Shown here: piece by piece, positions 1 through 64,000 of the stretch
Layout: the number at the start of each line of letters is the position of its first letter
Numbering within the stretch: the first letter of the stretch is position 1
NCBI GenBank assembly: GCA_020722765.1
Contig: DYKD01000008.1
Location: forward strand, 1,304 to 65,303
Source: Brevinema andersonii
GTDB taxonomy: Bacteria; Spirochaetota; DYKD01
DNA length: 64,000 nt
Direction of reading: 5' to 3'
Made by a program: the position numbers and the translations under genes
The notes under the pieces: model-generated
The model's database searches: none
What the model was told of the DNA's origin: nothing
What the model saw: only the letters and a program-made list of their open reading frames with translations

Positions 1-15
1 CTGGGGCTTGTCACT

Positions 16-234
16 ATGCCGAAAAAATTCGAGAATGCGATAGAACGGTTCGAATTCTATCCTCCTCCAAACGACAGGACAAAAATAAATGTTTCCATGA
101 TCAGTTACAAGAAAGAAACATTCATAAGTTTTGGAAGCCTTCTTGCACACCGCAATCTTGAAAGGTATTTCTTTACAACTCTTGTGAAAGCTGGAATCCA
201 TGTGAAGATAGAAACAAACGAAAACGGAGAGTAA
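16..234 (+). CDS. hypothetical protein (small ORF at window edge)
   Basis: 72-aa ORF with ATG start and no recognisable motif; the upstream context is truncated by the window edge. Confidence 0.2.
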   Translation: MPKKFENAIERFEFYPPPNDRTKINVSMISYKKETFISFGSLLAHRNLERYFFTTLVKAGIHVKIETNENGE

Positions 235-238
235 CCCT

Positions 239-958
239 ATGACCTATTGTTCAAAATGCGGAGTTGAGCTTGATTCCTCCTTGTCGCAGTGCCCTCTTTG
301 TTCCCTTCCTGTGCCAAAAAAACTCCGTCAAAAAGGGAAAGCATCCTTCCCTGTTAAGACTACAGAAATCGAATCAAACCATGCACATCACTATTCTCCA
401 AGACGCAAACTTGCAATCTCTGCTGTCTTAGTGACAATCCTGTTCCTTATTCCTACGCTCATCCTGTTAGCGACTGCCAATTATAACCAGAAAAACCTGA
501 ATTGGGCGCTTTACCCATTGCTCATGCTTACAACATCATGGTCATATATTCTCATTATGATCGTTTTTTTTAACAGGAAAATCCTGGCTTTCGCTACCTA
601 TCTCATACTGACACCTTTAGTACTCTTCCTAGTCGACAAGACAGATGCAACAGCGGAATGGTTTTTTACTTATGGAATTCCTATCATCGCATCCTTCTAT
701 TCACTTCTCCTACTGTCAGGCCTGATCATACACAGATTCCTTAAAAGACCTCTTCATATCACAGCAACCATCCTGATAGCCATCTCAATATTCCTAGTCC
801 TGCTTGAGATGATTGTCAACTTCAATGTGTTCAAAATATTTATTTTAAGATGGTCCCTCATCTGTATAGCCGCTCTTGTCCCAGTATCCATCTTTCTCAT
901 CAGCATCTCTTTTCTTTTGAAACGCCCCGCCGACTTGAAGAAAATTTTCAGGTTTTAA
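239..958 (+). CDS. membrane protein with N-terminal zinc-ribbon
   Basis: The N-terminus has two CxxC pairs (CSKCG...CPLCS). It is followed by about 6 hydrophobic helices. The 3' end overlaps the clpB stop on the opposite strand. Confidence 0.5.
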   Translation: MTYCSKCGVELDSSLSQCPLCSLPVPKKLRQKGKASFPVKTTEIESNHAHHYSPRRKLAISAVLVTILFLIPTLILLATANYNQKNLNWALYPLLMLTTSWSYILIMIVFFNRKILAFATYLILTPLVLFLVDKTDATAEWFFTYGIPIIASFYSLLLLSGLIIHRFLKRPLHITATILIAISIFLVLLEMIVNFNVFKIFILRWSLICIAALVPVSIFLISISFLLKRPADLKKIFRF

Positions 959-3539
959 AGACCAGTCCCTTCTGTCCTTTGTCCACAAATACCTTTGAAT
1001 TTTCTTTGACTGTCCCGTTCAATATCTCCACAGATATCCTGTTCAGGACTTCCCTCTCTATTGTCCTCTTCAAAGGACGTGCACCAAACTGCGGATCAAA
1101 GCCTTCCTCCCCTAAAAAATCAAGAGCCTTGTCGGAAATTTCAAAATCGATGTTTTTAGCTTTCAAAAGATTCCGCACATGATGGAGTTGAAGGCTGACG
1201 ATCTTCCTGATCTCTTTCTCTCCAAGCCTATTAAAGACAACAATTTCGTCTACCCTGTTAAGGAATTCAGGTCTGAAATTTTGCTTCAACTCGAGCGAGA
1301 CCTTTTCCTGCAATTCTTCAGGCTTCAAATCCTGCAACATGAGATGGCCACCTATGTTGGATGTCATAATCAGGATAGTATTCTTGAAATTCACAAGTCT
1401 GCCTTTGCTGTCCGTGAGCCTGCCATCATCCATGACTTGAAGGAGTATGTTGAACACATCAGGATGAGCTTTCTCAATCTCATCAAAAAGCACTACTGAA
1501 TATGGTTTTCTTCGCACTAATTCAGTCAGTTTCCCACCCTCGTCATAACCGACATATCCAGGAGGTGCTCCTATCAGTTTTGATACAGAATGCTTTTCCA
1601 TGAACTCGGACATGTCAATACGGACCATCATGTCACGGTCGTCAAAAAGGAATTCCGCCAAAGACTTGGCAAGTTCCGTCTTTCCGACTCCTGTAGGACC
1701 AAGAAATATAAAAGTACCGATAGGCCTGTTCGGATCCTGCAGGCCAGCCTTACTTCTTCGTATCGCATTTCCCACGGCTTCAATGGCGCTATCCTGTCCG
1801 ACAACACTCTCCTTCAACTTTTCTTCCACATGGAGGTATTTCTGTATTTCACTTTCCATCATCTTGGACACAGGGATATTCGTCCAGCGCGAGACGATTT
1901 CAGCTATGGCCTCATCATCAATCTCTTCCTTGATCAGAAGCTGCTGTGATTTCTGTAATTCCTTGAGTGCAGCGCTCAGTTCTTCCATTTTCTTATCAAG
2001 CCTGGGTCTCTTGTCATACCTGATTTCAGCAACTGCAGTCAAGTCACCTTTGCGCTCAAGCTGCTGTTCCTGCACCACAAGGCTGTCAATGTCCTCTTTT
2101 GCCTTCCTCATTCCAAGTATGATTTTCTTCTGGCTCTCAAGCTGTGCACGCATGCGCGTGGAAGTCTCTTTCAGTTCAGCAAGCTCACGTTCAATTTCAG
2201 AAAGCTTCTCTCCACCAAAACCTGCACGCTTCTCCTTCTTCAAAGCTTCACGTTCTATTTCCAGTTGTGTGATTCTTCTGGAAACCTGGTCAAGCTCTTC
2301 AGGCATACTGTCAATCTCAATACGTAATTTTGATGCGGCCTCGTCAAGCAAGTCAATGGCTTTGTCTGGAAGAAACCTGTCTGTTATGTAACGGTGGGAA
2401 AGCGTCGCTGCTGCGATGATCGCAGAATCCAAAATCTTGATGCCATGGAAGACCTCATACTTATCCTTCAACCCGCGTAGGATTGTAATCGTATCTTCAA
2501 CAGAAGGCTCATCAGTGTACACAGGCTGGAATCTTCGCTCCAACGCCTTGTCCTTTTCAATATACTTCTGATACTCATTAAGTGTTGTGGCTCCAATGCA
2601 CCTCAGCTCTCCTCTCGCAAGAGAAGGCTTTAACATGTTGGATGCGTCAACAGCACCTTCTGTGGCGCCAGCTCCTACGATCGTGTGGAGCTCATCAATG
2701 AACAGGATAATCTCTCCCTTTGAATCAGTTACTTCTTTCAGTACGGCTTTCAAACGATCCTCGAATTCACCCCTATATTTTGCACCTGCAATAAGCCTTC
2801 CCATATCAAGTGCGACAATTCTCTTGTTTCGTAACGCATCTGGAACATCATGATTGACAACACGGAGAGCCAGACCTTCAACAATAGCTGTTTTTCCTAC
2901 TCCCGGTTCCCCTATCAGTACAGGATTATTCTTTGTCCTTCTGGAAAGGACCTGAATCACACGCCTAATCTCTTCATCCCGTCCAATGACAGGATCAAGC
3001 TTTCCACGTGACGCACGTTCAGTAAGATCAACTGTATATTTATCCAAGACCTGTGTTTTTGCTTCTGGATCCTGGTCTGTAACCCTCTGGCTCCCCCTTA
3101 TCTTTGCAAGAGCCTGCAAAATCAAATCATGAGTGATGCCGTTTTTCTTGAGCAGGTCTGCAACACCTGTCTTTGATTTCGCAAAAGCGAGAAGAATATG
3201 TTCTACACTGAGGAAGTCATCCTTCAATGCTTCCTGCTCTTTTCCAGCAACTCGCAAGAGCTCAGCCAGGCTATTTGACATGGTTACATTGTTGATTCCT
3301 ACATCCGTATAGGCTTTCGGAAGTTTAGAAATCACAGTTCCAATCTCAGACTGAAGCATTTGGACGCTCACACCGATTTGGTTGAAAAGCGCACCTGCAA
3401 CAGTCTCCTGGTCATCAAGAATCACCTGAAAAAGATGTTCAGGCAACATCTCCTGGTGATTATTCTCAATAGCCAGTTGGGAAGCGTTCTGCAAAGCTTC
3501 CTGGACTTTTATTGTTAACTTATTCGGGTTCATAGACAT
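948..3539 (-). CDS. clpB: ATP-dependent chaperone ClpB
   Basis: 863 aa with two AAA+ modules (GEPGVGKT and GPTGVGKT Walker A motifs). A long coiled-coil middle domain is present. The Clp N-domain is [15 protein letters not shown]. Confidence 0.95.
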
Positions 3540-3825
3540 CTCCTTATTTCACAAGACATGTCATTAAAGACATTTCTCATTCAACGGATATTAATGTAAT
3601 TCCTCGAAACCTTATTGTCAATGACCTGTATTACATAGACCATTTTTCTATATTCCAGTCAGCATGGAAAGCATTCCTTCATTTCATTCCGGTTGTTGAG
3701 CGAAGTAGTCCCATTTCTCCAAACTTGCCAAAACCTGTTTTCCTCATTATTCTTGAATTTCCAGATAACATTGAAATCGACCAAATATGTCTGATCCATC
3801 ATCCTTAAAAGGAGCCAGCCTTTTT

Positions 3826-4755
3826 ATGAAAAAAACAACCCTGCTTTTACTAGTCCTTCTTCCTGTTCTCATCCATGCATCCAAAGAAATCAGGTTTCCT
3901 GAACCATTCCCACTCACAGATACAGGATGGAAAAACCCGTGGTCTGCGACACAAGATGTAAACAGCATCACATTGAAACTGACGCATAAAAACAATGTCT
4001 CCTACAAATATTCCACACTCTCCTACACAATAAAAAACATTTCAACTCCGCTGACAGCAGAGAAAGAGTTTTCCAGCGATGGCATTGTGAAAGTAAGAAT
4101 CACTGGCAAAACCAACGGTCTCCCTCTTTTTCTTGTTGAAGGGAAAATCAAGACTGTCGTTCCGGAATTCATGCAGCAAGAGACTTATGCACTCACACCT
4201 CAGAATAAAATCAGACATTTCAGGTCCGGACGTCTTACTGTCAAGGTAGGTCCTCTCAAATTCGATTTCATCTTCAAAAACAGAGAACGTTCAGATGAAT
4301 ATCCAGCAGCACCTATACGTCTGGGACATACCTGGCGTAATTATGAAAAAACAGGATATACGGACAGCAAAGGGAAGGGAATCTCCCTCACAGTCATAAG
4401 CAATTACAGGACTCTTGTCTCTGTTTCCACAGAAGGGAAAAAACGGACAGCCTTCATTCTCATCCAATCGAAAACACATGACTATTCCACTATTGCAGGG
4501 GGACCGCCCAGAAAAAACAAGGATCCAAACAGATATTCGATCTCATTAGGTTGGACGCTTTTTGACATTGACGATGGCGCTATCATAAAAACAGTCATCA
4601 ACAAGATCCCTGTTGAGAAAACTGATTATGACTCGTTCAAACCATCAACACCGGACAACATAAGATTGTTTGATGGACTTCTAAAAAAAGCGACTGCAGG
4701 AGAAGACCCGATTTTCATTTCACAGGACATCGTAACCCAAACATACATCCAATAG
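3826..4755 (+). CDS. secreted hypothetical protein
   Basis: The ORF is 3787..4755. The internal ATG at 3826 is preceded by AAAGGAG and begins a signal peptide, MKKTTLLLLVLLPVLIHA. There are no recognisable catalytic motifs. Confidence 0.5.
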   Translation: MKKTTLLLLVLLPVLIHASKEIRFPEPFPLTDTGWKNPWSATQDVNSITLKLTHKNNVSYKYSTLSYTIKNISTPLTAEKEFSSDGIVKVRITGKTNGLPLFLVEGKIKTVVPEFMQQETYALTPQNKIRHFRSGRLTVKVGPLKFDFIFKNRERSDEYPAAPIRLGHTWRNYEKTGYTDSKGKGISLTVISNYRTLVSVSTEGKKRTAFILIQSKTHDYSTIAGGPPRKNKDPNRYSISLGWTLFDIDDGAIIKTVINKIPVEKTDYDSFKPSTPDNIRLFDGLLKKATAGEDPIFISQDIVTQTYIQ

Positions 4756-4800
4756 CTTAATTCAAAAATTCATCTCCTTGTTCTAATCCTTCACGCCCCC

Positions 4801-4829
4801 TTGACAAAAAAATCAAGTGACATTAAATT
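4801..4829 (+). promoter_or_regulatory. sigma70-like promoter upstream of hsp20
   Basis: TTGACA (4801-4806), a 17-nt spacer, then TAAATT (4824-4829), about 35 nt upstream of the hsp20 ATG. No CIRCE element is seen. Confidence 0.4.
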
Positions 4830-4865
4830 CTGATCATAAAATAAAACATCAAGGAGGTACATGAT

Positions 4866-5303
4866 ATGAATATCGTAAGGTTCGACCCGTTCCAGGAAAT
4901 CGAGGCTCTTCAGAATGATCTTGGAAGGCTTTTTAACGTGATGTCCGCTGCAAGAGGGACTAGGAAACAGGAGGCCACTCTTTGGAACCCGTATGTGGAC
5001 ATTTCCGAAACAAAAGACGCCTACAAGATCAAAGTTGACATGCCAGGGATTCCAAAGGATCAGATTGAGGTACAGGTAACAGGAAACGTACTCACATTAA
5101 AAGGCGAGAAAAAACCGGAGATGGAACAGAAAGACGAAACTTTTTTCAGAAGAGAAAGAGTCTTTGGATCTTTCTTAAGGGAGATTGCCCTGCCGCAAAA
5201 TGTCGATGCTGAAAAGATCAAGGCCACAAGCATAAATGGAGTACTCACTGTTGAACTGCCTAAATCTGAGAAATCAAAACAGAAACTGATCAAAGTTGAA
5301 TAA
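4866..5303 (+). CDS. Hsp20/alpha-crystallin family small heat-shock protein
   Basis: 145 aa with an alpha-crystallin domain pattern (PYVDISETKDAYKIKVDMPGIPKDQIEVQV ... GVLTVELPK). An AAGGAGG RBS is present. Confidence 0.85.
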   Translation: MNIVRFDPFQEIEALQNDLGRLFNVMSAARGTRKQEATLWNPYVDISETKDAYKIKVDMPGIPKDQIEVQVTGNVLTLKGEKKPEMEQKDETFFRRERVFGSFLREIALPQNVDAEKIKATSINGVLTVELPKSEKSKQKLIKVE

Positions 5304-5312
5304 CCTGCACTT

Positions 5313-5369
5313 CTCCTGTCCCCTTTCCCAAACAGTAAAATACTCACTTTTTAGGTAAGGGGACAGGAG
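5313..5369 (+). terminator. possible terminator hairpin after hsp20
   Basis: A 13-bp stem (CTCCTGTCCCCTT / AAGGGGACAGGAG) followed by ATTTTCC. The loop is long at about 31 nt, so this is weak. Confidence 0.3.
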
Positions 5370-5531
5370 ATTTTCCACTTCCAAATCCAAAACACTTCTT
5401 CTATCCTTCTATCGTAAAATCTCTTTTCCTTCAAAATATATAACCATTCTTCAACACTAATATTTTGACGAAGCAGCTGAAAACCGTTATCTTAAATTTC
5501 GATTTAAAAAAATTCTTGTAGGAGACTCTCC

Positions 5532-6872
5532 ATGTTCATGACCATACTCGGCGTCATTTATAGTATCATAGGACTAGGCATCCTCATATTCATCCATGAA
5601 CTTGGACATTTCCTTGCTGCCAAGGCAAACGGAATACGTGTGGATACCTTTTCTCTTGGTTTTGGAAAACCGCTATTCAGCTTCAAACGTGGAGATACAA
5701 GCTACCAAATCGCAGCATTCCCTCTTGGCGGATTCTGCAAAATGGCAGGCGAAGAGCTCAAAGACGGCACCACAGGAGCTCCGTATGAATTCTATTCCAA
5801 ACCACCTCAGGCTAGACTTACTGTTGTCTTAGCTGGCCCTTTCTTTAACTATCTCTTCGGCATCCTACTCTTTGCAGTTCTTTTCCTTTTTCCTCAACAG
5901 AACGAAACATTCACAAACAAGATCGATGTGATGAAAACATTGGAGATCAACAACCAAACAAACCTAAGCCCTGCCTTTGTTGCTGGTCTCAAACCGGGTG
6001 ACATCATCACAGAAGTCAACGGGAAAAAAATAAGCAACTGGAACGACATCCGGACTTATATCATGAAAAATTTCGATGAGGACAAGAAAATCGTCGTACA
6101 ACGTGGTGCTAACAATCTTGAAATCATGATTAAACCCGTACTGGAACGGAATACCGGGTTGGCCATGATCGGCATAAATCCTTATACTGAACCACGTATC
6201 AGCGAAGTCAAAGCAGACTCCCCTGCGGACAAAGCTGGTCTCATCAAAAACGACCTGATTGTACAAGTGGATGGAATCCGCGTCAATTCGGCCAATGCCG
6301 TTTCAGACGCCATAAAACAGAGCAAGAACAGGAGATTCAACATCCATGTAAAACGCGGCCAGATCGAACTAAAAAAACAGATTGTCTTTGGTGCAAATGA
6401 GGAAAAAATGTTGGGAGTCCAATTCAAACCTGAAACAATCATCGTAAAAGAACCTGCCAACAATCCATTCAAAGCTGTAGCGCTTGGTTTCAACAAAGCC
6501 AATACTGTCATAGGTCAGACAATCATGGGTTTGAAAGTCCTGATACAGGGAAAATTGAATGCAAAAGAAAGCGTAGGTGGACCCGTAAAAATCCTGTATT
6601 TTTCCACTCTGATAGCAAAACATGGCGGAGTGATTGCTTTCCTCTCATTCATTGCCATGCTCAGTGTCCTTCTCGGTTTTTTCAACCTTCTTCCCATTCC
6701 ACCAATTGATGGAAGTTTCGCACTTGTTTTCATATATGAATGGATTTCCGGGAAAAAGCTGAACATGAAAGCGATCGAAGTCGTTCAAACCATAGGATTT
6801 TTCATACTCATAGCACTGATGGTTATCATCGTTTTCAACGACATCCTGTTCATTGGCAAAAACGCATTCTAA
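5532..6872 (+). CDS. rseP: RIP site-2 zinc metalloprotease RseP
   Basis: The HELGH zinc motif sits in the first transmembrane segment. PDZ domains are present. The C-terminal motif is LLPIPPIDGS, and the protein is 446 aa. Confidence 0.85.
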   Translation: MFMTILGVIYSIIGLGILIFIHELGHFLAAKANGIRVDTFSLGFGKPLFSFKRGDTSYQIAAFPLGGFCKMAGEELKDGTTGAPYEFYSKPPQARLTVVLAGPFFNYLFGILLFAVLFLFPQQNETFTNKIDVMKTLEINNQTNLSPAFVAGLKPGDIITEVNGKKISNWNDIRTYIMKNFDEDKKIVVQRGANNLEIMIKPVLERNTGLAMIGINPYTEPRISEVKADSPADKAGLIKNDLIVQVDGIRVNSANAVSDAIKQSKNRRFNIHVKRGQIELKKQIVFGANEEKMLGVQFKPETIIVKEPANNPFKAVALGFNKANTVIGQTIMGLKVLIQGKLNAKESVGGPVKILYFSTLIAKHGGVIAFLSFIAMLSVLLGFFNLLPIPPIDGSFALVFIYEWISGKKLNMKAIEVVQTIGFFILIALMVIIVFNDILFIGKNAF

Positions 6873-6955
6873 AGGAAATCTGATTCGCTTCCAGAACAAG
6901 TTGAACGAATCAGCCGGTCGAAACATGAAAATCATAGAAAAAAGGGAATGAAAAG

Positions 6956-8794
6956 ATGCTCTCTTATCCAAGAAACGACATCATCAAGTCCCTCAGCACA
7001 CAGGAAATACCATTCCCTTTCGAAATCTTTCCAACAAAAGAAAATGTCCCTACCATACGTGTTGAATTTGAAGGACGTAAGGTTTTTCTTCATAGCAGGT
7101 TCAAACCGCTGGAAGAAACTGAAAAACTGACATCACAGTGCGATCCCAACAGTTCTGTCATCATCTGTGGCGGGTTCGGATTAGGGTATCTCCCTGCATC
7201 GCTCCTTGCCCGATCTCCCAAAGCAGTTGTCATTGTCCTTGAAAAAGAACCAGGCATTATCCGTTGCGCCTTGGAAAACAATCCTGAAGCAGAAACGATT
7301 CTTAGAAACGAGAGATTCTTTCTCTTGACAGAACCGCAGGATGTCATCACCCTTCTCCAATCCGGTATTTCAACAAAATCAGCATCCTATTATTTCCACA
7401 GACCATCAGTGGAACTCTTCCCCAGTTTCTATTCTGATTTCCGGACCCTGCTCCTCACATTCCTTCAGAAAAAAAATATCAACATAGCCACACTGTCCCG
7501 CTTTGAAAAGATTTGGGCACGCAACATCACCAAAAACATCAACTGCATACTCAACGATGGTGGCGTTTCCGAATTCGCAGGTATCCTGAAAGGCGCTCCT
7601 GCTGTGCTTGTTTGCGCAGGACCTTCCCTGGATAAACATATCGAAACTCTCAGGAAACTGAAGGAAACATGCCTCATCTGTGCTGTTGATTCAGCAGTCT
7701 ACAGGATCTTACGTTCAGACATCATGCCTGACATCATCTTTACTGTCGATCCCCAGCTCCTCAATTTCTATTTTTTTTTCCTGACAAGAAAATTCAAAGT
7801 CACGTCACGGCTTGTCTATGAACCGTCCACATATTTCAGGATACCCAACGGGTTTTCTGGAAAACGGCATTCCTTCGATTCCATCTTCCCCCTGATACAA
7901 TGGGTTGCCAGCACCACTTCTCCAAAAGGAGAACTTGACATGGGTGGATCAGTTTCCACGTCTGCTTTTGACCTCCTTTACAGGATGGGAGCTGGAACCA
8001 TTACCCTCATCGGTCAGGACATGGCTTTTTCATACAACAAGACTCACGCTTCAGGCTCCCTCGTCGAATACGTACTTCTCAAACGGAATACACGAACAAA
8101 AAACCTTGAATCTCTATCCAACAGGTTAACTGGTTCCAATGTCATAGTAAAAATCAAAAGCAACTCAGGAAAAATGGTGAATTCAGACAGAAGACTTCTG
8201 CTCTTTTACTGGTGGTTTGAGAACAAAGTGAAAAAATTATCTGCCTGCAAAGTCTTCACCATTTCCGAAGAAGCATCAGCAATCAAAGGAATCGACTATC
8301 TCCAGGCTGATGAGCTTGAACGCATGATTGATTCCTCTCCCATTAAATTCGACAGGAAAACCCTGAACCTTCCGGATCCCGCAACCCCTGATCTTGGAAA
8401 ATTCCGAAATGAAACTGAAAAAACAGCCCAATCATTAAGAGACCTCATCCACAAGATGAATGAAGCCGTGGATCTGGCAGAAAAAGCATACAGAGCCATA
8501 AAGACAGCAAACCTCTCTGTACTACCAAAATATGTCAGAGGGATGGATGCGATTGACAAGTATATACGCGAACGCCAGCAGGAAAACCGGCTGATCGGCA
8601 TTACCATGCAACGTGTGATACATTCCATCATAGAAGATTATGAGGATTACCTTTCTGCAGAGGAAAAGCAGAACAAGGATCTTGCTGCCATCAGAAAATC
8701 ACTTCTCATGTATACGGAAATGAAAAAAAGTGCTGAATATAACCTGGGCTTGTTTGAAGGACTGAAAAAAAGCATAACAGTACAAAACCAGTGA
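6956..8794 (+). CDS. DUF115 / MptE-like (motility accessory factor Maf-like) protein
   Basis: Contains a Rossmann-like core (VLVCAGPSLDKHIETLRKLKETCLICAVDSAVYRILRSDIMPDIIFTVDPQ). This is typical of 6-hydroxymethylpterin-diphosphokinase-like/Maf proteins implicated in flagellin glycosylation. Confidence 0.55.
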   Translation: MLSYPRNDIIKSLSTQEIPFPFEIFPTKENVPTIRVEFEGRKVFLHSRFKPLEETEKLTSQCDPNSSVIICGGFGLGYLPASLLARSPKAVVIVLEKEPGIIRCALENNPEAETILRNERFFLLTEPQDVITLLQSGISTKSASYYFHRPSVELFPSFYSDFRTLLLTFLQKKNINIATLSRFEKIWARNITKNINCILNDGGVSEFAGILKGAPAVLVCAGPSLDKHIETLRKLKETCLICAVDSAVYRILRSDIMPDIIFTVDPQLLNFYFFFLTRKFKVTSRLVYEPSTYFRIPNGFSGKRHSFDSIFPLIQWVASTTSPKGELDMGGSVSTSAFDLLYRMGAGTITLIGQDMAFSYNKTHASGSLVEYVLLKRNTRTKNLESLSNRLTGSNVIVKIKSNSGKMVNSDRRLLLFYWWFENKVKKLSACKVFTISEEASAIKGIDYLQADELERMIDSSPIKFDRKTLNLPDPATPDLGKFRNETEKTAQSLRDLIHKMNEAVDLAEKAYRAIKTANLSVLPKYVRGMDAIDKYIRERQQENRLIGITMQRVIHSIIEDYEDYLSAEEKQNKDLAAIRKSLLMYTEMKKSAEYNLGLFEGLKKSITVQNQ

Positions 8795-8860
8795 TCCCAC
8801 AGACAGAAATATCCACTTTCTGAACTTTTCTGTAGAAAGAAAAAAGAAGGAGCATCCATA

Positions 8861-9595
8861 ATGAAACAGAATAAGAATGAACTTAAAAAACTGATCTGTG
8901 AAATTGGCCGTAGATGCTGGACACGCGGTTATGTAGCTGCCAATGATGGCAATATTTCCATCCGGATGGATGATGAAACTATCCTTGCCACTCCTACTGG
9001 TGTCAGCAAAGGGTTCATGACACCTGACATGATTGTGACATTGGACAAAGAGCATAATCAGCGTTCCCCTGTAAAAAACTGGAAAGTCTCAAGTGAAATA
9101 GCAATGCACTATGAAGCGTACAGGCAAAGGCCGGACATAAAAGCAGTCGTTCATATGCACCCGCCTTACGCTACAAGCTTTGCTGTTACAGGGATTGAAC
9201 TGGATCATTATATCATGACAGAGGCTGTTGTCACATTAGGACCAGTAGGTATTGCACCTTTTGCCACTCCCTCAACACAGGAAGTTCCTGACTCCATCAA
9301 GGAATTAATAAAAAGATCCGATGCGCTCCTTTTGGCTAACCATGGAGCACTTACCGTGGGGGCAGACCTCCTTTCAGCTTATGAACGAATGGAAACACTG
9401 GAACATTATGCCCATATCTTGTCACTATCCTTTCATTTAGGAACACCTGTCCATTTTTCAGATGAACAAATATCAAAACTACTTGAAATGAAACAAAAAA
9501 TGCATGTTCCAGGTAAAATTGACATGGATAGGAAGCCCAAAGGATCCCAAAATAATCCTTTCCTGGAAAACATCCTAAAACACCAGGATAAATAA
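8861..9595 (+). CDS. class II aldolase/adducin family protein
   Basis: 244 aa with the aldolase_II N-terminal pattern (GYVAANDGNISIRMDD...ILATPTGVSKG) and histidine motifs (VVHMHPPYATSF). Confidence 0.7.
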   Translation: MKQNKNELKKLICEIGRRCWTRGYVAANDGNISIRMDDETILATPTGVSKGFMTPDMIVTLDKEHNQRSPVKNWKVSSEIAMHYEAYRQRPDIKAVVHMHPPYATSFAVTGIELDHYIMTEAVVTLGPVGIAPFATPSTQEVPDSIKELIKRSDALLLANHGALTVGADLLSAYERMETLEHYAHILSLSFHLGTPVHFSDEQISKLLEMKQKMHVPGKIDMDRKPKGSQNNPFLENILKHQDK

Positions 9596-9736
9596 TCAGG
9601 ATAATAATACAGAAAAAATTGTTTTTTTTCATATTCAAATATATTTTATAAATAGATGCCGAAAATGGGCAGGTTTATTTGGACAACAAATAGGTATGGG
9701 GTATTGTGGAGATCTTACAAGACAGGAGACTCCTCA

Positions 9737-10405
9737 ATGCCAGGATTGGAAGAAGAGCTTTCGCAAAATAGTATTGTTATCCCGTTGCTTCTTGAAATAA
9801 TGGAAAAAAAAGACATTGACACTCTCAACCATTCTTCACGCGTTCAAGGAATCATAAACCAATTTATTCCTATCCTTATTGAAAAAAACATAATCACTGA
9901 AGCCGAAACTCCGGACTTATGGACTGCCTCCATACTTCATGACATTGGAAAATTATTTGTCCAAAATGAAATTCTCTGTAGCGCCAACAGGTTGAGCGAC
10001 AAGGAATATGACCATATCAAAAACCATCCTGTCCGTGGATACAATCTTTTAAAAGCCCTTGATATTCCAGACCAGATCAAGCTGGCGGTGAAACATCATC
10101 ATGAAAGATGGGATGGGAATAAAGACGCCCTTTTCCCTGCATATCCTGACGGTCTGAAAGGGGAGAAAATTCCTCTCTATGCAAGGATTATCAGTCTTGC
10201 AGACACCTATGACGCCCTCATATCTGCACGCCCTTATAAAACACCCATGACAGCTTCTAGAGCCATCGAAATCATTGAAAAAAATTCAGGAACACAGTTT
10301 GATCCCGTCTTGGACATGCTCTTTGTAGAAACAATGTACGCATTAGAAAAAAAACAAAAAAATACCGTTACTTCTTCTTCTCCATCTTTCCCCATGTATC
10401 TTTGA
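9737..10405 (+). CDS. HD-GYP domain protein (GYP motif degenerate)
   Basis: The HD motif is [14 protein letters not shown] is followed by AYPDGL where the canonical GYP is expected. The ORF extends upstream to 9656, so the start is uncertain. Confidence 0.55.
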
Positions 10406-12068
10406 GGGAAACAATCCTGTTAAAGACAGGTTTTTGGGAAGTGAAATCATCGTCAACAGAAAAATATCCTAACCTGAGAAACTGGAACTTTTCCCCAATC
10501 TGGGCATCTTTCAACGCAGGTTCTGCCACAGCCTTCTCATTCACAGACAAAGAAGCCGGATTTAGGAGATCCGTGAATTCCTTTCCTTCAGGCACATCGT
10601 CAGGATTCTCCTGCATAAATAAATGATCATATAGACGCACTTCGACAGTAACCCCATGCTGAGCTGACACCCAGTGAAGAGTCCCCTGTACGCGCCTGTT
10701 ATCTGCTGTCCCACCACCGCGCGACTCTGGATCATATTCACATCTGATTTCAACAATATTTCCATCCGCATCCTTCACGACATCCTTGCATGTCACATAA
10801 TAAGCATGCTTGAGACGGACTTCCTTGCCTGGAGCCAACCGGAAATATTTAGGTGGGGGGACTTCCTTGAAATCATCCTGCTCAATAAAAATTTCCCTGC
10901 AGAAGGGAACTTTCCGGGTTCCAGAAGAAGGGTCTTCTGGATTGTTCTCACAGTCAAAATACTCAACCTGGTCTTCCGGATAATTTGTTATTACAAGTTT
11001 CACAGGCTGAAGTACGACCATCAGACGTTTGGCTCTCTTGTTCAGATCCTCACGCAGGCAATGTTCCAACAAAGCGATGTCCACAATGGAATTTGCTTTT
11101 GCAACACCTATCCTCCCGCAAAAATCCCGGATGGATTCCGGAGTGTAACCTCTTCTCCTCAGACCTGCAATAGTGGGCATACGTGGATCGTCCCATCCCT
11201 GGACAAAACCTTTTGTTACAAGTGTAAGCAGTTTCCTCTTGCTCATGACTGTATAAGTGAGGTTGAGACGCGCAAATTCAAACTGATGAGGCTTCGTCTT
11301 CCCTTCCCATAACTCGTTAACAAACCAGTCATACAAAGGTCTGTGATCCTCAAACTCAAGCGTACAGATTGAATGCGTTACTTCTTCTATCGCATCAGAC
11401 AAGGGATGCGCAAAATCATACATGGGGTACAAGCACCATTTGTCACCTGTCCGTGGGTGTTCGGCTTTGACAATCCTGTAAATGACAGGATCCCTCATAT
11501 TGATATTCGGTGATGACATGTCAATCTTAGCCCTCAACACACGCATTCCTTCATCAAACTCACCTTTTCTCATACGTTCAAAAAGATCGAGATTCTCTTC
11601 AACACTCCTGTTCCGAAAAGGGCTTTCCTTGCCAGGCTTCACAAGAGACCCACGGTATTCCCTGATCTGATCAGCATTCAAATCACAGACAAAAGCTTTT
11701 CCCTTCTTGATAAGCTTCACAGCCATCTGATAGATTTGTTCATAATAATCAGAAGCATAATAAAGGTGTTTTCCCCAGTCAAAACCGAGCCACCGGACAT
11801 TGTCCTGTATGGAATCAATGTATTCGTTCTCTTCCTTGGCAGGATTCGTATCATCGAACCTGAGATGGCAACGGCCTTTGTAATCCGATGCTATCCCGAA
11901 ATTAAGACAGATTGACTTCGCATGTCCGATATGAAGATAACCGTTCGGCTCAGGAGGAAATCGCGTAACCACGGTATCCATTTTTTTTGCCGCCAGATCA
12001 TCCTCTATGATACTTCTGATAAAATCCCTGGATTTCAATTCAGGTTCTTTTTCGGTAAAGTCACTCAT
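10368..12068 (-). CDS. glnS: glutamine--tRNA ligase
   Basis: Class I aaRS with HIGH ([14 protein letters not shown]) and VMSKR (KMSKS-type) motifs. It is about 566 aa with a C-terminal anticodon-binding region typical of GlnRS. Confidence 0.8.
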
Positions 12069-12211
12069 GAAAATTTTCTCCTTATAAAATACGCTGATCA
12101 CAGCTCTTCATTTTTGTCCTCATTTTTTTTGGCTATGACCTTTTCTAGGAATTCTATATACATCCTATGTTAGGAATGATCCGCATATTTTCCTTCAATC
12201 CATCTCCTGGA

Positions 12212-13153
12212 TCAAAGATTGAAATTTATACCTGCATAAAAACGAAGTCCCTCATAATCACCTTTGACCACAGGGATGGAAAGTGCAAAAATCCCTTTCA
12301 ACCCTCTTACAAAACGGACAATCCCTCCGGTTGTCAGATCCAATTGTGTATGCTTCAGACAATAAGCAGTATTAAAAACCTGTAGCCCGTTCAGCTCCAG
12401 AAATATCTTATATCTGAAAATGACAGGCTTGCGTATCAGCCAGTAACTCAGATCGACATTATAGATGATATAATCATCCCTGAAAGGCCATTCACCATAC
12501 GAAGGCCCAGGCCAAAGAAATTTCAAAAAAATCCTGTGCAGATTGAAAAAATAGGATTTAGGGTTCGTCTTCGTATTCCAAGGGTCTTTGGTGATGGGAA
12601 GGAACGATTCCCCAGGATAGGACGCATAAACATAGATAAAATTAAGATACATCTCAAAATCCCCAGGGAATGAACCCAACAGGAATCCCCATCTCAAATC
12701 TTTCAAACCGTTCGAATAAGGAAAAAAGATTCCTTCATACTCGAATTGCTTCACACCAGTAGGATCATTAAACCCCAGATAAAAATTGGAGTAATACCTC
12801 GTGTCAGCCTTCTCCTGAAAAAAAGGAAACTTGAACCATCCCCGTCTTATTTGAAACCGCAAATCAATAAGGATATCACCTAAGGAAGTCTGTTGCATAA
12901 GCGACGGGTCAGTGACTCGGATAATGGGAATCCATCCTGAAAATTCAACCCTTCCGGTCAACCCAATCTGTGGCAAAATCACATATTCCCTAATCACCCG
13001 CGAATTTGTTATTCCTTGGAATTCAGTCAACATGAAACCTAGATTGAACCTGTCCGCATCAATACTATATGACTGTTTGGTAAGAATCTGACTATCGAGT
13101 AATCCGTATGAAAGAAAAAAAAGAATAAGGAAGTATGGAAAAGTCCTTTTCAT
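12212..13153 (-). CDS. putative outer-membrane beta-barrel protein
   Basis: Signal peptide MKRTFPYFLILFFLSYGL. The sequence is aromatic- and glycine-rich with alternating hydrophobic residues. The C-terminus ends GINFNL. Confidence 0.4.
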   Translation of the reverse strand: MKRTFPYFLILFFLSYGLLDSQILTKQSYSIDADRFNLGFMLTEFQGITNSRVIREYVILPQIGLTGRVEFSGWIPIIRVTDPSLMQQTSLGDILIDLRFQIRRGWFKFPFFQEKADTRYYSNFYLGFNDPTGVKQFEYEGIFFPYSNGLKDLRWGFLLGSFPGDFEMYLNFIYVYASYPGESFLPITKDPWNTKTNPKSYFFNLHRIFLKFLWPGPSYGEWPFRDDYIIYNVDLSYWLIRKPVIFRYKIFLELNGLQVFNTAYCLKHTQLDLTTGGIVRFVRGLKGIFALSIPVVKGDYEGLRFYAGINFNL

Positions 13154-13261
13154 CCTGTCCCCATAATAAAAGCTTTTCCGCCCTGCTTATCGTCACCTCT
13201 CCTTAGATCATCATGTTCAGGAGAGGTCAGACGATGAGTGACGGGGGGGATCCTGTAGAAA

Positions 13262-13609
13262 CTACCTGTTCACAGTCTCCACGATTTTCTTGAACACTGC
13301 TGGTTCACGTACTGCGATATTGGCAAGTATCTTCCTGTTGACCAGAACCTTTGCCACCCCCAGTTTCTTAATGAACTGGCTGTAGGAAAGTCCCAACTGG
13401 CGAACTGCCGCTCCAAGACGGATAATCCAAAGACCACGCATATCTCGTTTTTTACGTCTGCGATCCTTGTAAGCATCAGCTAATGCATGGAAAACCGCTG
13501 TCCTTGCAACACGGTAATTGTTCTTTCTGCGACCTCTAAAACCCTTGGCCAGTTTCAGGATCTTGTTTCTTCTGCTGTGGTGGGCAGGACCACTTTTTAC
13601 TCTTGGCAT
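13262..13609 (-). CDS. rplT: 50S ribosomal protein L20
   Basis: MPRVKSGPAHHSRRNKILKLAKGFRGRRK... is a canonical L20 sequence. Confidence 0.95.
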   Translation of the reverse strand: MPRVKSGPAHHSRRNKILKLAKGFRGRRKNNYRVARTAVFHALADAYKDRRRKKRDMRGLWIIRLGAAVRQLGLSYSQFIKKLGVAKVLVNRKILANIAVREPAVFKKIVETVNR

Positions 13610-13634
13610 GTTTTTTTCTCCTTATATTATCTGA

Positions 13635-13829
13635 TCAACATTCCAACATGCGACGTGTCCGGTTCTCGTCCGAATGATGGACAACGAGACCTTTCCGTAA
13701 CGCACGTTTGCGATCTTGATTCCTTTTTGTGAGGATATGTCTTCGATTCGCCCTTGTCCGCTTTATCTTACCGGACTTCAAAAGTTTGAACCGTTTCTTT
13801 GCTGCTTTAATGCTTTTCATTTTCGGCAT
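13635..13829 (-). CDS. rpmI: 50S ribosomal protein L35
   Basis: MPKMKSIKAAKKRFKLLKSGKIKR..., 64 aa, sitting between infC and rplT. Confidence 0.9.
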   Translation of the reverse strand: MPKMKSIKAAKKRFKLLKSGKIKRTRANRRHILTKRNQDRKRALRKGLVVHHSDENRTRRMLEC

Positions 13830-14382
13830 GGTTTGACTCCTTCTTCTTATTCTGCTTTTTTACTGGTACGAAAAGCGCCGAGTAGTTCCGTCCTTCCATG
13901 ATCGGGGACGACTCTATCGTCGCATAATCAGCCAGCTTTTCTATGATAATTTTCATCAGCTGCTCTCCAAATTCTCTATGCGTCATCTCACGGCCTTTGA
14001 ACATTACTGTCATCTTTACCTTGTCACCGTGTTGCAGGAAATCGATGGCGTTCTTGAGCTTGAACTCCAGATCGTGTTCCTGAGTCTGAGGCCTTACCTT
14101 GACTTCTTTCAGTTTTGCAACATGCTGCTTCTTCCTTGATTCCTTCACTTTCTTCTCGCGTACGAACTTGAACTTTCCATAATCCATGATCTTGCAGATA
14201 GGTGGCACTGCCTGTGGCTGAATCTCAACAAGATCGAGACCTGCCTCCAAAGCCCTCTGTAAAGCCACATCAATACTGAGGTCTTCTACCTTGCCATCAA
14301 GGTCAATCAACCGGATCTTGTTGTCCTGTGTCCGGATTTCGCGGTTTATCCGCTGTTCATTGCTTTTTTTGAAATTAGAAAT
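13807..14382 (-). CDS. infC: translation initiation factor IF-3 (probable AUU start)
   Basis: Shows the IF-3 N- and C-domain pattern (IRLIDLDGKVEDL...). The listed ORF begins at an internal TTG. A GGAGGA RBS followed by an in-frame ATT 24 codons upstream fits the known infC AUU start. Confidence 0.8.
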   Translation of the reverse strand: MSNFKKSNEQRINREIRTQDNKIRLIDLDGKVEDLSIDVALQRALEAGLDLVEIQPQAVPPICKIMDYGKFKFVREKKVKESRKKQHVAKLKEVKVRPQTQEHDLEFKLKNAIDFLQHGDKVKMTVMFKGREMTHREFGEQLMKIIIEKLADYATIESSPIMEGRNYSALFVPVKKQNKKKESNHAENEKH

Positions 14383-14398
14383 AACCGTCCTCCTTGGA

Positions 14399-16318
14399 TC
14401 AGCTTTTATTCTTGATCTCTTCCAAAACCATTTTTATGGCGTCTTCTATCTGCATCACTGTCTGTTCATCAGAATCACGTCTTCGCAGGTTGACAGTCCC
14501 CTGCTCAAGTTCCTTGTCTCCTATGACGAACATGACAGGAATCTTTCTCATCTGGCCTTCACGTATCTTGTATCCAAGCTTGTTGTCTGACAGATCAGCT
14601 TCAGCACGGACAAGAGAACCGACCAACTGGTCTCTCAGCTTTATAGCTGCGCCCATCTGCTTCTCGCCGATGGGAATGACTAGGACTTGCACAGGCGACA
14701 ACCATAACGGAAACTTTCCGCTATAGTGTTCAATCAGAGTTCCTACAAACCGTTCCATGGAACCCAGCACAGCCCTGTGAATCATGACCGGAACATGTTC
14801 CTTGCCATCATTTCCGATATATGTCATATTGAATCTGGAGGGGAGATTGAAATCTACCTGTATTGTCGGTCCTTGCCACTCACGACCGATCGCATCCACG
14901 AGCTTGATGTCAATCTTCGGACCGTAAAAAGCTCCACCGCCCTCATCCACGGAATATTCCACTTTATGATGTTCCATGGATTTCCGCAGTGACTCAGTCG
15001 CTTTTTCCCAAAGTTCAAGAGTTCCAACGTACTTTTCAGGTCTAGTGGAAAGCATCACTTTGACGTTTCCAAAACCGAATGTGGTCATCATGTATGATAC
15101 AAGTTCTAACACTCCCACAAGTTCGTTTTCAAGCTGGTCTTCACGGCAGAAGATATGGCCATCATCCTGCGTAAAACCACGGACCCTCAACATGCCATGA
15201 AGCACACCGGATTTCTCATAACGATAGACAGTCCCAAGCTCTGCCCATCTATAAGGCAAATCACGATAACTGCGTATGGCTGTCTTGTAGATCAATATAT
15301 GGAAAGGACAGTTCATAGGTTTGATGATGAAATCCGTTCCATCCACATCGATGGGAGAATACATGTTTTCCGTATAGTTTTCAAGATGACCGCTTATACG
15401 CCAGAGTTCTGAATTTGCAATATGAGGAGAATAGACAAGATGATAACCGCGCTTTGCATGCACTTCACGCCAGAATTGCTCTATCGTATCGCGGATGGCT
15501 GCGCCGTTAGGATGCCAGAAAATAAGACCAGGTCCTGCAGCATCCTGTATGCTGAACAGATCCAACTCTTTACCAAGCTTACGGTGATCACGCTTCTCAG
15601 CCTCTTCCATCCGTTTCTGATAATCCTTCCATTCCTGTTCAGAGGAAAACGCCTCTCCATAGATACGTTGAAGCATCTTGTTCTTCTCATTACCACGCCA
15701 GTATGCGCCAGCAACCTTGAGAAGCTTGATGAACTTCATCCTACCTGTGGAAACAAGATGCGGTCCACGGCAAAGGTCAAAAAAATCACCTTGATGATAA
15801 AAAGACACGACCGCATCAGGAATCTCTTCTATGATTTCGACCTTATAGGGATTCCCTTCATTTTTATAGATGGAAACCGCATCGGCTTTTGCAATCTCCT
15901 TTCTTGTGATTGCCATATTTTCCGAAATGATTTTCCTTATCTCTTCTTCAATCTTTGAAAAATCTTCCTCAGTGAACCTGTGTTCAGAATCAAGGTCATA
16001 GTAGAAACCATCATCAACAGAAGGACCGATAGTCAATTTTGTGGAGGGATACAAGCGCATGATAGCTTGCGCCATGATGTGGGAGGCAGTATGCCTATAA
16101 ACATCCTTGGCAGCCTTATCCTTTAGCTTCAAAAAAAGAATCTTGGAATCCGTGAGTAAAGAGGCGGAAAGATCTGACAAATGTCCGTTCACTTCAGCAA
16201 CAACAGTCTCTTTTTCCAATCCACGGCTTATGGAAGCAGCTATCTGCAGAGGTGTTGTGCCTTTTAGGAATTCCTTCTTGTTTCCATCCGGGAATTCAAT
16301 GAGAATGTTTTCTGACAC
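14399..16318 (-). CDS. thrS: threonine--tRNA ligase (GTG start)
   Basis: 639 aa with an N-terminal TGS domain, a class II catalytic core and a C-terminal anticodon-binding domain. It is in the conserved thrS-infC-rpmI-rplT order. Confidence 0.9.
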   Translation of the reverse strand: MSENILIEFPDGNKKEFLKGTTPLQIAASISRGLEKETVVAEVNGHLSDLSASLLTDSKILFLKLKDKAAKDVYRHTASHIMAQAIMRLYPSTKLTIGPSVDDGFYYDLDSEHRFTEEDFSKIEEEIRKIISENMAITRKEIAKADAVSIYKNEGNPYKVEIIEEIPDAVVSFYHQGDFFDLCRGPHLVSTGRMKFIKLLKVAGAYWRGNEKNKMLQRIYGEAFSSEQEWKDYQKRMEEAEKRDHRKLGKELDLFSIQDAAGPGLIFWHPNGAAIRDTIEQFWREVHAKRGYHLVYSPHIANSELWRISGHLENYTENMYSPIDVDGTDFIIKPMNCPFHILIYKTAIRSYRDLPYRWAELGTVYRYEKSGVLHGMLRVRGFTQDDGHIFCREDQLENELVGVLELVSYMMTTFGFGNVKVMLSTRPEKYVGTLELWEKATESLRKSMEHHKVEYSVDEGGGAFYGPKIDIKLVDAIGREWQGPTIQVDFNLPSRFNMTYIGNDGKEHVPVMIHRAVLGSMERFVGTLIEHYSGKFPLWLSPVQVLVIPIGEKQMGAAIKLRDQLVGSLVRAEADLSDNKLGYKIREGQMRKIPVMFVIGDKELEQGTVNLRRRDSDEQTVMQIEDAIKMVLEEIKNKS

Positions 16319-16419
16319 CTTGACCTCGCAAAATAGATGATGGTTGATTGTAGATAGAGGATAGGCGCTCTACACCAGGATTCCAGCTATCAACCATCAA
16401 CGATTCACAATTCACCATG

Positions 16420-16492
16420 TGGGCGATACAGGGTTCGAACCTATGACATCCTGGTTGTGACCCAGGCACTCTACCAACTGAGTTAATCGCCC
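16420..16492 (-). tRNA. tRNA-Val (anticodon CAC)
   Basis: Manual fold of the reverse complement shows a GGGCGAT/ATCGCCC acceptor stem, a TCAGTTGGTAGAG D-loop, a CCTGG/CCAGG anticodon stem with loop GUCACAA, and a GGTTCGAAC T-loop. No CCA is encoded. Confidence 0.75.
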
Positions 16493-16569
16493 TCTTAGCG
16501 GATAGATGATGGAAGATAAAAGATACTCTTTTTCGACTATCTACTATATGCCATCGACCATCTACAATA

Positions 16570-16642
16570 TGGGCGATACAGGGATCGAACCTATGACCTT
16601 CTGTACGTCAAACAGACGCTCTCCCAGCTGAGCTAATCGCCC
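16570..16642 (-). tRNA. tRNA-Val (anticodon GAC)
   Basis: The reverse complement has acceptor GGGCGAT/ATCGCCC, D-loop TAGCTCAGCTGGGAGAGC, anticodon stem TCTGT/ACAGA with loop UUGACGU, and T-loop GGTTCGATC. Confidence 0.75.
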
Positions 16643-16657
16643 AAATAAGTGGAATTT

Positions 16658-16686
16658 ATTATAACAAAAAATGAGGGACTTGTCAA
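16658..16686 (-). promoter_or_regulatory. sigma70 consensus promoter for the tRNA-Val pair
   Basis: On the minus strand: TTGACA, a 17-nt spacer, then TATAAT, about 15 nt upstream of the second tRNA. Confidence 0.6.
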
Positions 16687-17002
16687 ATTTTTTATAATCA
16701 GTTAAGCCCAATATCAGAGGTTTTCAAGCAAAAAAGTCTTATTTTATGGTTCTGTAAGAATTTGAGTGGGGAGAAAAAACACATTAGCTACCTTGACATG
16801 CTTTGACCTGGTATCTTCGAGCCAAACAGCCACAGATATGACTATGACCCATTTTCCGATTTGAAGGCAGAAAACATCGATAACCTTCCGTAGACGCAGT
16901 TGGGCAGTTGGCTGGGATAGGGTCGGGTTATGATGAATTATACAGCAAGAACTAATTATCTATATGAATGCAATTAAAATATAAAATTTTTTTTACAACT
17001 CC

Positions 17003-17031
17003 TTGACAAAAGGTTAAAAAATGATTATAAT
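17003..17031 (+). promoter_or_regulatory. sigma70 consensus promoter upstream of the ompA-family gene
   Basis: TTGACA (17003-17008), a 17-nt spacer, then TATAAT (17026-17031). Confidence 0.6.
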
Positions 17032-17090
17032 GTAAACATAAAGTTTATTTATTGTTAATTTTATACGAAATAAAGGGACATGAAAAAATT

Positions 17091-17116
17091 TGTTCTGACA
17101 GTTTCTTGTCAGAACA
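17091..17116 (+). promoter_or_regulatory. perfect 10-bp inverted repeat in 5' UTR (TGTTCTGACA-N6-TGTCAGAACA)
   Basis: Perfect palindrome immediately upstream of the RBS (AAAGGTGG) of the 17134 gene. It could be an operator or an RNA hairpin. Confidence 0.4.
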
Positions 17117-17133
17117 AAAGGTGGTAATATAAT

Positions 17134-18507
17134 ATGAAGAAGATTCATGTTGTTGTCTTTTTTTTGGTTACAGTTGGAATTCTTACAGTTTCTATGGCTG
17201 ACAACAAGATAGAAGAAGCTAAAAAACTATATAACGAAGGATTAAAATATTATTTAAAACGGGATTTCAAAAACGCCTCACAAGAATGGAATAAGGCATT
17301 GCTTCTTGATAATGAAAATGAGAAAATCAAAGAGTATCTTGACAAAGCCCAGTCTAAATACTATGAATCCTTACAGTTATTTTTTCAGGGCCTTGACGAC
17401 TTCAAACGAGGAAACTATCCAGCCGCTGAAAAGGCATTCCAGGACTCTTTGCTTATCAATCCACTTGATGAAAAGGCAATGTATTATCTCCGGTTATGTT
17501 CTGTTCCAAAAGTAGAGCTTGCTAATACAGATCCTGTTGTAACTGCAAATCAGACTTTTGAAATAACATCTTCTATTAATAAGGAAACCACCGTCCCTGA
17601 CTGGATCGAGAAATGGGAACTTGATTTTTTTGACTCTAAGAAAAAAATCAAGACTATTACCGGACTTTTAGACCCGCCTTCTAAACTGACAGTTGATTTG
17701 CGTGACATCGCAGAAACCCTTTCTGAAACGGAAAAAATAGACTACTCCATGACCCTCATATCCATATATGGAAGGACACACATTGTTTCAACCAATTTCA
17801 TAAAGACAGACAACAAGGGACCGGAAATAACAGTTTCCTCCCCTTCCAATTTTTCGCCAGACACCCTGACAGGACAAAGCAACAAGCTGAATATCAGTTT
17901 CAATGTCAAAGACAAATCAGGTCTCACTAATGTTATTTTACAAATTTACAATGAATCACAGGACAGGATGCTTGGAAGCTTTCCTATAAAAAATCTCAAC
18001 AATTTTCTATGGGACGCACACATCGCTGATGGCTCAAGAATCTCTGGCGGAACAGTCATTTATTACAGGATCAAAGCCATAGACCGGCTGATGAACGAAT
18101 CCCAATCCCCTTTTAAGCGAGTTAGCACTTCGATTGTACTTCAAAAAAGAGAAGACAATACCGTTGCTATGAATCTCCCAAACATAGAATTTGAATTTGG
18201 AAAAGCGAATCTACTGAAATCCTCCTTTACAATTCTAAACAGGGTGGGAGCCATTTTGACTGCATATTCCAATTCTAAATTTGCAATTGAAGGACATACT
18301 GACAATATTGGATCAAAAGACAGAAATATCATATTGTCAAAAATGCGTGCAGAATCTGTTTCAAAATATTTGCAAGATCATTTCAATCTCGGTAATGACC
18401 GTATGATAATCAAAGGCTATGGCGATTCAAAGCCCAAGTTTCCAAATAATACCGAAGAAAACAGAAAGCGCAATCGTCGTGTGGAGGTTGTCATCCTTAA
18501 CCAATAG
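17134..18507 (+). CDS. OmpA-family protein with N-terminal TPR-like region (PorE-like architecture)
   Basis: Signal peptide, TPR-like helices, a middle beta-rich region, and a C-terminal OmpA_C domain (KFAIEGHTDNIGSKDRNIILSKMRAESV...NRRVEVVI). Confidence 0.75.
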   Translation: MKKIHVVVFFLVTVGILTVSMADNKIEEAKKLYNEGLKYYLKRDFKNASQEWNKALLLDNENEKIKEYLDKAQSKYYESLQLFFQGLDDFKRGNYPAAEKAFQDSLLINPLDEKAMYYLRLCSVPKVELANTDPVVTANQTFEITSSINKETTVPDWIEKWELDFFDSKKKIKTITGLLDPPSKLTVDLRDIAETLSETEKIDYSMTLISIYGRTHIVSTNFIKTDNKGPEITVSSPSNFSPDTLTGQSNKLNISFNVKDKSGLTNVILQIYNESQDRMLGSFPIKNLNNFLWDAHIADGSRISGGTVIYYRIKAIDRLMNESQSPFKRVSTSIVLQKREDNTVAMNLPNIEFEFGKANLLKSSFTILNRVGAILTAYSNSKFAIEGHTDNIGSKDRNIILSKMRAESVSKYLQDHFNLGNDRMIIKGYGDSKPKFPNNTEENRKRNRRVEVVILNQ

Positions 18508-18706
18508 TCCTATTCCTTTTCAGCTTTGATTGTTTCTGCCATATGTGTCACACCCTCCAAGCTAAAAAAGAATGACAAAGCATAGAACAATATCAGAATT
18601 GTTCCATGAAAAGGATTGCATTAACAATCCATTCGAATGGCTTAAAAAAGATCTTATGGTGTCATAATCGTGCTATGACGACCTATTAGGACTTGAAGGA
18701 GACTTT

Positions 18707-21700
18707 ATGTTTACAAAAAATATGAAAATAATATTTTTGCCTGTTGCACTGCTTGTTTATGCAAATATTTCCTATGGACAGTTTATGACAAATACTCCTG
18801 CAACATCAATATTAGAATTTAGCGTATTTGCAACCGCTAGTAATATGACGTCCATGGTGAGTAATGTCGTCATGACCAATAAGGTTGCCAGCAATTATGG
18901 GGGGCGTTTATTAACGATTTCCACGGATAGGGCAGCTATTATCCTCTTGAAGACTAATAAGACAACAAATTATCTGAAAAATTTAGGCAACCACGATGAT
19001 ACATTCAGATTGCGAATTATTAAGACAAATCTCAGTGTGGCTGGCCTTAAATTCAGATATTGGTTTGAGGATATTAATGGAATAAAAATAAGCAATTTAG
19101 GCCCAATCCCACGTCATTCTACAAACAAGTTCAAATTTAATGTTGTTTTTTCCAATGGGAACATGCCAAATCATGTTGAATTCCGTCTTGGTGCCCAGTC
19201 AATGATGGGAATGAACACATTTTCCACAGCCTACACAGGTGATTACAATGCCATCAAATATGGAGGGGATATTGGGAAATCAGGATTAAAAGGGGTTGTT
19301 CCTCAAACAAATGCGCCCTATCAGAATGACAGCTTCATAAGATTTTCAATAGGAGATAACACTCCGCCAACCTGGGTTACGTTATACAAGCCTTACACGA
19401 ATACGTATACTAATAATACAACAGTCTATTTCTGTTGGGGAAAAGCCAGCGATCTGGAGAGTGACATAGCTGGATATCAGATTGAAGTGGATGATGATCC
19501 AAGTTTCGCATTCCCTGAAAAATCATCAAATATAGTTGACTCCACAATAACAAACTGTACGTTGACATTGACAGAAGGATTGAAATATTGGCGCGTGCGG
19601 GCACTGAATGGTGCAGGCATGTATAGTACTACGAATAGGGTATGGAATTTCAAAATTGACACAATTTTACCAACAGCACCGCTCCTAGTATTTCCCAAGA
19701 ACAATACATGCACGAACAACGGATCATTGAACATCAGATGGACGAAGTCGTCAGATGCAGGAAGCGGAATATCAAACTATCATGTTGTCATGTCATCGAA
19801 CAACTGGTCAAGCACACAGAGAAGCATGTGGTCAGGCAGCAGTGGAACAACGAATATAGTACTGGTACTAGGTAACAGCTTATGGAGATGGAAAGTGCTT
19901 GCAAAAGATAAGGATGGTAACATCGGGCTATACAGTGGTGTGAGTAACTTCACTGTTGATACACTCGCACCCAATGCACCCACCTTGTCAGTGCCACTCA
20001 ACAATGTGATGACGAATACGGGAGTCCTCTCGTTCAGGTGGAATAAGACAACAGACAACGGATTGGCTGGAATCACGAACTATCATATCGTGATGTCATC
20101 GAACAACTGGATTTCCACACAGAAAAGTGTCTGGTCAGGCAGCAGTGAAACCACAAACATAGCCTTGACACTCGGTAACAGTCTGTGGAGATGGAAAGTC
20201 ATAGCAAAGGACAAGGCAGGAAACACAAACATTTCAGCTGTTTCCACTTTCATCATTGATACACAAGCCCCCAATGTTACACTCTTGAGCAGTCCTTCGA
20301 ATAACACGATGACAAATACCGGCAACATCACTTTCAATTGGTATAAACCTCTTGATAATGGCTTGACAGGCATTTCCAATTACATGTTGATCATATCTTC
20401 CAATAATTTCGTATCAACACAGAGAAGCTACAATGTGATTGGAAGCAACCAGCTCAGTTATGTCCCTGCTCCCTTGAGTGCGGGAGTCTGGACATGGAGA
20501 GTGGCAGCTGTCGACAAAGTGAACAATGTCGGAACATGGAGTGCTGTGTGGACAAACACAATAGATCTTATCGTTCCTTCAATTTCCTTGATTTCACCCA
20601 CAAATCAGTCCATCCTGGATATGACAAATGTGACTCTCCTGTGGAGTTCAAGCGATGATTTGACTGGTGTAACAGAGACTACTCTTGCAGTCTATACAAA
20701 CGGTGTAAATTACATACTTACAAATCTCCTTGTATCAACCCAGTATGTTGATGTCTTTACTGGTACAAACTATACCTGGAGAGTTCGTGTCCAGGATAAA
20801 GCTGGAAATACGAACTGGAGCGTTTTGAATGCTTTTCGCATACGGCTTGCAGACCACATGCCACCAACCGCTGTCAGTCTGATAGGACCAACGAATCATA
20901 GTTGGACTTCAAACCTCCAGAGTTCTTATGGTTGGACAAGATCTACAGACTTAAGCGGAACTGTTACAAATTACAGGATTGAACTCTCTACAGACAATTT
21001 TATGACTGTTGTCATTGCTTCAAATATCACTACGACTAATGCAGTTGTTTCTGTGACAGGTGAGGGGTCATGGTACTGGAGAATCTGGAGTTTCGATGCT
21101 TCTGGAAACAGCAATGTTTCCATGTCTTTTACGAACAATATTGACAGGACAGCACCCTTTATCTCACTCTTAACCCCATCAGACAACGGATTGCTCCTGC
21201 AGAATGATGTCACATTCAATTGGAGTGCCAATGATGGATTAGGTATTGGAGTCCAGGATTATCTGCTTCAAATAAGTGCCGATGATTTTGTGACAGTTTT
21301 TAAATTTACAAATCTCACAGGAACAGCCAGCCAGCTCACATTGACAAACGACACTTGGCAGTGGAGAGTCAGGGCCGTTGATCAGCTTGGAAATGCACGT
21401 TACTCTGTAACAAACACTTTCGAAGTGAGACCCTATTTCGCTTCTGTTACTGGAAATATCCGTGTCACTGATGGAGTCCATGACATAGTGATTGGAAGTT
21501 CATCAGCAGACACCAATCAGCGGGTGGCAGGAAATACGGGAGTGAAGATTTTTATCCCTATGGGAGGCGATGTCAATCCTTCCAGTTCTATACAAATCTA
21601 TTACACCTTGGACGGATCAATTCCGATGACAAATGTCAATCCTCTTACGGCAACCTGGAATGGGACAATGTGGCTGGTAGACATTCCTGATGCTATCACC

Positions 21701-22102
21701 ATAAATTCTGTTGGCAATGTTTTCAAATTCAGAATCATGGCTGATGGATATTCTATCACTAACAGCATGACCGCTGATAACTCATGGGGTTTCAGGATCG
21801 CTGAGATTGAAGAACAGCAGAACAGCATCACTGTGATACCGACAATCATGGATTCTGCTTCGGGTGTGCCGTTGAGTATTATTTATAAGACAACAAAGAA
21901 GACCCGGGTTTTCGTATCCGTTTATAATATAAGCGGAGATCTTGTGAGAAACATCGTGGATGAGACGCAGGATGCAGACACTTATGTGGCTCATTGGGAT
22001 GGCAGGAACATCAGGGATCAGGAGGTAGGTGGAGGAATCTACTTCATCATTGTCAAGTTCGATGATGATCGTCCTGCGATCAGAAAGGTGGTGGTAAAAT
22101 GA
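18707..22102 (+). CDS. large secreted protein with 7 Fn3-like repeats and T9SS-type C-terminal sorting domain
   Basis: Signal peptide present. A motif (W-x-W-R/K-V-x-A-x-D-K-x-G-N) recurs 7 times in roughly 100-aa units. The C-terminus (...HWDGRNIRDQEVGGGIYFIIVKFDDDRPAIRKVVVK) resembles the Por_Secre_tail / FlgD-Ig-like CTD. Confidence 0.6.
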   Translation: MFTKNMKIIFLPVALLVYANISYGQFMTNTPATSILEFSVFATASNMTSMVSNVVMTNKVASNYGGRLLTISTDRAAIILLKTNKTTNYLKNLGNHDDTFRLRIIKTNLSVAGLKFRYWFEDINGIKISNLGPIPRHSTNKFKFNVVFSNGNMPNHVEFRLGAQSMMGMNTFSTAYTGDYNAIKYGGDIGKSGLKGVVPQTNAPYQNDSFIRFSIGDNTPPTWVTLYKPYTNTYTNNTTVYFCWGKASDLESDIAGYQIEVDDDPSFAFPEKSSNIVDSTITNCTLTLTEGLKYWRVRALNGAGMYSTTNRVWNFKIDTILPTAPLLVFPKNNTCTNNGSLNIRWTKSSDAGSGISNYHVVMSSNNWSSTQRSMWSGSSGTTNIVLVLGNSLWRWKVLAKDKDGNIGLYSGVSNFTVDTLAPNAPTLSVPLNNVMTNTGVLSFRWNKTTDNGLAGITNYHIVMSSNNWISTQKSVWSGSSETTNIALTLGNSLWRWKVIAKDKAGNTNISAVSTFIIDTQAPNVTLLSSPSNNTMTNTGNITFNWYKPLDNGLTGISNYMLIISSNNFVSTQRSYNVIGSNQLSYVPAPLSAGVWTWRVAAVDKVNNVGTWSAVWTNTIDLIVPSISLISPTNQSILDMTNVTLLWSSSDDLTGVTETTLAVYTNGVNYILTNLLVSTQYVDVFTGTNYTWRVRVQDKAGNTNWSVLNAFRIRLADHMPPTAVSLIGPTNHSWTSNLQSSYGWTRSTDLSGTVTNYRIELSTDNFMTVVIASNITTTNAVVSVTGEGSWYWRIWSFDASGNSNVSMSFTNNIDRTAPFISLLTPSDNGLLLQNDVTFNWSANDGLGIGVQDYLLQISADDFVTVFKFTNLTGTASQLTLTNDTWQWRVRAVDQLGNARYSVTNTFEVRPYFASVTGNIRVTDGVHDIVIGSSSADTNQRVAGNTGVKIFIPMGGDVNPSSSIQIYYTLDGSIPMTNVNPLTATWNGTMWLVDIPDAITINSVGNVFKFRIMADGYSITNSMTADNSWGFRIAEIEEQQNSITVIPTIMDSASGVPLSIIYKTTKKTRVFVSVYNISGDLVRNIVDETQDADTYVAHWDGRNIRDQEVGGGIYFIIVKFDDDRPAIRKVVVK
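19680..20580 (+). repeat. intragenic tandem ~300-bp repeats (3 copies, first two near-identical)
   Basis: DNA segments around 19770-20070 and 20070-20370 are highly similar (both contain NYH(V/I)VMSSNNW..TQ(R/K)S.WSGSS.TTNI.L.LGNSLWRWKV.AKDK.GN). A third, more diverged copy follows. The minus-strand shadow ORFs 19780..20076 and 20083..20379 mirror each other. Confidence 0.7.
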
Positions 22103-23382
22103 AAAAACTATTGATAATCACTCTTTTATTCTCTGTCTCTTTGGTCAATGCTGAAGTCCTCACAACAGGAGCAGATTTTCTTAAGATTACCCTTGGTGGA
22201 AGGAACGCAGGAATGGGAGAGGCAACTGGCGCCATTAGCGATGATATAGAGGCGTTGAGTGTGAATGTTGCCGGCATCTCACGTATTAAGCGGATGCAAT
22301 TCCTGTACGAACATTCAGAATGGTTTGAAAGCGTCAATTATGAGGGGTTTGCCGCAGCCATACCACTCGATTATATTGTCCCTGGCCGCATCCTGCCCGG
22401 TGTTGTTGCTGTTGGATATCAGCTGCTCTATATCCCGCAGTCACAATTCCCTAACTATGATGATTGGGGTCTCCTCCTGCCAAGCAACATCGGATTCAGT
22501 AGCTTCAAGCTAAGTACAGGATATGCTTTGGGTGTTTTCCAGAATAACTGGATCTATCTCTCAGCAGGTGGTACAATTGCAGTCGTAGGCAAGAAAGTGC
22601 AGAACGGTGATACTGATCTTGTTGGTCAATCCAAGCCAGGCATCGATCTTGGACTCACATCTGTGATATCCCACAACGACCCGAGATTAAAAAAATATAT
22701 AGGAGAGACGTTCAATGCATCTCTCCTCGTCCAGAACATCGATTTTCTCCAGTCTGGCGTCAATGAGAGTCTTCCCTTTCAGATACGGGCAGGGCTTGGT
22801 TTCAGGATTTATAATCTTGTTAACCTGGGTTTTGAAGGCTTGAAATATATTGACACTCCCTTCAGATTCAACATCGGTCTTGAAGGATGGATTAAGGATT
22901 TAGTTGCGATTCGTGCAGGAACAAAGCTTGGTTCCGACCAGTTGAGCCATTTCAACCTTGGTTTTGGAGTCAAGTATAAAATAAAGAAAACCAAGCTTGC
23001 TATGGATTATGCTCTTGTTCCTTTTGAGCACCTCGGCATGACGCATCGGTTTACACTTAAGGCTGATGTGGGTAAGATGACCATAACAATCCCAGATAAG
23101 ACGGATATCATGTATTATAGGGGAGTTGATTATTTTATCCAGAGTGATTATGAGAACGCTATTGAGATGTGGGAAAAAGTCCTTAAAAAAAATCCCGGTC
23201 ATCTGAAATCCAAAAATCGGCTAAAAGAAGTCCAAAAAATCATCAAATACCAGGAAAAAGAGAAAGAGTTAAAGGACCTCCAAAATCGTTTTGAACAATA
23301 TCAATTGGAACAACAGAAAAAAGACAACATTATCAGAGAAAAATCTTCCAACAAAAAAATGAAACAAAATCATAGGAAATAG
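22099..23382 (+). CDS. PorV/FadL-like outer-membrane beta-barrel protein with C-terminal TPR/lysine-rich tail
   Basis: Signal peptide. The N-terminal signature GADFLKITLGGRNAGMGEATGAISDDIEALSVNVAGI matches the PorV/PorQ-type barrel motif (ARxxxMGGA...DD..A...NPAG). Its start overlaps the upstream stop (ATGA). Confidence 0.5.
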   Translation: MKKLLIITLLFSVSLVNAEVLTTGADFLKITLGGRNAGMGEATGAISDDIEALSVNVAGISRIKRMQFLYEHSEWFESVNYEGFAAAIPLDYIVPGRILPGVVAVGYQLLYIPQSQFPNYDDWGLLLPSNIGFSSFKLSTGYALGVFQNNWIYLSAGGTIAVVGKKVQNGDTDLVGQSKPGIDLGLTSVISHNDPRLKKYIGETFNASLLVQNIDFLQSGVNESLPFQIRAGLGFRIYNLVNLGFEGLKYIDTPFRFNIGLEGWIKDLVAIRAGTKLGSDQLSHFNLGFGVKYKIKKTKLAMDYALVPFEHLGMTHRFTLKADVGKMTITIPDKTDIMYYRGVDYFIQSDYENAIEMWEKVLKKNPGHLKSKNRLKEVQKIIKYQEKEKELKDLQNRFEQYQLEQQKKDNIIREKSSNKKMKQNHRK

Positions 23383-23435
23383 GATCATAATCCATTTTTA
23401 TAAGTTTTTTTATACACAAAACCATATCACAAAAA

Positions 23436-23822
23436 TCAAATTCCACCCTTTGACATTATTTTCGAGAAAACCCTGTCCATAACCTTCATGGAGTTACGGC
23501 GAAGCTGACATTCCCAAATGGTCATCACAGACCAACCAAGACGGCGCAACTGCCGTATACATTTCCTGTCACGCTCCCTATTGCTCTCAATCTTCTTCTT
23601 CCAAAACGCTTTCCTTGACTTTGGCATCCTAAAAATCTTGCATCTGCTATGGCCATGCCAGAAACATCCATTTATGAAAAGAATCAATTTTTGTGCTGGC
23701 AGGACAATATCAGGAGTTCCAGGCAGAGATTTTTTATTTGCGGAAAACCTGATCCCGTTCTTTCGCAGGATGCTTTTCACGATCCTCTCAGGTTGCGTGT
23801 TCTTCCCCCTGATCCGGCTCAT
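23436..23822 (-). CDS. vsr: very-short-patch-repair endonuclease Vsr
   Basis: MSRIRGKNTQPE...PDIVLP...FINGCFWHGH...W.VMTIWECQL is a canonical Vsr sequence. The ORF extends to 23879, but the internal ATG is the likely start. Confidence 0.85.
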   Translation of the reverse strand: MSRIRGKNTQPERIVKSILRKNGIRFSANKKSLPGTPDIVLPAQKLILFINGCFWHGHSRCKIFRMPKSRKAFWKKKIESNRERDRKCIRQLRRLGWSVMTIWECQLRRNSMKVMDRVFSKIMSKGGI

Positions 23823-23853
23823 TATGTAGGAACGCTTCTCCGCAGTGAAAATA

Positions 23854-25335
23854 TCAACCATGCCGCATGTTACCTGCAAGACGGGCAGTCAGACAAGCGG
23901 TTTTCGTGGAACCAAAACCGACATTCAATGAGCGTCTCATCCTCAACTGGTCTCCCTTAAAATGAAAACTTGTTTTTTGGATGAATGGTGTTTCAAACAT
24001 ACATGTTGTTACAACCAGGATATCTTGCCGGATCCAGGCATACCTGCATCTTACAGACACTTCCTTTTCTGTCCTCATTCCAGGAATGCCTGCCGACATG
24101 AACAACCCGGAAGGCATAAATTTTTTTCTGCCCCAATCCTCATATCCACATGAAATCAGGAAGACTTTCCCGTTTTTCTCAAATACAATCTCCAAATCTT
24201 TTTTCTTATTTCTGAACATGATAGTCTGAAACAACCTGTCATTCTTTTTGAAAATAAATTCCCTTCCCATCATTTTTCCCTGCCAAGGGGAACTTTTCAA
24301 ACCAGTCACAGAATCCAACATCAAGGATTTCTCTTTTTTTCTAAGAAGCTGAAGGGATTTCTTATCAATCTCTTTTTTCAAAGAAGAAATTCCCGGTAGA
24401 ACCGTTTTCCAGAATGACTTCAGTATTCCACCCATGTTAGGGATACCTGCAGTACAAATAAAAACCGTATCTAAGTCAGACATCACTACACAATACTGGC
24501 CGAAAGCGCCATCCCCCCTGTAAAAACCATGTGTGCAACGCCAGAACTGATATCCATATCCTTGCGCCCAGTCATTAGCTGGATCTGCCGCTGGATCTCC
24601 TGTCTCAACCTGTTTTGATGTGGCTTTCTCAATCCAAGATTCAGGAACCAACTTTTTCCCATGCCAAGTTCCTTTCCAGAGACATAACAGACCGAATTTT
24701 GCAATATCCTCAGTTGTCAAAGACAAACCCCATCCACCTGTATTGATTCCTGCTGGGCAGGAATCCCATGTTAACTTCCCAAATCCCATAGGATCAAACA
24801 ACCTTGTTTTCAAATATTGGACAAGTGTTTCTCCTGTCACTTTCTGCAAAATCGCAGATAACATATATGTAGCACAGCTGTTATATGTGAATTTTGTTCC
24901 TGGTCGATGTTCCACTGGAAGATTAAGAAATTCTTTTACCCAATCTTTTGAAATGACAACCTTTCCTGTAGTATCAATTTCATGTCCCGTTGTCATTGTC
25001 AGAAGATGCCTGATTGTCATCTCCTGTAGATGGGCAGACGGATTTTCAGGGACCTTATCTGGAAAAAAGGAGAACACCCTATCTTCTATCGAAAGTCGCC
25101 CTTCATAAATTGCCAGACCTGTTGCTATTGAAGTGAAACTCTTGCTCAATGAATTCAAAAGATGCACTGTTCCAGATGCATAGGGCTTCCACCAGCCTTC
25201 AGAAACAACTTTTCCATGCCTCAACAACATGAAACTATGCAAACCAAGTTTTTTCGTAGTTTCCAAAAACTTGAGTATTGAACGTGAGGAGATTCCTTCT
25301 ATTTCAGGTACAGACCTGGGTATTTTAGTTTTCAA
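23854..25335 (-). CDS. serine hydrolase, beta-lactamase (class C/EstB-like) family
   Basis: Carries the S-x-x-K motif (SLSKSF) in the expected N-terminal position. Overall similarity is to the beta-lactamase/transpeptidase-like fold, and the protein is 493 aa. Confidence 0.7.
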   Translation of the reverse strand: MKTKIPRSVPEIEGISSRSILKFLETTKKLGLHSFMLLRHGKVVSEGWWKPYASGTVHLLNSLSKSFTSIATGLAIYEGRLSIEDRVFSFFPDKVPENPSAHLQEMTIRHLLTMTTGHEIDTTGKVVISKDWVKEFLNLPVEHRPGTKFTYNSCATYMLSAILQKVTGETLVQYLKTRLFDPMGFGKLTWDSCPAGINTGGWGLSLTTEDIAKFGLLCLWKGTWHGKKLVPESWIEKATSKQVETGDPAADPANDWAQGYGYQFWRCTHGFYRGDGAFGQYCVVMSDLDTVFICTAGIPNMGGILKSFWKTVLPGISSLKKEIDKKSLQLLRKKEKSLMLDSVTGLKSSPWQGKMMGREFIFKKNDRLFQTIMFRNKKKDLEIVFEKNGKVFLISCGYEDWGRKKFMPSGLFMSAGIPGMRTEKEVSVRCRYAWIRQDILVVTTCMFETPFIQKTSFHFKGDQLRMRRSLNVGFGSTKTACLTARLAGNMRHG

Positions 25336-25562
25336 AATATCACTCCTATATACAGATAATGATCCAGCTTAATATATTCCCGTCTGCCCCTACTTTCAAC
25401 TACACAAGATTATGAGAACATCCTAAACTATGAATGGTTAAAACAATAATCCCATACTATTTCAATATGAATTAACTCCCATTTATACTCTGTTTTTTAA
25501 ACTAAAAAAATCATCTCAAAACAACTGTTCTTATAGTGCATATTATGTCCCAAAAATATTGA

Positions 25563-25636
25563 AACCCTATAAAACAAAAATATCTTGTCTTTACTCATTT
25601 TCTTCGTTAAATTATACGCTCTTGTTTTATAGGGTT
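25563..25636 (+). promoter_or_regulatory. 15-bp perfect inverted repeat pair flanking a putative promoter
   Basis: AACCCTATAAAACAA (25563-25577) and TTGTTTTATAGGGTT (25622-25636) lie 44 nt apart. The intervening sequence has TTGTCT ... TTAAAT promoter-like hexamers. An AGGAGG RBS and the TTG start of the 25671 gene follow. Confidence 0.4.
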
Positions 25637-25670
25637 GACTATGACCCTACCACTTTAGGAGGTTCCTACT

Positions 25671-28600
25671 TTGTCCAACGAAAACACAAATCCCAAGCAT
25701 GAGGAAGCCATTGGTATCTGCCTCGGTGCTTCCACATTTTCCATGGTTCAGATCGAAAAAGACGGTCATGACATAAAAGTCAAAAACATCACCATTGATG
25801 AACACAATGGCGATCCCAAAGGAACATTTTCCAAACACCTTGACCAGCAGGATTTGAATGGCAAGTACATAGCTATCACAGGAAGGAAGTTCCGTGAAAT
25901 AACAAATATTCCCTCACTCATAGAACCAGAAGCAACAGAAATCGCGTACCGCCATCTTACACATGGCCACAAGAAACATGATGCCATTGTCTCAGCTGGT
26001 GGCGAAACATTCATCGTATATGAGATTGACAATAAAGGAAAAGTATCCCGCATCAGTTCTGGAAACAAATGCGCTTCAGGAACAGGAGAATTTTTCTTGC
26101 AGCAGATCAGGCGTATGAACGTCTCCATTGGAGAAGCGGTTGAACTCGCCCGCTCTTCTAAAAAACCACATGAACTTTCTGGCAGATGTTCCGTATTCTG
26201 CAAATCGGACTGTACTCACGCATTAAACAAGGGTGAAAGCATTGCAGATGTTGCTGCTGGTCTTTCCCAAATGATCGCAAAAAAAATCGATGAGCTCCTT
26301 GTCAAGATAGGTGCCAAGAAAGTTCTCATAGTTGGCGGAACAGCACAGAACGATGTAGTCATCAACCTTGTAAGGAAGAATTTTGAAAAGGTGGACACTC
26401 CCAAAGAAGCACCCTATTTTGAAGCTTTGGGCGCGGCTCTTTGGGCCATGGAAAAGAAACAGGACAAAATCCCTGAAAAAGGGGATTACTTTAAAGAGCT
26501 CAAATCCTCTTTTGAAAAGCTCAAACCTCTCTCTGAATTTCTCCCCATGGTAGATTTTAAAGAGATGCCTTTTGAACAAGCACAGGAGAACGATGAATGC
26601 ATCATTGGGTTAGATGTTGGTTCGACAACTACAAAGATCGTACTTCTCCGTACTTCAGATGAAAAGATTTTGGTTGCCAAATATTTGCGCACGAATGGAA
26701 ATCCCATTGAAGCGTCCAAACAATGTTATGCTGCTGTCATAGAACAGCTTGGTCATGTCAACGTCAAGATCATAGGCTTGGGCGTTACAGGTAGCGGACG
26801 TTATATTGCTGGTCTTCATGCCGAGACAGAAGGCATCATCAATGAAATCATAGCCCATGCAAAAGCCGCTGCGCATTTCGACAATGGCGTGGATACGATT
26901 TTTGAAATTGGTGGACAAGACGCTAAATACACTCATCTCACAAACGGAGTCGCTTCCGATTATGCCATGAACGAAGCGTGTTCAGCAGGAACGGGAAGTT
27001 TTCTTGAAGAATCCGCCTTCGAAACACTCAATGTTAAGATGGAAGACATCGCCCCCATTGCGTTAAAAGCAGATTCTCCGCCCAACTTTTCTGATCAATG
27101 CGCTGCATTCATATCTTCGGACATAAACACAGCATTACAGGAAGGTATAAGCAAAGAGAATATCATAGCAGGACTTGTCTATTCCATCTGTATTAACTAT
27201 GTGAATCGCGTCAAGGGATCACGGCAAACAGGACACAAGATTTTCATGCAGGGGGGGGTCTGTTACAACAAGGCTGTTCCCGTAGCGATGGCAGCTCTCA
27301 CAGGAAAGACAATCATTGTGCCTCCACATCCAGGACTCATGGGTTCCTATGGCGTTGCACTTGAAGTGAAGGACATGATTGAGCTTGGCTTTCTACACAA
27401 AAAAGGATTTAACTTAAAAGACTTAGCACACAGAGATGTCACATACGGAAAACCTTTCATTTGCCAAGGTGCGGCTGAACACTGTGACCGCAAGTGTGAA
27501 ATCGCCATGATCAATATCAACAATAAAAAATTCCCTTTTGGTGGAGCTTGCAACAAGTATTACAACGAGATTCACAAAGTTAAATATGATATAACACAAC
27601 TGAATCATATTGAAACAAGACAAAAACTACTCTACAATACTTTTGTTACACCAAGTCCAGACATCAAACCAGATGCCAAAGTTGTTGGTATCAACAGATC
27701 TTTCCATACAAATACACTCTACCCCATGTACTTCAATTTTTTCAATGCACTCGGCTTGAAAGTCATCTTGCCCGATTCTGTACAGCATGAAGGGGTTGAT
27801 AAAGGCATGACAAGTTTTTGTCTCGCAGGTCAGATTGCACTTGGCATGTTTGATGATCTATTACGGAAAAATCCAGACTACGTTTTTGTTCCCCACATAA
27901 AAGAGATGCATGTTTCAGAACAAAAAGAATACCGCATTGAATATCAGACAACATGTATGTTCGTACAGGGAGAACCATGGTATCTACGTGCCACTTTCCT
28001 TCGCGACAAAGAAAATCCTCCCAAACTGATTGCGCCTGTCCTCAATTTTATGGCAGGCTTTGATAAAGAAGAGAAACAATTTATCAAGATTGCAGAAGAT
28101 CTCGGCTTCAGTGCAGCAGAAGGGGAAAAGGCCCATAAAATCGCTTTCCAAAAACAGCAGGAATTTTTCAAAGCCATGAAAGAGGAGGGTTCTCGTATCC
28201 TCAAAAAACTTGAAGAAGATCCAGAGAAACGTGCCATTGTCCTTTTTGGACATCCTTACAGTGCTTTTGCAGACGAAGCGAATAAAGGGGTCCCCTTCAA
28301 ATTTGCCTCTCGCGGTATTGAAATTATTCCTTTCGATTTCCTCATGTATGAAGATGAAGAAAACTATAAGAACACCTATTGGGAAATGGGACAACGCATC
28401 ATCAAGGCAGCACGAATTGTCAAACGTCATCCCCAACTCTTCGGATGTTATCTTACAAACTTCCTTTGCGCTATCGATTCGTTTATGGTGCCACATTTTC
28501 GTGACCTCATGGGAACAAAGCCATCCTTGACTATTGAAGTCGATTCTCACACAGCTGATGCAGGCGTCAACACCCGTATTGAAGCATTCATGGATGTGGT

Positions 28601-30014
28601 GCGAAACTATCTTAAAATGTCAGGAAAAATCAAGGATCCAGCTAAGACTTTCCAGATTGCTAAAACTGAAGTTGACCAGGTTGGTAATGTTGTTTTCATC
28701 GATTCTGATGGGAAACGATTCCCGATCAAACATCCAGATGTAAATGTTGTTGTCCCTTCAATGGGAGACCTCTTTGCTGAAGGAACAGCAGCTGTCATAC
28801 GTGGATTGGGATGGCACGCAGAAGGCCTTCCTGTCTGTGATCGCGAAGCGCTTGACCTCGGCCGTTCAGTGACTACAGGAAAAGAATGCCTCCCTATCAT
28901 CAACATCGTCGGTGAAGTTTTAAAGCACATCAAATATAGAAAGAACAAAAATGAAAAGTTGGTAGTCATGATGGTAGGCGCTGGTGGTTGTTGCCGGGTC
29001 GGACAATACGATATCCTCATCAACACAATCGCTGAAAAACTGAAACTACGCGATGTTGCCACACTCGTCCTGACAAATGATGATGGTTATGCAGGACTGG
29101 GTCTTCCCTTCCGCCTTGGCATGGTGAAATCGCTTTACACCTTTGATACTATGGATGATATCCGATCCGCCATCAGAGGCATGGCTATTGATCCTGTAAA
29201 AGGGATGGAAGTTTGGACTCGTGAAAAAAACAATATGCTCGCTTCCCTTGCTAAAGAAAACAACAAGCCTTTCTTCAAACAGCTTGAAGAAAGCATAAAG
29301 GAACTTGCAAAGATCAGGTTAAAGAATCCTATCAGTAAAGCGAAATATATCGGACTTGTCGGAGAAATATTTGTACGTCGTGACCACTTCGCTCTTATGG
29401 GCATTCCTGAACGTTTGGCTGAAAACGGATTTGTCATGCTCGATGCGCCTGTCACAGAATGGATACGATACACTGATTTCCTCCGCGATATCAAGATGTA
29501 TGTTGCCAAGACTACAATCATGGGCAAGATTGAATCCCTTGTTTCAGATTTGGTACAGGATCATTATGAGAAAAAGATCAAAAAGATGTTTGTCAAGTCT
29601 GGACTTTATGAATTTGAGATGATTCATATCAGGAAATACATGGCACATTCAACTCATTTCTTCCCTCTCGAACTTACAGGAGAGCCCGGTCTCTCCACCG
29701 GTTCTGCCTTATACCATTATGGGAAAAAGTATTGTGGCACCATCAGCGTGGGACCTTTTGGTTGCATGAATTCACGTATGACTGAAGCTGTTGCCACACC
29801 AGAGATGACAGTTGAGGGGAAGGAACGGGCCTTGAAAAATGCAGGAGACAAATCCGACTTCAGCTACTTGAAGAAAAACATGGATATTCTCCCCTTCTTG
29901 AGTGTTGAATTGGATGGGAATCCTTTCTCACAGATAGTCATCGCCAGATTGGAAACATTCATGCTGCAGGCAGACCGCATGTATGACATGATGCAGGATC
30001 ATAAGAAGAAATAA
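25671..30014 (+). CDS. acyl-CoA dehydratase activase-related fusion (2x BadF/BadG/BcrA/BcrD ATPase + DUF2229)
   Basis: 1447 aa with a TTG start after AGGAGG. It has two ASKHA-type ATPase modules (CASGTGEFF; IIGLDVGSTTTKIVLL...GGQDAK) and a roughly 800-aa C-terminal region of the DUF2229 (HgdB-like partner) type. Confidence 0.65.
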   Translation: MSNENTNPKHEEAIGICLGASTFSMVQIEKDGHDIKVKNITIDEHNGDPKGTFSKHLDQQDLNGKYIAITGRKFREITNIPSLIEPEATEIAYRHLTHGHKKHDAIVSAGGETFIVYEIDNKGKVSRISSGNKCASGTGEFFLQQIRRMNVSIGEAVELARSSKKPHELSGRCSVFCKSDCTHALNKGESIADVAAGLSQMIAKKIDELLVKIGAKKVLIVGGTAQNDVVINLVRKNFEKVDTPKEAPYFEALGAALWAMEKKQDKIPEKGDYFKELKSSFEKLKPLSEFLPMVDFKEMPFEQAQENDECIIGLDVGSTTTKIVLLRTSDEKILVAKYLRTNGNPIEASKQCYAAVIEQLGHVNVKIIGLGVTGSGRYIAGLHAETEGIINEIIAHAKAAAHFDNGVDTIFEIGGQDAKYTHLTNGVASDYAMNEACSAGTGSFLEESAFETLNVKMEDIAPIALKADSPPNFSDQCAAFISSDINTALQEGISKENIIAGLVYSICINYVNRVKGSRQTGHKIFMQGGVCYNKAVPVAMAALTGKTIIVPPHPGLMGSYGVALEVKDMIELGFLHKKGFNLKDLAHRDVTYGKPFICQGAAEHCDRKCEIAMININNKKFPFGGACNKYYNEIHKVKYDITQLNHIETRQKLLYNTFVTPSPDIKPDAKVVGINRSFHTNTLYPMYFNFFNALGLKVILPDSVQHEGVDKGMTSFCLAGQIALGMFDDLLRKNPDYVFVPHIKEMHVSEQKEYRIEYQTTCMFVQGEPWYLRATFLRDKENPPKLIAPVLNFMAGFDKEEKQFIKIAEDLGFSAAEGEKAHKIAFQKQQEFFKAMKEEGSRILKKLEEDPEKRAIVLFGHPYSAFADEANKGVPFKFASRGIEIIPFDFLMYEDEENYKNTYWEMGQRIIKAARIVKRHPQLFGCYLTNFLCAIDSFMVPHFRDLMGTKPSLTIEVDSHTADAGVNTRIEAFMDVVRNYLKMSGKIKDPAKTFQIAKTEVDQVGNVVFIDSDGKRFPIKHPDVNVVVPSMGDLFAEGTAAVIRGLGWHAEGLPVCDREALDLGRSVTTGKECLPIINIVGEVLKHIKYRKNKNEKLVVMMVGAGGCCRVGQYDILINTIAEKLKLRDVATLVLTNDDGYAGLGLPFRLGMVKSLYTFDTMDDIRSAIRGMAIDPVKGMEVWTREKNNMLASLAKENNKPFFKQLEESIKELAKIRLKNPISKAKYIGLVGEIFVRRDHFALMGIPERLAENGFVMLDAPVTEWIRYTDFLRDIKMYVAKTTIMGKIESLVSDLVQDHYEKKIKKMFVKSGLYEFEMIHIRKYMAHSTHFFPLELTGEPGLSTGSALYHYGKKYCGTISVGPFGCMNSRMTEAVATPEMTVEGKERALKNAGDKSDFSYLKKNMDILPFLSVELDGNPFSQIVIARLETFMLQADRMYDMMQDHKKK

Positions 30015-30171
30015 GACTATGTCACTGAAACAACCGTCCAGCCCTGAATAGCAGATTTATAAGTTAAACAAATTATTGATACTTCCCAATTTGTTTGATA
30101 GATTATAAATCAAGAACCACAAAGCAAGCTATGAGAAATGACCAAGTTAAAACAATCTTTGAGGAAAGTTT

Positions 30172-31719
30172 ATGGAAACTGAAATTCTTGTCATTGGCAG
30201 TGGCATCGCCGGTCTCACGTCCGCTGTCATGGCTGCTTCCCACGGTTTTAACGTAACTCTTGTCACAAAAAACATGGATCCGCTTGAAAGCAACACATAC
30301 TACGCACAAGGCGGAATTGTTTACAACAAGAATGAAGACTCTCCCACAACTCTTGTCACTGATATCATAAAAGCCGGAGATGGTCTTGTCAGCAGACCAA
30401 TCGCTGAAATCGTAGCAAAACAAGGTTATAAGATCGTTGACGACCTTCTCATCAGAAAAGCGAAAGTCCCTTTCAACAAGGAAAACAGCCATTTCCTTCT
30501 TACAAAAGAAGCCGCACACTCGCGTCGTAGGATCCTTTTTGCTGACGACGCCACAGGAAAATCAATCATTGAAAGCCTCTATAAATATGCATCTGCAAAC
30601 AAACGGATAAAAATCATTCCCAACAGTATTGCTATTGACATCCTCACTCTTGACCATCATACAGACGACATTAAGGCAGTCTATGAAAAACCAGAAGCCA
30701 TAGGGGCATACATCTATAATGAGAAATCCAGAAAAATAGAGAAAGTCATAGCCAAAGCGACGATCCTTGCCACGGGTGGAATCGGACGGATCTATAAGCA
30801 TTCATCAAATCCAGACATTGCCACAGGTGATGGAATCGCCATGGCAGCAAGAGCTGGCGCAAAAATCATAAATATGGAATACACCCAGTTCCATCCCACA
30901 ACACTCTACTCCCACCTCAACAAGAATTTTCTGCTTTCTGAATCCTTACGTGGTGAAGGAGGCATCCTCATTAACCAGGCAGGAAAGGAATTCATCAAAC
31001 ATCCCAAAGGTTCACTCGCACCCCGCGACGTAGTTTCACGCGCCATCAATGAAGAAATGATAGCTACACACAAGGATTTTGTCTATTTAGACCTGTCTCA
31101 CATCACAAAAGTGAACATCAAAGAACGCTTCCCTACCATATATAAGGAATGTCTCAAGCATAATATCGATATTACCAAAGACTTCATTCCTGTCGTTCCT
31201 GCATTCCATTTTTCCTGTGGCGGAATACGTGTCAATGAATGGGGGAAAACCAGTATTGGAAACCTCTTCGCTGCAGGAGAGTGTGCATGCACAGGACTTC
31301 ATGGTGCCAACAGGCTAGCGAGCACATCATTGTTAGAAGGCGCCACGTTCGGTACCCGCATTGCCCAATACATTGCAAACAACAGAAAGATTTACATGGG
31401 CAAAAAAATCCCCCCAGTACGCGACTGGGTCGCTAAACGTCTCAACACAAGCTCAGATCCTGTACTCATCAGGCAAGACTGGGAAACACTCCGTAACACT
31501 ATGTGGAACTATGTTGGAATTTCAAGATCAACACACAGGCTCAACCGCGCTATCCGTGATCTCAACAACCTTCATCTTGCCATTGAAGACTTCTACAGAA
31601 ACACGGTTGTCACAAAAGCCATTATAGAACTCAGAAACGCTGTCCAGACCGGTCTTATCATAACACATTCAGCCTGGCAAAACAAAGAATCACGTGGTTG
31701 TCATTACAGAGTAGATTAA
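30172..31719 (+). CDS. nadB: L-aspartate oxidase
   Basis: FAD GxGxxG motif (ILVIGSGIAGL), a fumarate-reductase/succinate-dehydrogenase flavoprotein fold, about 515 aa, and a C-terminal HYRVD motif typical of NadB. Confidence 0.75.
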   Translation: METEILVIGSGIAGLTSAVMAASHGFNVTLVTKNMDPLESNTYYAQGGIVYNKNEDSPTTLVTDIIKAGDGLVSRPIAEIVAKQGYKIVDDLLIRKAKVPFNKENSHFLLTKEAAHSRRRILFADDATGKSIIESLYKYASANKRIKIIPNSIAIDILTLDHHTDDIKAVYEKPEAIGAYIYNEKSRKIEKVIAKATILATGGIGRIYKHSSNPDIATGDGIAMAARAGAKIINMEYTQFHPTTLYSHLNKNFLLSESLRGEGGILINQAGKEFIKHPKGSLAPRDVVSRAINEEMIATHKDFVYLDLSHITKVNIKERFPTIYKECLKHNIDITKDFIPVVPAFHFSCGGIRVNEWGKTSIGNLFAAGECACTGLHGANRLASTSLLEGATFGTRIAQYIANNRKIYMGKKIPPVRDWVAKRLNTSSDPVLIRQDWETLRNTMWNYVGISRSTHRLNRAIRDLNNLHLAIEDFYRNTVVTKAIIELRNAVQTGLIITHSAWQNKESRGCHYRVD

Positions 31720-31721
31720 GA

Positions 31722-32099
31722 ATGTCTGACAAGGATCTTTTTCTCCAATATATTGAAAAAGGCTTCATTACTGACAAAGACAAAAAACAGACTCCCTCTC
31801 ATTCAAAAACCGTCCAGCAAACCAAAGGAAGATATGACAAGATTGTAGACTTGCATGGATTGAAACAGGTTGACGCAAAAAATATCCTTATTTTCGAGAT
31901 CGCTTTTGGGAAAAAATCAGGCATGAAAAAAATACTCATCATACATGGCCGAGGAAACAATTCCAAACAAGACAACAAAGCCGTACTGAAAACAATGACA
32001 CTTTGCTATCTTTCAGAAATGGTAGGGAAAATGATACAAGGATACAATCCTGCTCCTTCTTCTGACGGTGGTGATGGTGCAACCGTAGTCAGGTTTTAA
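31722..32099 (+). CDS. Smr domain protein
   Basis: VDLHGL...ILIIHGRGNNS is the Smr signature. The ATG lies immediately after the nadB stop. Confidence 0.55.
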   Translation: MSDKDLFLQYIEKGFITDKDKKQTPSHSKTVQQTKGRYDKIVDLHGLKQVDAKNILIFEIAFGKKSGMKKILIIHGRGNNSKQDNKAVLKTMTLCYLSEMVGKMIQGYNPAPSSDGGDGATVVRF

Positions 32100-32205
32100 G
32101 CCACGGATCAAGCCAAATGCCCTATAAATCTTTTCCTGATTTGCCTTTTGTCCAAATCAATAATATATTGGGAAGGATTGAAACGTAAACATTTTGGAGG
32201 ATTAC

Positions 32206-32445
32206 ATGATTGACAAGGAAAAAGTAAAGGATGCATTGGAACATATTCGTCCTATGCTACAGCAGGATGGTGGCGATGTTCAACTTATAGATGTCAAAGA
32301 AGATGGCACTGTTGTTGTTGAACTGCAAGGTCATTGTGGTGGATGCCCCATGTCCCAGATAACACTCAGCCAGGGTGTTGAGCGCATGTTGAAAGAACAG
32401 ATTCCTGAAGTGACCCGTGTTATTCGGTCACAAGAAATGGTGTAA
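32206..32445 (+). CDS. NifU-like (Nfu C-terminal domain) Fe-S protein
   Basis: About 80 aa with GHCGGCPMS (CxxC) in the Nfu/NifU C-terminal domain pattern. A GGAGG RBS is present. Confidence 0.7.
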   Translation: MIDKEKVKDALEHIRPMLQQDGGDVQLIDVKEDGTVVVELQGHCGGCPMSQITLSQGVERMLKEQIPEVTRVIRSQEMV

Positions 32446-32500
32446 GAAGATGTTACGGACTCCAAGCAATACGGGTTGAAAAACAGACAAGGAAACCGAT

Positions 32501-32806
32501 ATGGAAGATAATCCGATAAAAGATTTACAGGCATGGTATTCCAACCAATGCAACGGTTCATGGGAAAGCCTATATGGAATTACCCTTGAAACAACAGATA
32601 TTCCAGGATGGCGGATTGCCATTGACTTGGATGAAACCCTTGTTGCAGACAAGGACATGCCAGAAATTATTGAAGGGCAGGAAGGTGATGCAAATTACAT
32701 GTACTGCAGGAAGACTAATTCCCAGTTCCTTGCCACTTGCGCTCCCGGGCAGCTCAATAAAGTGATTACTTTTTTCCTGGAGTGGGCGACTATAAAAACA
32801 AAATAA
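32501..32806 (+). CDS. hypothetical protein
   Basis: 101 aa, acidic, with a W..Q/C.GSWE...GW.I motif. It may be a small immunity-like or DUF protein. No firm call. Confidence 0.3.
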   Translation: MEDNPIKDLQAWYSNQCNGSWESLYGITLETTDIPGWRIAIDLDETLVADKDMPEIIEGQEGDANYMYCRKTNSQFLATCAPGQLNKVITFFLEWATIKTK

Positions 32807-32815
32807 TCAAAAATC

Positions 32816-33862
32816 CTATGACTGCCTGTTTCTTCTCAGAGGTTTGAATCCTGGCGCCGTATATCTCCTGCTTTTTACCGTCCATGTCCAAGTTGATAAT
32901 TTCCTGACAAAAGGAATCTGGTGCAGCAGAAATAAAAACCTGTTAAAAAGAGTGCCTTCCAGAACTACAAGCGCAACAACACCTGAAAAAAAACATAGTA
33001 GATTAATAATCCAAGACCACGATGCTGTTACAAAACCAAGTCCTGATACACCATGCAAGAAAAACTTGACCAGAAACAGGACTCCAACAACCTGGAAAGT
33101 ACCGTGAAAAGCCAAAAGAAGCCAGGAAACCTGTATGGCTTTTTGCGGGCAGATATTGATGCATCTGTTACAATCTTCGCAGTTCCACCCCCAGTAAAGT
33201 TTCTTTGAAAAAAGCTTCATATACCTGATGTTTTCTGTAGGACATGTAGAGACACATAATCCACACTCATTGCATTTCGTATCAGCAATATAACACATCC
33301 CCATCATGAACCTTCCAATGCGAGAAAAAAGAAAATTCACTATGAATGAAATGGCTCCCTGAAAATTCGCTATTTTCTCCTTTTTCACCTTTCCTTCCAT
33401 AATATCATTGACTATGGCAGGAACAGTCTTCTCGGCTTCAGTAAGAACTACCAGAGCCTTAGCCTTTGGCATAGGCTCGACCATCTGAGTCCAATTGTCA
33501 GGACATGCTACCAACGAATTCCAGACAACATCAAAACCTTTCTTTCTCAGCATCCATTCGATCTGGACATGGGCAAAACCTGCATATCCACCCGCCGTAA
33601 AAACAACAGCTGCTTTAACACCCTTCACTTTTTCCATCTTTAGGACATACTGCAGGACATAATGAGGAGTAGAAAATCCAAGCACAGGAAAAACAAAGAG
33701 ATGCAGGTCAGACTTGGAAGACGCTTCTCCTGTTCCCATTTCCATATTACTGATAATCACCTCTGAGCCACATTTCCTAAAATTTTCTGCAAGAGAAAAG
33801 GCTATTTTCTGGCTGTTGCCTGTACCTGAAAAATAATGGACATGGATGTTCTTATACATCAA
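32816..33862 (-). CDS. flavodoxin-like + 2x[4Fe-4S] ferredoxin membrane-anchored protein (EFR1-like)
   Basis: N-terminal flavodoxin-like fold (HVHYFSGTGNSQKIA), two CxxCxxCxxxCP motifs, and a C-terminal hydrophobic helix. Confidence 0.5.
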   Translation of the reverse strand: MMYKNIHVHYFSGTGNSQKIAFSLAENFRKCGSEVIISNMEMGTGEASSKSDLHLFVFPVLGFSTPHYVLQYVLKMEKVKGVKAAVVFTAGGYAGFAHVQIEWMLRKKGFDVVWNSLVACPDNWTQMVEPMPKAKALVVLTEAEKTVPAIVNDIMEGKVKKEKIANFQGAISFIVNFLFSRIGRFMMGMCYIADTKCNECGLCVSTCPTENIRYMKLFSKKLYWGWNCEDCNRCINICPQKAIQVSWLLLAFHGTFQVVGVLFLVKFFLHGVSGLGFVTASWSWIINLLCFFSGVVALVVLEGTLFNRFLFLLHQIPFVRKLSTWTWTVKSRRYTAPGFKPLRRNRQS

Positions 33863-33951
33863 AATGCTCCTTGTTTTCCTTAAGCTTTCAATCCCTTACA
33901 TTCTAAAAAAAAATCAGTTCCATATATCCTGTGTTTATCAACCCTTCAACT

Positions 33952-34647
33952 TTAAAAAAAACCACGCCATGAACCCCGCAAGGTTTCCTTCAACAGGCTC
34001 TTGTCTAACTTAGAAAGATACTCCTCTCTTGGAATCAACTTTGCACCCAAAACCTTGAGATGACCTGTTTCCACCTGGCTGTCTATCAAGTCAAATCCTC
34101 TGGACAAAAGAAATGAAACCAGCCTGACAAGCGCAATTTTTGAAGCGTTGGGAACAGTTGTAAACATCGATTCCCCAAAAAACATTCCTCCCAAGGAAAC
34201 TCCATAAAGCCCCCCCACAAGGTTTCCATGCTTCCAAACTTCGATGGAATGTGCAAATCCCAGTTTATGCAGTTCGATGTAAGCATTTTGCATGTCACAA
34301 GTAATCCAAGTCGTGTCAACATGTTTTCCTTGAACCATCCTTTCGGCAGCACATCCAGTGATGATAGCTTCAAAAGAAGTATCTGCTGTCACAGTAAAAT
34401 CATCTTTATTGATGATACGTTTCAAACTTTTCGGACAATGGAATTCCTGGGGAACAAGAACAAATCTCGGGTCTGGAGACCACCAGATAATGGGATCATC
34501 CTCATTGAACCACGGGAAAATCCCTGAGGAATAGGCTTCAATAAGCCTTTGAGGGGAAAGGTCTCCCCCTACAGCAATGACACCAGACTTATCTGCATCC
34601 CTAGGATCAGGAAAATACGGTTCTAAAGGCAATTGATAGACAGTCAT
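33952..34647 (-). CDS. aat: leucyl/phenylalanyl-tRNA--protein transferase
   Basis: GIFPWF...PIIWWSPDPR...GLYG motifs, 231 aa. Confidence 0.8.
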   Translation of the reverse strand: MTVYQLPLEPYFPDPRDADKSGVIAVGGDLSPQRLIEAYSSGIFPWFNEDDPIIWWSPDPRFVLVPQEFHCPKSLKRIINKDDFTVTADTSFEAIITGCAAERMVQGKHVDTTWITCDMQNAYIELHKLGFAHSIEVWKHGNLVGGLYGVSLGGMFFGESMFTTVPNASKIALVRLVSFLLSRGFDLIDSQVETGHLKVLGAKLIPREEYLSKLDKSLLKETLRGSWRGFF

Positions 34648-34753
34648 TCCATAAAGTTAACAAAAAGAAGGGTTCTGCCAATAAAAAGATTTATTTTAAG
34701 CAGAATATTTTTTAAAAATATTTAAAAAAACTTGAAAATTTAAAATAAAGTGC

Positions 34754-34781
34754 TAAATTATCCTCATAGAGTTGACGATAA
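34754..34781 (+). promoter_or_regulatory. sigma28 (FliA)-like promoter upstream of flaB
   Basis: TAAA, a 16-nt spacer, then GACGATAA (consensus TAAA-N15-GCCGATAA), about 155 nt upstream of the first flagellin ATG. Confidence 0.4.
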
Positions 34782-34936
34782 CTCTGCTTTTTGATTTGAA
34801 TGGGTATAAGGTTAAATTCACTACAAGGAGGTGGTGATTCTTCAGGTTCTATCCATTTAGCATTTGCCCTGCTAGATGGCAAAGAGATGGGTAATAAGGT
34901 TCGATTTAAGGTATTAAGGTTAAAAACCATTTTTTC

Positions 34937-35806
34937 ATGGAGGAAGAAATGATTATTAACCACAATTTAAGTGCGATCAACGCAAGTCGAACTCTCAAGT
35001 TCACAGCTTGGGATCTCAACAAGAACCTCGAAAAATTATCCTCAGGGATGAGGATCAATCGAGCAAGTGACGATGCTTCAGGTCTGGCTGTTTCCGAAAA
35101 AATGAGGTCACAGATCAGAGGCCTCAGGCAAGCTGAAAGAAATGCTGAAGATGGCATTTCCTTCATTCAAACCACTGAAGGTTACCTTCAAGAAACGACA
35201 GATGTCCTTCAGCGAATCCGAGAACTTTCAATCCAGGCTGCCAATGGTGTTTATACTACTGAAGACAGAATGCAAATCCAAGCGGAAGTTTCCCAGTTAT
35301 CTGACGAAATAGATCGCGTGGCTTCGCAGGGTCAATTCAATAAGATGAACATTTTGACAGGCAGATTTGCCAATACTAGTATAGGCGGGTTGCCTACTGC
35401 TTCCATGTGGTTCCATATCGGAGCCAATCAGGATCAGAGAGTACAAGCCTATATCGGTACGATGACCGCCTTTGGATTGGGTATGAGGACTTCGAGTGGG
35501 ACAAATTTCTCGATTTCATCGATTGATGGCGCTAATTCCATGATTACTAAAATCGATGCAGCCCTTTTGAAAGTCTCAAAGCAGAGAGCTGATTTAGGGG
35601 CGTATCAGAACAGATTGGAATTTACAGCTAAAGGATTGATGATCGGATATGAAAATCTCCAAGCCTCTGAGTCGCGTATAAGGGATTCAGACATGGCAGA
35701 AGAGATGGTCGGTTTCACGAAAAACCAGATCCTCATGCAGTCCGGGACTTCCATGCTAGCTCAAGCGAACATGCTCCCCCAGACGATTCTCAAGCTCTTA
35801 GGATAA
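34937..35806 (+). CDS. flaB: flagellin (spirochete FlaB-type), copy 1
   Basis: [18 protein letters not shown]...[27 protein letters not shown]...QNRLEF...MLAQAN, 289 aa. Confidence 0.9.
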
Positions 35807-35877
35807 TGCTGGGCAGACATTTTTCAAGAGAATTTAAAAAAAATTAAAATAATTATAGTCACCTAGGAGGGGAACTT

Positions 35878-36720
35878 ATGATTATTAATCACAATCTCAG
35901 CGCTATCTTCGCGCAACGCCAGCTGAAATTCAACAACTGGAATGTTGACAAGGATATGGAGAAACTATCCTCAGGGATGAGGATTAACCGCGCAGGCGAT
36001 GATGCTTCAGGTCTCGCTGTCTCCGAAAAAATGCGGTCACAGATTCGTGGCCTCAGACAGGCTGAAAGAAATGCTGAAGACGGCATTTCCTTCATTCAGA
36101 CTTCAGAAGGCTATTTGCAGGAATCGCAGGATATCCTCCAGCGTGTCCGCGAACTTGCCATCCAGGCTTCCAACGGAATCTACACTCCCGAAGACCGGGC
36201 ACAGATCCAGGTTGAAGTAGGACAGCTCGTTGAAGAAATGGCACGTGTTGCACGTGACGGCGAATTCAACAAGATGTCCATGCTAACAGGACGTTTCTCT
36301 GATGCGAACACAGGAGTTGCTGCAACAGCTTCCATGTGGTTCCACATCGGTTCGAACCAGGATCAGCGTATCCGCGCTTTTATTGGAGACATGTCTCCAA
36401 AAGGTCTCGGGGTGGAAAATCTTTCCATCAGCACTCCTGAATCATCCAACACGACCCTTGGTCTTGTTGACAATGCACTTCAGAAAATTTCCAAACAGCG
36501 CGCAGACCTTGGTGCTTATCAGAATCGCCTTGAATTCACAGCCAAAGGACTTATGACTGCTTATGAAAATATGCAGGCATCAGAGTCACGCATACGTGAT
36601 ACGGACATGGCTGAGATGATGGTCGATTTCACGAAGAACCAGATTCTCCAACAGTCAGGCACAGCTATGTTGGCACAGGCCAACCTAAAGCCACAGTCAA
36701 TTCTTGCCCTTCTGAGATAA
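35878..36720 (+). CDS. flaB: flagellin (spirochete FlaB-type), copy 2
   Basis: 280 aa, paralogous to copy 1. The conserved termini are identical and the central domain has diverged. Confidence 0.9.
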
Positions 36721-36740
36721 GGTTAAAAAGAACATTATAC

Positions 36741-36774
36741 AGGACAGGACGTAAGTTCTGTCCTGTTTTTTTTT
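36741..36774 (+). terminator. rho-independent terminator after flaB copy 2
   Basis: AGGACAG-gacgtaagtt-CTGTCCT followed by T9. Confidence 0.7.
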
Positions 36775-36842
36775 CTTTAGGATTTCTTCCTGATTCCGAT
36801 ACCATAGGAAGAGATCACTGTAATCCAAGGGGTGATTGAAGA

Positions 36843-37199
36843 ATGTTCAAACCCGTCTCTTCAGATATGCATGAATACACGGGATTCGCCATGAAAGATC
36901 CACTTGCGCAAAGCCAACGGACACGTCTGGCCATGGAACAGATCCAATCCAAACACGAATCTGTGCGTCAGGGCATAGACAAGAATTTGGACCAGGCACT
37001 ACGCAAGATTCAACATACGGCGGACATCTTCAACACCAAACTCAGCTTCAGCGTCCATCAAAACACCCATAGGATCGTGGTCCGTATTATTAATAGCGAA
37101 ACGAACCAGGTTATCAAGCAGATTCCCTCACAGGAAATCATCGATGTCACCGATCAAATCCAGAAAATTTTAGGAATGTTCGTTGACAGAACCAGCTGA
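36843..37199 (+). CDS. flaG: flagellar protein FlaG
   Basis: 118 aa. The C-terminal FlaG pattern (HRIVVRIINSETNQVIKQIPSQEIIDV) and its position between flagellin and fliD support the call. Confidence 0.7.
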   Translation: MFKPVSSDMHEYTGFAMKDPLAQSQRTRLAMEQIQSKHESVRQGIDKNLDQALRKIQHTADIFNTKLSFSVHQNTHRIVVRIINSETNQVIKQIPSQEIIDVTDQIQKILGMFVDRTS

Positions 37200-37220
37200 T
37201 AACCTCGTCTAGAGGAAACC

Positions 37221-39254
37221 ATGGCCGTAGGTGTATCAGGACTTTCATCAGACATTGACACGCAAGACCTCATCAACAAGCTGGTTGAAGTAGAAAAAAA
37301 ACCGCTCGCCCGGATGCAGGAAGAAAAAGAGATACTCAACCTTAAAGTTGAAGTTCTTGATGAACTGAACAAAAACCTCTCTATACTTAAGGAATCTTCT
37401 TACAAGTTATACGGATTGGAATCAGTATTCAGGGGAAAAAAGGCTTTTGGCGTGAATGAGGATTTCTTCACTGCTGTTGCCAATCCAAACGCCATACCTG
37501 GAAACATCAAACTTGAAATCATACAACTGGCTGCAAGCCACAGTGTGGCGTCTGCCCCTTTTCCAACAACTACTGAATTCAAAAAAGGCACTTTCCTGAT
37601 ACGCGTTGGAACAAACGAGAAAAGTATAGAATTTGACGGTGGCTCAGGAGAGCAACTCATCTGGTCCATCAACAAACAGGCAGGAGACTTAGTCGATGCA
37701 GGAATCATACAGGACACTGCAGATTCAAGTGTCCTCTCGCTTTCAGGGAAAGCCACAGGCAAAGACAATTACATCGACCTTAAAGATCCCGATGGGATTT
37801 TTTCAACAATTCCCCTGTTAAAAAAGAAAAAAAACTCCTCTTTTGATCTTGACCTTTCAACATTCAATATTTCTTCCCTTGAACCTTATGAAGGATATAA
37901 GACATCACTCAAGACTTTGGCAGGAAACGCATTTATTGACCAGAGTTCCTTGATCCTTGACAATTCTGCCAGAGAGATGACCATAGAAGAAACAAAGGCA
38001 GACATCAATACTGTCATGCAAGTGACATGGTTGATGAGGACAAAAACAAGAAAAATTGAAGAGAAAAAAGAAATCCAGAACAATACAGATTCCGAATCCC
38101 TTTTTTCCCGTATCTTTTCCGTTAAAGTGAAAGAGATTGAGATAAAGGGCGCTCCTTTTGCTCTCAATGTCCCTGAGGCAGAACCAGAAAATTCGACTGA
38201 AAAAAAACCTGTACCAAAAGAGAAAGAATCCGGAATTGGCATTGCCATGAAATCCGGAACTAAACGGATTGAAAAGCTTTTCCCCTTGGAATCCACAACA
38301 ACAGAAAAAACCGTTGAAATCCCGCTGGATAAAGGCTTTGACTCTTTCAACAGCATTATCTTCTATTCTGAAGATGATAATTCCGAACTTGTACTCAAGA
38401 AAGTCAGCATCATCAACAAGTCAAAAGGTGGAATGGAATTCGCGCAGACGTTCCAAGAACCAAAAAACTCATTATTCAAAGTCAACGACATAGATGTGGA
38501 ACGCTCAAAAAACAACAACATAGAAGACGTCTTAAAAAATATTTCCCTCAGCCTAAAACAGGTGACTGAAAAACCGCTCTCTTTCCATGTTGATTATGAC
38601 AAGGAAAAAATAGAGAACAATGTGACCCAGTTTGTGACAAACTACAACAAATGCCTGAACATGATGATGGATCTTCAGAAATCCAAGGAAGTGACAAAGC
38701 CTGGTGATTACGACAGGTCTGAAAGAGGTCTGCTTGCTGGAGACATTACGATCAACAACATCAGGAGCCGCATGCGAGCCATCATGATAGCCCCATACCC
38801 CACATCCATTTCCAACAGACTTGTCTTGCCCATGCAATTGGGCATTTCAACGGGTAAAGTCAACACTCCTATAGATGAAGTGAGATCTGGCTTTCTGAAG
38901 TTTGATAAAGAACTCTTTAGGAAGATTTTTGAAAGATATCCCCAAGCAACAGCAGAGCTTTTCGGTTCTGATACAGATGGAAATAAGATTATTGATAACG
39001 GCGTAGGATATACGATGTATGATTTCCTGATGAATGTGACACGTCCCAAATCGGGGATGGTTAACCTTATGGTAGATAAGATAAAAACAGACATTGATTC
39101 CAAGAAAAAGCAAATCAAGACAAAAGAGGACCAAATCGCTTCCTATGAGGAAAAACTCAAGGTACAGTTCCTGAACATGGAAAAGAACATGTCCGGCCTC
39201 AAGGCGCAGCAGAAATGGATGGATCAGCAGATGAACAACAAGAACAAAGATTAA
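37221..39254 (+). CDS. fliD: flagellar filament cap protein FliD
   Basis: N-terminal (GLSSDIDTQDLINKLVEVEKKPL) and C-terminal coiled-coil FliD regions, 677 aa. Confidence 0.8.
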   Translation: MAVGVSGLSSDIDTQDLINKLVEVEKKPLARMQEEKEILNLKVEVLDELNKNLSILKESSYKLYGLESVFRGKKAFGVNEDFFTAVANPNAIPGNIKLEIIQLAASHSVASAPFPTTTEFKKGTFLIRVGTNEKSIEFDGGSGEQLIWSINKQAGDLVDAGIIQDTADSSVLSLSGKATGKDNYIDLKDPDGIFSTIPLLKKKKNSSFDLDLSTFNISSLEPYEGYKTSLKTLAGNAFIDQSSLILDNSAREMTIEETKADINTVMQVTWLMRTKTRKIEEKKEIQNNTDSESLFSRIFSVKVKEIEIKGAPFALNVPEAEPENSTEKKPVPKEKESGIGIAMKSGTKRIEKLFPLESTTTEKTVEIPLDKGFDSFNSIIFYSEDDNSELVLKKVSIINKSKGGMEFAQTFQEPKNSLFKVNDIDVERSKNNNIEDVLKNISLSLKQVTEKPLSFHVDYDKEKIENNVTQFVTNYNKCLNMMMDLQKSKEVTKPGDYDRSERGLLAGDITINNIRSRMRAIMIAPYPTSISNRLVLPMQLGISTGKVNTPIDEVRSGFLKFDKELFRKIFERYPQATAELFGSDTDGNKIIDNGVGYTMYDFLMNVTRPKSGMVNLMVDKIKTDIDSKKKQIKTKEDQIASYEEKLKVQFLNMEKNMSGLKAQQKWMDQQMNNKNKD

Positions 39255-39273
39255 CATCAAAGGAAAACAAAAC

Positions 39274-40269
39274 ATGAACATCTATGTCAACGGCGAAAAG
39301 ATTGGATTTCAACTTGAAGGCGAAAAAAACTGTTACGACATCGCCATAGGCATACAGAAATGGGCAGAAACCCAGAACAAATTTTTAAGACAGATCATCA
39401 TAGAAGACAAGACCTACTATCAACCAAAAGAAGAACTGAAAAATATACCTGTCACAGAACAGACTGAAATAGGATTTACTGTGGTAAGCGCTGAAGTCCT
39501 TGCCTTAGAGGCTTTGAACGACACATTGACCTTTTTCACCAATCTCCGCAATCTGGACAAGGAAAATGTCACAGTCAAGGATGACCTGCCTGATGTCATC
39601 CAATGGTGTTCAAATGTCATAGCAAAATCAAAAATCATCATGAGACTTGATTATAACACACCCATAGAAGGAACAACCATCAACACAGAACTAGGAAAAC
39701 TGGATAATTTTATCGAGAAACTCAAACAAATGAAGGGACATGCTCAGGTCGACATAAAAAAAGCGATCCTGTCCGGAATAGACATTCCCTTATGGGAAAA
39801 AATTCTTACACAAGTCGTTGCAGAGGCTAAAAACAACGTGCCTGCAGAAAAGGCCAGTATCGAACCATCTGACATCATAAGAAAACTTCAGGCTGACAAT
39901 CTGGAAATCCCTGAAATCGTCATCAAAATAGAAAAAGTCTCTTCTGAATTGCATACAGGAAATGATGCTGAAGCCATGCAGAAATTGAACGAGATCAGCC
40001 AACGACTGGCGCAGATGATCCAGCACCTTCAGCTTTGCGACACCTTGATCCAACCAAGCATCGGTTCTATGGTCATTGACGAAGTGCGAACTGTAGGAGA
40101 CGAGCTTCTCCTCATGACTGAAATCTTCAAACAGATCATAGAAGGGTTTGACAACAAGGACATCATACTCATCTGCGACCTTCTGGAATACGAGCTTTCC
40201 CCGAAACTGCAGACACTTTCCCGCATCAATGAACTTGTCATCATGAAACTCAAGGAAAGCTATCACTGA
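39274..40269 (+). CDS. hypothetical protein downstream of fliD (position where fliS is usually found)
   Basis: 331 aa, acidic and predicted helical, with no recognisable motifs. It starts 20 nt after the fliD stop. Confidence 0.4.
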   Translation: MNIYVNGEKIGFQLEGEKNCYDIAIGIQKWAETQNKFLRQIIIEDKTYYQPKEELKNIPVTEQTEIGFTVVSAEVLALEALNDTLTFFTNLRNLDKENVTVKDDLPDVIQWCSNVIAKSKIIMRLDYNTPIEGTTINTELGKLDNFIEKLKQMKGHAQVDIKKAILSGIDIPLWEKILTQVVAEAKNNVPAEKASIEPSDIIRKLQADNLEIPEIVIKIEKVSSELHTGNDAEAMQKLNEISQRLAQMIQHLQLCDTLIQPSIGSMVIDEVRTVGDELLLMTEIFKQIIEGFDNKDIILICDLLEYELSPKLQTLSRINELVIMKLKESYH

Positions 40270-40277
40270 CACTTTCG

Positions 40278-42110
40278 TCAAGACCTGATATCCATGTCCT
40301 TCATATTCAAATTGAAATAGGTCTGCCCGTTTTTTTCCTGTATGGAAACGATGACAACCATGTCCACTGACTGACCGACCAGCACTTTTTTTTCGAACTT
40401 TTCCATATCTTTGATTCCGAAAAAATTCTCTGGCTCCCATAATGTAACCGAATTCCTGAACAGATCATCCGAAGAGACAATACCGATTTTCAGGAAATGC
40501 CTAATCTGATTCCTGTTCTTATCATAGTATGTATTCACAAAAATATCATTGATGCGGACGTTTTCAAGCATAAACAGTGGTGGTTCATTCGCTTGTCCGA
40601 ACGGTTCTAGCTGTGCTAAAAAATTTCCATAGTCAGGACGCGCTTCCTCGAGACCAAGAACAGCGTCTATCTCCAGAGTTGGAACAAGCATTTCTGAAGT
40701 GATCTCTTTATCTGCCAGGGTTTCCAGATCCCTGACAAAGGATTCGAACAGCTGGAGCTTCACGCTCATTCCTGCTGCACCAGCATGCCCCCCCCACTTC
40801 TCATAATATTTTTTGGCCTCCAACTGCTTTAACAGATCGAATAGGTTCAAACCATCAACAGAACGGGCAGACCCAACAGCCATTCCTGAGACCCTGTCCA
40901 AAGAAAAAATGATGGTTGGCTTGAAAAAGAGCTCTGCGATCTTTCCAGCCACGATACCACGGACACCCTCATCAATCCCTTCACCAGAATAAATGATGAT
41001 TTTTTTTCTTGCATACGTGATATTTCCCCGAACCTCCTCTTCGATACGACGGCCCAATTCATCTTGAATCTTTTTCCTTTTCGTATTCATCGTCTCAAGT
41101 TCAGAAGCAAGCTGTTCCACTTCATGTTCATCCTGGCTGATCAGAAGCCTTGTTGCTAGAGACGCATCTCCAACCCTACCTGCAGCGTTAAGTCTGGGAA
41201 CAATGCCGTGGGATACCGCTTTTGAAACGATCGGCTGTTCCATATCACCGGAATATTTCCTTATGAGACGGAGACCTTTGTTCATCCCTTTTTCACCTGA
41301 AATGACCGTATCCAGAATCCTGAATCCAGCCTTGACAATGGTACGGTTATCATGAGAGAGCGGAACAATATCACCGACAGTACCAATCGCAGCGAGCTCC
41401 AAAAATGCTCCCATCTTGAATGAACCCGCTATTCCAGGATCAGATCTGGCAAGAGCGAGGACAAGACAAAACGCCACTCCCGCACCTGCCCAAGACTTGA
41501 AAGGATAATCAAAATCATGACGCTTGGGATCCAGAACAGCTACAGCGGAAGGCAAAACATCTGGAACTTCATGATGGTCAGTTACAATCACATCAACACC
41601 TTGATTAAGAGCGGATTGAACCTCTACCACATCACTGACACCACAGTCAACAGTAATGATAAGGGTAGCTCCCAGCTTTACAGCTTCCTGTACTCCATCT
41701 GAATTGAAACCGTATCCTTTTCCAAATCTTGAAGGCTGATAAGTATGTACAGCAATTTGAGGATAATATGTCTTAAAATAGTTATAGATGATTGAAATAG
41801 AAGTGATGCCATCACAATCATAATCACCAAATATCAGGATCTTCTCATCCTTCTTTATAGCAGTCCTTATCCTGTCAACAGCCCTGTCCATATCAGGAAG
41901 CCTGAAGGGATCCATGAAATCAGCAGGTGAAAAAGTCTTAAAACTTTTCAGGAAGAGTGAGATACTTTCAACTGAACCATATCCCCTGCCTGCGAGAAAC
42001 CTCACCTGGTTGACTGTCAGTGAAATCCCGGACTTAACCAGATCCTTTCGGAGCGCATCTGCCTGTTCAATCGATATCTTGTCAAACCTTTTATGCCACC
42101 GGTATTTCAA
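40278..42110 (-). CDS. recJ: single-stranded-DNA-specific exonuclease RecJ
   Basis: DHH motifs (GDYDCDGITS; VIVTDHH), a DHHA1 region, and an OB-fold C-terminus, 610 aa. Confidence 0.85.
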   Translation of the reverse strand: MKYRWHKRFDKISIEQADALRKDLVKSGISLTVNQVRFLAGRGYGSVESISLFLKSFKTFSPADFMDPFRLPDMDRAVDRIRTAIKKDEKILIFGDYDCDGITSISIIYNYFKTYYPQIAVHTYQPSRFGKGYGFNSDGVQEAVKLGATLIITVDCGVSDVVEVQSALNQGVDVIVTDHHEVPDVLPSAVAVLDPKRHDFDYPFKSWAGAGVAFCLVLALARSDPGIAGSFKMGAFLELAAIGTVGDIVPLSHDNRTIVKAGFRILDTVISGEKGMNKGLRLIRKYSGDMEQPIVSKAVSHGIVPRLNAAGRVGDASLATRLLISQDEHEVEQLASELETMNTKRKKIQDELGRRIEEEVRGNITYARKKIIIYSGEGIDEGVRGIVAGKIAELFFKPTIIFSLDRVSGMAVGSARSVDGLNLFDLLKQLEAKKYYEKWGGHAGAAGMSVKLQLFESFVRDLETLADKEITSEMLVPTLEIDAVLGLEEARPDYGNFLAQLEPFGQANEPPLFMLENVRINDIFVNTYYDKNRNQIRHFLKIGIVSSDDLFRNSVTLWEPENFFGIKDMEKFEKKVLVGQSVDMVVIVSIQEKNGQTYFNLNMKDMDIRS

Positions 42111-42119
42111 AAAGAACCT

Positions 42120-43175
42120 CTAATCCAACTCTTCAACAACAGCTGTTTCAATCTTATATTTTTCCTTAATCATGGAAAGAACATTCTCTGCCTCATCCTC
42201 ATCTGAATACCTGCCAATCCTGACCATGTAAACATATTTCCTCTTCACTTTTTCAACCTTATAAAAGACAGGGAAACCGTCTTTCTTAAGTGCCAACCTG
42301 AGATTATTCGCAGAACGCGCATCATCATAGCTTCCCACAGTCACACAATAGGATGATTGAGAGGTCTTGTTTGGAACATATCCTGTCTGTCTGACATCTT
42401 TCTGCAAAGCAGGATTCTTTTTCTTTGAAACATTTTTCAGACGAGGAATAGAAAATTTGGCAAGTTCAGAATCAGGAAATTCCTTTATGACTATACCGTA
42501 ATACCTCTCTGCTTCAGAATAATTCCTGACATGAGCATAGGATTCAGCAAGATAAAAACAGGCTTCAAGCCGGACATCACTGTCAACATAATCCTTGACT
42601 GCACGCTTATAGTTGGTAATGGCAGAATAATATTTCTTCTGTTCAAAAGAAAGATCTCCCAACCTCAAAGCAGCCATAGGCTGATAGGAATCATGAAATT
42701 TGCTTTTCAAAGTCTCCCAAAAAAAATACTCAGCCTTTGCATATTCCTTCCTAAAAAAAGCGATGTTACCAGCCCAATAATAGGAAGCAGGCCTAAATTT
42801 GCTTTTGACGAAATTTGAACCTATTGTAAGAAAGGCCTTCATTGCTTCAGTATAATTATTATGAAGATAATAAAGGCTTGCCAACTTATACTGGATCCGA
42901 TCCGGCTCAGGGTAATCAGGATAGGAGGAGAGAAGATTCTTCAACATGACAAGCGAATCGAAGTAATCCGAATTCCTGTCAATGATGGCGAGCGAGGCAT
43001 CCACAATATACCTGCTTTTTGGATGCTTGGTCTTGAGTATTTCCAAAGAAGAGTCCGCCACAGGAAAATTCCCTGAATTTAAAGCCCTCATGACATTGCT
43101 GAACAGCACTGTTTCCTGCGCATGAAGCGAAAAAAAAGATGATAGAATAAAAATAAAAAATACCGACTTTTTCAT
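42120..43175 (-). CDS. TPR-repeat protein with C-terminal SPOR domain
   Basis: Signal peptide, several TPR units, and a C-terminal SPOR-like region (YCVTVGSYDDARSANNLRLALKKDGFPVFY...YMVRIGRYSDEDEAENV). Confidence 0.6.
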   Translation of the reverse strand: MKKSVFFIFILSSFFSLHAQETVLFSNVMRALNSGNFPVADSSLEILKTKHPKSRYIVDASLAIIDRNSDYFDSLVMLKNLLSSYPDYPEPDRIQYKLASLYYLHNNYTEAMKAFLTIGSNFVKSKFRPASYYWAGNIAFFRKEYAKAEYFFWETLKSKFHDSYQPMAALRLGDLSFEQKKYYSAITNYKRAVKDYVDSDVRLEACFYLAESYAHVRNYSEAERYYGIVIKEFPDSELAKFSIPRLKNVSKKKNPALQKDVRQTGYVPNKTSQSSYCVTVGSYDDARSANNLRLALKKDGFPVFYKVEKVKRKYVYMVRIGRYSDEDEAENVLSMIKEKYKIETAVVEELD

Positions 43176-43187
43176 TAATATCCTGCC

Positions 43188-43577
43188 TTAACCCTTGATG
43201 AACTTAAGGAAAACCCTTCCTGCCAGAAGCCCTAAAAAGGCACAAGTAATTCCAAGAAAATTTGTTAGCAAGATGTTTCCTGCGGCTGCTGTCATTTCGC
43301 CATCCCGCATGAGATTGAGGGTTTCAAGACTAAAAGTTGAAAAAGTGGTATATGCCCCCAGAAAACCAATCATCATCAGTGCACGGAAATCCCTGCTGAT
43401 AAAAGATTCCTCAAAAAGAATGAAAAGAAAACCAATAATAAAAGAACCTGACAGGTTCACAATCATCGTTCCCCAAGGGAAAAGAGTGGGAAGCCTGGAT
43501 TGGACAGCTTTGACAACAGTGAAGCGGGCTAGAGTGCCAAAACTTCCTCCTACAATCAAAAAAAAAACCTGTCTCAT
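43188..43577 (-). CDS. crcB: fluoride channel CrcB/Fluc
   Basis: 129 aa, 4 transmembrane segments, with GGSFGTLARF and TFSTFS motifs. Its start overlaps the upstream stop by 4 nt. Confidence 0.8.
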   Translation of the reverse strand: MRQVFFLIVGGSFGTLARFTVVKAVQSRLPTLFPWGTMIVNLSGSFIIGFLFILFEESFISRDFRALMMIGFLGAYTTFSTFSLETLNLMRDGEMTAAAGNILLTNFLGITCAFLGLLAGRVFLKFIKG

Positions 43578-44791
43578 TTTTTATTCATCGCTTCAGCGAT
43601 TTTCCTGCCGTAAGCCCTGCATTCTTCCAAAGCTTTTTCATCCGGATTCCAGCTTGCACGTAAACCCTCTGTTACAACTTCAAATCCAGCATGCGTCAAG
43701 CCTTCATTAAGAAGCTTGACAGATTCACCACTCCAGCCATAACAACCAAACGCGGCTGCTTTTTTCTGCTTGAATTTCATACCACGGGCTTCTTCCAAAA
43801 TCGCAGCCATGGAAGTGAGAAAGCCATTGTTCAAAGTGGGAGAACCAAGAACAATTCCTTTGGACCTGAATATGTCGACAATCACATCATTCTTGTCTGA
43901 ATGAGACATGTTCATAACCTTGACAACAGTAGAAGGAGATGCCTCTTGTATGCTCTGAGCGATCACTTCCGCCATCCTGCGTGTGCCATTCCACATCGTA
44001 TCATAAATGATGGAGATCCTGTCTTCCTGATAGCTATCAGCCCATTCTATATATTTTTTTACAACCTGCATGGGATCCTTGCGCCACAAGACACCATGGC
44101 TTGGACATATCATTTCTATAGGAAGATTCATGGCAGTCACTTCAGCAAGTTTTTTAGTGACAAACCCACTGAACGGAGTCATGATATTCGCATAATATTT
44201 GATGGTTTCTTCCATCAGCTCTGCCTGATCCACAGTATCATTGAACATGGATTCAGAAGCGAGATGCTGTCCAAATGCGTCCTGACTGAACAGGATATTG
44301 TCGCCAGTCATGAAACACATCATACTGTCTGGCCAGTGAAGCATTGTCATCTCAACAAAAACAAGCTCTTTTCCATTTCCCAAAGGAAGCCTGTCACCTG
44401 TCTTAAGGATTTTTAAATTCCAGTCCTGATGATACTGACCCTTTAAAGACTTGACCGCATTGGCTGAACAATAGATGGGAGTATCAGGAATATGACGCAT
44501 GAGTTCAGGCAAGGAACCGCTGTGATCAATCTCGCCATGGTTTGCTACAATAAAATCAATTTTGGAAAGCTCTATCTCTTTCTGGAGATTAGAAACAAAC
44601 TCCTTAGCGAAAGGCATCCACACAGTGTCAATAAGGACATTTTTCTCTTCCTTGATGAGATAGGAATTATAGGTGGACCCTTTTCTTGTGGAATACTCGT
44701 CACCATGGAACTTACGCAGTTCCCAGTCAATCTTACCGACATAACGGACATTATTCTTTATTGTAAAAGCCATATGACCTCCTAATGACAT
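43574..44791 (-). CDS. flavodiiron protein (FprA-type, MBL + flavodoxin domains)
   Basis: The HxExDH diiron motif (HGEIDHSG) lies in the metallo-beta-lactamase domain. A C-terminal flavodoxin domain follows. 405 aa. Confidence 0.8.
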   Translation of the reverse strand: MSLGGHMAFTIKNNVRYVGKIDWELRKFHGDEYSTRKGSTYNSYLIKEEKNVLIDTVWMPFAKEFVSNLQKEIELSKIDFIVANHGEIDHSGSLPELMRHIPDTPIYCSANAVKSLKGQYHQDWNLKILKTGDRLPLGNGKELVFVEMTMLHWPDSMMCFMTGDNILFSQDAFGQHLASESMFNDTVDQAELMEETIKYYANIMTPFSGFVTKKLAEVTAMNLPIEMICPSHGVLWRKDPMQVVKKYIEWADSYQEDRISIIYDTMWNGTRRMAEVIAQSIQEASPSTVVKVMNMSHSDKNDVIVDIFRSKGIVLGSPTLNNGFLTSMAAILEEARGMKFKQKKAAAFGCYGWSGESVKLLNEGLTHAGFEVVTEGLRASWNPDEKALEECRAYGRKIAEAMNKK

Positions 44792-44953
44792 ACCGAAACC
44801 TTAATCCATACTGATATAATATAATTTAAGTCAAAAAGCAATTTAGCCTTATTCTTAAATAATAAACACAGATTCCTGATGTGTCAAATTGAAAAAGAAA
44901 GAAGATTTTTGTTTCTGGAAAAAAAGAAAAAAAACGAACCAGAAAAAAAATCT

Positions 44954-45751
44954 TTATGGGGGATTCTTAAGATCAGACTGAGACAATTTCTTGTTGGCTT
45001 TCCGTTTCAACTTTGCATTTACCCTCCCCGTTTCCAAAAGTTCAGGATAAGGATTTCGAGGGGTCATATTGCCTCCATCGAACTGGATGCATGCATAATG
45101 GAGATGAGTGATGGATTTTTTCTTATATGCATTAAGTCCGGACCTGCCGATGGTTCCCAGCTTCTGGCCTGCGGTAACAATCTGCCCAATTGCAACAGAG
45201 ACATCATGAAGATGGGCATAATAGAGGTATTCCTGCTTGTGCGGATCGAGAACCCAGACATAATTCCCACCACGAAGATTGGTCTGCGCAGGAACCCATC
45301 CCGTATTGATGGAAACAACGATTCCATCTGAAGTGGAAAGCACATTCACAAAATCCTGGAGAAGGTCACATTTGCCGTCAAAGTTATTATCATAGACAAA
45401 AATATCATGGGCAGTATGGCTGGCTCTTCTGGTATTGTCATAAAACCTGAAATACTTGGCGCCATAATAACCACTTCCGTTCAAACCACCAATATCTTCA
45501 TGAGTGTGCGCTTCGACAGGGAAGACAAAACCCGGCGCATTTTTTGACTTGAATTGTTTATGGTTTGTACAAAAAGACATCAACCTTGAATGGACTGATA
45601 CCATCTGATTACGTGCTTCTTCAGGTTTTATGGCATTGTCACGGATTTTGATTTCCAGAAGATGCCACTCGTCCCAAGGTTTGACACTGTTCACTGAAAG
45701 CAGGCTGAATACTGTCACAAGCAGGAACAGCGCATAAAGTCTGAACCCCAT
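44954..45751 (-). CDS. M23 family peptidase (LytM domain)
   Basis: Signal peptide from the internal ATG (MGFRLYALFLLVTVFSLLS) and a C-terminal HxH motif (THLHYA). Confidence 0.6.
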   Translation of the reverse strand: MGFRLYALFLLVTVFSLLSVNSVKPWDEWHLLEIKIRDNAIKPEEARNQMVSVHSRLMSFCTNHKQFKSKNAPGFVFPVEAHTHEDIGGLNGSGYYGAKYFRFYDNTRRASHTAHDIFVYDNNFDGKCDLLQDFVNVLSTSDGIVVSINTGWVPAQTNLRGGNYVWVLDPHKQEYLYYAHLHDVSVAIGQIVTAGQKLGTIGRSGLNAYKKKSITHLHYACIQFDGGNMTPRNPYPELLETGRVNAKLKRKANKKLSQSDLKNPP

Positions 45752-45752
45752 C

Positions 45753-47420
45753 TCAGTACCGCCTTTGCCTACTTCTTTGTGAAGGTTTAGCATGCTCCAC
45801 AAGAGACCTACTCCCTTTCTTTTTTTTATTAAAAGCATCAATGATCACTTCAGCATCGTTAAAAGTGACAGTGACAAAAGAGAATGAATCACGGACCATC
45901 ACATCACGGATTCGGGATGCAGGAACACCTGTCTCTTTTTCAATGAGCTCGACTATATCCTTTGGATGCATGTTCCTGTTCCGGCCCATAGCCACAAAGA
46001 GCCTTGTCGTACCGCTGTCATCAACACCGACACCTGAAATATCATCATAGATACCGCGATCAAGATGCTTACCATAATGGATTTTCAAAAGACCTGCAAC
46101 AACATCTGTCGGATTTCGTTTTCCAACAAGCTCCTTGGCCATTTCTTTCATATCGGAAAAATCATTTTTCATGGAAAGGTTAATCTCATCAATGATACGC
46201 ATCCTGCGATTCTTCAAAATATCTTCAACCTTTGGCAAGCTCTGTTTTTTTATGTCCGCATTGGCAAAAGCCTTGATAGAAGCCAGCTTCCTATATTCTT
46301 CAGGTGTGACAAAAGTAATCGCTTTTCCCTGTTTGCCTGCTCGTCCTGTCCTCCCAATCCTGTGTACATAGGATTCCGGATCCTGAGGAAGTGAAAAGTT
46401 GATAACATGTGTCAAATTGGAAATATCAATTCCACGTGCCGCAATATCAGTAGCTATAAGGAGAGCCATCTTCTTACGTTTGAACTTTTCCAAGACACGT
46501 TCACGCTGTTGCTGCGTAATGTCTCCATGCAAAGCTTCCACATCATAACCACGGTCAATCAGTCGCTTGGAAAGTTCTGCTGTATCATTCTTGGTCCTGC
46601 AGAAGACAAGTCCGTATATCTCCCGTTCAGAATCGATGATACGGCAGAGGGCTTCCAGCTTGTCACGGTCATCGACCTCGAACCAGATCTGGTCTGCAAG
46701 ACTTGTTGTGAGCTGGTCGTTTTTCATGACAAGAAACTTATAATCCCTCATGAAATTACGGGCAAGGTTGAGAATAGGTTCAGGCATAGTTGCGGAAAAC
46801 AAGAGGACCCTTTTCTGACGGTTTGTACGGGAGAGTATAAATTCAACATCAGTGAGAAAGCCCATATTGAGCATCTCATCTGCCTCATCGAGGATCATGT
46901 GCGATATCAAATCAAGCTTCAATGTACCACGGTTAATATGGTCAATGACACGGCCAGGCGTACCTACAACAATATCTATTCCACGCTGGAGCTGTCTGAT
47001 CTGCATCTCAATGGATTGCCCGCCATAAATAGGATAGATGGAAAGTAGCTTGTTTCCACGTATGGAGCTGATTTCTTGTGCTACCTGGATGGCAAGTTCC
47101 CGGGTAGGAGTGAGAATGAGCGTCTGTACATGCTTCATGTTTGGTTGAATTTTTTCAATCAAAGGGATGCCAAAAGCAGCAGTCTTTCCGGTTCCTGTCT
47201 GAGCTTGGCCTACAATATCACAGGATTCGTTCATAAGCACTGGAATGACTGCTTCCTGGATAGGAGTCGGCTCTTCAAATCCTTTTTTTTCCAAAGCCAG
47301 AAGCATTTCTTCAGAGAGTGAAAACTGCCTGAAACGGGAATCTTTCTTTTTGTGGGATTTCTGCCTATTCTTTAGGGCAAATACCTTTTTTCCAAATCTG
47401 AAAAGTTGTAATATATTCAT
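45753..47420 (-). CDS. DEAD-box ATP-dependent RNA helicase with C-terminal DbpA-like RNA-binding domain
   Basis: Q motif, AQTGTGKT, DEAD, SAT and HRIGRTGRAG are all present. A DbpA/RRM-like C-terminal domain is also present. Confidence 0.9.
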   Translation of the reverse strand: MNILQLFRFGKKVFALKNRQKSHKKKDSRFRQFSLSEEMLLALEKKGFEEPTPIQEAVIPVLMNESCDIVGQAQTGTGKTAAFGIPLIEKIQPNMKHVQTLILTPTRELAIQVAQEISSIRGNKLLSIYPIYGGQSIEMQIRQLQRGIDIVVGTPGRVIDHINRGTLKLDLISHMILDEADEMLNMGFLTDVEFILSRTNRQKRVLLFSATMPEPILNLARNFMRDYKFLVMKNDQLTTSLADQIWFEVDDRDKLEALCRIIDSEREIYGLVFCRTKNDTAELSKRLIDRGYDVEALHGDITQQQRERVLEKFKRKKMALLIATDIAARGIDISNLTHVINFSLPQDPESYVHRIGRTGRAGKQGKAITFVTPEEYRKLASIKAFANADIKKQSLPKVEDILKNRRMRIIDEINLSMKNDFSDMKEMAKELVGKRNPTDVVAGLLKIHYGKHLDRGIYDDISGVGVDDSGTTRLFVAMGRNRNMHPKDIVELIEKETGVPASRIRDVMVRDSFSFVTVTFNDAEVIIDAFNKKKKGSRSLVEHAKPSQRSRQRRY

Positions 47421-47523
47421 AGGACAGAAGATAATGTTTTATAAACGATTTGTCCTATTTTTCGCTTTCTATTCCGCTATATAATCACTCATATTGCCTG
47501 ATATCTGAAATATCATAACAAGA

Positions 47524-47952
47524 CTAAATACCTGATATGAACCCTACAACTCGTTCCTTTATCTGGTCACGAATCTTCCGGATAGTTTCAAGCACTTCAC
47601 TCTCACTTCCTTCAGCTTTGGAAGGATCAGGAAAACCCCAGTGAAGCCGTTTCCCATTCCCAGGAAAGATGGGACATCTTTCTGCTGCTTCCTGATCGCA
47701 TACAGTAATGACATAAGCAAAATAACGATTTTGCTTGTAGAAATCAAAGACACTTTTTGTCTTTGCCGAGGAGATATCAATACCATCTTCTGCCATCAAT
47801 TTCACGACTGTCTGGTTAAGGACGCCTGGTTCAATGCCTGCGCTTTCTGCAGAAAAACGATCGCCTGCCAGACGATTCAAGTAAGCCTCAGCCATCTGGC
47901 TACGTGCACTGTTATGGATACATACAAAAAGGACTGAAATCTTTTCACTCAT
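47524..47952 (-). CDS. arsC: arsenate reductase, LMW-PTP (thioredoxin-coupled) type
   Basis: VLFVCIHNSARSQMAE is the CX5R P-loop motif. 142 aa. Confidence 0.8.
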   Translation of the reverse strand: MSEKISVLFVCIHNSARSQMAEAYLNRLAGDRFSAESAGIEPGVLNQTVVKLMAEDGIDISSAKTKSVFDFYKQNRYFAYVITVCDQEAAERCPIFPGNGKRLHWGFPDPSKAEGSESEVLETIRKIRDQIKERVVGFISGI

Positions 47953-48063
47953 AATGAACTCCTGTTGATTCTATTTTTCAAGATTACATCAGTTCTGTTA
48001 AGATTTCGTTAAATTCATCCTATTCTATCTTTTTTTTCTTGACTATACGCAACCAAAAATCCA

Positions 48064-48085
48064 TATATAAGGATATCCTTATATA
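48064..48085 (+). promoter_or_regulatory. 22-bp perfect palindrome (TATATAAGGAT|ATCCTTATATA), putative ArsR operator overlapping -10
   Basis: A perfect palindrome lies between TTGACT (48039-48044) and the arsR ATG. ArsR/SmtB repressors bind imperfect 12-2-12 inverted repeats overlapping their promoters. Confidence 0.55.
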
Positions 48086-48098
48086 ACGGAAAAACCAA

Positions 48099-48419
48099 AT
48101 GATTGAAAAACGAAAGAACATCATCAAGTCCTTGAAAGCCCTGTCCGATCCCGTGAGGCTGGAGATTATCAGTCACCTGAAAAAAGGAAACCACTGTGTC
48201 TGTGAAATCATCAGCAAACTGAAAATGTCGCAGCCACGCATATCAAGGCACCTCTCCATACTGAAGGAAGCAGGACTGATTAAAAGAACAAAACGAGGAA
48301 AATGGTGTTACTACAATATCACAAACCAGCAAAAATGGAAAGAGATACGCACAGAACTACATTTCAACATTCCCAAAACACGCCTCTCCTGCAATACATG
48401 CAAAGGAGCCAAATCATGA
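48099..48419 (+). CDS. arsR: ArsR/SmtB family transcriptional repressor
   Basis: HTH (CVCEIISKLKMSQPRISRHLSILKEAGLI) and the metal-binding motif context ELCVCE. Confidence 0.8.
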   Translation: MIEKRKNIIKSLKALSDPVRLEIISHLKKGNHCVCEIISKLKMSQPRISRHLSILKEAGLIKRTKRGKWCYYNITNQQKWKEIRTELHFNIPKTRLSCNTCKGAKS

Positions 48420-49465
48420 AAAACAAGACTTCATCTTCACTTTCGTTCCTTGACAGGAACCTCACACTCTGGATTTTCCTTGCGATGGGTATTGGCATAG
48501 GGCTTGGTTTCTTTTTCCCTGGCATATCAAAATTCTGGGAAAGCCTGAGTATAGGAAGCACGAACATTCCCATAGCCATTGGTCTTATTCTGATGATGTA
48601 TCCTCCATTCACACGTGTCAAGTATGGTGAGATGGGAAAAGTTTTCAACAACAAAAGGCTTCTTTCCTTGTCACTTATCCTTAATTGGGTAGTCGGTCCC
48701 CTGCTCATGACAGGACTTGCGATCCTGTTCCTTAGAGACAGGCCTGACCTTATGATAGGACTGATCATGGTTGGACTGGCACGTTGCATTGCCATGGTGA
48801 TAGTATGGAACGAACTTGCTGGTGGAGACAGGGAATTCGCAGTCGGACTTGTAGGTTTCAACGCCATCTTTCAAGTCCTCTTCTACTCTATCTATATATG
48901 GTTATTCATAACACTTTTTCTTAACCTGACAGGACTGGCTGAAGGTGTGGAAGCGCACATATCCATCAACGAAGCGGCAAAGACAGTCCTGATATATCTG
49001 GGAATACCGTTTTTTACAGGATTCCTAACACGGACAATCGTGCGTCCACTTATAGGTGCAGAGCGATATGACAATAGATTTATAAAACGGGTGGGTCCCA
49101 TCACACTTATTGCACTTCTCTTTACAATCATCGTGATGTTCTCATTGAAGGGAGACGCCATTATCACCCTTCCTTTGGATGTGATTCGTGTTGCAATCCC
49201 GCTGGCACTATATTTTGTTATCATGTGGTTTGCAGGATTCTTTATTGCGAAGCAGACCAAAGCCTCTTATGACAAATGTGCGACAGTGGCTTTCACTGCT
49301 GCGTCAAACGATTTTGAACTGGCTATTGCTGTATCAATTGTCCTGTTCGGGATAGGCTCTGGCCAGGCATTCGCCACAGTCATAGGTCCGCTAGTGGAAG
49401 TTCCAGCTCTGATCCTGCTGGTGGGAGTGGCATTCAAGCTGAAGAAGAGATTCTTTTCCAAATAA
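48416..49465 (+). CDS. acr3: arsenite efflux transporter ACR3
   Basis: About 350 aa, 10 transmembrane segments, and ACR3 family motifs. The ATG overlaps the arsR stop (ATGA). Confidence 0.8.
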   Translation: MKNKTSSSLSFLDRNLTLWIFLAMGIGIGLGFFFPGISKFWESLSIGSTNIPIAIGLILMMYPPFTRVKYGEMGKVFNNKRLLSLSLILNWVVGPLLMTGLAILFLRDRPDLMIGLIMVGLARCIAMVIVWNELAGGDREFAVGLVGFNAIFQVLFYSIYIWLFITLFLNLTGLAEGVEAHISINEAAKTVLIYLGIPFFTGFLTRTIVRPLIGAERYDNRFIKRVGPITLIALLFTIIVMFSLKGDAIITLPLDVIRVAIPLALYFVIMWFAGFFIAKQTKASYDKCATVAFTAASNDFELAIAVSIVLFGIGSGQAFATVIGPLVEVPALILLVGVAFKLKKRFFSK

Positions 49466-49629
49466 ATCAAAATGATTTATTCAAGCCATTGGAAATGTCC
49501 CTCCCAACGACTCAAACATAGTTATAATTCATCAGAAGATTTTTCTATTCAAATTGACACACTGAATAAATTTATCCTTGATTTGACGAACTACTGTTCT
49601 TCTCCTATATTCAGTTGTGAGAGGACTTC

Positions 49630-49923
49630 ATGCCACAAACACGGAAATTCCAGAAAACCGGTTCCTTCCATGTTTATATGTTACAATGCAAGGACGGCAG
49701 TTTCTATACAGGTTATACCAACAATCTGGAAAAAAGGCTGAAACTCCACAGGTCGGGCAAAGGCGCAAAATATACACGTTCACATAGGCCATTGAAACTG
49801 GTATGGACAAAAAAATTTTCTTACTACAGGAGCGCTTTCAAGGAAGAAACCAGGATAAAGAAATTGAACAGGAAACAGAAAGAGAAAATGGTCTCTCACT
49901 TCAGGAATATAACCAAGAAATAA
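49630..49923 (+). CDS. GIY-YIG nuclease family protein (UPF0213-like)
   Basis: FHVYMLQCKDGSFYTGYTNNLEKRLKLH...G.GAKYT is the GIY-YIG motif. 97 aa. Confidence 0.7.
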   Translation: MPQTRKFQKTGSFHVYMLQCKDGSFYTGYTNNLEKRLKLHRSGKGAKYTRSHRPLKLVWTKKFSYYRSAFKEETRIKKLNRKQKEKMVSHFRNITKK

Positions 49924-49928
49924 GAACA

Positions 49929-50585
49929 TCACATCTGTTTTTTTGCAACAACTGCGAACTGGAGAAACGCGATATCACTCCAGGCACCCAAAGTCAGTAT
50001 GGATGCCAGTACAGGTCTAAAGGAACGTGAACGGCTGATACCTTTAATGGTCTCAATGGAATATCCTGCTGGTTCAAATAGTTTTCTTATGCTTTTTTTC
50101 GTGAAAAAGCGGAGATGTGTCCTATCCAAAATTCCGAATTCTTCATAATTCCAGTTTCCTTTAAAAACCAGATCAAAAAAATTCCTGTAAAATCGGACGT
50201 TTGGAATGGATGCGACTACAACACCACCAGGAACAATCTTTGACTTCAAACTGGAAAGCACAAGTTGAGGATCAACAAGATGCTCAAGAACATCGTTGAA
50301 GACTGCGACATCAAAATAATTTTCAGGCAGATCATCAATGCTGGCAAGCGCATCCTTCTGAATCACCTTGTGTAGACGTGTTGCAGCAATGCGGGAGGGC
50401 TCTTCCTCTATTTCTACACCCCAAGCTTCAGCACCAAAATCCTTTGCCAAACGCAAGACAAAATTGCCTTCACCACAACCGAACTCAATAACTTTAGTTA
50501 CGGTTTTTGGGATAAAAGGAATCATATCAACCCTGTTCAATGCAAAATAATCATCAGGCTTTCCCATGTACTGTTTCTCCTTCAA
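49929..50585 (-). CDS. class I SAM-dependent methyltransferase (small-molecule type)
   Basis: Motif I is VIEFGCGEGNF. There are no DNA-MTase motifs (DPPY/NPPY/PC). Confidence 0.65.
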   Translation of the reverse strand: MKEKQYMGKPDDYFALNRVDMIPFIPKTVTKVIEFGCGEGNFVLRLAKDFGAEAWGVEIEEEPSRIAATRLHKVIQKDALASIDDLPENYFDVAVFNDVLEHLVDPQLVLSSLKSKIVPGGVVVASIPNVRFYRNFFDLVFKGNWNYEEFGILDRTHLRFFTKKSIRKLFEPAGYSIETIKGISRSRSFRPVLASILTLGAWSDIAFLQFAVVAKKQM

Positions 50586-50880
50586 TTTCTATGCCATTCT
50601 CTTGACACCAAGACATTATGATTTCCTTGATTTTCCTGTTTCTATAATCGTAGTAACCTGTTGACAGTCCCATATCTTGAACCATATCTTTGAATCTTCT
50701 GAATCCACCCCTGCCTTCTAAAGCATTCTCAAGACTGTTACAAACAGTCCTGTCTTTACACGATCTGGCAAAACCTTTCATAATTTCACGGTCATCATCA
50801 GGGGAAAGTTCTGGCAACGAGACATACCGGTCATCCTCCAAATCTTCTTCTGTAATTTCATTTTTCTTCAGTTTCATCAA
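50554..50880 (-). CDS. hypothetical protein (UPF0158-like)
   Basis: 108 aa with a GRGGFRRFKD motif. Assignment to UPF0158 is from memory and uncertain. Confidence 0.35.
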   Translation of the reverse strand: MMKLKKNEITEEDLEDDRYVSLPELSPDDDREIMKGFARSCKDRTVCNSLENALEGRGGFRRFKDMVQDMGLSTGYYDYRNRKIKEIIMSWCQENGIEIEGETVHGKA

Positions 50881-51207
50881 AATTATATTGAATTACCTTT
50901 CCTGTTTCTTTGTCAAGATCATTCGTGCCGCTTTCCAAAGGAAAAACGACAGCTTCGAAAATGTCATCAAAATCCGCTTTTGGCATGAGACTTCCTGAAT
51001 ATTTCCAACTCGGTTTTTTTTAACAGAGTATACAAGCAAAATATCACAAATCATTTCAGTTTTGTCAAACTTTACGATTCTGAAAAAAAACTTACTCTCC
51101 GAAAAAATCTTTTTTCACCTCGTTATTTATGGCATCAGATGTTATTCTTTTTACTTTGATTTTTTATTGTTTAACAATTATATTGATATCCAAATATGGA
51201 GTTTTGA

Positions 51208-51954
51208 ATGCCGATTCCTTTTATTGAAATCCTTCGTCACTTTGACAATAGCCTCAACACTCTCATCAGGGATCTTTCCACCTCCTTCAATATAATCTCG
51301 TTCGCAATCCTTGTTTTGATCTCTTTCTTATACGGCTTGATTCATTCACTTGGGCCAGGACACGGGAAGTCCCTCGTAGCTGCTTATTTCCTGAAAGAAA
51401 AACAACCCCTGAAAAAATCACTGCTCCTCGCAGGTGTCATTTCCCTTATACATTCAGGATCTGCCATTGTTCTTTCGATTCTTTTCAGCTTTGTGTTAAC
51501 TGGCATCAAAGGGATGATGCAGATCAAGATGCAGGGATATTTTATGTTTGCCAGTGGCCTCCTGATTTGTGCTATTGGTCTTTTTTTTCTGATTACCAAG
51601 ATTTTTTTTAATAAAGAGAATGAGCCCGAAGTAGTCCCCAAAAGCAAAAATCTTTTTCTCGTTGGCTTCTCCGCTGGTATTGTTCCTTGTCCTGCCGCTT
51701 TAATGATCATGCTTATCACAATTGCCAAAGGAGCTCCTCTTATTGGTCTGACTGCAGTGATAGCCATCTCTTTAGGCATGTTCACTATACTCACAATCAT
51801 TGGAACCGTCAGTATCACCATAAGAAATAAGATTATCTCTGCGTCTGGTACGATTTCTGGAAGAGTCCAATTGATATCTACAATTGTTGAATATCTATCT
51901 ATCTCCCTTATAATTCTTATTGGCGCTGCCATGATGCTGACAATTCTCAGATAA
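51208..51954 (+). CDS. NicO-family nickel/cobalt transporter permease
   Basis: HSLGPGHGK motif, 6-7 transmembrane segments, 248 aa. Confidence 0.65.
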   Translation: MPIPFIEILRHFDNSLNTLIRDLSTSFNIISFAILVLISFLYGLIHSLGPGHGKSLVAAYFLKEKQPLKKSLLLAGVISLIHSGSAIVLSILFSFVLTGIKGMMQIKMQGYFMFASGLLICAIGLFFLITKIFFNKENEPEVVPKSKNLFLVGFSAGIVPCPAALMIMLITIAKGAPLIGLTAVIAISLGMFTILTIIGTVSITIRNKIISASGTISGRVQLISTIVEYLSISLIILIGAAMMLTILR

Positions 51955-51965
51955 GAGGTAGCTTC

Positions 51966-52526
51966 ATGGATTTTCGTTTTCTAACACTTTTTTTATTATT
52001 TCTGACAGGATCCCCAACGCTTCAAGCTCACCCTCATATCTTTATCACCGTCTCTCTGCAACCTGTTATTGAACAAGAGACATTGAAAGGGTTTAAAATG
52101 AAATGGGTATGGGATAAATGGTGGAGCGAAGATGTGATCAATAGCTGTGATAACGATAAAAACGGAGTCTTCGACGAGAAAGAAAACTCTCAAATATTCA
52201 AAGATTTTTTCGATGGGATAAAAGATTACAATTATTTTACTGAGATTTCGATTGATGGGAAAAAAATAAAAACCGGCCTGGTCAAAAAGCTTTCTGCAAC
52301 CATGGAAAAATCAGGGCAAGTAAGCTATTCTTTTTTCCTTCCAGCAGAGGTTCCCATATCCAAAAAAACGAAAATCAAACTTGTTTTTAATGATGAGACT
52401 ATTTATACGGCTTTTGACAAAAACGTCTTACTGATACAAAAACCTGGGATTGAATATAACAACCCGTCTTATGTCACGTCTGGCTATTACGGGGTACAGG
52501 TTACTTTCCAAATGACACGACCATAA
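51966..52526 (+). CDS. DUF1007 family periplasmic partner of NicO transporter
   Basis: Signal peptide. The mature N-terminus HPHIFITV is typical of DUF1007. It is adjacent to and downstream of the NicO gene. Confidence 0.6.
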   Translation: MDFRFLTLFLLFLTGSPTLQAHPHIFITVSLQPVIEQETLKGFKMKWVWDKWWSEDVINSCDNDKNGVFDEKENSQIFKDFFDGIKDYNYFTEISIDGKKIKTGLVKKLSATMEKSGQVSYSFFLPAEVPISKKTKIKLVFNDETIYTAFDKNVLLIQKPGIEYNNPSYVTSGYYGVQVTFQMTRP

Positions 52527-52536
52527 AAATCCGGAA

Positions 52537-53583
52537 TCATTGCATTTCTAACCGCGAGTCCCCCCACTCATCCCATCCTATCTCATTTCCTGTGCTGTTA
52601 ATTCTTGAAACGATGTATTCATGGCATTCAACAGGATTATCCTTCAAGCAAGCCTTTCCATCATAAAGTGAATATTGGCTTCTGTATGATGCTGGAGTCA
52701 AATTTGGCATCATGATATTAGCTCCAGCTTTCAATCCATTTTCCCATCCAGATGAATTACTGACCTGAAGTGCTGTTGATGCGACAATATTCATACGAGG
52801 TCTGCAGATCCTCATTATGGCAATCATTTTTAGTGTAAGTTCAAATCTCTGCTCAAGGGAAAAACCAGACTTGATATTTCTTAATGGAGCATTGAGATGT
52901 TCAATATAAGGCCCCATTCCGATCATATCAAAACCTGATTTTAGCATAAAAACAATATCATTCGCCAAATCTTCCAATGTCTGACCTGGCAGACCAATCA
53001 TGACTCCGGAACCGACAATGTACCCTGTCTTTCGCAAGTTGCTGAGAGCCTCAATCCTGCTATCAAAACTGTGGAGCTTATCATCAGGATGAATTTTTGC
53101 ATACAAATTCCTATTGGATGTTTCAATCCTAAGAAGATATCTGTGGGCTCCTGCCTTAAACCAACGGGAATAAGTCTCATCTGTCTGTTCCCCCAAGGAA
53201 AGAGTGATTCCAATTTTCCCTTGTGAAATTTTCTTGATTTCCACGAGAAGAGCCTCAATATCACTGATAAAAGCAGGGTTTTGTTGTTCTCCAGATTGAA
53301 GTACAATGCTCCCGTACCTGTTTTCATACGCATAATGGACCGCATCAAGAACTTCCTTTCTTGGCAAAGCATATCTCTCCAATCCGTTATTCCCTGATCT
53401 TATGCCACAATACAGGCAATTTTTCCTGCAAATATTCGAATACTCTATAAGACCACGAAGAAAGATCTTGTTTCCTCTCTGTTTCATTTTTATATCATAT
53501 GCCTTGGCATACAAGGCATTCAAATCATCCTTAGACGTCAGTGACATGTAATGAAGAATTTCAGATTTTGAAAGAGCATTCAT
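52537..53583 (-). CDS. hydE: [FeFe]-hydrogenase maturase HydE (radical SAM)
   Basis: CRKNCLYCGIRSGN is the radical SAM CxxxCxxC motif. The protein is 348 aa with a BioB-like fold. It sits directly downstream of hydF and overlaps it by 4 nt. Confidence 0.7.
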   Translation of the reverse strand: MNALSKSEILHYMSLTSKDDLNALYAKAYDIKMKQRGNKIFLRGLIEYSNICRKNCLYCGIRSGNNGLERYALPRKEVLDAVHYAYENRYGSIVLQSGEQQNPAFISDIEALLVEIKKISQGKIGITLSLGEQTDETYSRWFKAGAHRYLLRIETSNRNLYAKIHPDDKLHSFDSRIEALSNLRKTGYIVGSGVMIGLPGQTLEDLANDIVFMLKSGFDMIGMGPYIEHLNAPLRNIKSGFSLEQRFELTLKMIAIMRICRPRMNIVASTALQVSNSSGWENGLKAGANIMMPNLTPASYRSQYSLYDGKACLKDNPVECHEYIVSRINSTGNEIGWDEWGDSRLEMQ

Positions 53584-54857
53584 ATTGATACTGAAGAACC
53601 CAGGAAAGGCTCAATGACCCGTTCAAAAATACCATTGATATAGGCAATAGTCATTCCATAATTTGTGACTGGCACTTTTGCTTTGAGAAAATCATGAAGA
53701 CGACCTATAACCTGTTTTCTGGTCATCATACAGCCACCACACTGGATAACAAGGGCATATTCTGTTACTGGACGGGAGATTTCGCTATGTCCAGAAATAA
53801 TATCAAAATCCAGGGACCTCTGTGAAAACGCTCTGACCCATTTGGGAATTTTGCTTCTTCCAATATCTTCGCAACTTATCTGGTGTGTACAGGATTCAAG
53901 AATCAAAATGCGATCACCATCCTGAAGAGAGGAGAGTTTCCTGGTCCCTTTGAGATAATCATCAAATGGGCCACGCATATAGGCAAATGCTATGCTGAAA
54001 CTTGTAAGCATGATCTCTTTGGGAACAATGGAATCCACAAACTTGAATGCTTGACTGTCCGTAACCACAATTTTCGGTCTAATGCCTGAAGTCAAAAGAA
54101 AATGTTCAGCCTCTGTCTCTTTCAAGACGATGCTGACTCCGTTATTATCCAAAACATCCCTGATCATCATGACTTGTGGAAGTATCATCCTGCTATCCGG
54201 GGCCTCCGAATCAATAGGAGTGACAAGCAAGGCAATGTCATCTTTAGCAAGTAGATTGCCGAGTAAAGATGGATTCTGATAAGCTGTTTGTGGGATTGTT
54301 TTTTTTAACATGGCAATGACTTTGTCCAGATTTTGAAGCGTCACAGAACTAAAATCAATAGCGTCGATTCCTGCGAAAGAGCGAATCATTTCCACTTGAT
54401 TCTGCTGAAGTGGCTCCAAATCGCATTTATTATGAATAATCAGGAAAGGAATATCAAAATCACGAAATTTTCGGAGAAGTTCTTTTTCATATTCATCAAA
54501 AGAGTTCTGGAAGAAGAGCAGTATGGCACAGTCAATTTGCTTTATGACCGCAACGCTTTTTTCTACTCTTTTCTTACCTAACTCTCCCTCATCATCAATT
54601 CCAGCCGTATCAATGATTATTGTTGGACCTATGCCAAAAATTTCCATAGATTTTCTGACAGGATCCGTGGTTGTGCCTGCCACTGAAGAAACAATTGATA
54701 CATCCGATCCTGTAATGGCATTGATAAATGAGCTTTTCCCACTGTTGCATCTTCCAAAAATGCCAATATGCGGTTTATTGTCATTGCCTTTCATAAAAAA
54801 AATCCTTATCTCGGAAGTCGAACCTTCTACAAGTAAAGATAAGCAATCTTGACACAA
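53580..54857 (-). CDS. hydF: [FeFe]-hydrogenase maturation GTPase HydF
   Basis: GTPase G1 motif (GRCNSGKSSFINAITG), a dimerisation domain, and C-terminal cluster-binding CTHQ...QCGGC motifs. 425 aa. Confidence 0.75.
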   Translation of the reverse strand: MCQDCLSLLVEGSTSEIRIFFMKGNDNKPHIGIFGRCNSGKSSFINAITGSDVSIVSSVAGTTTDPVRKSMEIFGIGPTIIIDTAGIDDEGELGKKRVEKSVAVIKQIDCAILLFFQNSFDEYEKELLRKFRDFDIPFLIIHNKCDLEPLQQNQVEMIRSFAGIDAIDFSSVTLQNLDKVIAMLKKTIPQTAYQNPSLLGNLLAKDDIALLVTPIDSEAPDSRMILPQVMMIRDVLDNNGVSIVLKETEAEHFLLTSGIRPKIVVTDSQAFKFVDSIVPKEIMLTSFSIAFAYMRGPFDDYLKGTRKLSSLQDGDRILILESCTHQISCEDIGRSKIPKWVRAFSQRSLDFDIISGHSEISRPVTEYALVIQCGGCMMTRKQVIGRLHDFLKAKVPVTNYGMTIAYINGIFERVIEPFLGSSVSI

Positions 54858-55149
54858 AAAGCATGTTAAAAATAAATGTCTCTCTCTCCAGATTCGATTT
54901 TTTTCATACGTTCAGATTTCCATAGACGTTCTTCTTCAGTTAAAAACATGCAACTTTAATACTACTTTGACAAAGCAACAGTAAAGACACCTGTAGCTGA
55001 ATAGTCGCCGGCACTTCGATACTTTTTTCATGGAAAAACACTCAGTATCCGACGGCGTAACGAAGCAAACCGGTGCAGAAATCATCAGAATGTCAAAGTA
55101 ACGTTAATACTAATATCATCAGACAAACCTGTTTAGTTCTTGGTAAATC

Positions 55150-55345
55150 ATTGAGCTTTTCTTATGCTGACTCACCCCTGAACGCTACGCGTTCGACCCC
55201 TCTCTCGAGAAAGAAGGGTAAGAAGGTCATTCTTACCCTTTCCCTTTTAAGGCTTCCAGCCCTGGAAGGGGAAAGGGTCGACACACAAAGTGCGACGCTT
55301 CGGAGTACCCAAGGTGCCTCACCGAGGGGTACGGCGGGGATAGAG
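55150..55345 (+). ncRNA. candidate structured RNA / terminator cluster in ~500-nt non-coding gap
   Basis: Hairpins seen: GGGTAAGAA-ggtca-TTCTTACCC followed by TTTCCCTTTT; a nested ACCCTTTCCC...GGGAAAGGGT stem enclosing CTTCCAG/CTGGAAG; GTACCC...GGGTAC enclosing GGTG-cct-CACC; and CTGAACGC-ta-CGCGTTCGAC. The overlapping 94-aa ORF (55073..55357) is likely spurious. Strand is not determined. Confidence 0.35.
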
Positions 55346-55372
55346 TCACGAACCTGAATTATTCAGTGAGCA

Positions 55373-55990
55373 CTAATTTATTTTTTCCGCAATAATGATA
55401 TTCTGAAATTCACTGGCCATTTCACTTGTAATCATACCTATCTTATTCAGATATTCTTTGGCTTTCTGCATGGGCCAACCAACAACATCATGCGTTCTAC
55501 CTTCAGATAAATGTACATCATCCATAATCTTAAAAGTTTTTTCTGTAAAATCGCTCAAAACGAGTCTACCACCCTTTTTAAGAATCCGTATCAGTTCAGA
55601 TAGAACTTTTTCAGAATTCCGTAGATGGTGCAGTGTATTAACACAGAAAATCAGATCAAAGCATGAATCTGGAAAAGAGATCTTTTCAGCGTTTTCCAAC
55701 ACAAACTTCACATTGTCCTGCAATCCTTTCTTTGAAAGGTAATATTTGGCAATTTCCTGTCCTAATGCATCAATGTCAATGGATGTGAAAACATATCCTC
55801 TTGAGGCCAATTCACCAGTCATACTGCCCTTGCCAGTACCTACCTCTAGAATATTTCCTTTGATGGATCCAGCAGAATCAATGACAAAACGTCTTTCCTT
55901 CATAGGTTCATAACCATACTTCTGATATTGTTCCAACCTTTTTCTATGCCTGAGCTCACCTTCGCTTATCTCTTCATCAGAAATCATCAT
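55373..55990 (-). CDS. class I SAM-dependent methyltransferase
   Basis: Motif I is ILEVGTGKGSMTG. 205 aa. Confidence 0.65.
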   Translation of the reverse strand: MMISDEEISEGELRHRKRLEQYQKYGYEPMKERRFVIDSAGSIKGNILEVGTGKGSMTGELASRGYVFTSIDIDALGQEIAKYYLSKKGLQDNVKFVLENAEKISFPDSCFDLIFCVNTLHHLRNSEKVLSELIRILKKGGRLVLSDFTEKTFKIMDDVHLSEGRTHDVVGWPMQKAKEYLNKIGMITSEMASEFQNIIIAEKIN

Positions 55991-56051
55991 TTTTCCCTTC
56001 TTTTCCTGTCCGATTTTTTTTTAACAGGAAAGACTTTGATAATCAGATTAC

Positions 56052-56882
56052 TCAGAATCTATAACATCGACCAACTGCACAGGTTGTGATAATTCCAGGC
56101 AACTTTTTTCGCATCAGTTTTACTGAATCTTCACCCGAGCAATGGCAGGCAGCTACTTTCAAGATGCCTTCCTTACGGATATAATCCACTGTCTGTTCCA
56201 AGCGTTCCTTACTGGCATTAATGAGATGGAGTCCTCCAACGACTGCTACAATCTTCTTTTTCGGATTCAATGTTTTTACATATTCACAGGTATTGATAAA
56301 TCCGGAATGGCAACAACCGGTGAGAACTACCAATCCATCATCCGTATTGATCCACATGGCAGATTCGTCAGGGATGAGATCAACTTCTTTTTTCTGAAAA
56401 TCCCGATAGAAGGAACCGCCAGTATCTTCAAAGGGAACCAAGCGAGGAATGGCACCGGTAAATCCATAGTGCGTTGCAAGGAGTGGTCGCTCCAACCAGC
56501 ATTTCCTGTTTTCTTGTAATGACTTAATCCTTTGGATTGATTTTTCATCTATTCCTATATACCTTGGATTTTCAGGATCCTTGAAACTGATATGAGTAGT
56601 CACAATCTCCGGATGTGCCACAAGAATTGCCTGTGGATTCATTTGAAGAATCCTATCCAAAGAACCTGTATGATCATAATGTCCATGACTTATAACGATT
56701 TTATCCAAATTTTCCAGACTTATTCCCATTTTCTTGCTGTTTTGAAAAATGGCCTCACCCGAACCCATATCAAAAAGTATTTTCTCCGTATGAATCTCCA
56801 GATGGGCAGAAAAACCATGTTCGGATCTATAGGAAAAGGAAGCGTTATTATCCACCAAAACACGTATTTTTACAGTCATCTC
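56052..56882 (-). CDS. MBL-fold metallo-hydrolase
   Basis: HxHxDH motif (ISHGHYDHTG). An internal ATG preceded by GGAGGG is the likely start. Confidence 0.65.
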   Translation of the reverse strand, partial: EMTVKIRVLVDNNASFSYRSEHGFSAHLEIHTEKILFDMGSGEAIFQNSKKMGISLENLDKIVISHGHYDHTGSLDRILQMNPQAILVAHPEIVTTHISFKDPENPRYIGIDEKSIQRIKSLQENRKCWLERPLLATHYGFTGAIPRLVPFEDTGGSFYRDFQKKEVDLIPDESAMWINTDDGLVVLTGCCHSGFINTCEYVKTLNPKKKIVAVVGGLHLINASKERLEQTVDYIRKEGILKVAACHCSGEDSVKLMRKKLPGIITTCAVGRCYRF

Positions 56883-57004
56883 ACCCTCCCGCCTGGCATT
56901 GCAATGAAGTGACAGTGACAACAGGAAAAACAATTGTCCGAACTTTAGCGGAAGCTATATCCTGCCGTTTCGAGAAAATTTCCAATTTGTTCAATGTAAA
57001 AAAA

Positions 57005-58648
57005 TCAATGATCGCAAGCGTTCACGCCTGCCTTCAACTCACCTTTCAAGAAAGCATTAGCGAGATTTTCAGGAGTATCTGGTGAACAACCGACAAGAAC
57101 CTCAATATTCTTTTCCTTGAAAAGTGATTGAGCCATCTCCCCCATACCACCGGCAATAATCATGTTTACACCTTTATCTCCCAGCCATTTAGGCAAAAGC
57201 CCTGGTTGATGGGGAGGTGCATCCAAATTTGTCCTTGAAATGACTATTTTCTTTTCCATATCCACTTCCATTACAGCAAAGGCGTTGCAATGTCCGAAGT
57301 GAGGGTTCAGCTTGTTGTTGTTAACTGGAATAGCAATCTTCATCGTATTCTCCTTTTGGTTTTTAGCTACAAAAAAATTCTTGATCTTGGATACAAGATT
57401 CGAATTTACCTCTTTCGATTCATCTTTTTTAAGACCAAGTGAGTTTCGAACTTTTTCTACTATTTCTGAAAGTACTGTTTCTTCCTTCTCAATGAAAGTT
57501 GTTCTCCCTTCATCAGAATCAAGCCTAATATCAGGCTCAATAGGAATGGATCCGAGAAGGGGAAGGTCAAACTGTTTGGCAAGAGTCTCTCCTCCGCCTG
57601 AACTGAAAATGTCTGTTTTTGTCCCACAATGAGGACAAACAAAACCGCTCATGTTTTCCACAATACCAATCACATCCAAAGAAAGCTGTTTGCAGAAGTT
57701 AAGTGACTTTCGAACATCTGCAGCTGAAGCTTCCTGTGGTGTTGTAACAACAAGCGCTTTTGTATCTTTTCCTAAAGTTTGCACCACTGAGAGGGGTTCA
57801 TCTCCTGTTCCTGGAGGTGAATCTACAACAAGCATATCCAGATCTCCCCAGCCGACATCCCGAATGAGTTGTTTTATGACTCCGATTTTCATTGGACCTC
57901 GCCAGATGACGGCATCATCAGGATGACGGAGCATAAATCCCATGGAAATCACCTTGAGATTATTAAGCCGTTTTATTGTAACAGGAACAATAGCTGTCCC
58001 ATCAGAGGTTAGTCCTTGTTCCTTTATTCCCAACATTAAAGGCACGCTGGGACCGTGAAAATCCACATCAAGCAGACCTACACGCAAGCCTGAAAGAGCC
58101 AAGCCTGCTGCCAGATGAACAGCCACAGTACTTTTTCCGACTCCTCCTTTTCCAGAAAGGACAACAACCTTGTTTTTTATGGTTGAAAGCCTGCCAGCAA
58201 TCTGGGCATCCTCTTCTGCCTGGCTTGGCTGAGTCTCCTTCGGTATTGAACAGGAAGAAACCGGCTTTTTTTCATTTTTCTCCTTGTAAGAAGCAACGAC
58301 TTTTTTCAAGGTATCTACAGAAAGAAGGGCGCAATGAAAAGATTCCGTTGGAATATCACCGGCTACAGCTAACACTTCCTCAGGGATCATCTTATCAAAA
58401 TAGGAAAGTCCCTTTCCACAAACGAGATTTGCAGCTGCTGTCCCACATGCTATGGAATCCGCACATCCATCTGTTGTAAATGAGGCTTCCGTAACCATTC
58501 CATCCTGAATGCGAAGCCAGAATTCCATCGTATCACCGCAAGATCCCGTAAGTCTCCCATTTGCATCAGCCTGTTTGAGCGGACCAAAATTGTGCGGGAG
58601 TGTTCTCTTTACTTGTTCATAGTCATGTTGGTACATAATTTTTTCCAT
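57005..58648 (-). CDS. tri-domain fusion: IscU/NifU-N-like scaffold + Mrp/NBP35 (ApbC) P-loop ATPase + NifX/NifB-like (FeMo-co-type) domain
   Basis: The N-terminus has conserved Cys (GSCGDTM...DGCADSIACG...FHCALL) as in IscU/SufU. The middle has a deviant Walker A (LSGKGGVGKST) and CPHCG as in Mrp/NBP35. The C-terminus (MKIAIPVN...LNPHFGHCNAFAV) resembles the dinitrogenase FeMo-cofactor-binding (NifX/NafY-like) domain. Confidence 0.6.
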   Translation of the reverse strand: MEKIMYQHDYEQVKRTLPHNFGPLKQADANGRLTGSCGDTMEFWLRIQDGMVTEASFTTDGCADSIACGTAAANLVCGKGLSYFDKMIPEEVLAVAGDIPTESFHCALLSVDTLKKVVASYKEKNEKKPVSSCSIPKETQPSQAEEDAQIAGRLSTIKNKVVVLSGKGGVGKSTVAVHLAAGLALSGLRVGLLDVDFHGPSVPLMLGIKEQGLTSDGTAIVPVTIKRLNNLKVISMGFMLRHPDDAVIWRGPMKIGVIKQLIRDVGWGDLDMLVVDSPPGTGDEPLSVVQTLGKDTKALVVTTPQEASAADVRKSLNFCKQLSLDVIGIVENMSGFVCPHCGTKTDIFSSGGGETLAKQFDLPLLGSIPIEPDIRLDSDEGRTTFIEKEETVLSEIVEKVRNSLGLKKDESKEVNSNLVSKIKNFFVAKNQKENTMKIAIPVNNNKLNPHFGHCNAFAVMEVDMEKKIVISRTNLDAPPHQPGLLPKWLGDKGVNMIIAGGMGEMAQSLFKEKNIEVLVGCSPDTPENLANAFLKGELKAGVNACDH

Positions 58649-59502
58649 ACTCCTTGTATTTCAGATTTTAATTTTTGATTTTCAGTTTCAATGATACTTT
58701 TTCCCTGCAGTTGTGCCTGTGTGAATGTCTTGTCGTAAGAGATGCGTCCTAGGATAATTCCTCCTGCTTTCAAACTTTCTTCCTCGATAGTATTAGTCAT
58801 TTCCGGATTTACGTCCCACTTGTTAATACAGACAAAAAGTTTTATTTTAAAATGCTTTGCCAGGTCTGCAACACGTTTCAAGTCATGTCTTCCTGAAACT
58901 GTCGGTTCAGTCACGGCCACAACAGCATCAGCACCTGTCACAGAAGCAATAACCGGGCAACCAATTCCTGGAGGACCATCTACAAAAAGAAAATCATAAT
59001 TTCCTTTCTCCGCAATATTTCGCGCCTCTTTCCGTACAAGTGAAACAAGCTTCCCGGAATTCTCTGATGCGGTCCCCAGTTTGGCATGAACCAAGGGTCC
59101 CACCCGAGTCATCGATTTCATCCAGACGCCACAATTCCGATCAGGGAAATCGATGGCTTTCACAGGACAGAACTGGACACAGACACCGCAGCCTTCACAA
59201 GCATTTGAATCAATATCAAAACGGATATCCCCTGATGACGTTTCCGTTTTCTTGACAGCATCAAACTTGCAAACTTCAAGACATCTTCCACAGCCAATAC
59301 AGGTCTTATTGCGGATGATGGCTTCATGACCGGATATGAAATCGTGCTGTTCCTGGATTTTTGGTTGCAAGAGAAGATGCATATCAGCAGCATCCACATC
59401 ACAATCCGCAATGACAGGATGATCCGCCAAAAAAGAGAATGCCGCAGTAATACTTGTTTTCCCCGTTCCACCTTTTCCGCTTATGATCACAATCTCTTTC
59501 AT
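58609..59502 (-). CDS. MinD/CooC-like P-loop ATPase with inserted 2x[4Fe-4S] ferredoxin domain
   Basis: Deviant Walker A (ISGKGGTGKTS) and two CxxCxxCxxxCP motifs (CIGCGRCLEVC; CEGCGVCVQFCP). 297 aa. Confidence 0.7.
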   Translation of the reverse strand: MKEIVIISGKGGTGKTSITAAFSFLADHPVIADCDVDAADMHLLLQPKIQEQHDFISGHEAIIRNKTCIGCGRCLEVCKFDAVKKTETSSGDIRFDIDSNACEGCGVCVQFCPVKAIDFPDRNCGVWMKSMTRVGPLVHAKLGTASENSGKLVSLVRKEARNIAEKGNYDFLFVDGPPGIGCPVIASVTGADAVVAVTEPTVSGRHDLKRVADLAKHFKIKLFVCINKWDVNPEMTNTIEEESLKAGGIILGRISYDKTFTQAQLQGKSIIETENQKLKSEIQGVWKKLCTNMTMNK

Positions 59503-60356
59503 GACAGTCCTCCTTTCTTCTCTTTTACAGAAGCATCAATCTTTTGCCTAAGAGAGAGAAAAAGATTCCTATATTCAGGGAGGGCATCAATCATCCTGAT
59601 TCCTTTCGAATAAGCCTCCATGATACGTCTGTCATCCGGAATTTCCAGTAAAAGAGGGATTTTTTTAGTCTTGCAATATTCATGAACCCTGTTATCACCT
59701 GATCCATTTCGGTTGACAACAACACCAAAAGGAAGTTTTAATTCCTGGATCATATCCACTGCCAAAGAGAGATCATGAAGTCCGAAAGGTGTAGGCTCAG
59801 TCACAAGTACAACAAAATCCGTATCACGGACAGAGGTAACAACAGGACAGGATGTACCTGGGGGAGAATCTATGATGACAAGGGGGGCTGATTCACTCAT
59901 CTTCTTGAGGGCGCGGATGACAGGGGGCGATGTGGATACACCTACATCCAGCTTTCCCTGAAGCAGTGTCATTTTATCCTTCCTGAAGGTTGTAATTTTT
60001 CCAATTGTTCTTTCGACTTCGGTTATGGCTCCACGTGGACAAACGAGCTTACAACCACCACAACTATGACAGAGTTCTGGGAAGATGAGAGGCTTTGTCC
60101 CAAAAGCTACGATAGCCTTATACTGGCAAAATCTAGCACACAATCCACAAGCATCACATTTGGATTCATCAACAATCGGAACCAACACATTTACCGGCTT
60201 CTCGCTTATTTGTTCTGCTGAAAGAAAAAGGGCAGCATTGGGTTCTTCCACGTCACAATCCAATAGAGTGACAGGTTCTTCGTAAATGCCAGCCAAGTTG
60301 ACGGAAAGCGTGGTTTTGCCTGTTCCACCTTTTCCAGAAGCAATAGATATTTTCAA
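59499..60356 (-). CDS. MinD/CooC-like P-loop ATPase with inserted 2x[4Fe-4S] ferredoxin domain (paralogue)
   Basis: ASGKGGTGKTT plus two ferredoxin motifs (CDACGLCARFC; CHSCGGCKLVCP). It overlaps the downstream paralogue by 4 nt. Confidence 0.7.
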   Translation of the reverse strand: MKISIASGKGGTGKTTLSVNLAGIYEEPVTLLDCDVEEPNAALFLSAEQISEKPVNVLVPIVDESKCDACGLCARFCQYKAIVAFGTKPLIFPELCHSCGGCKLVCPRGAITEVERTIGKITTFRKDKMTLLQGKLDVGVSTSPPVIRALKKMSESAPLVIIDSPPGTSCPVVTSVRDTDFVVLVTEPTPFGLHDLSLAVDMIQELKLPFGVVVNRNGSGDNRVHEYCKTKKIPLLLEIPDDRRIMEAYSKGIRMIDALPEYRNLFLSLRQKIDASVKEKKGGLS

Positions 60357-60524
60357 TTCATAACTCCTTCATCCTTGTTTCTAAGTAAGGATTTTGTCGT
60401 ACTGTGAAGGACATTGGTACCCAAAGGAACATTCAACATTTCTGAAACAATATCACTTTTGGCTTGAAGAAGGAAAAAAGTTTTCTGATGTGTATCATGC
60501 AAAGATTCATAATTACCCTGTCCT

Positions 60525-60812
60525 TTAGAGATGATCATGAATCTCTTTACGTAACCAAGGGACCATCTCCTCAACGATCTTTGAAATCTTTCGCTTTGCT
60601 TCCTGATAAGGATCCTGCTGTGAGAAATATTTCCTGATTATGCGTTGAATATGCTGCACCTGATATGGAGGAGACCGGGAATAATCCATACTTGTAATCC
60701 ATGTTAACACGTCACGCATCACATTCTCCATTACCTGAGGATCATCTGTCAAAGCCTTGATAGATTTTAAAGCCTGCTTAACAAAACAAGAAACACATTC
60801 AGTCGTCTCCAT
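60525..60812 (-). CDS. small hypothetical protein (Cys-containing, helical)
   Basis: The internal ATG (METTECVSCF...) lies just after the stop of the upstream NifX-like gene. The long ORF upstream of this ATG overlaps that gene and is probably not translated. Confidence 0.35.
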   Translation of the reverse strand: METTECVSCFVKQALKSIKALTDDPQVMENVMRDVLTWITSMDYSRSPPYQVQHIQRIIRKYFSQQDPYQEAKRKISKIVEEMVPWLRKEIHDHL

Positions 60813-60816
60813 TTTA

Positions 60817-61179
60817 TCAGATCCAGTGCGATGCCACATTGGCATCTTCCAGAGGTTTGAGCAATCCAGCCTGGAGCTGCTGTAGTGCTTCGGATATTGT
60901 CTTGGCTGTTGTGTTATAAACTTTGATACCAGCCATGGAAAGGACCTTGAAGGCCTTAGGGCCACAATTCCCTGTAACTAGGGATTCAGCACCAGAACGG
61001 GCAACCGCTTCTGCAGACTGGATTCCTGCACCTTGAGCCAGATCCATATTTTGATTGTTGTCAAACACAGTAAAGGATTTCTGTTCTGTATCATAGATGA
61101 GAAATTTCGGAGCACGACCAAATCGTTGGTCTAATGCAGATTCGAGATTTTCACCTGATGTAGTAAAAGCAATTTTCAT
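60817..61179 (-). CDS. NifX/NifB-like (dinitrogenase FeMo-cofactor biosynthesis domain) protein
   Basis: MKIAFTTSGENLESALDQRFGRAPKFLIYD is the typical N-terminus of PF02579-type proteins. 120 aa. Confidence 0.65.
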   Translation of the reverse strand: MKIAFTTSGENLESALDQRFGRAPKFLIYDTEQKSFTVFDNNQNMDLAQGAGIQSAEAVARSGAESLVTGNCGPKAFKVLSMAGIKVYNTTAKTISEALQQLQAGLLKPLEDANVASHWI

Positions 61180-61426
61180 AAGTATCTCCTTCTCCTATTT
61201 TTTCTGGTTTACAAAGCCAAAAGATCAGGGATTTTAAAATTAAAAAACATAGTCTGAGTCGAGTATGATTTCATACGTATCTTTAAGGGTAAAGAGGGGA
61301 CATGTCTCGATCCCCTCAAAGTCCCTTGTTTTTAAGCAAGATCTACACAATTGAACTTTTATCCTTGATTTTGATTAAGTTCAATGCGCTTTCCTGCCCA
61401 AAAAATGCTGACAAGTCATAGCCTCA

Positions 61427-61780
61427 TTAAGCATCCTTGTCATCTTCCTTATCCAATTCAGAAATCCTAGAATTCAACCCTTGGATTTCTTCCTGGAGAG
61501 AAGAGACATAAGCTTTGAGATTATCTTTCACAGCTTTCTTGCTTTGTGTGGGATAAGCATACTGGTCAAACTGATAGCCTCGGCCCCAACCTGGGAGACC
61601 AGTTGCATAAAACTGGTTCCTGTAACCATGACCACCACCCATTCCAAAGCCTCTTCCAAATCCAGCTCTTCCACGGCCAACATTCATAAACCCTGGCATT
61701 CCATAACCATTACAAAAGCCAGCGCCTCTTCCTGTCCTTGACCCCATTCCCATGGGACCTGTACCATTTCCTCTAGCCAT
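61427..61780 (-). CDS. DUF5320 family glycine-rich protein
   Basis: The N-terminus is glycine/arginine-rich (MARGNGTGPMGMGSRTGRGAGFCNGYG...GRGRAGFGRGFGMGGGHG). The C-terminus is a coiled coil (LKAYVSSLQEEIQGLNSRISELDK). Confidence 0.55.
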   Translation of the reverse strand: MARGNGTGPMGMGSRTGRGAGFCNGYGMPGFMNVGRGRAGFGRGFGMGGGHGYRNQFYATGLPGWGRGYQFDQYAYPTQSKKAVKDNLKAYVSSLQEEIQGLNSRISELDKEDDKDA

Positions 61781-61807
61781 ATCGTGCCTCCTTAAAATAA
61801 TTTTTTT

Positions 61808-62191
61808 TCATTTTTTTTGTCTTCTAAATCCATGCCCACCTCTCCAGCCATGATGTCTTCTGCAACCTGGCATCAGGTATCGCGTATTGGAAAGCTTCCC
61901 TTGGAGCCAAGCTTGCAAGACCTCATCAATCTCTCCAGAAACAAAGGAAAGAACCTCTATTTCTTTTGATGCAAGAATCTGTCGTGCACCGCAGGAGATA
62001 GAACCGCAGATAAGCGTCTTTACCTTTTTCCTCTCTAGAAAATCCGCTTTTGCAAAACATGACTCTTTCGGCAAAAGAAAGTCATCCCGTTTTAATGAAC
62101 CATCCTCAGAGCGTGAAAAAAAGGCAACAGAGGAAGCGGCGTCAAAAACAGGCGAAACCCTTCTGTTCCATGATGTAATCGCTATATTCAT
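61808..62191 (-). CDS. NifX/NifB-like domain protein with Gly/Arg/His-rich C-terminal tail
   Basis: MNIAITSWNRRVSPVFDAASSVAFF... is the NifX-like core. The tail is PGCRRHHGWRGGHGFRRQKK. Confidence 0.55.
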   Translation of the reverse strand: MNIAITSWNRRVSPVFDAASSVAFFSRSEDGSLKRDDFLLPKESCFAKADFLERKKVKTLICGSISCGARQILASKEIEVLSFVSGEIDEVLQAWLQGKLSNTRYLMPGCRRHHGWRGGHGFRRQKK

Positions 62192-62343
62192 AACAATGAT
62201 ATTGCAGAAAACGTGCCATGGGGAAAAAAATAATCTTCAGGTTAATTCGCATAAAGAACCCATTTAGAGAAGCAAGAAAACAATCTTTATCTTAAAACGT
62301 TGCAATAAAGCAACATTATGTAACAATATTGCAACAAGACAGA

Positions 62344-62904
62344 TCAGATCTTATACTTCAAACTTCCTGTAGGACATTTCTCCACGCATTCCAGGCATTT
62401 GGAACAGTTGAACGAAGAAGCCGCATTTTTTTTACCTTTCTGATAAACACTATATTCAGGATTCAAAGCGGCTAGATAACAATTCTTATCACATATACCG
62501 CAAGAAATACAAATTGATTCATCCTTCCTGATTTTTACAGGTGAGAGCCTATTAAAAAAGCCACCAACCCATGCAACAGGACATCCCAGCTTATGATAAT
62601 TATAAATCTGGATATTTTTTGCGTCCTTATCAGCACTCAACAGGATTTCCACAAAAAGACCAATAGGACATATCCATCTACAGAACACTTTTCCGAATAT
62701 GACTCCTATAATGGTCCCGGCCATCAGAAGGTAAATGAGGATATCCTTGAAAAGATACATTAGAACCATGATGCTGAGCGCAAAAACGATTTGAATCAGA
62801 CGTCTATGTCTGATGATTTTTTTTATCATAAAATCTCCTATCTGTTCGAATTCGTCATATTTTTCATTGACAATCTGAAATATAAGACCTATATTATCCT
62901 TCAC
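62344..62904 (-). CDS. membrane-bound polyferredoxin (NapH/MauN-like 4Fe-4S protein)
   Basis: Transmembrane segments plus CRWICPIG, CISCGICDKNC and CSKCLECVEKCP motifs. The start may instead be the internal ATG at 62829. Confidence 0.6.
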   Translation of the reverse strand: MKDNIGLIFQIVNEKYDEFEQIGDFMIKKIIRHRRLIQIVFALSIMVLMYLFKDILIYLLMAGTIIGVIFGKVFCRWICPIGLFVEILLSADKDAKNIQIYNYHKLGCPVAWVGGFFNRLSPVKIRKDESICISCGICDKNCYLAALNPEYSVYQKGKKNAASSFNCSKCLECVEKCPTGSLKYKI

Positions 62905-62924
62905 TCATTTCCAAGGAGTCTTCC

Positions 62925-63836
62925 ATGGACTGTACCCAATGCCTCTCAAAAGGATGCAGAAAAAACAATGCCTGTACATCCGACAAACATCTTTATATAG
63001 AGGAATATGCGAATCCTAAAAACCAATCCATTACCAAAGCCGCGTCAAAACTTGTGGATAATGGCAGAGCTGGCAAACTCAACAGATTGGAAGAGATCAT
63101 AGAGTATTGCCAAATTAGGGGACATAACTATCTTGGCGTGGCCTATTGTTACGGCATGGAAAAAGAGGCTACGACATTGCGGAAAACCCTCAAACAGGCA
63201 GGGTTTAAACTTGAAATGGTCTCTTGCACTGTTGATGGCCTATCTGAAACAGAACTCGACAAGATGAAAACAAAAAAGACTGTCTCATGCAACCCTTTAG
63301 GTCAGACCAACGTCCTCAACCGCAAAGGGGTTCAGTTCACCATCCTGATGGGATTATGTCTAGGACATGACGTCATACTCCAGAACAGTTTAAAAATGGA
63401 TCATACAGTCTTTGTTGTAAAAGACAGAGTTCTTAACAACAATCCTATACAAGCTCTGCCAGGATTCATCTCACAAGAAGACCAATTCCTCATGAATTTA
63501 CCAAAAGATTTTCACCTTATCGATTCAGAAGCCTTGAACCATGTCCTTTCTGAAAAAAGGGAATCCGCCACTATCATCGACCTCAGACCTGTGGAACAGT
63601 ATAATAAAAACCATATCAAAGGTGCAGTCAATAGCCCCTTGAACCTGCTTATCACTGATTATAGGAGCATCCTAAAACATCCTGATACTCTTACCATAGT
63701 GTACTGTAATGGAGGCATACAATCCATTTACACGGTGATGTTCCTTGCCATGAAAGGATATAAAAATGTAAAGAGTCTCCAAGGTGGATTTTCCAAATTC
63801 CTAGGAACTTATCCTCATAAGGTGACACCATCTTGA
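62925..63836 (+). CDS. DUF1847 (Cys-rich metal-binding) domain fused to rhodanese-like domain
   Basis: The N-terminus is Cys-rich (CTQCLSKGCRKNNAC...). The C-terminal rhodanese fold has an active-site loop (IVYCNGGIQS). It is divergent from the polyferredoxin gene. Confidence 0.55.
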   Translation: MDCTQCLSKGCRKNNACTSDKHLYIEEYANPKNQSITKAASKLVDNGRAGKLNRLEEIIEYCQIRGHNYLGVAYCYGMEKEATTLRKTLKQAGFKLEMVSCTVDGLSETELDKMKTKKTVSCNPLGQTNVLNRKGVQFTILMGLCLGHDVILQNSLKMDHTVFVVKDRVLNNNPIQALPGFISQEDQFLMNLPKDFHLIDSEALNHVLSEKRESATIIDLRPVEQYNKNHIKGAVNSPLNLLITDYRSILKHPDTLTIVYCNGGIQSIYTVMFLAMKGYKNVKSLQGGFSKFLGTYPHKVTPS

Positions 63837-64000
63837 AAACTCCTGAAAAAACTTCTCCTTATTCATTAAAAATTCTCAAACAGGAAGGGATTTGAATTCT
63901 ATCATTTATAGTGAAGCCTTTCTTATTTTATGCAAGAAGAATCTTTTTGATCGTATTTTCCAAACCACTTTTTGACATGGCTCCAACGGACATCTGGGGC

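Follow-up and report, generated by a model that had tools for sequence, protein, structure and literature searches.

The window analyzed here, a stretch of 64,000 nt, holds three consecutive plus-strand genes that raise the question of why a large secreted protein, ending in a tail like those of type IX secretion system (T9SS) cargos, is encoded together with its own PorV-like outer membrane barrel, and whether this pairing is a local oddity or a more general arrangement.

Locus Organization and Translational Coupling

ORF1 (17134-18507), ORF2 (18707-22102), and ORF3 (22099-23382) are located on the plus strand behind a predicted sigma-70 promoter (TTGACA-17-TATAAT, 17003..17031, plus strand) that, as read from the sequence, matches the consensus at 12 of 12 positions and precedes the ORF1 start codon by ~100 nt, confirming the gene coordinates and the consensus promoter of the initial annotation. 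Downstream of the promoter, in the leader ahead of ORF1, a 12-bp perfect inverted repeat, TTTGTTCTGACA...TGTCAGAACAAA (17089-17118, no strand assigned), resembles a minus-strand terminator in the hairpin prediction and could possibly be an operator or an RNA hairpin. ORF1 and ORF2 are separated by a 199-nt plus-strand spacer (18508-18706) with two hairpins (18581-18608 and 18613-18630) and an AAGGAG Shine-Dalgarno motif ahead of the ORF2 ATG. The spacer shows no T-run on the plus strand, and co-transcription of the two genes is plausible because no plus-strand terminator is predicted in it. At the next junction, the sequence reads ATGA, such that the ORF3 ATG (22099-22101) overlaps the ORF2 stop codon (22100-22102), as originally noted, and is preceded by a Shine-Dalgarno-like AAGGTGG; ORF2 and ORF3 are thus predicted to be translationally coupled.

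The Cargo Protein and Its C-terminal Tail

The cargo encoded by ORF2 (1131 aa) comprises a signal peptide with a predicted cleavage at ...SYG/Q, an N-terminal domain (residues ~25-220) with no family match in profile searches, seven Fn3/Ig-like repeats of ~100 aa each (residues 221-905, nt 19367-21421), a beta-rich pre-tail region (906-1043), and a tail (residues 1044-1131; 21836..22099, plus strand) that ends in ...IRKVVVK and is a putative sorting/anchoring domain. Each repeat closes with a W-x-W-[RK]-[VI]...D..GN motif, and the matches of the repeats to known domains are weak (Ig_Rha78A_N, Big_13, fn3, Big_7, and CHB_HEX_C_1). Thr, Asn, and Ser together make up 31% of the protein, which has three Cys.

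In a search with the whole protein, residues 1054-1131 stay slightly under threshold against three models, namely FlgD_ig at 24.5 bits (cut-off 27), TIGR04183 Por_Secre_tail at 19.2 bits (cut-off 23), and CHU_C at 17.1 bits, and the 110-aa tail alone passes narrowly for TIGR04183 (23.8 bits, cut-off 23) and FlgD_ig (27.2, cut-off 27). Across 25 tails of the ORF2 tail family (alignment A3), matches were obtained to TIGR04183 in 21 (best 1.2e-10), FlgD_ig in 23, the PorZ model in 19, the PorU model in 18, and, more weakly, CHU_C in 12. Within the PorZ and PorU profiles, the ORF2 tail aligns at the C-terminal end, and a PDB profile search with the tail returned the FlgD Ig domain, the C-terminal ~100 residues of PorU (6za2), and the C-terminal ~80 residues of PorZ (5m11). 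A single-sequence AF2 model of the tail has seven strands at a pLDDT of only 55.8, and this low-confidence model gave no significant fold match. The tail is a member of the T9SS type A CTD/FlgD_ig family, borderline by itself and clear at the family level, and the Por_Secre_tail-like end initially recognized is upheld.

A PorV/PorQ-Family Barrel With a TPR Extension

ORF3 (427 aa, plus strand) is predicted to be a PorV/PorQ-family 14-strand outer membrane barrel, with a signal peptide, an N-terminal plug carrying the conserved motif GADFLKI..GGR..GMGEA, the barrel (residues ~22-324, nt 22162-23070), and a Lys-rich TPR/long-helix extension (334-426, nt 23098-23376; TPR at 337-368). It aligns with positions 1-325 of the 326 in the NF033709 PorV/PorQ family profile at 83.7-85.1 bits (cut-off 90), and scores only 25 bits against the NF033710 PorV equivalog (cut-off 250) and 16.9 bits against Pfam UPF0164 (cut-off 21.4). 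The best Foldseek matches of its AF2 model (mean pLDDT 81.9; 14 strands counted from DSSP elements) are PorV chains from SprA complexes (8gl6_F, 7e-12; 6h3i_F, 9e-10), followed by FadL (4e-8), and FadL, TodX, and TbuX structures are also significant (E 4e-8 to 1e-5). Among 38 related barrel domains, PorV_fam is matched by every one (best 3e-62), PorV by 37, and PorQ by 35 (best 2.3e-39), compared with 23 for UPF0164, only 7 for FadL/Toluene_X, and only 4 for PorP/SprF (TIGR03519); UPF0164 is also recorded for the ORF3 homologues P0004, P0005, and P0007. The full-length family alignment, the PorV-first structural ranking, and the 38/38 barrel matches bear out the earlier view of this protein as PorV/PorQ-like rather than a FadL transporter.

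The C-terminal extension, predicted to be periplasmic, had been called atypical, but it is kept in all seven close homologues (P0002-P0008) and has a parallel in the Treponema pallidum UPF0164 proteins TP0548, TP0859, and TP0865, in which a 14-strand barrel is joined to a C-terminal periplasmic alpha-helical TPR extension described as novel for these FadL-like proteins (PMC8407342). Unlike the role proposed here for ORF3, the treponemal proteins are read as importers of fatty acids or hydrophobic nutrients, with no CTD partner reported.

ORF1, a TPR-Ig-OmpA_C Protein

ORF1 (457 aa, plus strand) has a signal peptide, read by eye, without a lipobox Cys, followed by a TPR region (residues ~30-120, nt 17221-17493; Pfam TPR_2, 30.6 bits at 30-62), two FlgD_ig-like Ig domains (residues ~130-330; the second at 242-316, nt 17857-18081), and an OmpA_C domain (353-448, nt 18190-18477; Pfam OmpA, 74.1 bits), a layout aided by an alignment (A4) of orthologues and fusions. 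Residues 242-316 matched the ORF2-type tail family in hhalign (probability 83%, E 8.6e-6). NCBIfam Lsa66_OmpA aligns to residues 168-452 at 59 bits (cut-off 700), and the NCBIfam PorE model covers only the OmpA_C part at 53 bits (cut-off 600). The N-terminal TPR, Ig-like middle, and C-terminal OmpA_C are shared with PorE (P. gingivalis PG1058) and Leptospira Lsa66, whereas the TolB-like beta-propeller and the lipoprotein signal are not: ORF1 has neither a beta-propeller nor a lipobox Cys. The initially suggested echo of PorE holds only loosely, for the TPR and OmpA_C domains, and the identification of ORF1 as PorE was rejected. We propose that ORF1 is a periplasmic peptidoglycan-binding cell-wall tether.

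Conservation of the Cassette

Thirty-three genome loci from unrelated genomes were retrieved independently, through the barrel alone. In 28 of them, the barrel gene is immediately preceded by a tail-bearing giant adhesin-like gene that ends 0-300 nt upstream, whereas only ~3% of the other ORFs in the 33 loci carry the tail, which speaks against chance adjacency. MAGs in the set are labeled by their submitters as Elusimicrobia, FCPU426, Spirochaetia, Brevinematales, Deferribacteres, Gemmatimonadota, and Marinimicrobia. The adjacency is also present in loci outside the tail-HMM training (L011, L015, L016, L027, and L037), in every fetched close-homologue locus (P0003, P0004, P0005, and P0007), and in one Marinimicrobia locus; three of the 33 (L028, L033, and L038) have no adjacent tail gene. 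ATGA-type overlaps of 4 nt occur in at least 12 loci, based on longest-ORF start calls, and tail-bearing proteins without a barrel of their own are present in L012, L023, and L028.

Cargos range from ~1100 to >3300 aa and at related loci contain FG-GAP, Big_1, Big_5, fn3, CARDB, and DUF11 domains, with no enzyme domain in the domain annotation. OmpA_C is encoded by a neighboring gene at the ORF1 locus and in L006 and L040 (with a 4-nt overlap in the latter two), and OmpA_C is fused to the barrel C-terminus in L012, L016, L018, L019, and L032. Fusion is often seen: barrels at other loci are fused to TPR, Fn3, or CBM48, and Ig-OmpA fusions occur too. Many cassettes are without any OmpA. Overall, the coupling of a CTD cargo to its own barrel, initially considered unusual, is a conserved rule of this barrel subfamily and not a local oddity, and it has precedents elsewhere (Flavobacterium and Porphyromonas systems below; PMC9143113; PMC12618676; PMC5562754).

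The lineage of the host is less clear-cut than the spirochete-type one first suggested. Two flagellin genes (34937-36720) adjoin fliD, and their MIINHN start is suggestive of a spirochete, but no spirochete is among the best 120 ThrRS homologues, and the nearest named ones are only ~55% identical and spread across many phyla. The upstream flagellin ORF, as listed, starts with MEEE before MIINHN.

Comparison With Known Systems

PorU and PorZ of the Porphyromonas gingivalis attachment complex retain their CTDs and form stable PorU-PorV and PorZ-PorQ pairs, in which the barrel holds and anchors one surface protein through a type A-like CTD (PMC5562754). Our cassette resembles these pairs in its tails (PorZ 19/25, PorU 18/25) and its barrels (PorQ 35/38). 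By contrast, the ORF2 cargo consists of Ig/Fn3 repeats and is not a sortase or A-LPS carrier, ORF3 has a periplasmic TPR extension (OmpA, Fn3, or CBM48 at related loci), the cargo and barrel genes are apparently translationally coupled, and the cassette is found far outside Bacteroidota. Canonical PorV (F. johnsoniae Fjoh_1555/P. gingivalis LptO) has the same fold and N-terminal motif and ranks first among the structural matches; unlike ORF3, it is a general type A carrier with many substrates and no periplasmic extension.

Type B CTD cargo genes adjoin cognate PorP/SprF-like genes, six of which adjoin porE-like genes (PMC9143113; PMC12618676). The Flavobacterium johnsoniae clusters (SprB-SprF and others) are alike in placing the cargo gene beside its cognate barrel, often with a gene for an OmpA-type tether. 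They differ in that the barrel here is PorV/PorQ and not PorP/SprF (TIGR03519 4/38), the tail is type A/FlgD_ig-like and not type B (CHU_C 12/25), and ORF1 is without the PorE beta-propeller and lipid anchor.

Proposed Mechanism and Alternatives

Based on the observed domain identities, gene coupling, cross-genome cassette conservation, and domain fusions, we consider it probable that the three genes form a cognate carrier/anchor cassette that displays a giant protein resembling an adhesin or a surface-layer protein. ORF2 would be exported by Sec, with a T9SS type A CTD/FlgD_ig-family beta-sandwich at its C terminus, and ORF3 would be made in step with it via translational coupling. The surface loops of ORF3 may then bind the ORF2 tail and hold the cargo on the cell, placing the cargo presumably at the surface, as modeled on PorQ-PorZ, PorV-PorU, and SprF-SprB; in known systems, the CTD attaches to PorV at its extracellular loops (PMC10994853). 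In the periplasm, ORF1 and the TPR/helical extension of ORF3, perhaps in TPR-TPR contact, may fasten the barrel to peptidoglycan, resulting in a fixed wall-anchored complex comparable to that proposed for PorP-PorE-like pairs. Outer membrane crossing would presumably rely on a translocon of the SprA type, provided that the genome encodes one at another site.

This last step is where a second reading departs, which we hold to be possible but rather unlikely: without SprA/PorKLMN, the cassette itself, perhaps with BAM, would take the cargo to the surface and anchor it there. Annotation covering parts of the 68-kb contig and the ~10-kb flanks of related loci revealed no T9SS core gene, which counts for little given that such genes usually lie scattered across the genome. 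T9SS is described in reviews as restricted to Bacteroidota/FCB (PMC7463736; PMC12398890), a full-text literature search found no report of it in Elusimicrobia or spirochaetes, and the cassette occurs in MAGs labeled Elusimicrobia, FCPU426, Spirochaetia, Brevinematales, and Deferribacteres. The tight 1:1 translational coupling would also suit a stoichiometric two-partner design. However, no mechanism is known by which a plugged 14-strand barrel could let through proteins 1100 to >3300 aa long, the barrel-less tail proteins in L012, L023, and L028 indicate a shared general route, and the cassette is also present in FCB members expected to have T9SS (Gemmatimonadota L023 and Marinimicrobia L043).

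That ORF3 is instead a FadL/TodX-type importer of hydrophobic compounds, the ORF2 tail a generic Ig-like domain, and their adjacency functionally meaningless seems very improbable. In its favor, PorV is structurally part of the FadL superfamily, the FadL, TodX, and TbuX matches are significant, UPF0164 (23/38) and Toluene_X (7/38) hit related barrels, the Treponema UPF0164 proteins are currently read in this way, and a Brachyspira PorV/PorQ-family protein was interpreted as FadL-like (bioRxiv 10.1101/2025.01.03.631275). Nevertheless, PorV structures rank above FadL for ORF3, PorV/PorQ models match every related barrel, and importer function leaves the 28/33 adjacency, the translational coupling, and the OmpA/TPR/Fn3 fusions unexplained. 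We give equally little credence to an envelope-stabilizing outer membrane-peptidoglycan tether of the Tol-Pal/PorE kind, with the barrel and OmpA/TPR proteins as its core and ORF2 as a periplasmic or structural partner. In support, ORF1 pairs a TPR like that of CpoB with an OmpA_C like that of Pal, PorE too has been reinterpreted as such a tether (PMC12204202), and the tail-homologous Ig domain of ORF1 indicates that tail-like domains can be periplasmic. Yet the cargos are hugely variable adhesin-type repeat proteins typical of the cell surface, OmpA is missing altogether from many cassettes, and the extracellular site of CTD binding to PorV also argues against this role.

The proposed carrier/anchor cassette recurs in many phyla without described type IX secretion, and if display were independent of T9SS, CTD-PorV recognition would be older or broader than T9SS.

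Gene organization of the cassette

ORF calling reproduced exactly the positions of the three plus-strand genes that the initial annotation had grouped as a T9SS-like module, namely ORF1, a TPR and OmpA_C protein and candidate cell-wall tether (17134-18507, + strand, 457 aa), ORF2, the candidate cargo (18707-22102, + strand, 1131 aa), and ORF3, a PorV-like barrel (22099-23382, + strand, 427 aa). The two signals described with them were also found, with a perfect sigma-70 promoter (TTGACA-17 nt-TATAAT) at 17003-17031 ahead of ORF1, and with the ORF3 start codon overlapping the ORF2 stop codon as ATGA. A Shine-Dalgarno-like motif precedes each of the three genes. Co-transcription of ORF1-ORF3 is plausible because no + strand terminator was predicted between them. 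The stretch corresponds approximately to positions 1390-65389 of a 68-kb contig in assembly GCA_973314595.1, and JGI metagenome 3300000227 contains an almost identical 22-kb contig.

The ORF1 leader downstream of the consensus promoter contains a perfect 12-bp inverted repeat (17089-17118), a possible operator or regulatory RNA hairpin, and a second near-consensus promoter (11/12 matches; 17106-17133) overlaps this repeat. The 199-nt spacer between ORF1 and ORF2 holds two adjacent hairpins (18581-18630) with no + strand T-run, where transcript processing or attenuation could adjust tether and cargo to different levels. Divergent from the cassette are two tRNA-Val genes (16419-16492 and 16569-16643, - strand, anticodons CAC and GAC) with their own perfect TTGACA-17-TATAAT promoter carrying a TG extension (16686-16658, - strand).

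ORF3 is a probable member of the PorV/PorQ barrel family

ORF3 aligns with the PorV/PorQ family model NF033709 over profile positions 1-325 of 326 (E 1.7e-23), scoring 83.7 bits as a whole protein and 85.1 bits as the barrel alone, slightly below the curated cut-off of 90. Scores against the equivalog models were far lower, at 25.1 bits for PorV (NF033710, cut-off 250) and 14.2 bits for PorQ (NF033711, cut-off 220), and ORF3 is not an orthologue of either canonical protein. An AlphaFold2 model built with 13 homologues (mean pLDDT 81.9) has an N-terminal plug segment with short helices; residues 66-324 form 14 strands, and residues 334-426 a C-terminal region of helices. In a Foldseek search of the PDB, the top matches to this model were the PorV chains of SprA translocon complexes, 8gl6_F (7.2e-12) and 6h3i_F (9.1e-10), with FadL (2r88, 4.3e-8), TodX and TbuX ranking below them. 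PorV is therefore the closest structure, and the earlier reading of ORF3 as a PorV-like barrel holds.

The same family assignment applies to the related barrels. All 38 of their barrel domains match the PorV/PorQ family model (best 3e-62), and 37/38 match the PorV model, 35/38 the PorQ model (best 2.3e-39), and 11/38 the Pfam PorV model. Matches to UPF0164 were found in 23/38 (E <= 0.001, best 2.3e-11), to FadL in 7/38, and to PorP/SprF, weakly, in 4/38. The initial annotation had offered a FadL-type transporter as its fallback identity for ORF3, and FadL does appear among both the fold and the profile matches; however, PorV ranks above FadL in the fold search, the PorV/PorQ models match 38/38 barrels versus 7/38 for FadL, Toluene_X (PF03349) has no Pfam match in ORF3, and the gene linkage described below also argues against it. 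We likewise rejected a PorP/SprF identity, as TIGR03519 gave no match to ORF3 at E <= 1 and only the four weak matches among its relatives.

The C-terminal TPR and long Lys-rich helix of ORF3, previously regarded as atypical, are conserved in all seven close homologues (36-47% identical). When 1.84 billion representative proteins were searched with a profile, 271 clusters passed E <= 1e-30 and 4486 passed E <= 1e-10, and lengths of 600-700 aa are common among the members; at E <= 1e-3 the count rises to 12,765, a figure inflated by matches to the TPR alone.

ORF2 carries a CTD-like tail

ORF2 begins with a signal peptide, as judged by eye, followed by about 200 residues with no family match and seven Fn3/Ig-like repeats of about 100 residues, each ending in W-x-W-[RK]-[VI]...D..GN. 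It ends in a tail domain (residues 1044-1131) that had been proposed to be a CTD sorting signal. Taken singly, the tail is borderline. Within whole ORF2 it falls slightly below threshold for FlgD_ig, TIGR04183 (19.2 bits, cut-off 23) and CHU_C, and as a 110-aa query it scores 23.8 bits for TIGR04183 (cut-off 23), 27.2 for FlgD_ig (cut-off 27) and 17.3 for PF18962 (cut-off 27). The assignment is better supported at the level of the family, in which 21/25 tails match TIGR04183 (best 1.2e-10), 23/25 FlgD_ig, and 19/25 PF18962. In addition, 19/25 match the PorZ model and 18/25 the PorU model, and the ORF2 tail aligns at the C-terminal ends of both profiles. Matches of the tail profile in the PDB were FlgD Ig domains, the C-terminal ~100 residues of PorU (6za2) and the C-terminal ~80 residues of PorZ (5m11). 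The domain runs to the final residue in nearly all members, and in most tails a K/R pair occurs shortly before the end, with K or R as the last residue (alignment A3). A single-sequence model of the tail contained seven strands at an unreliable pLDDT of 55.8 and gave no fold match below E 1e-3.

A PorU-like sortase was also considered as an identity for the cargo. Neither peptidase C25 nor any other enzyme family was matched in ORF2 or in ten related cargos, and we rejected this identity; the ten scanned cargos from other loci, with no enzyme domain, contain FG-GAP, Big_1, Big_5, fn3, CARDB or DUF11 repeats. No further tail-bearing or PorV-like genes were found within the window. A word-indexed homologue search with the C-terminal 232 aa of ORF2 (21407-22102) returned nothing even though ORF2 itself is in the collection as a cluster representative, which reflects a sensitivity limit rather than biology.

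ORF1, a proposed tether, is PorE-like only in part

The ORF1 signal peptide lacks a lipobox and is followed in order by a TPR region, a pair of Ig-like domains with a WDG...G.Y motif, and OmpA_C. The initial annotation had compared this architecture to PorE. ORF1 scores 53 bits against the PorE model NF052230 (cut-off 600), and the match is limited to the OmpA_C part (residues 344-436); its signal peptide has no Cys, and no beta-propeller was found in the protein. Because the propeller is missing, the likeness to PorE is confined to the order "TPR ... Ig ... OmpA_C"; this part of the comparison stands, while the lack of a propeller and of a lipobox, and the model score, speak against ORF1 being PorE itself, an identity that we rejected. 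Two features relate ORF1 to its neighbors: the cargo tail family has a homologue in its second Ig-like domain (hhalign probability 83%, E 8.6e-6), and its first TPR resembles the TPR of ORF3 (pairwise E 3e-5).

Cargo-barrel adjacency is conserved across lineages

Related loci were retrieved by the barrel protein alone, in one scan of 185,579 species-representative genomes that yielded 33 loci (L007-L039); because a single N-terminal peptide pattern was used, the scan samples one subfamily of PorV-like barrels. These barrels share 23-35% identity with ORF3 over the best aligned segment. The metagenome-assembled genomes (MAGs) that hold them are labeled, by their submitters, as Elusimicrobia/Endomicrobiales, candidate division FCPU426, Spirochaetia, Brevinematales, Deferribacteres, Gemmatimonadota, Marinimicrobia or unclassified.

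In 28/33 loci, a large ORF (~190 to >3300 aa) on the same strand ends 0-300 nt upstream of the barrel gene, and its last ~85 residues belong to the tail family of ORF2. The 4-nt gene overlap seen in the window recurs in at least 12 loci, as judged from longest-ORF start calls. Tails from five loci (L011, L015, L016, L027 and L037) were left out of tail-HMM building. Among the remaining 5/33 loci, two have the barrel at or near a contig edge, where adjacency is unreadable, and three are negative. Non-adjacent tail matches number seven in the 33 loci, an estimated ~3% of the remaining ORFs. A tail gene also lies upstream of the barrel in every close-homologue locus fetched (L003, L006, L040, L041/42) and in a Marinimicrobia locus, where NCBI names the barrel "PorV/PorQ family protein". 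Physical coupling of a CTD cargo to its own barrel, initially thought unusual, is thus the arrangement in 28 of the 33 loci.

Several cassettes stand in tandem in some loci. L016 (Elusimicrobia bacterium LH_S2, 3-14960) has three PorV-like barrel genes in one 15-kb stretch, with a tail-bearing cargo upstream of at least two of them and the first barrel fused to Ig-OmpA, and cassettes therefore occur as tandem arrays within one genome. The cargos of L030, L031 and L037 are longer than 3100-3300 aa and are cut off by the start of the contig, their barrels carry fused Fn3 domains, and a common seven-gene block, beginning with a GAF-HD protein gene, lies downstream; the MAGs of L031 and L037 are labeled Spirochaetia and that of L030 "uncultured bacterium".

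OmpA_C is associated with the barrel in different ways. It is encoded by a neighboring gene upstream in the window and downstream, with a 4-nt overlap, in L006 and L040, and it is fused to the barrel C-terminus in L012, L016, L018, L019 and L032. The fused part in L016, L018 and L032 is Ig-Ig-OmpA and aligns with ORF1. By this pattern, the proposed OmpA_C tether is linked to the barrel in a "Rosetta-stone" manner. Other barrel C-termini carry TPR (L009, L029), two or three Fn3 domains (L014, L020, L031) or CBM48 (L010), and in L007 and L008 the barrel gene is followed by a translationally coupled gene for a TPR protein. Ten downstream genes scanned in related loci encode TPR/HEAT proteins or unrelated housekeeping functions, with no T9SS core genes among them.

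Lineage and other genes in the window

The nearest named homologues of the window's ThrRS share only ~55% identity and are spread over many phyla; the best 120 matches include no spirochaete. Ten window proteins fall in singleton or tiny 90% clusters. Two tandem flagellin genes (~285 aa each) and the fliD gene that follows them occupy 34937-39254 (+ strand), and both flagellins carry a 10-residue stretch at or near the N-terminus. The 331-aa ORF after fliD (39274-40269) has no Pfam match.

Convergent with ORF3 is a gene for a Vsr-type very-short-patch repair endonuclease (23436-23879, - strand), which the JGI contig lists as a 141-aa gene with PF03852 and which is absent from the gene list of the NCBI contig; the gene tables for the flanking ~10 kb list no partner cytosine methyltransferase. 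A single polypeptide of 1447 aa (25671-30014, + strand) with BcrAD_BadFG ATPase domains and DUF2229 resembles a fused protein of the activator/dehydratase type. The gene for a small immunity protein of the Imm53 family (PF15580) is located at ~32501-32806 (+ strand, converted coordinates), and the gene table for the ~10 kb around it contains no toxin-family gene. The product of 42120-43175 (- strand) shows an unusual pairing of BamD/YfiO-like TPR with a C-terminal SPOR (septal peptidoglycan-binding) domain, making it the second TPR-plus-peptidoglycan-binding envelope protein of the window. A cluster at ~52500-60400 (- strand) encodes HydF and a radical-SAM maturase together with a NifU_N/ParA/CbiA fusion, two CbiA/ParA-ferredoxin ATPases, small Nitro_FeMo-Co proteins and DUF5320, a gene content pointing to an anaerobic lifestyle with [FeFe]-hydrogenase maturation.

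A possible link to Treponema UPF0164 proteins

The "FadL-like" outer-membrane proteins of Treponema pallidum, now pursued as syphilis vaccine antigens, belong to the UPF0164 family. ORF3 itself scores 16.9 bits against UPF0164 (PF03687, gathering score 21.4), over residues 28-82 only. The L009 barrel (1608-3239) scores above both thresholds, with 41.8 bits for UPF0164 and 42 bits for Pfam PorV (PF19572), and on these scores would directly bridge the Treponema "FadL-like" family and PorV. Three of the T. pallidum proteins have a C-terminal TPR-containing helical extension, reported as novel (PMC8407342). As a lead, the barrel family may connect PorV to UPF0164, and therefore suggests a testable alternative function for the Treponema "FadL-like" proteins.

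A probable cognate carrier and anchor unit, with or without T9SS

The best-supported interpretation of the cassette is a cognate carrier/anchor unit. ORF2 would be a Sec-exported surface protein of the adhesin or S-layer type, whose C-terminal beta-sandwich would be bound by the extracellular loops of its own barrel, ORF3. Translational coupling would match the amount of ORF3 to that of ORF2, and the periplasmic TPR/helix of ORF3 together with ORF1 would fasten the complex to peptidoglycan. Domain identities, gene coupling, conservation and fusions are directly observed features of these loci; we infer the binding of the CTD by the barrel, the topology, and the route across the outer membrane. 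That ORF3 binds the CTD is suggested by genetic linkage, the tail gene lying directly upstream of the barrel gene in 28/33 loci.

In T9SS research, PorV is regarded as a shuttle that substrates share, and the CTD signal as particular to Bacteroidota/FCB. Within that system, PorV and PorQ hold PorU and PorZ, whose CTDs are retained, on the surface (PMC5562754), and type A CTDs bind PorV loops (PMC10994853). Type B CTD cargo genes adjoin the genes of their cognate PorP/SprF carriers, six PorP/SprF carrier genes adjoin porE-like genes, and non-mobile cargos have been proposed to be wall-anchored through PorP-PorE-like complexes (PMC9143113, PMC12618676). Each part of the cassette is of a known kind, the CTD being type A-like, the barrel of the PorV/PorQ family and the tether of the OmpA_C type. 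What appears to be new, as we found no description of it, is a one-cargo-one-barrel arrangement of the PorV/PorQ rather than the PorP/SprF type, with periplasmic TPR/OmpA/Fn3 extensions, that is conserved in many non-Bacteroidota lineages.

T9SS genes are normally scattered in the genome. On the annotated parts of the 68-kb GCA_973314595.1 contig, no SprA/Sov, PorK/N, PorL/M or PorU family member was found, which says little because such scattering leaves a single contig uninformative. The T9SS has been described as confined to Bacteroidota/FCB (PMC7463736, PMC12398890), our full-text literature search found no report of it in Elusimicrobia or spirochaetes, and the only related item found, a survey of Brachyspira outer-membrane proteins, read a PorV/PorQ-family protein as FadL-like (bioRxiv 10.1101/2025.01.03.631275). 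The alternatives are that the T9SS has a broader host range than the literature gives it or that the cassette functions without the T9SS. The latter could be extended to autonomous surface display in Elusimicrobiota, FCPU426, Spirochaetota and Deferribacterota, in which a giant CTD-bearing adhesin, its cognate PorV-like barrel and a TPR/OmpA wall tether would suffice without a T9SS translocon or motor; on that view CTD-carrier recognition would predate the Bacteroidota T9SS as an independent module that was recruited into it later, and the Treponema UPF0164 proteins, with their TPR extensions, would be protein anchors and not lipid importers. We consider a cassette working without the T9SS, and likewise this extended scenario, rather unlikely: a plugged 14-strand barrel offers no obvious way to export proteins of cargo size, and some loci hold tail-bearing proteins without a barrel of their own, which suggests a shared route.

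Overall, the window locus and ~40 related loci show a distinct and widely distributed design, in which each giant adhesin-like protein is encoded together with a PorV/PorQ-type barrel of its own that would be tied to the cell wall by TPR/OmpA parts fused to it or encoded alongside. If an SprA-type machine is present in these lineages, the host range of the T9SS would grow, and the SprB-SprF principle would gain a counterpart of type A. If such a machine is absent, CTD-carrier pairing would exist without the T9SS, which would bear on how the T9SS evolved.

Follow-up and report, generated by a model that had tools for sequence, protein, structure and literature searches.

The orange protein (ORP) system of sulfate-reducing bacteria, whose proteins handle iron-sulfur and metal sulfides, was first described in Desulfovibrio vulgaris as DVU2103-DVU2109, an anaerobe-specific metalloprotein module (PMC6345978, PMC8359166). 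In D. vulgaris Hildenborough the genes are arranged as orp5-orp4-orp3, orpR and orp7-orp8-orp9, and the system is also present in D. alaskensis G20 (PMC6345978, PMC8359166). ORP binds a Mo-Cu-S cluster, which in Desulfovibrio is the non-covalent [S2MoS2CuS2MoS2]3-, and Orp3, Orp4, Orp8 and Orp9 form a physical complex (PMC6345978, PMC8359166). In vitro, MrpORP of Desulfovibrio carries a [4Fe-4S] cluster and transfers it to Orp3/Orp4 (PMC6345978, PMC8359166). Three Di-Nase motifs, CxHFGHCE, PPPHxPG and CDH, have been defined for MrpORP (PMC6345978). Control of ORP operons is exerted by OrpR, a sigma-54 activator that senses redox state and has as its published features a PAS domain with three Cys, an AAA+ sigma-54 domain and an HTH (PMC6345978, PMC8359166).

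Identification of the ORP locus in Brevinema

Our analysis covered a window of 64 kb, the whole stretch of Brevinema andersonii DNA under study. Judged from its sequence, the region 57005-63836 of this window is an ORP locus of the D. vulgaris DVU2103-2109 type. Its operon genes, with two downstream genes, are as follows.

61808..62191, minus strand: tailed NifX-like protein, 127 aa; PF02579, 32.6 bits (gathering score 26.3); tail RRHHGWRGGHGFRRQKK
61427..61780, minus strand: DUF5320 protein; PF17253, 81.6 bits
60817..61179, minus strand: putative orange protein (Orp8-type), single-domain PF02579, 120 aa; 84 bits
60353..60965, minus strand: DUF89/ARMT1-like pseudogene; N- and C-terminal fragments in different frames, with ~144 codons deleted
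59499..60356, minus strand: MinD-type P-loop ATPase, paralogue 1 (Orp3/Orp4-type); CbiA/MinD and two Fer4 stretches; Walker A GKGGTGKT
58609..59502, minus strand: MinD-type P-loop ATPase, paralogue 2 (Orp3/Orp4-type); CbiA/MinD and two Fer4 stretches
57005..58648, minus strand: MrpORP with an N-terminal IscU-like domain; NifU_N 69 bits, ParA/NUBPL 315 bits, PF02579 67 bits
56052..56933, minus strand: MBL-fold hydrolase (TM1679/COG1237-like), the part assigned to it being 56052..56879; Lactamase_B
55373..55990, minus strand: class I SAM methyltransferase; Methyltransf_11, 80 bits

We identify the locus in this way because its tri-domain protein passed the NF041136 MrpORP equivalog (491.6 bits, the cut-off being 450, over the entire profile, positions 1-365 of 365), the 120-aa protein has no closer relative of solved structure than ORP, the two MinD-ferredoxin ATPases encoded are paralogues, and the Di-Nase motifs of the published MrpORP are all present and invariant in a 30-sequence alignment.

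Homologues were then sought within 9 kb in 14 other MrpORP loci. The conserved core has the order tailed NifX, DUF5320, ORP, MinD-ferredoxin 1, MinD-ferredoxin 2 and (IscU-)Mrp-NifX, and the same gene order was found in loci of Acidobacteriota, Planctomycetota, Spirochaetes, Desulfobacteraceae and others. Recurrence of this order across 14 unrelated loci shows that the clustering is not due to chance. Frequent satellites of the core are the MBL hydrolase, with a homologue in 6 of the 14 loci, the methyltransferase (an occasional satellite, 3/14) and DUF89, intact in three. The nearest PDB entries of the MBL hydrolase, 3H3E and 2P4Z, are both uncharacterised.

A first-pass annotation of this DNA had proposed a dedicated metallocluster-handling module, and this is supported. 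The ORFs that it claimed are all present at their places, and profile searches with Pfam and NCBIfam bore out its domain assignments. Its number of genes holds only approximately, its MBL and methyltransferase genes fall outside 57005-63836, and of the "several" 4-nt overlaps two are real (59499-59502 and 60353-60356). However, it had also held that none of these families has an established function, whereas MrpORP transfer, the ORP cluster and OrpR control are all published (PMC6345978, PMC8359166). The claim of novelty fails, as the gene order is widespread and already tied to a described system. The Brevinema cluster adds one more case to the known, partly characterised ORP system and is not an unrecognised one.

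MrpORP and the DUF89 remnant

The Brevinema MrpORP comprises an IscU-like domain (residues ~18-127), an Mrp/NBP35 domain (~154-402) with Walker A GKGGVGKS and CPHC, and a Di-Nase/NifX domain (~436-547) with HFGHC, PPHQPG and CDH. The fusion of scaffold, carrier and NifX-type domain read in the first-pass annotation is thus supported. Public gene calls begin the protein at Met5 (58636). Residues C37, D39, C62, H105, C106, C338, C341, H450-C454, C545 and H547 are invariant in the 30-sequence alignment. Such a fusion is common, the same three Pfam domains occurring in at least 120 protein clusters. Across the 14 loci, IscU is fused in six and encoded by a separate adjoining gene in three. The N-terminal domain is classed from its profile scores as IscU-like and not as IscU proper, because it did not reach the IscU equivalog cut-off (TIGR01999, 50.2 against 192.4 bits); it scored 65.5 against 187.9 with TIGR03419. 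Ahead of the Mrp P-loop domain, the Brevinema linker contains one Cys and no multi-Cys motif, while 23 of 29 tri-domain homologues have at least four Cys there.

The supposed small Cys protein represents the N-terminal part of a DUF89/ARMT1-like gene that has undergone an internal deletion and a change of frame. Its two parts match positions 3-94 and 264-311 of the 311 in the PF01937 profile. A tblastn search with the full-length 303-aa homologue from one related locus (L086) placed residues 6-92 and 237-299 on two directly adjoining pieces of DNA, which are in different frames and meet near 60539. The DNA of this pseudogene is identical across three assemblies.

The PF02579 proteins and DUF5320

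Among PDB entries, the 120-aa protein matched best to 2WFB, the D. gigas ORP (E=3.7e-19, 71.9 bits), and ORP is present in 12 of the 14 MrpORP loci. The metal-cluster cargo is not readable from the sequence of this ORP-like protein. The next PDB match was MTH1175, which Vaccaro et al. placed in the IssA clade. It scored nearly as well (64.6 bits), which counts against the ORP reading.

The 127-aa protein has a conserved MPGC motif and a cationic Gly/Arg/His/Trp tail, which makes up its last 22 aa and has a pI of 12. Homologues at the equal operon position were found in 7 of the 14 loci, every one with MPGC and a G/R-rich tail. In its sequence, the protein resembles IssA/'IssX'. The first 75 aa of the DUF5320 protein are Met-rich and contain 25 Gly, 8 Arg and 12 aromatic residues (pI 10.9); its C-terminal part is acidic and, read by eye, likely a coiled coil. 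The DUF5320 family has 2900 clusters at 50% identity and is syntenic with ORP in six related loci.

These features raise a second reading, in which the module would mainly serve as an IssA-like store of iron-sulfur (thioferrate), with the tailed NifX and DUF5320 proteins as a split IssA that the ATPases and MrpORP load or unload. The 70-residue tail of IssA has 15 Gly, 7 cationic and 14 aromatic residues and a pI of 10.7 (PMC5524996), and both the 127-aa protein's tail and the first part of DUF5320 match this chemistry. The two genes are also adjacent in at least five loci, and in L087 the pair stands separate under its own sigma-54 promoter. However, composition is weak evidence, the tail here has 22 aa against 70 in IssA, and, of the 150 best DUF5320 relatives, none of the ten longest fuses PF02579 to DUF5320. 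Moreover, the published ORP binds Mo-Cu-S, not thioferrate. We consider an IssA-like store unlikely, though it survives best among the alternatives.

The MinD-type ATPases

Both MinD-type ATPases carry an inserted 2x[4Fe-4S] ferredoxin domain, with two CX2CX2CX3C motifs visible in each. The two paralogues are 29% identical and 44% similar; the published similarity of Orp3 and Orp4 is 41% (PMC6345978, PMC8359166). Orthologues of paralogue 1, in the same order, were found in 10 of the 14 loci, and so were those of paralogue 2. Between the ATPase genes of six of the 14 loci lies a gene for a Zn_ribbon_8-type small protein, of which none was found in the window. We infer that Orp5 (Dde_3197 type), a small Cys-rich [2Fe-2S] protein, belongs to this Zn-ribbon family.

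The ORP complex could also be mainly a cell-division or spatial-positioning device, in which the MinD-like ATPases would localise some partner at the pole or septum and the metal clusters would be redox sensors only. D. vulgaris lacking OrpR or Orp proteins shows morphological defects, MrpORP is polar, and Orp3 and Orp4 are said to bear MinD-like C-terminal amphipathic helices (PMC6345978, PMC8359166), all of which would favour such a role. In the C-terminal segments of both Brevinema ATPases we found hydrophobic moments of 0.47-0.51, against 0.38 for a MinD membrane-targeting reference sequence; this amphipathicity test is weak. But all conserved partners in the 14 loci are metal-cluster or small-molecule enzymes, and none of the genes annotated around the six loci with Pfam gene calls is a min, fts or par gene. 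The division phenotype, in addition, could be indirect. A positioning device is thus a doubtful explanation, slightly more so than an iron-sulfur store.

Promoter elements and neighbouring genes

Upstream of the first operon gene we identified two putative control elements, followed by two genes.

62203..62218, minus strand: sigma-54-type promoter TGGCACGTTTTCTGCA (-24 GG, -12 GC), one mismatch to TGGCAC-N5-TTGCW
62299..62335, no strand assigned: candidate UAS for an OrpR-type activator, a 37-bp imperfect palindrome with the 16-bp site GTTGCAATAAAGCAAC (GTYGC-N6-GCRAC)
62344..62904, minus strand: polyferredoxin; Fer4_5 and dicluster ferredoxin
62925..63836, plus strand: DUF1847-rhodanese; DUF1847 105 bits, Rhodanese 67 bits

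The sigma-54-type site is the only one of its kind in an intergenic position in the region, and its sequence suggests that it is an active promoter. With the site placed just ahead of the first gene, transcription is predicted to start within ~1-2 nt of ATG 62191. Similar sites precede the equivalent gene in five related loci. GTYGC-N6-GCRAC occurs once in the window (expected 0.05), 81-96 nt upstream of the promoter. The same motif precedes sigma-54-like promoters by 94-143 nt in three loci from other phyla (L084, L085 and L087, the last with two sites). The related loci that bear it also contain a gene for a PAS-sigma54 activator whose PAS domain has three invariant cysteines; by its sequence this activator matches the published features of OrpR. 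No homologue was detected in the window by jackhmmer with the L084 activator or by Pfam scans of large ORFs, nor in a further 4 kb of the contig. The orpR gene may sit elsewhere in the genome.

The polyferredoxin gene probably starts at ATG 62826 and not at GTG 62904; the divergent gene has a TTGACA-17-TATATT promoter at 62867-62895. Downstream of the operon, hydF and hydE were confirmed 2-5 kb away on the same strand: hydE reached 314 bits with TIGR03956 (cut-off 254.6), and hydF has the HydF_dimer and HydF_tetramer domains. The first-pass annotation had suggested a pathway in which the polyferredoxin supplies electrons and the rhodanese sulfur. The cluster, working with the adjacent HydE/HydF, would then be a dedicated accessory path for the [FeFe]-hydrogenase H-cluster or another complex cofactor, and it is true that NifX-type domains act as carriers of complex Fe-S cofactors during nitrogenase maturation. 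Synteny weakens this proposal, since neither HydE/HydF nor DUF1847-rhodanese homologues occur within 9 kb in any of the 14 other MrpORP loci. Polyferredoxin-like matches there are few and weak, and the DUF1847-rhodanese homologues found elsewhere have unrelated neighbours. Pfam scans of large ORFs detected no hydrogenase (hydA) or hydG in the window, a ~580 nt gap with a strongly structured element divides the methyltransferase from hydF, and the polyferredoxin gene is located upstream of the operon's sigma-54 promoter. An H-cluster pathway is accordingly improbable. Nothing ties the cluster specifically to the adjoining hydrogenase maturation genes, and we count the polyferredoxin, DUF1847-rhodanese and hydF-hydE as adjoining genes, not as components of the ORP system.

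A role of the locus in maturing a nitrogenase-like or CO-dehydrogenase (CooC-type) cofactor is suggested by PF02579, the NifX/NifB/NafY domain, and by the resemblance of MinD-type ATPases to CooC. For the 64 kb this is effectively refuted: the NifX equivalog TIGR02663 gave 22.4 bits against a cut-off of 112, there was no CooC match, and Pfam scans of large ORFs found no nif, anf or CODH genes. The earlier view of the cluster as unrelated to nitrogenase holds.

Proposed working of the Brevinema ORP system

We regard it as likely that an ORP system in which OrpR control leads through MrpORP to a MinD-ferredoxin/ORP complex jointly explains the locus. Points against it are the lack of an OrpR-like gene in the window and the further 4 kb, the missing Zn-ribbon gene between the ATPases, the Cys-poor MrpORP linker and the close MTH1175 score. 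Its most likely mechanism is an IscU-to-Mrp line of Fe-S assembly and delivery, produced when the redox potential is low, through which an ORP/MinD-ferredoxin metal-sulfide complex matures. An Fe-S-containing OrpR-type sigma-54 activator, encoded elsewhere, would bind the GTYGC-N6-GCRAC palindrome and, as the sites here and the literature suggest, switch the sigma-54 promoter on at very low redox potential. The IscU-like domain of MrpORP, in which all cluster ligands are conserved, would build Fe-S clusters and pass them on to the Mrp ATPase domain at its dimer-bridging CXXC; the fusion itself was found in both intact and split versions. MrpORP may then load the two MinD-type ATPases at their ferredoxin inserts, as observed in vitro for the Desulfovibrio proteins. 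A complex of the MinD-ferredoxin heterodimer and the orange protein would hold a non-covalent anionic metal-sulfide cluster, that of Desulfovibrio being Mo-Cu-S. Finally, the tailed NifX-like and DUF5320 proteins might provide cationic Gly/Arg/aromatic segments suited to polyanions, as in IssA.

Comparison with known systems

The Brevinema locus shares with the Desulfovibrio ORP system a PF02579 protein of ORP type, a pair of paralogous MinD-ferredoxin ATPases, a carrier that joins Mrp/NBP35 to Di-Nase and shows the same motifs, and a sigma-54 promoter with an upstream palindrome, the Brevinema sites being sequence matches. Unlike the two divergent operons of Desulfovibrio, its genes form a single operon, with no adjoining orpR and no Zn-ribbon small Cys gene (putatively Orp5-type) between the ATPases. 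Its MrpORP lacks the N-terminal multi-Cys motif but has the extra IscU-like domain, and the locus has additional conserved genes for the tailed NifX, DUF5320, MBL and methyltransferase proteins and a decayed DUF89. The host also differs, as it belongs to a deep-branching uncultured lineage whose ThrRS is only ~55% identical to that of any named relative.

IssA of Pyrococcus furiosus and the 'IssX' clade likewise have an IPR003731/PF02579 domain followed by a cationic, Gly/aromatic-rich tail, a chemistry that DUF5320 shares here. However, the Brevinema tail has 22 residues and not about 70, and the protein is encoded in an ORP operon and not under sulfur-responsive archaeal regulation. The deviant Walker A and CXXC bridging-cluster motif of MrpORP are as in cytosolic Nbp35/Cfd1 and bacterial ApbC/Mrp, and its IscU-like domain retains Cys37, Asp39, Cys62, His105 and Cys106 of the ISC scaffold IscU. 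Unlike all of these, MrpORP fuses scaffold, carrier and NifX-type domain in one polypeptide.

The cluster is an orange protein locus

The gene set listed in the first-pass annotation was confirmed at 55.4-63.8 kb, and our Pfam and NCBIfam profile searches upheld nearly all of the domain calls made there. In transcription order, with the divergent gene last, the features are:

Minus strand: membrane polyferredoxin (Fer4_5 and a dicluster domain)
61808-62191, minus: tailed NifX, a 127-aa PF02579 protein with the C-terminus RRHHGWRGGHGFRRQKK
61427-61780, minus: DUF5320 protein
60817-61179, minus: ORP-like protein, a 120-aa PF02579 protein
60353-60965, minus: DUF89/ARMT1-like gene, an internally deleted, frame-shifted pseudogene within the operon
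59499-60356, minus: MinD-Fd 1, a MinD/CbiA ATPase with two [4Fe-4S] motifs
58609-59502, minus: MinD-Fd 2, a MinD/CbiA ATPase with two [4Fe-4S] motifs
57005-58648, minus: tri-domain protein of 547 aa (NifU_N, Mrp/NUBPL and PF02579 domains)
Minus strand: MBL hydrolase, then SAM methyltransferase
Minus strand, beyond a gap of about 580 nt: hydF, hydE
Plus strand, divergent from the cluster: DUF1847-rhodanese

The two ATPases are 29% identical in pairwise comparison. Public gene calls of the tri-domain protein begin at Met5, which gives a 543-aa form. This protein scored above the threshold of NF041136, the MrpORP equivalog profile (491.6 bits against a cut-off of 450), with the whole profile covered. 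In MrpORP, an Mrp/NBP35 ATPase is joined to a "Di-Nase" (PF02579) domain, and the protein passes clusters in vitro to Orp3/Orp4, paralogous MinD-like ATPases with two ferredoxin motifs each that were co-purified with Orp8, the orange protein (PMC6345978). The published Di-Nase signatures HFGHC, PPHxPG and C-terminal CDH (PMC6345978) were all found in the tri-domain protein, and they are invariant across a 30-sequence alignment. Among solved structures, 2WFB, the D. gigas orange protein, comes closest to the 120-aa protein (E=3.7e-19), with MTH1175 a close second.

Since Orp8-, Orp3/4- and Orp9-type genes stand together in the window, the cluster is an orange protein (ORP) locus. It had been read as an unknown metallocofactor system, perhaps serving the H-cluster; it is instead a new member of a known and partly characterised system. 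What stands of that reading is a dedicated scaffold-carrier-holder module, while both the novelty and the link to H-cluster maturation fall away.

The "small Cys protein" described between the ORP-like and ATPase genes was found to be the front portion of the DUF89/ARMT1-like gene, from which about 144 internal codons are missing. When an intact DUF89 homologue of 303 aa is aligned, its residues 6-92 and 237-299 fall on abutting DNA in two different frames, with the deletion junction near 60539. The broken sequence is identical in three public assemblies with this contig. Intact DUF89 genes occur at three of the other ORP loci compared (L005, L010 and L040), and a fourth, L086, has one about 9.5 kb upstream.

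Conservation across MrpORP loci

A contig scan with a generic Mrp motif returned 80 loci, mostly of ordinary Mrp and only about 12 of the MrpORP type; a search for contigs encoding related proteins gave six further MrpORP loci. The comparison set was 14 non-self MrpORP loci, and a gene was counted if it lay within 9 kb.

Genes within 9 kb of MrpORP in the 14 non-self loci
ORP: 12/14
MinD-Fd paralogue 1: 10/14
MinD-Fd paralogue 2: 10/14
IscU-like, fused: 6/14
IscU-like, separate adjacent gene: 3/14
Tailed NifX protein: 7/14
PAS-sigma54 activator: 6/14
Zn-ribbon small protein: 6/14
MBL hydrolase: 6/14
DUF5320: 5/14 (6 with Pfam calls)
TrmO-like: 4/14
DUF89: 3/14
SAM methyltransferase: 3/14
Radical SAM: 3/14
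4HBT: 3/14
HydE: 0/14
HydF: 0/14
DUF1847-rhodanese: 0/14

The order of the two MinD-Fd paralogues is constant wherever they are present. The IscU-like domain occurs in both fused and separate forms; this fusion/split (Rosetta-stone) pattern speaks for a functional link of scaffold and carrier. The tri-domain architecture is common: the best-scoring 120 clusters (90% identity) all have the three Pfam domains, and NCBI gives the name MrpORP to several of them, from Planctomycetota, Acidobacteriota, Thermodesulfobacteriota, Sumerlaeota and others. The closest relative of the window protein is only about 50% identical to it.

Anecdotally, Mo/W- or Ni-related genes neighbour two of the ORP loci (L087 14994-21662; L088 1-1146 and 14427-15185), namely aldehyde:ferredoxin oxidoreductase, FmdE, NikR, FdhD and CdhD.

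Neighbouring genes and the rest of the window

The hydE/hydF pair, the rhodanese and the polyferredoxin had been counted as partners or parts of the cluster. Neither hydE/hydF nor the DUF1847-rhodanese occurs within 9 kb of MrpORP at any of the 14 loci, and homologues of the latter in Desulfitobacterium and one Spirochaete have unrelated neighbours. The polyferredoxin gene lies upstream of the sigma-54 promoter of the operon. The supposed N-terminal extension of the polyferredoxin contains a good sigma-70-like promoter that would serve the divergent rhodanese gene, so the true polyferredoxin start is most likely ATG 62826, and the gene most likely forms its own transcription unit. On these counts, neighbourhoods and promoter positions, all of these genes are best treated as neighbours and not as components. 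Literature searches found no functional literature on DUF5320 or DUF1847.

HydE scored above the TIGR03956 threshold (314 bits, cut-off 254.6). No hydrogenase, hydG, nitrogenase, CODH or sigma-54 activator gene was found within the 64-kb window, the remainder of which is housekeeping (ClpB, RseP, GlnRS, ThrRS, flagellin, RecJ and a flavodiiron protein). Adjoining hydE on the opposite strand, a NicO-family metal transporter is paired with a DUF1007 protein (51208-52526, plus); this is probably a Ni/Co uptake pair beside the [FeFe]-hydrogenase maturases.

Between the methyltransferase stop and hydF lies a GC-rich intergenic stretch of multiple hairpins (55150-55372), which occurs once in the window. 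Its RNA folding energy is -89.7 kcal/mol on the minus strand (z = -4.7) and -91.2 kcal/mol on the plus strand (z = -5.0), and 0 of 200 shuffles fold as well. No Rfam match was found in 50000-64000, this stretch included, at E<=1. An odd feature of 328 nt was called here by the JGI gene caller (L002, 6468-6795). A structured RNA is one possibility for this stretch, a terminator/insulator element another.

The ThrRS (14399-16318, minus) has at most 82% identity to metagenome sequences, and its best named matches, at about 55%, are scattered over many phyla. The host is a deep-branching uncultured lineage with few relatives. The same contig is also present in GCA_973314595.1 (CCWRTO010000021.1), JGI 3300000227 and SRR1559028.

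Promoter and candidate operator

In D. vulgaris, the orp operons need sigma-54, IHF and the activator OrpR, whose PAS domain holds a redox-sensing [4Fe-4S] cluster and which requires about -425 mV to be active (PMC8359166, PMC3897727). We found a sigma-54-type promoter, TGGCACGTTTTCTGCA, at 62203-62218, directly upstream of the tailed NifX ATG at 62191. Upstream of the promoter, at a distance of 81-117 nt, is a palindrome of 37 bp; its core, GTYGC-N6-GCRAC, has one site in the 64-kb window (0.05 expected) and 0.08 sites per 10 kb in unrelated loci (979 kb scanned). In L084, L085 and L087, the exact 16-mer recurs at the equivalent operon starts, where it precedes sigma-54-like promoters by 94-143 nt; L087 has two such sites, and L089 has a variant with one mismatch.

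A PAS-sigma54-HTH activator gene, OrpR-like, adjoins the ORP locus in L084 (3130-4521), L085 (5645-6979), L088 (1527-2942) and L089 (5418-6755). The four activators, from different genomes or metagenomes, are 59-70% identical to one another, and the PAS domain of each has three invariant cysteines (C-x8-C-x3-C), in agreement with the published property of OrpR. A 2021 paper described OrpR as confined to Deltaproteobacteria; OrpR-type regulation may reach beyond that class. From the sigma-54 sites, the shared palindrome and the three-cysteine activators at related loci, we predict that expression of the window operon depends on an OrpR-type activator whose gene is elsewhere in the genome.

In three unrelated loci, the sigma-54 -12 element lies about 12 nt before the first start codon (window, 62192; L008, about 5498; L089, about 6922). 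From this position we infer that the transcripts of these operons would be leaderless or nearly so.

Proposed working and cargo

Published work on Desulfovibrio has shown MrpORP to be an Fe-S cluster carrier from which Orp3/Orp4 are loaded. There, Orp3 and Orp4 are in complex with Orp8, a Mo-Cu-S cluster is bound non-covalently by ORP, and orp expression requires OrpR and low redox potential. Counterparts of MrpORP, Orp3/Orp4 and Orp8, and the regulatory sites, were all found in the window. The IscU-like domain, fused or adjacent across loci, keeps all its ligands (C37, D39, C62, H105, C106). Fe-S clusters would be built on this domain and handed to the Mrp CXXC site, which would deliver them to the ferredoxin inserts of a MinD-Fd heterodimer; the heterodimer and the ORP-like carrier would then act on an anionic metal-sulfide cargo. 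An amphipathic-helix test on the ATPase C-termini was too weak to use and was set aside.

Members of the tailed NifX family share a conserved MPGC motif, after which comes a cationic tail rich in G/R. Of the first 75 residues of the DUF5320 protein, 25 are Gly, 8 Arg and 12 aromatic (pI 10.9). The 70 residues of the IssA tail include 15 Gly, 7 cationic and 14 aromatic ones (pI 10.7; PMC5524996). This similar chemistry suggests polyanion binding by both proteins. MTH1175, nearly as close to the ORP-like protein as 2WFB, was put in the IssA clade by Vaccaro et al. In a search for support of a "split IssA", the best 150 DUF5320 relatives were taken and the ten longest inspected; none is a PF02579-DUF5320 fusion. 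Fe-S, Mo-Cu-S and W-Cu-S are all candidate cargoes, between which sequence cannot tell.

A wider proposal, which we regard as unlikely, is that ORP-type loci, including that of the window, are self-contained ATP-driven machines that, in sulfidic and very reducing conditions, make and store anionic metal-sulfide (thiometallate or thioferrate). Assembly would take place on the IscU-Mrp-NifX fusion, with the MinD-ferredoxin heterodimer as a NifH-like, ATP-dependent reductase or insertase. The tailed NifX and DUF5320 proteins would be stand-alone IssA-tail-like polycation modules sequestering the product, and an Fe-S-sensing sigma-54 activator recognising GTYGC-N6-GCRAC would govern the whole across many phyla. 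If this is true, DUF5320 (about 2900 sequence clusters) would gain a first function, and the purpose of the orange protein complex would be explained.

Comparison with the Desulfovibrio ORP system

The value of this locus is comparative, and concerns the physiological role of the ORP complex, which was described in 2011. It shows, with its relatives, that the conserved unit exceeds the published five-protein complex: the IscU-like scaffold (fused or adjacent), the cationic-tailed NifX and DUF5320 belong to it, and often the MBL hydrolase, methyltransferase and DUF89. It also shows that the system extends well beyond Deltaproteobacteria and that a simple candidate operator, GTYGC-N6-GCRAC, accompanies it. 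The larger unit, the wider spread and the operator are each directly testable by Desulfovibrio genetics. The extended gene set and the candidate operator make the function of ORP somewhat more testable, and the interest is modest.

The window genes form a single operon without an adjacent orpR, whereas D. vulgaris has two divergent operons. As further differences from the model system, the window has no Zn-ribbon gene, putatively of the Orp5 type, between its ATPase genes, its DUF89 is decayed and its host belongs to a deep-branching uncultured lineage. Its MrpORP is without the multi-Cys linker that most tri-domain homologues have. The locus is an ordinary member of the described system and opens no new category.

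Follow-up and report, generated by a model that had tools for sequence, protein, structure and literature searches.

We describe a gene that, on balance, probably encodes an Fe-S maturation factor of the MrpORP type, which belongs to an orange-protein (ORP) gene cluster and is equipped with a dedicated N-terminal scaffold of the IscU type. It lies in a 64-kb stretch of DNA (the window), to which all coordinates refer, and is read from the reverse strand, as are all other features located below. The open reading frame (57005..58648; coordinates re-verified) specifies an IscU-MrpORP protein of 547 amino acids, in which Pfam finds three non-overlapping domains, each above its gathering score and delimited here as an IscU/NifU_N domain (residues 18-127), an Mrp/NBP35 P-loop domain (157-402) and a C-terminal Di-Nase domain of the NifX superfamily (436-547). 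The three-domain fusion proposed in a preliminary description of this DNA is therefore borne out by domain searches. It is also seen in an AlphaFold model with three folded domains (mean pLDDT 88.2), in which the linkers have low-confidence stretches at residues 128-137 and 426-432 and the inter-domain geometry is uncertain (pTM 0.61).

The gene starts within its upstream neighbour, which encodes a MinD-ferredoxin ATPase and ends with a TAA at 58609-58611. The overlap, already pointed out in the preliminary description, is real: 40 nt from the ATG at 58648, or 28 nt from an alternative ATG at 58636 that yields a protein of 543 amino acids and is the start used by database gene calls. Homologous genes overlap their upstream neighbours by 4-8 nt (loci L084 and L086), and it is reasonable to infer that the gene may be translationally coupled to the one before it.

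An IscU-type domain at the N terminus

The N-terminal domain (58268..58597) matches NifU_N (PF01592; E 5e-19, 69.1 bits against a gathering score of 22); its PDB match is 4eb5_C (E 4.8e-16), and Foldseek aligns it with IscU structures at TM 0.71-0.76. Five residues line up with those that ligate the cluster in 4eb5 and in E. coli IscU, namely C37 and D39 in a C-G-D motif (58532-58540), C62 (58463-58465) and the adjacent pair H105-C106 (58331-58336). All five are kept in 119-120 of 120 family members (at least 99%), despite an overall identity of just 35-55% for the domain across the family, a pattern which suggests that selection acts on the scaffold ligands. A further cysteine, C68, follows C62 by six residues and is present in 97 of the 120.

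In fold, ligand set and approximate length the domain resembles the scaffolds of A. fulgidus (4eb5), Methanothrix (7c8m) and Aquifex (2z7e), but it differs from them in its fusion to a carrier ATPase, its extra cysteine and its low scores against family models. It reaches 50.2 bits against a cut-off of 192.4 for the housekeeping IscU equivalog (TIGR01999) and 65.5 bits against 187.9 for the clostridial NifU equivalog (TIGR03419), and the HscA chaperone motif LPPVK is absent, the corresponding segment reading GDIPTESFHC here and GGLPEES.HC in the family. Because it falls far below both cut-offs and lacks LPPVK, the domain is, as judged from its sequence, a divergent IscU paralogue and a putative scaffold. 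No cysteine desulfurase gene (Aminotran_5) was found anywhere in the 64 kb of the window, nor in the sequences flanking the homologous loci L084-L086; members of this subfamily are found within ORP clusters rather than beside a cysteine desulfurase.

The N terminus had been described as IscU/SufU-type instead of DUF59. The three cysteines (C37, C62 and C106) and the IscU assignment stand, and Pfam returns no match to MIP18/DUF59 in the 547-residue protein at E ≤ 0.01. SufU, however, was rejected as an identity, its matches being only marginal, with 28.7 bits against a cut-off of 92.5 for TIGR01994 and matches to PDB SufU chains only at E of about 5e-3 over residues 18-82. The accompanying premise that Mrp proteins normally carry DUF59 is about half true, given that a published domain survey of 17,511 members counted 7619 with DUF59 and the P-loop and 8862 with the P-loop alone (PMC6345978).

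The MrpORP core and the ORP cluster

Residues 142-547 constitute a MrpORP orthologue. They align end to end with Dde_3202 at 45% identity (E 5e-131), and residues 154-538 cover positions 1-365 of the NCBIfam MrpORP equivalog NF041136 with 491.6 bits, above its cut-off of 450. MrpORP, also known as Orp9 (DVU2109 in Desulfovibrio vulgaris Hildenborough and Dde_3202 in D. alaskensis G20), is the two-domain carrier of the Desulfovibrio ORP complex (Pardoux et al. 2019, PMC6345978). The pairing of Mrp with Di-Nase, which the preliminary description did not recognise as MrpORP, is thus already characterised, and its account also missed that the neighbouring genes belong to an ORP cluster. Compared with the literature, the sole novelty is the N-terminal IscU module. 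That module, of 130 residues, is absent from the two-domain description, and the paper's table of architectures has no row containing NifU_N (PMC6345978). Beyond that paper, nothing on an IscU-Mrp or NifU-Mrp-NifX fusion was found in the open-access and bioRxiv literature. For the Desulfovibrio proteins, and for these only, a bridging [4Fe-4S] cluster has been shown to be handed from MrpORP to Orp3/Orp4, while the [3Fe-4S] cluster bound by the Di-Nase domain is transferred inefficiently. The lineage of MrpORP reportedly lies nearer to Nbp35/Cfd1 than to bacterial ApbC (PMC6345978).

The P-loop domain (57443..58180; PF10609, ParA/NUBPL, E 3e-94) has the features expected of a MrpORP, a deviant Walker A motif and a CXXC pair. 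The former, SGKGGVGKS at residues 165-173 (58130-58156), and the latter, the CPHC bridging-cluster motif with C338 and C341 (residues 338-341, within CPHCG; 57626-57637), are both 100% conserved in 120 relatives, and C319 is likewise invariant in the family. Foldseek matches are AF2382, Cfd1 and ApbC (2ph1, 6g2g and 8zkc). An identity as an ApbC-type Mrp, with DUF59 as its N-terminal domain, was rejected, as DUF59 is missing and the ApbC equivalog scores 226.7 bits, below its cut-off of 348. ApbC/Mrp (DUF59-P-loop) and HCF101 (DUF59-P-loop-DUF971) are nonetheless comparable as multi-domain Fe-S carriers built on the same CXXC ATPase core, although their accessory domains, DUF59 and DUF971, are absent from the tri-domain protein.

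The C-terminal domain (57008..57343) matches Nitro_FeMo-Co (PF02579; residues 444-533, E 2e-18) and the structures 1o13/1t3v (E 7e-10). Like MrpORP, which has HFGHC, PPHxPGxxP and a terminal CDH, it contains HFGHC (57287-57301), APPHQPGLLP and CDH at its end (57008-57016). The resemblance to NifX/NafY that had been proposed is correct at the level of the PF02579 superfamily only; the NifX equivalog TIGR02663 does not appear among the 25 listed of 32 matched NCBIfam families, and the 64-kb window contains no nif genes. A role for this domain in cofactor holding, also proposed, is not established: the Desulfovibrio [3Fe-4S] cluster is poorly transferred, and here one of the three conserved Di-Nase cysteines, those of the CxHFGHCE and terminal CDH motifs, is missing, with N448 in place of the first cysteine of the Desulfovibrio CxHFGHC. 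A cysteine occupies that position in only 16 of 120 tri-domain relatives.

The segments between the domains also set this copy apart. Linker 1 (residues 128-156; 58181..58267) is the counterpart of the N-terminal cysteine-rich stretch of two-domain MrpORP, but it has a single cysteine, C133, against four in MrpORP and at least four in 99 of 120 family members, where they usually form CxxCx3-6C plus the cysteine of 'RLCRI'. Most tri-domain relatives thus combine an IscU domain with a cysteine-rich motif, whereas this copy has the IscU domain only. Linker 2 (residues 403-435; 57344..57442) is variable in the family and partly of low confidence in the model. Because both the linker motif and the first CxHFGHC cysteine are missing, the cluster complement of this protein may differ from that of Desulfovibrio MrpORP and of typical tri-domain members. 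Eukaryotic Nbp35, a scaffold of the CIA pathway, offers a related design in which an Fe-S site is added before the P-loop of an Mrp/NBP35 ATPase, but there the addition is a short ferredoxin-like cysteine motif, with no IscU domain. That four-cysteine motif is missing here, C133 being the only cysteine from the end of the IscU domain to the Walker A motif.

The surrounding genes make up a typical ORP cluster, judging by their predicted products, and share with the MrpORP loci a pair of MinD-ferredoxin ATPases together with small Di-Nase proteins. The cluster begins with a small Di-Nase protein of 127 amino acids (61808..62191; PF02579, E 1e-7, 32.6 bits against 26.3), followed by a glycine-rich DUF5320 protein (61427..61780), a conserved cluster member that is fused to a Di-Nase domain in locus L006. 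Next come a single-domain Di-Nase protein of 120 amino acids resembling Orp8/orange protein (60817..61179; PF02579, E 1e-23) and two Orp3/Orp4-like ATPases of the MinD/CbiA type with ferredoxin domains (59499..60356 and 58609..59502). The former overlaps the next gene by 4 nt; the latter, into which a 2x[4Fe-4S] ferredoxin domain is inserted, is a likely client of the tri-domain protein. An MBL-fold protein is encoded directly downstream (56052..56933), and one also occurs downstream in L006, L084 and L086. This synteny is conserved in L084-L086, from genomes labelled Acidobacteriota and Planctomycetota and a third genome of 5 Mb, which share DUF5320, a small Di-Nase, two MinD-Fer4 genes and the tri-domain gene, with the MBL-fold gene in L084 and L086. 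One of these three loci includes a sigma54 activator. Upstream of the present cluster there is one good sigma54 promoter match, the pattern not being enriched overall (59 matches against 49 +/- 6 in shuffled sequence).

Distribution and integrity of the fusion

The fusion is unusual, as the preliminary description had it, with respect to the literature but not to databases, where a survey found the same architecture in all 120 best 90%-identity clusters. These come from at least seven phylum-level lineages and include 119 homologues at 45-53% identity to the query; the tri-domain version is common in uncultured anaerobes. A comparison of ThrRS gave no placement of the organism, as its named relatives share only 52-60% identity and are spread across many phyla. 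The family is also compact, collapsing to 2-3 representatives when searched at 50% identity. Its members are currently labelled 'MrpORP' by the NCBI pipeline and 'P-loop NTPase' or, by JGI, 'chromosome partitioning ATPase'.

The same modules occur in other arrangements. A profile scan of genome contigs, in which the matches listed were mostly ordinary Mrp genes, yielded split loci (L005, L006 and L038), and in L006 and L038 a stand-alone NifU_N gene adjoins a two-domain MrpORP. The nearest stand-alone relatives of the N-terminal domain, at 46-58% identity, sit in ORP-type clusters (L087 and L088), with IscU and Di-Nase genes adjacent in L087. There are also proteins in which IscU is apparently fused to Mrp or to Di-Nase, among them P0245, an IscU-DiNase protein without a P-loop. 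As members of one IscU subfamily are found both free in ORP clusters and in these further fusions, the tri-domain protein is evidently one form of a recurrent association of the ORP system with an IscU paralogue. A search with the N-terminal domain alone returned eight short proteins and missed the query's own entry through a limit of its word index, and it is therefore unfit for counting fused against free forms.

The existence of split arrangements might suggest that the three-domain reading frame arose artificially, through a frameshift or because IscU and MrpORP genes that are in fact separate were joined during assembly. This explanation is effectively refuted. An NCBI MAG, a metagenome from JGI and a Logan assembly, all independent of one another, carry the gene in identical form, so that it is not an assembly artefact, and the architecture is likewise continuous in the 119 homologues. 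Moreover, the split loci place the IscU gene downstream of MrpORP, not upstream, so simple read-through cannot give the domain order seen here.

Proposed mechanism and alternative explanations

In the mechanism that we infer, a [2Fe-2S] cluster would be assembled on the IscU domain by C37, C62 and C106, the fourth ligand being D39, H105 or possibly C68, and the sulfur coming from a donor encoded away from the gene. The P-loop domains would dimerise as in other Mrp/NBP35 proteins, so that two IscU domains come to lie near C338-x-x-C341 at the interface, the site at which a bridging [4Fe-4S] cluster would form. Its release may be controlled at the deviant Walker A motif, through the binding or hydrolysis of ATP, and clusters would then pass to the two upstream-encoded, co-expressed MinD-type ferredoxin ATPases, the Orp3/Orp4 homologues. 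The C-terminal Di-Nase domain may hold a cluster of its own or dock ORP partners.

A dedicated scaffold is not the only role that the N-terminal domain could have. It may instead receive and hold clusters made by housekeeping ISC, SUF or minimal systems, or gate the Mrp ATPase as a sensor of redox or iron status, and we regard this as the leading alternative, though a distinctly less likely one. In Desulfovibrio the orp regulator itself reportedly senses redox through an Fe-S cluster (PMC8359166). The domain's scores below the IscU and NifU equivalog thresholds, its lack of LPPVK and the absence of a desulfurase near the gene in any examined locus are all compatible with such a role, and C68 could allow all-cysteine ligation, as is usual for stable clusters and not for labile ones. 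However, the full ligand set of true scaffolds for labile clusters, including D39 and H105, is conserved to at least 99%, and both the fold and the top structural matches are those of bona fide scaffolds. Known Fe-S carriers are, in addition, usually of the A-type, Nfu or Grx type, not IscU type. A function primarily in positioning or cell division, as a ParA/MinD-like ATPase with accessory Fe-S domains, is very unlikely. The JGI annotations point that way, as do the putative link of the ORP complex to cell division and the location of MrpORP at one cell pole in D. vulgaris (PMC6345978). Yet the P-loop is of the Mrp/NBP35 type with a fully conserved CXXC motif, the structures that it matches best are those of Mrp, Cfd1 and ApbC, and the MinD and ParA equivalogs score only 46-58 bits against cut-offs of 180-213.

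A further and, in our view, improbable idea is that the triad works as an assembly line whose product, a complex or heterometallic sulfide cofactor, goes to the small Di-Nase (orange-protein-like) proteins, paralleling the maturation of the nitrogenase cofactor. Orp8-type proteins carry a non-covalent Mo/Cu sulfide cluster (PMC6345978), two small Di-Nase genes are present in the cluster, and a direct link between the scaffold and Di-Nase modules is seen in the P0245 fusion and in the gene adjacency in L087. Genes for radical SAM, DUF364 ('heavy-metal chelation') and TrmO_N proteins recur in related clusters and would also fit. The idea is speculative. The available biochemistry shows ordinary [4Fe-4S] and [3Fe-4S] clusters on MrpORP and transfer to ferredoxin-like partners (PMC6345978), and no genes for Mo or W uptake or processing were found within the 64-kb window. 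In the nitrogenase parallel, the three domains would correspond to a scaffold like NifU, a dimeric ATPase with a bridging cluster like NifH, and a cofactor holder like NifX. NifU, NifH and NifX/NafY, together with the NifX-like domain of NifB, do bring the same three superfamilies into one pathway, but they are separate proteins with nif-specific sequences, whereas the NifX equivalog is not among the family matches listed for the protein here. It is a long shot that these modules, which occur in ORP clusters as split adjacent genes, fused as three or joined in the apparent pairs IscU-Mrp, IscU-DiNase and Mrp-DiNase, constitute a self-contained, widely distributed and anaerobe-specific metallocluster pathway. 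Equally doubtful is the suggestion that such a pathway would parallel NifU, NifH and NifX in making a complex or heterometallic ORP cofactor, beyond standard [4Fe-4S] delivery.

The practical value of an IscU-MrpORP protein with its own scaffold is modest, comprising a single-chain scaffold and carrier for in-vitro studies of [2Fe-2S] to [4Fe-4S] conversion and an improved annotation for a family that now goes by several names. The study of MrpORP closed by asking whether cluster assembly depends on the general ISC and SUF systems or runs parallel to them (PMC6345978). The multi-lineage IscU-MrpORP fusion, which finds support in the split and other arrangements of its modules, suggests a testable answer, namely that an IscU paralogue of its own comes with the ORP system. 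It also provides natural 'Rosetta-stone' evidence for IscU-type scaffolds directly feeding Mrp/NBP35 proteins, and bears on how this ATPase family is loaded, including eukaryotic Nbp35-Cfd1 and bacterial ApbC.

An MrpORP orthologue with its own IscU-type domain

The 547-aa product of the ORF at 57005..58648 (-) carries three non-overlapping Pfam matches, each above its gathering score: NifU_N (residues 18-127, E 5e-19), an Mrp-type ParA/NUBPL P-loop (residues 157-402, E 3e-94) and Nitro_FeMo-Co, the Di-Nase domain of the NifX/NafY superfamily (residues 444-533, E 2e-18). No Pfam match to DUF59 was found in the protein. A confident AlphaFold2 model (mean pLDDT 88.2) based on 76 homologues agrees with this layout, showing three folded domains with low-confidence linkers at residues 128-137 and 426-432 and an uncertain domain-to-domain placement (pTM 0.61). 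In Foldseek searches of the PDB, the central domain matched A. fulgidus AF2382, Cfd1 and ApbC (TM 0.64-0.87), and the N-domain matched the IscU structures 4eb5_C, 7c8m and 2z7e (TM 0.71-0.76). By sequence, the top solved relative of the N-domain is A. fulgidus IscU (E 4.8e-16), with whose cluster ligands its CGD, GC and HC motifs align, and SufU chains gave marginal matches; the C-domain is closest to the TM1290-type Di-Nase proteins 1o13 and 1t3v (E about 1e-9). The preliminary description had proposed an IscU-type N-terminus in place of MIP18/DUF59, an Mrp ATPase and a NifX-like C-terminus, to be abandoned if either end proved otherwise; with an IscU-type domain at one end and a Di-Nase domain at the other, that observation stands.

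Its interpretation is supported in part: the domains were identified correctly, but the description overlooked that two of them make up an already known protein, encoded in a cluster that is also known, and it overstated the rarity of the fusion. The pairing of Mrp with a NifX-like domain, taken there as new, is the already-described MrpORP: residues 154-538 score 491.6 bits against the NCBIfam equivalog "iron-sulfur cluster carrier protein MrpORP" (threshold 450), and Dde_3202, the D. alaskensis G20 MrpORP (sequence from the supplement of PMC6345978), aligns end to end with residues 142-547 at 45% identity (E 5e-131). Dde_3202 is one of two biochemically characterised MrpORPs. In Desulfovibrio, MrpORP (Orp9) is part of the ORP ("orange protein") complex; its CXXC motif holds a [4Fe-4S] cluster that is handed to the ferredoxin-like ATPases Orp3 and Orp4, and its Di-Nase domain binds a [3Fe-4S] cluster (PMC6345978).

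The founding paper names MrpORP a two-domain protein, and among the architectures that it tabulates for 17,511 Mrp/NBP35 proteins are P-loop plus Di-Nase and, with one entry only, NifU_N plus AAA, but no combination of NifU_N, P-loop and Di-Nase (PMC6345978). We found no published description of the fusion in the open-access literature. As far as we found, what is new is an MrpORP with a cis IscU scaffold, apparently undescribed and uncharacterised in that literature. In sequence databases the fusion is common, and it is widespread in uncultured anaerobes: PF01592, PF10609 and PF02579 co-occur in every one of the top 120 clusters at 90% identity, which share 45-53% identity with the query. Their lineage names include Planctomycetota, Acidobacteriota, Thermodesulfobacteriota, Deltaproteobacteria, Hydrogenedentes, Sumerlaeota and Auribacterota, and the NCBI pipeline already labels members MrpORP. 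Clustering at 50% collapses the set to two or three representatives, which marks it as one compact family, with the query in a separate, outlying cluster.

The surrounding gene cluster

The genes around the tri-domain ORF form an ORP cluster. They encode two MinD/CbiA ATPases into which 2x[4Fe-4S] domains are inserted (Pfam; 59499-60356 and 58609-59502), two small Di-Nase proteins (61808-62191 and 60817-61179) and a DUF5320 protein (61427-61780), with an MBL-fold protein (56052-56933) and a methyltransferase (55373-55990) downstream of the tri-domain gene. Three homologous loci (L085, from an Acidobacteriota MAG; L086, from a Planctomycetota MAG; and L084, on a 5-Mb contig) share the order DUF5320, small Di-Nase, MinD-Fer4, (Zn-ribbon), MinD-Fer4 and tri-domain gene, followed by 4HBT, CGGC or MBL genes; L084 also carries a sigma54 activator, as does Desulfovibrio. 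The start of the tri-domain gene overlaps the upstream MinD-ferredoxin gene, as originally noted, by 40 nt (ATG 58648) or 28 nt (ATG 58636) up to the stop TAA at 58609-58611. AAGGAG lies 1 nt before the first of these ATGs and 13 nt before the second, which database gene calls use. The tri-domain gene and the upstream MinD-ferredoxin genes are probably translationally coupled.

A Desulfobacteraceae MAG (L006) encodes a small Di-Nase domain fused to a Gly-rich DUF5320 in one 228-aa gene (7114-7800, +), indicating that DUF5320, a neighbour of the window's Di-Nase genes, works with Di-Nase proteins. Between the small Di-Nase and first MinD-ferredoxin genes lies a DUF89/ARMT1-like remnant (60353-60965, -), two short ORFs in different frames that cover only positions 3-94 and 264-311 of the 311-position profile and leave out the gene's middle; in locus L087 the related cluster has an intact DUF89 gene at its flank. 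Desulfovibrio orp operons are sigma54-dependent, and a candidate -24/-12 element, aTGGCACGttttCTGCA, is intergenic at 62204-62218 (-), ending ~13 nt before ATG 62191 of the cluster's first gene, a spacing that would imply an almost leaderless mRNA. Overall, such elements show no enrichment (59 matches versus 49 +/- 6 in shuffles), and the window contains no sigma54 activator. About 2 kb downstream of the cluster on the same strand are genes for the [FeFe]-hydrogenase maturases HydE (TIGR03956, 314 bits; cut-off 255) and HydF (TIGR03918, 460 bits; cut-off 326), at 52537-54857 (-); HydG and a hydrogenase are absent from the window, and HydE and HydF were not found beside the cluster in L084-L086.

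Elsewhere, a 1131-aa ORF (18707-22102, +) gave no Pfam or NCBIfam match; an OmpA/TPR protein precedes it, and the next ORF (22099-23382) is weakly TPR-like, with one sub-threshold match to TPR_1. A Vsr mismatch endonuclease whose C-terminal segment is REase-like (23436-23879, -) has no detected adjoining cytosine methyltransferase, and an orphan Imm53 immunity-protein gene (32501-32806, +) has no obvious toxin neighbour. A 1447-aa protein (25671-30014, +) has the CoA-enzyme activase architecture of two BcrAD/BadFG ATPase stretches plus DUF2229 and adjoins a FAD-binding fumarate-reductase-like flavoprotein (30172-31719). Genes for two flagellins, FlaG and FliD (34937-39254) mark the organism as flagellated. 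It is an uncultured bacterium whose sequence comes from the metagenome of an anaerobic bioreactor. The ThrRS encoded in the window has relatives at 80-82% identity; the best of those with a taxonomic name reach only 52-60% and are scattered across many phyla (Caldisericum, Deferribacteres, Cloacimonadota, Manganitrophaceae, Ignavibacteria).

Modularity and divergence of the IscU-type domain

The association of IscU-type and ORP modules recurs in several arrangements. L006 encodes a 415-aa two-domain MrpORP, then a separate 169-aa NifU_N gene with the query N-domain's signature (TG.CGDT...TDGC..S..CG...HCA.L), DUF364 and an MBL-fold gene; this split layout recurs in a Phycisphaerales MAG (L038). 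As IscU lies downstream in these loci but N-terminal in the fusion, simple read-through is excluded as the fusion's origin. ORP-type clusters also contain the stand-alone proteins most similar to the query's N-domain (46-58% identity, 122-136 aa). In L087 (3917-4766) the IscU gene immediately follows two MinD-Fer4 genes, the slot of the tri-domain gene in the window, and adjoins a small Di-Nase gene with no Mrp between; in L088 its neighbours are a CbiA-type gene before it and rubrerythrin and CGGC genes after it. In an exhaustive search, some proteins apparently combine IscU and P-loop without Di-Nase (for example P0141, P0151 and P0168, some of which may be fragments), and the 248-aa P0245, possibly a fragment, combines IscU and Di-Nase without a P-loop. 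P0245 and L087 suggest that the scaffold module may also act directly with Di-Nase modules. Nothing speaks more strongly for a functional meaning of the fusion than this recurrent, modular pairing.

Because split, free-standing and alternative fused forms recur with ORP genes, there is an ORP-linked IscU subfamily separate from housekeeping IscU. Its N-domain falls far short of the equivalog cut-offs for IscU and NifU and lacks the LPPVK motif, and 97 of the 120 tri-domain members have an additional Cys at position 68. With a mean identity of 43% to the query, the N-domain is also the most divergent part of the protein (the P-loop averages 56% and Di-Nase 53%), yet 119-120 of 120 sequences retain C37, D39, C62, H105 and C106, the mark of selection for a ligand-competent scaffold.

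This copy departs from its own family elsewhere. The linker between IscU and P-loop holds at least four Cys in 99/120 members, typically CxxCx3-6C plus the Cys of "RLCRI". Two-domain MrpORPs have their N-terminal Cys-rich stretch at this position, and the authors of the Desulfovibrio work liken that stretch to the extra cluster site of Nbp35 (PMC6345978). The linker motif would be a possible fourth Fe-S site, lost in the query, whose linker (58181-58267, -) has a single Cys, C133, and Ser in "RLSTI". In the Di-Nase domain, C454, C545 and four His are invariant across tri-domain relatives. Asn (N448) stands in place of the first Cys of CxHFGHC, the Desulfovibrio motif, a position that is Cys in only 16/120 relatives; the query has a private Cys at 521, where 118/120 homologues have Ala. 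Given the missing linker Cys and N448, its cluster complement may differ from those of the Desulfovibrio protein and of typical tri-domain members.

Possible routes of cluster loading

With domain identity, ligand conservation, orthology and synteny established, the best-supported reading, which we consider reasonably probable, is that clusters pass from the N-domain scaffold through a bridging CXXC cluster to the MinD-ferredoxin ATPases; the last two stages, CXXC binding and transfer to Orp3/Orp4, have been shown for the Desulfovibrio orthologues. We infer an active N-domain and this direction of flow. The N-domain would assemble a [2Fe-2S] cluster, and P-loop dimerisation would bring two IscU sites near C338/C341, where a bridging [4Fe-4S] cluster could form. 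Nucleotide state would then govern hand-over to the two upstream MinD-ferredoxin ATPases, while the Di-Nase domain may keep its own cluster or serve partner docking.

The main weakness of the scaffold mechanism is the absent sulfur donor: neither the 64-kb window nor the flanking genes at three homologous loci include a cysteine desulfurase. A DUF1847 (Cys-rich)-rhodanese fusion (62925-63836, +), divergent to the cluster, is the only candidate for sulfur trafficking near the IscU domain. The N-domain might instead be a receiver or sensor, which we regard as doubtful though worth keeping in view, and it is improbable that the protein forms a NifU/NifH/NifX-like assembly line making a heterometallic ORP cofactor. 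A ParA-like positioning role seems very improbable, and the chance that the ORF is an artefact is negligible, as three independent assemblies carry the gene in identical form. At the level of annotation, the IscU-MrpORP fusion offers an insight into this family, since a cis IscU scaffold bears directly on how MrpORP, and Mrp/NBP35 proteins generally, are loaded.
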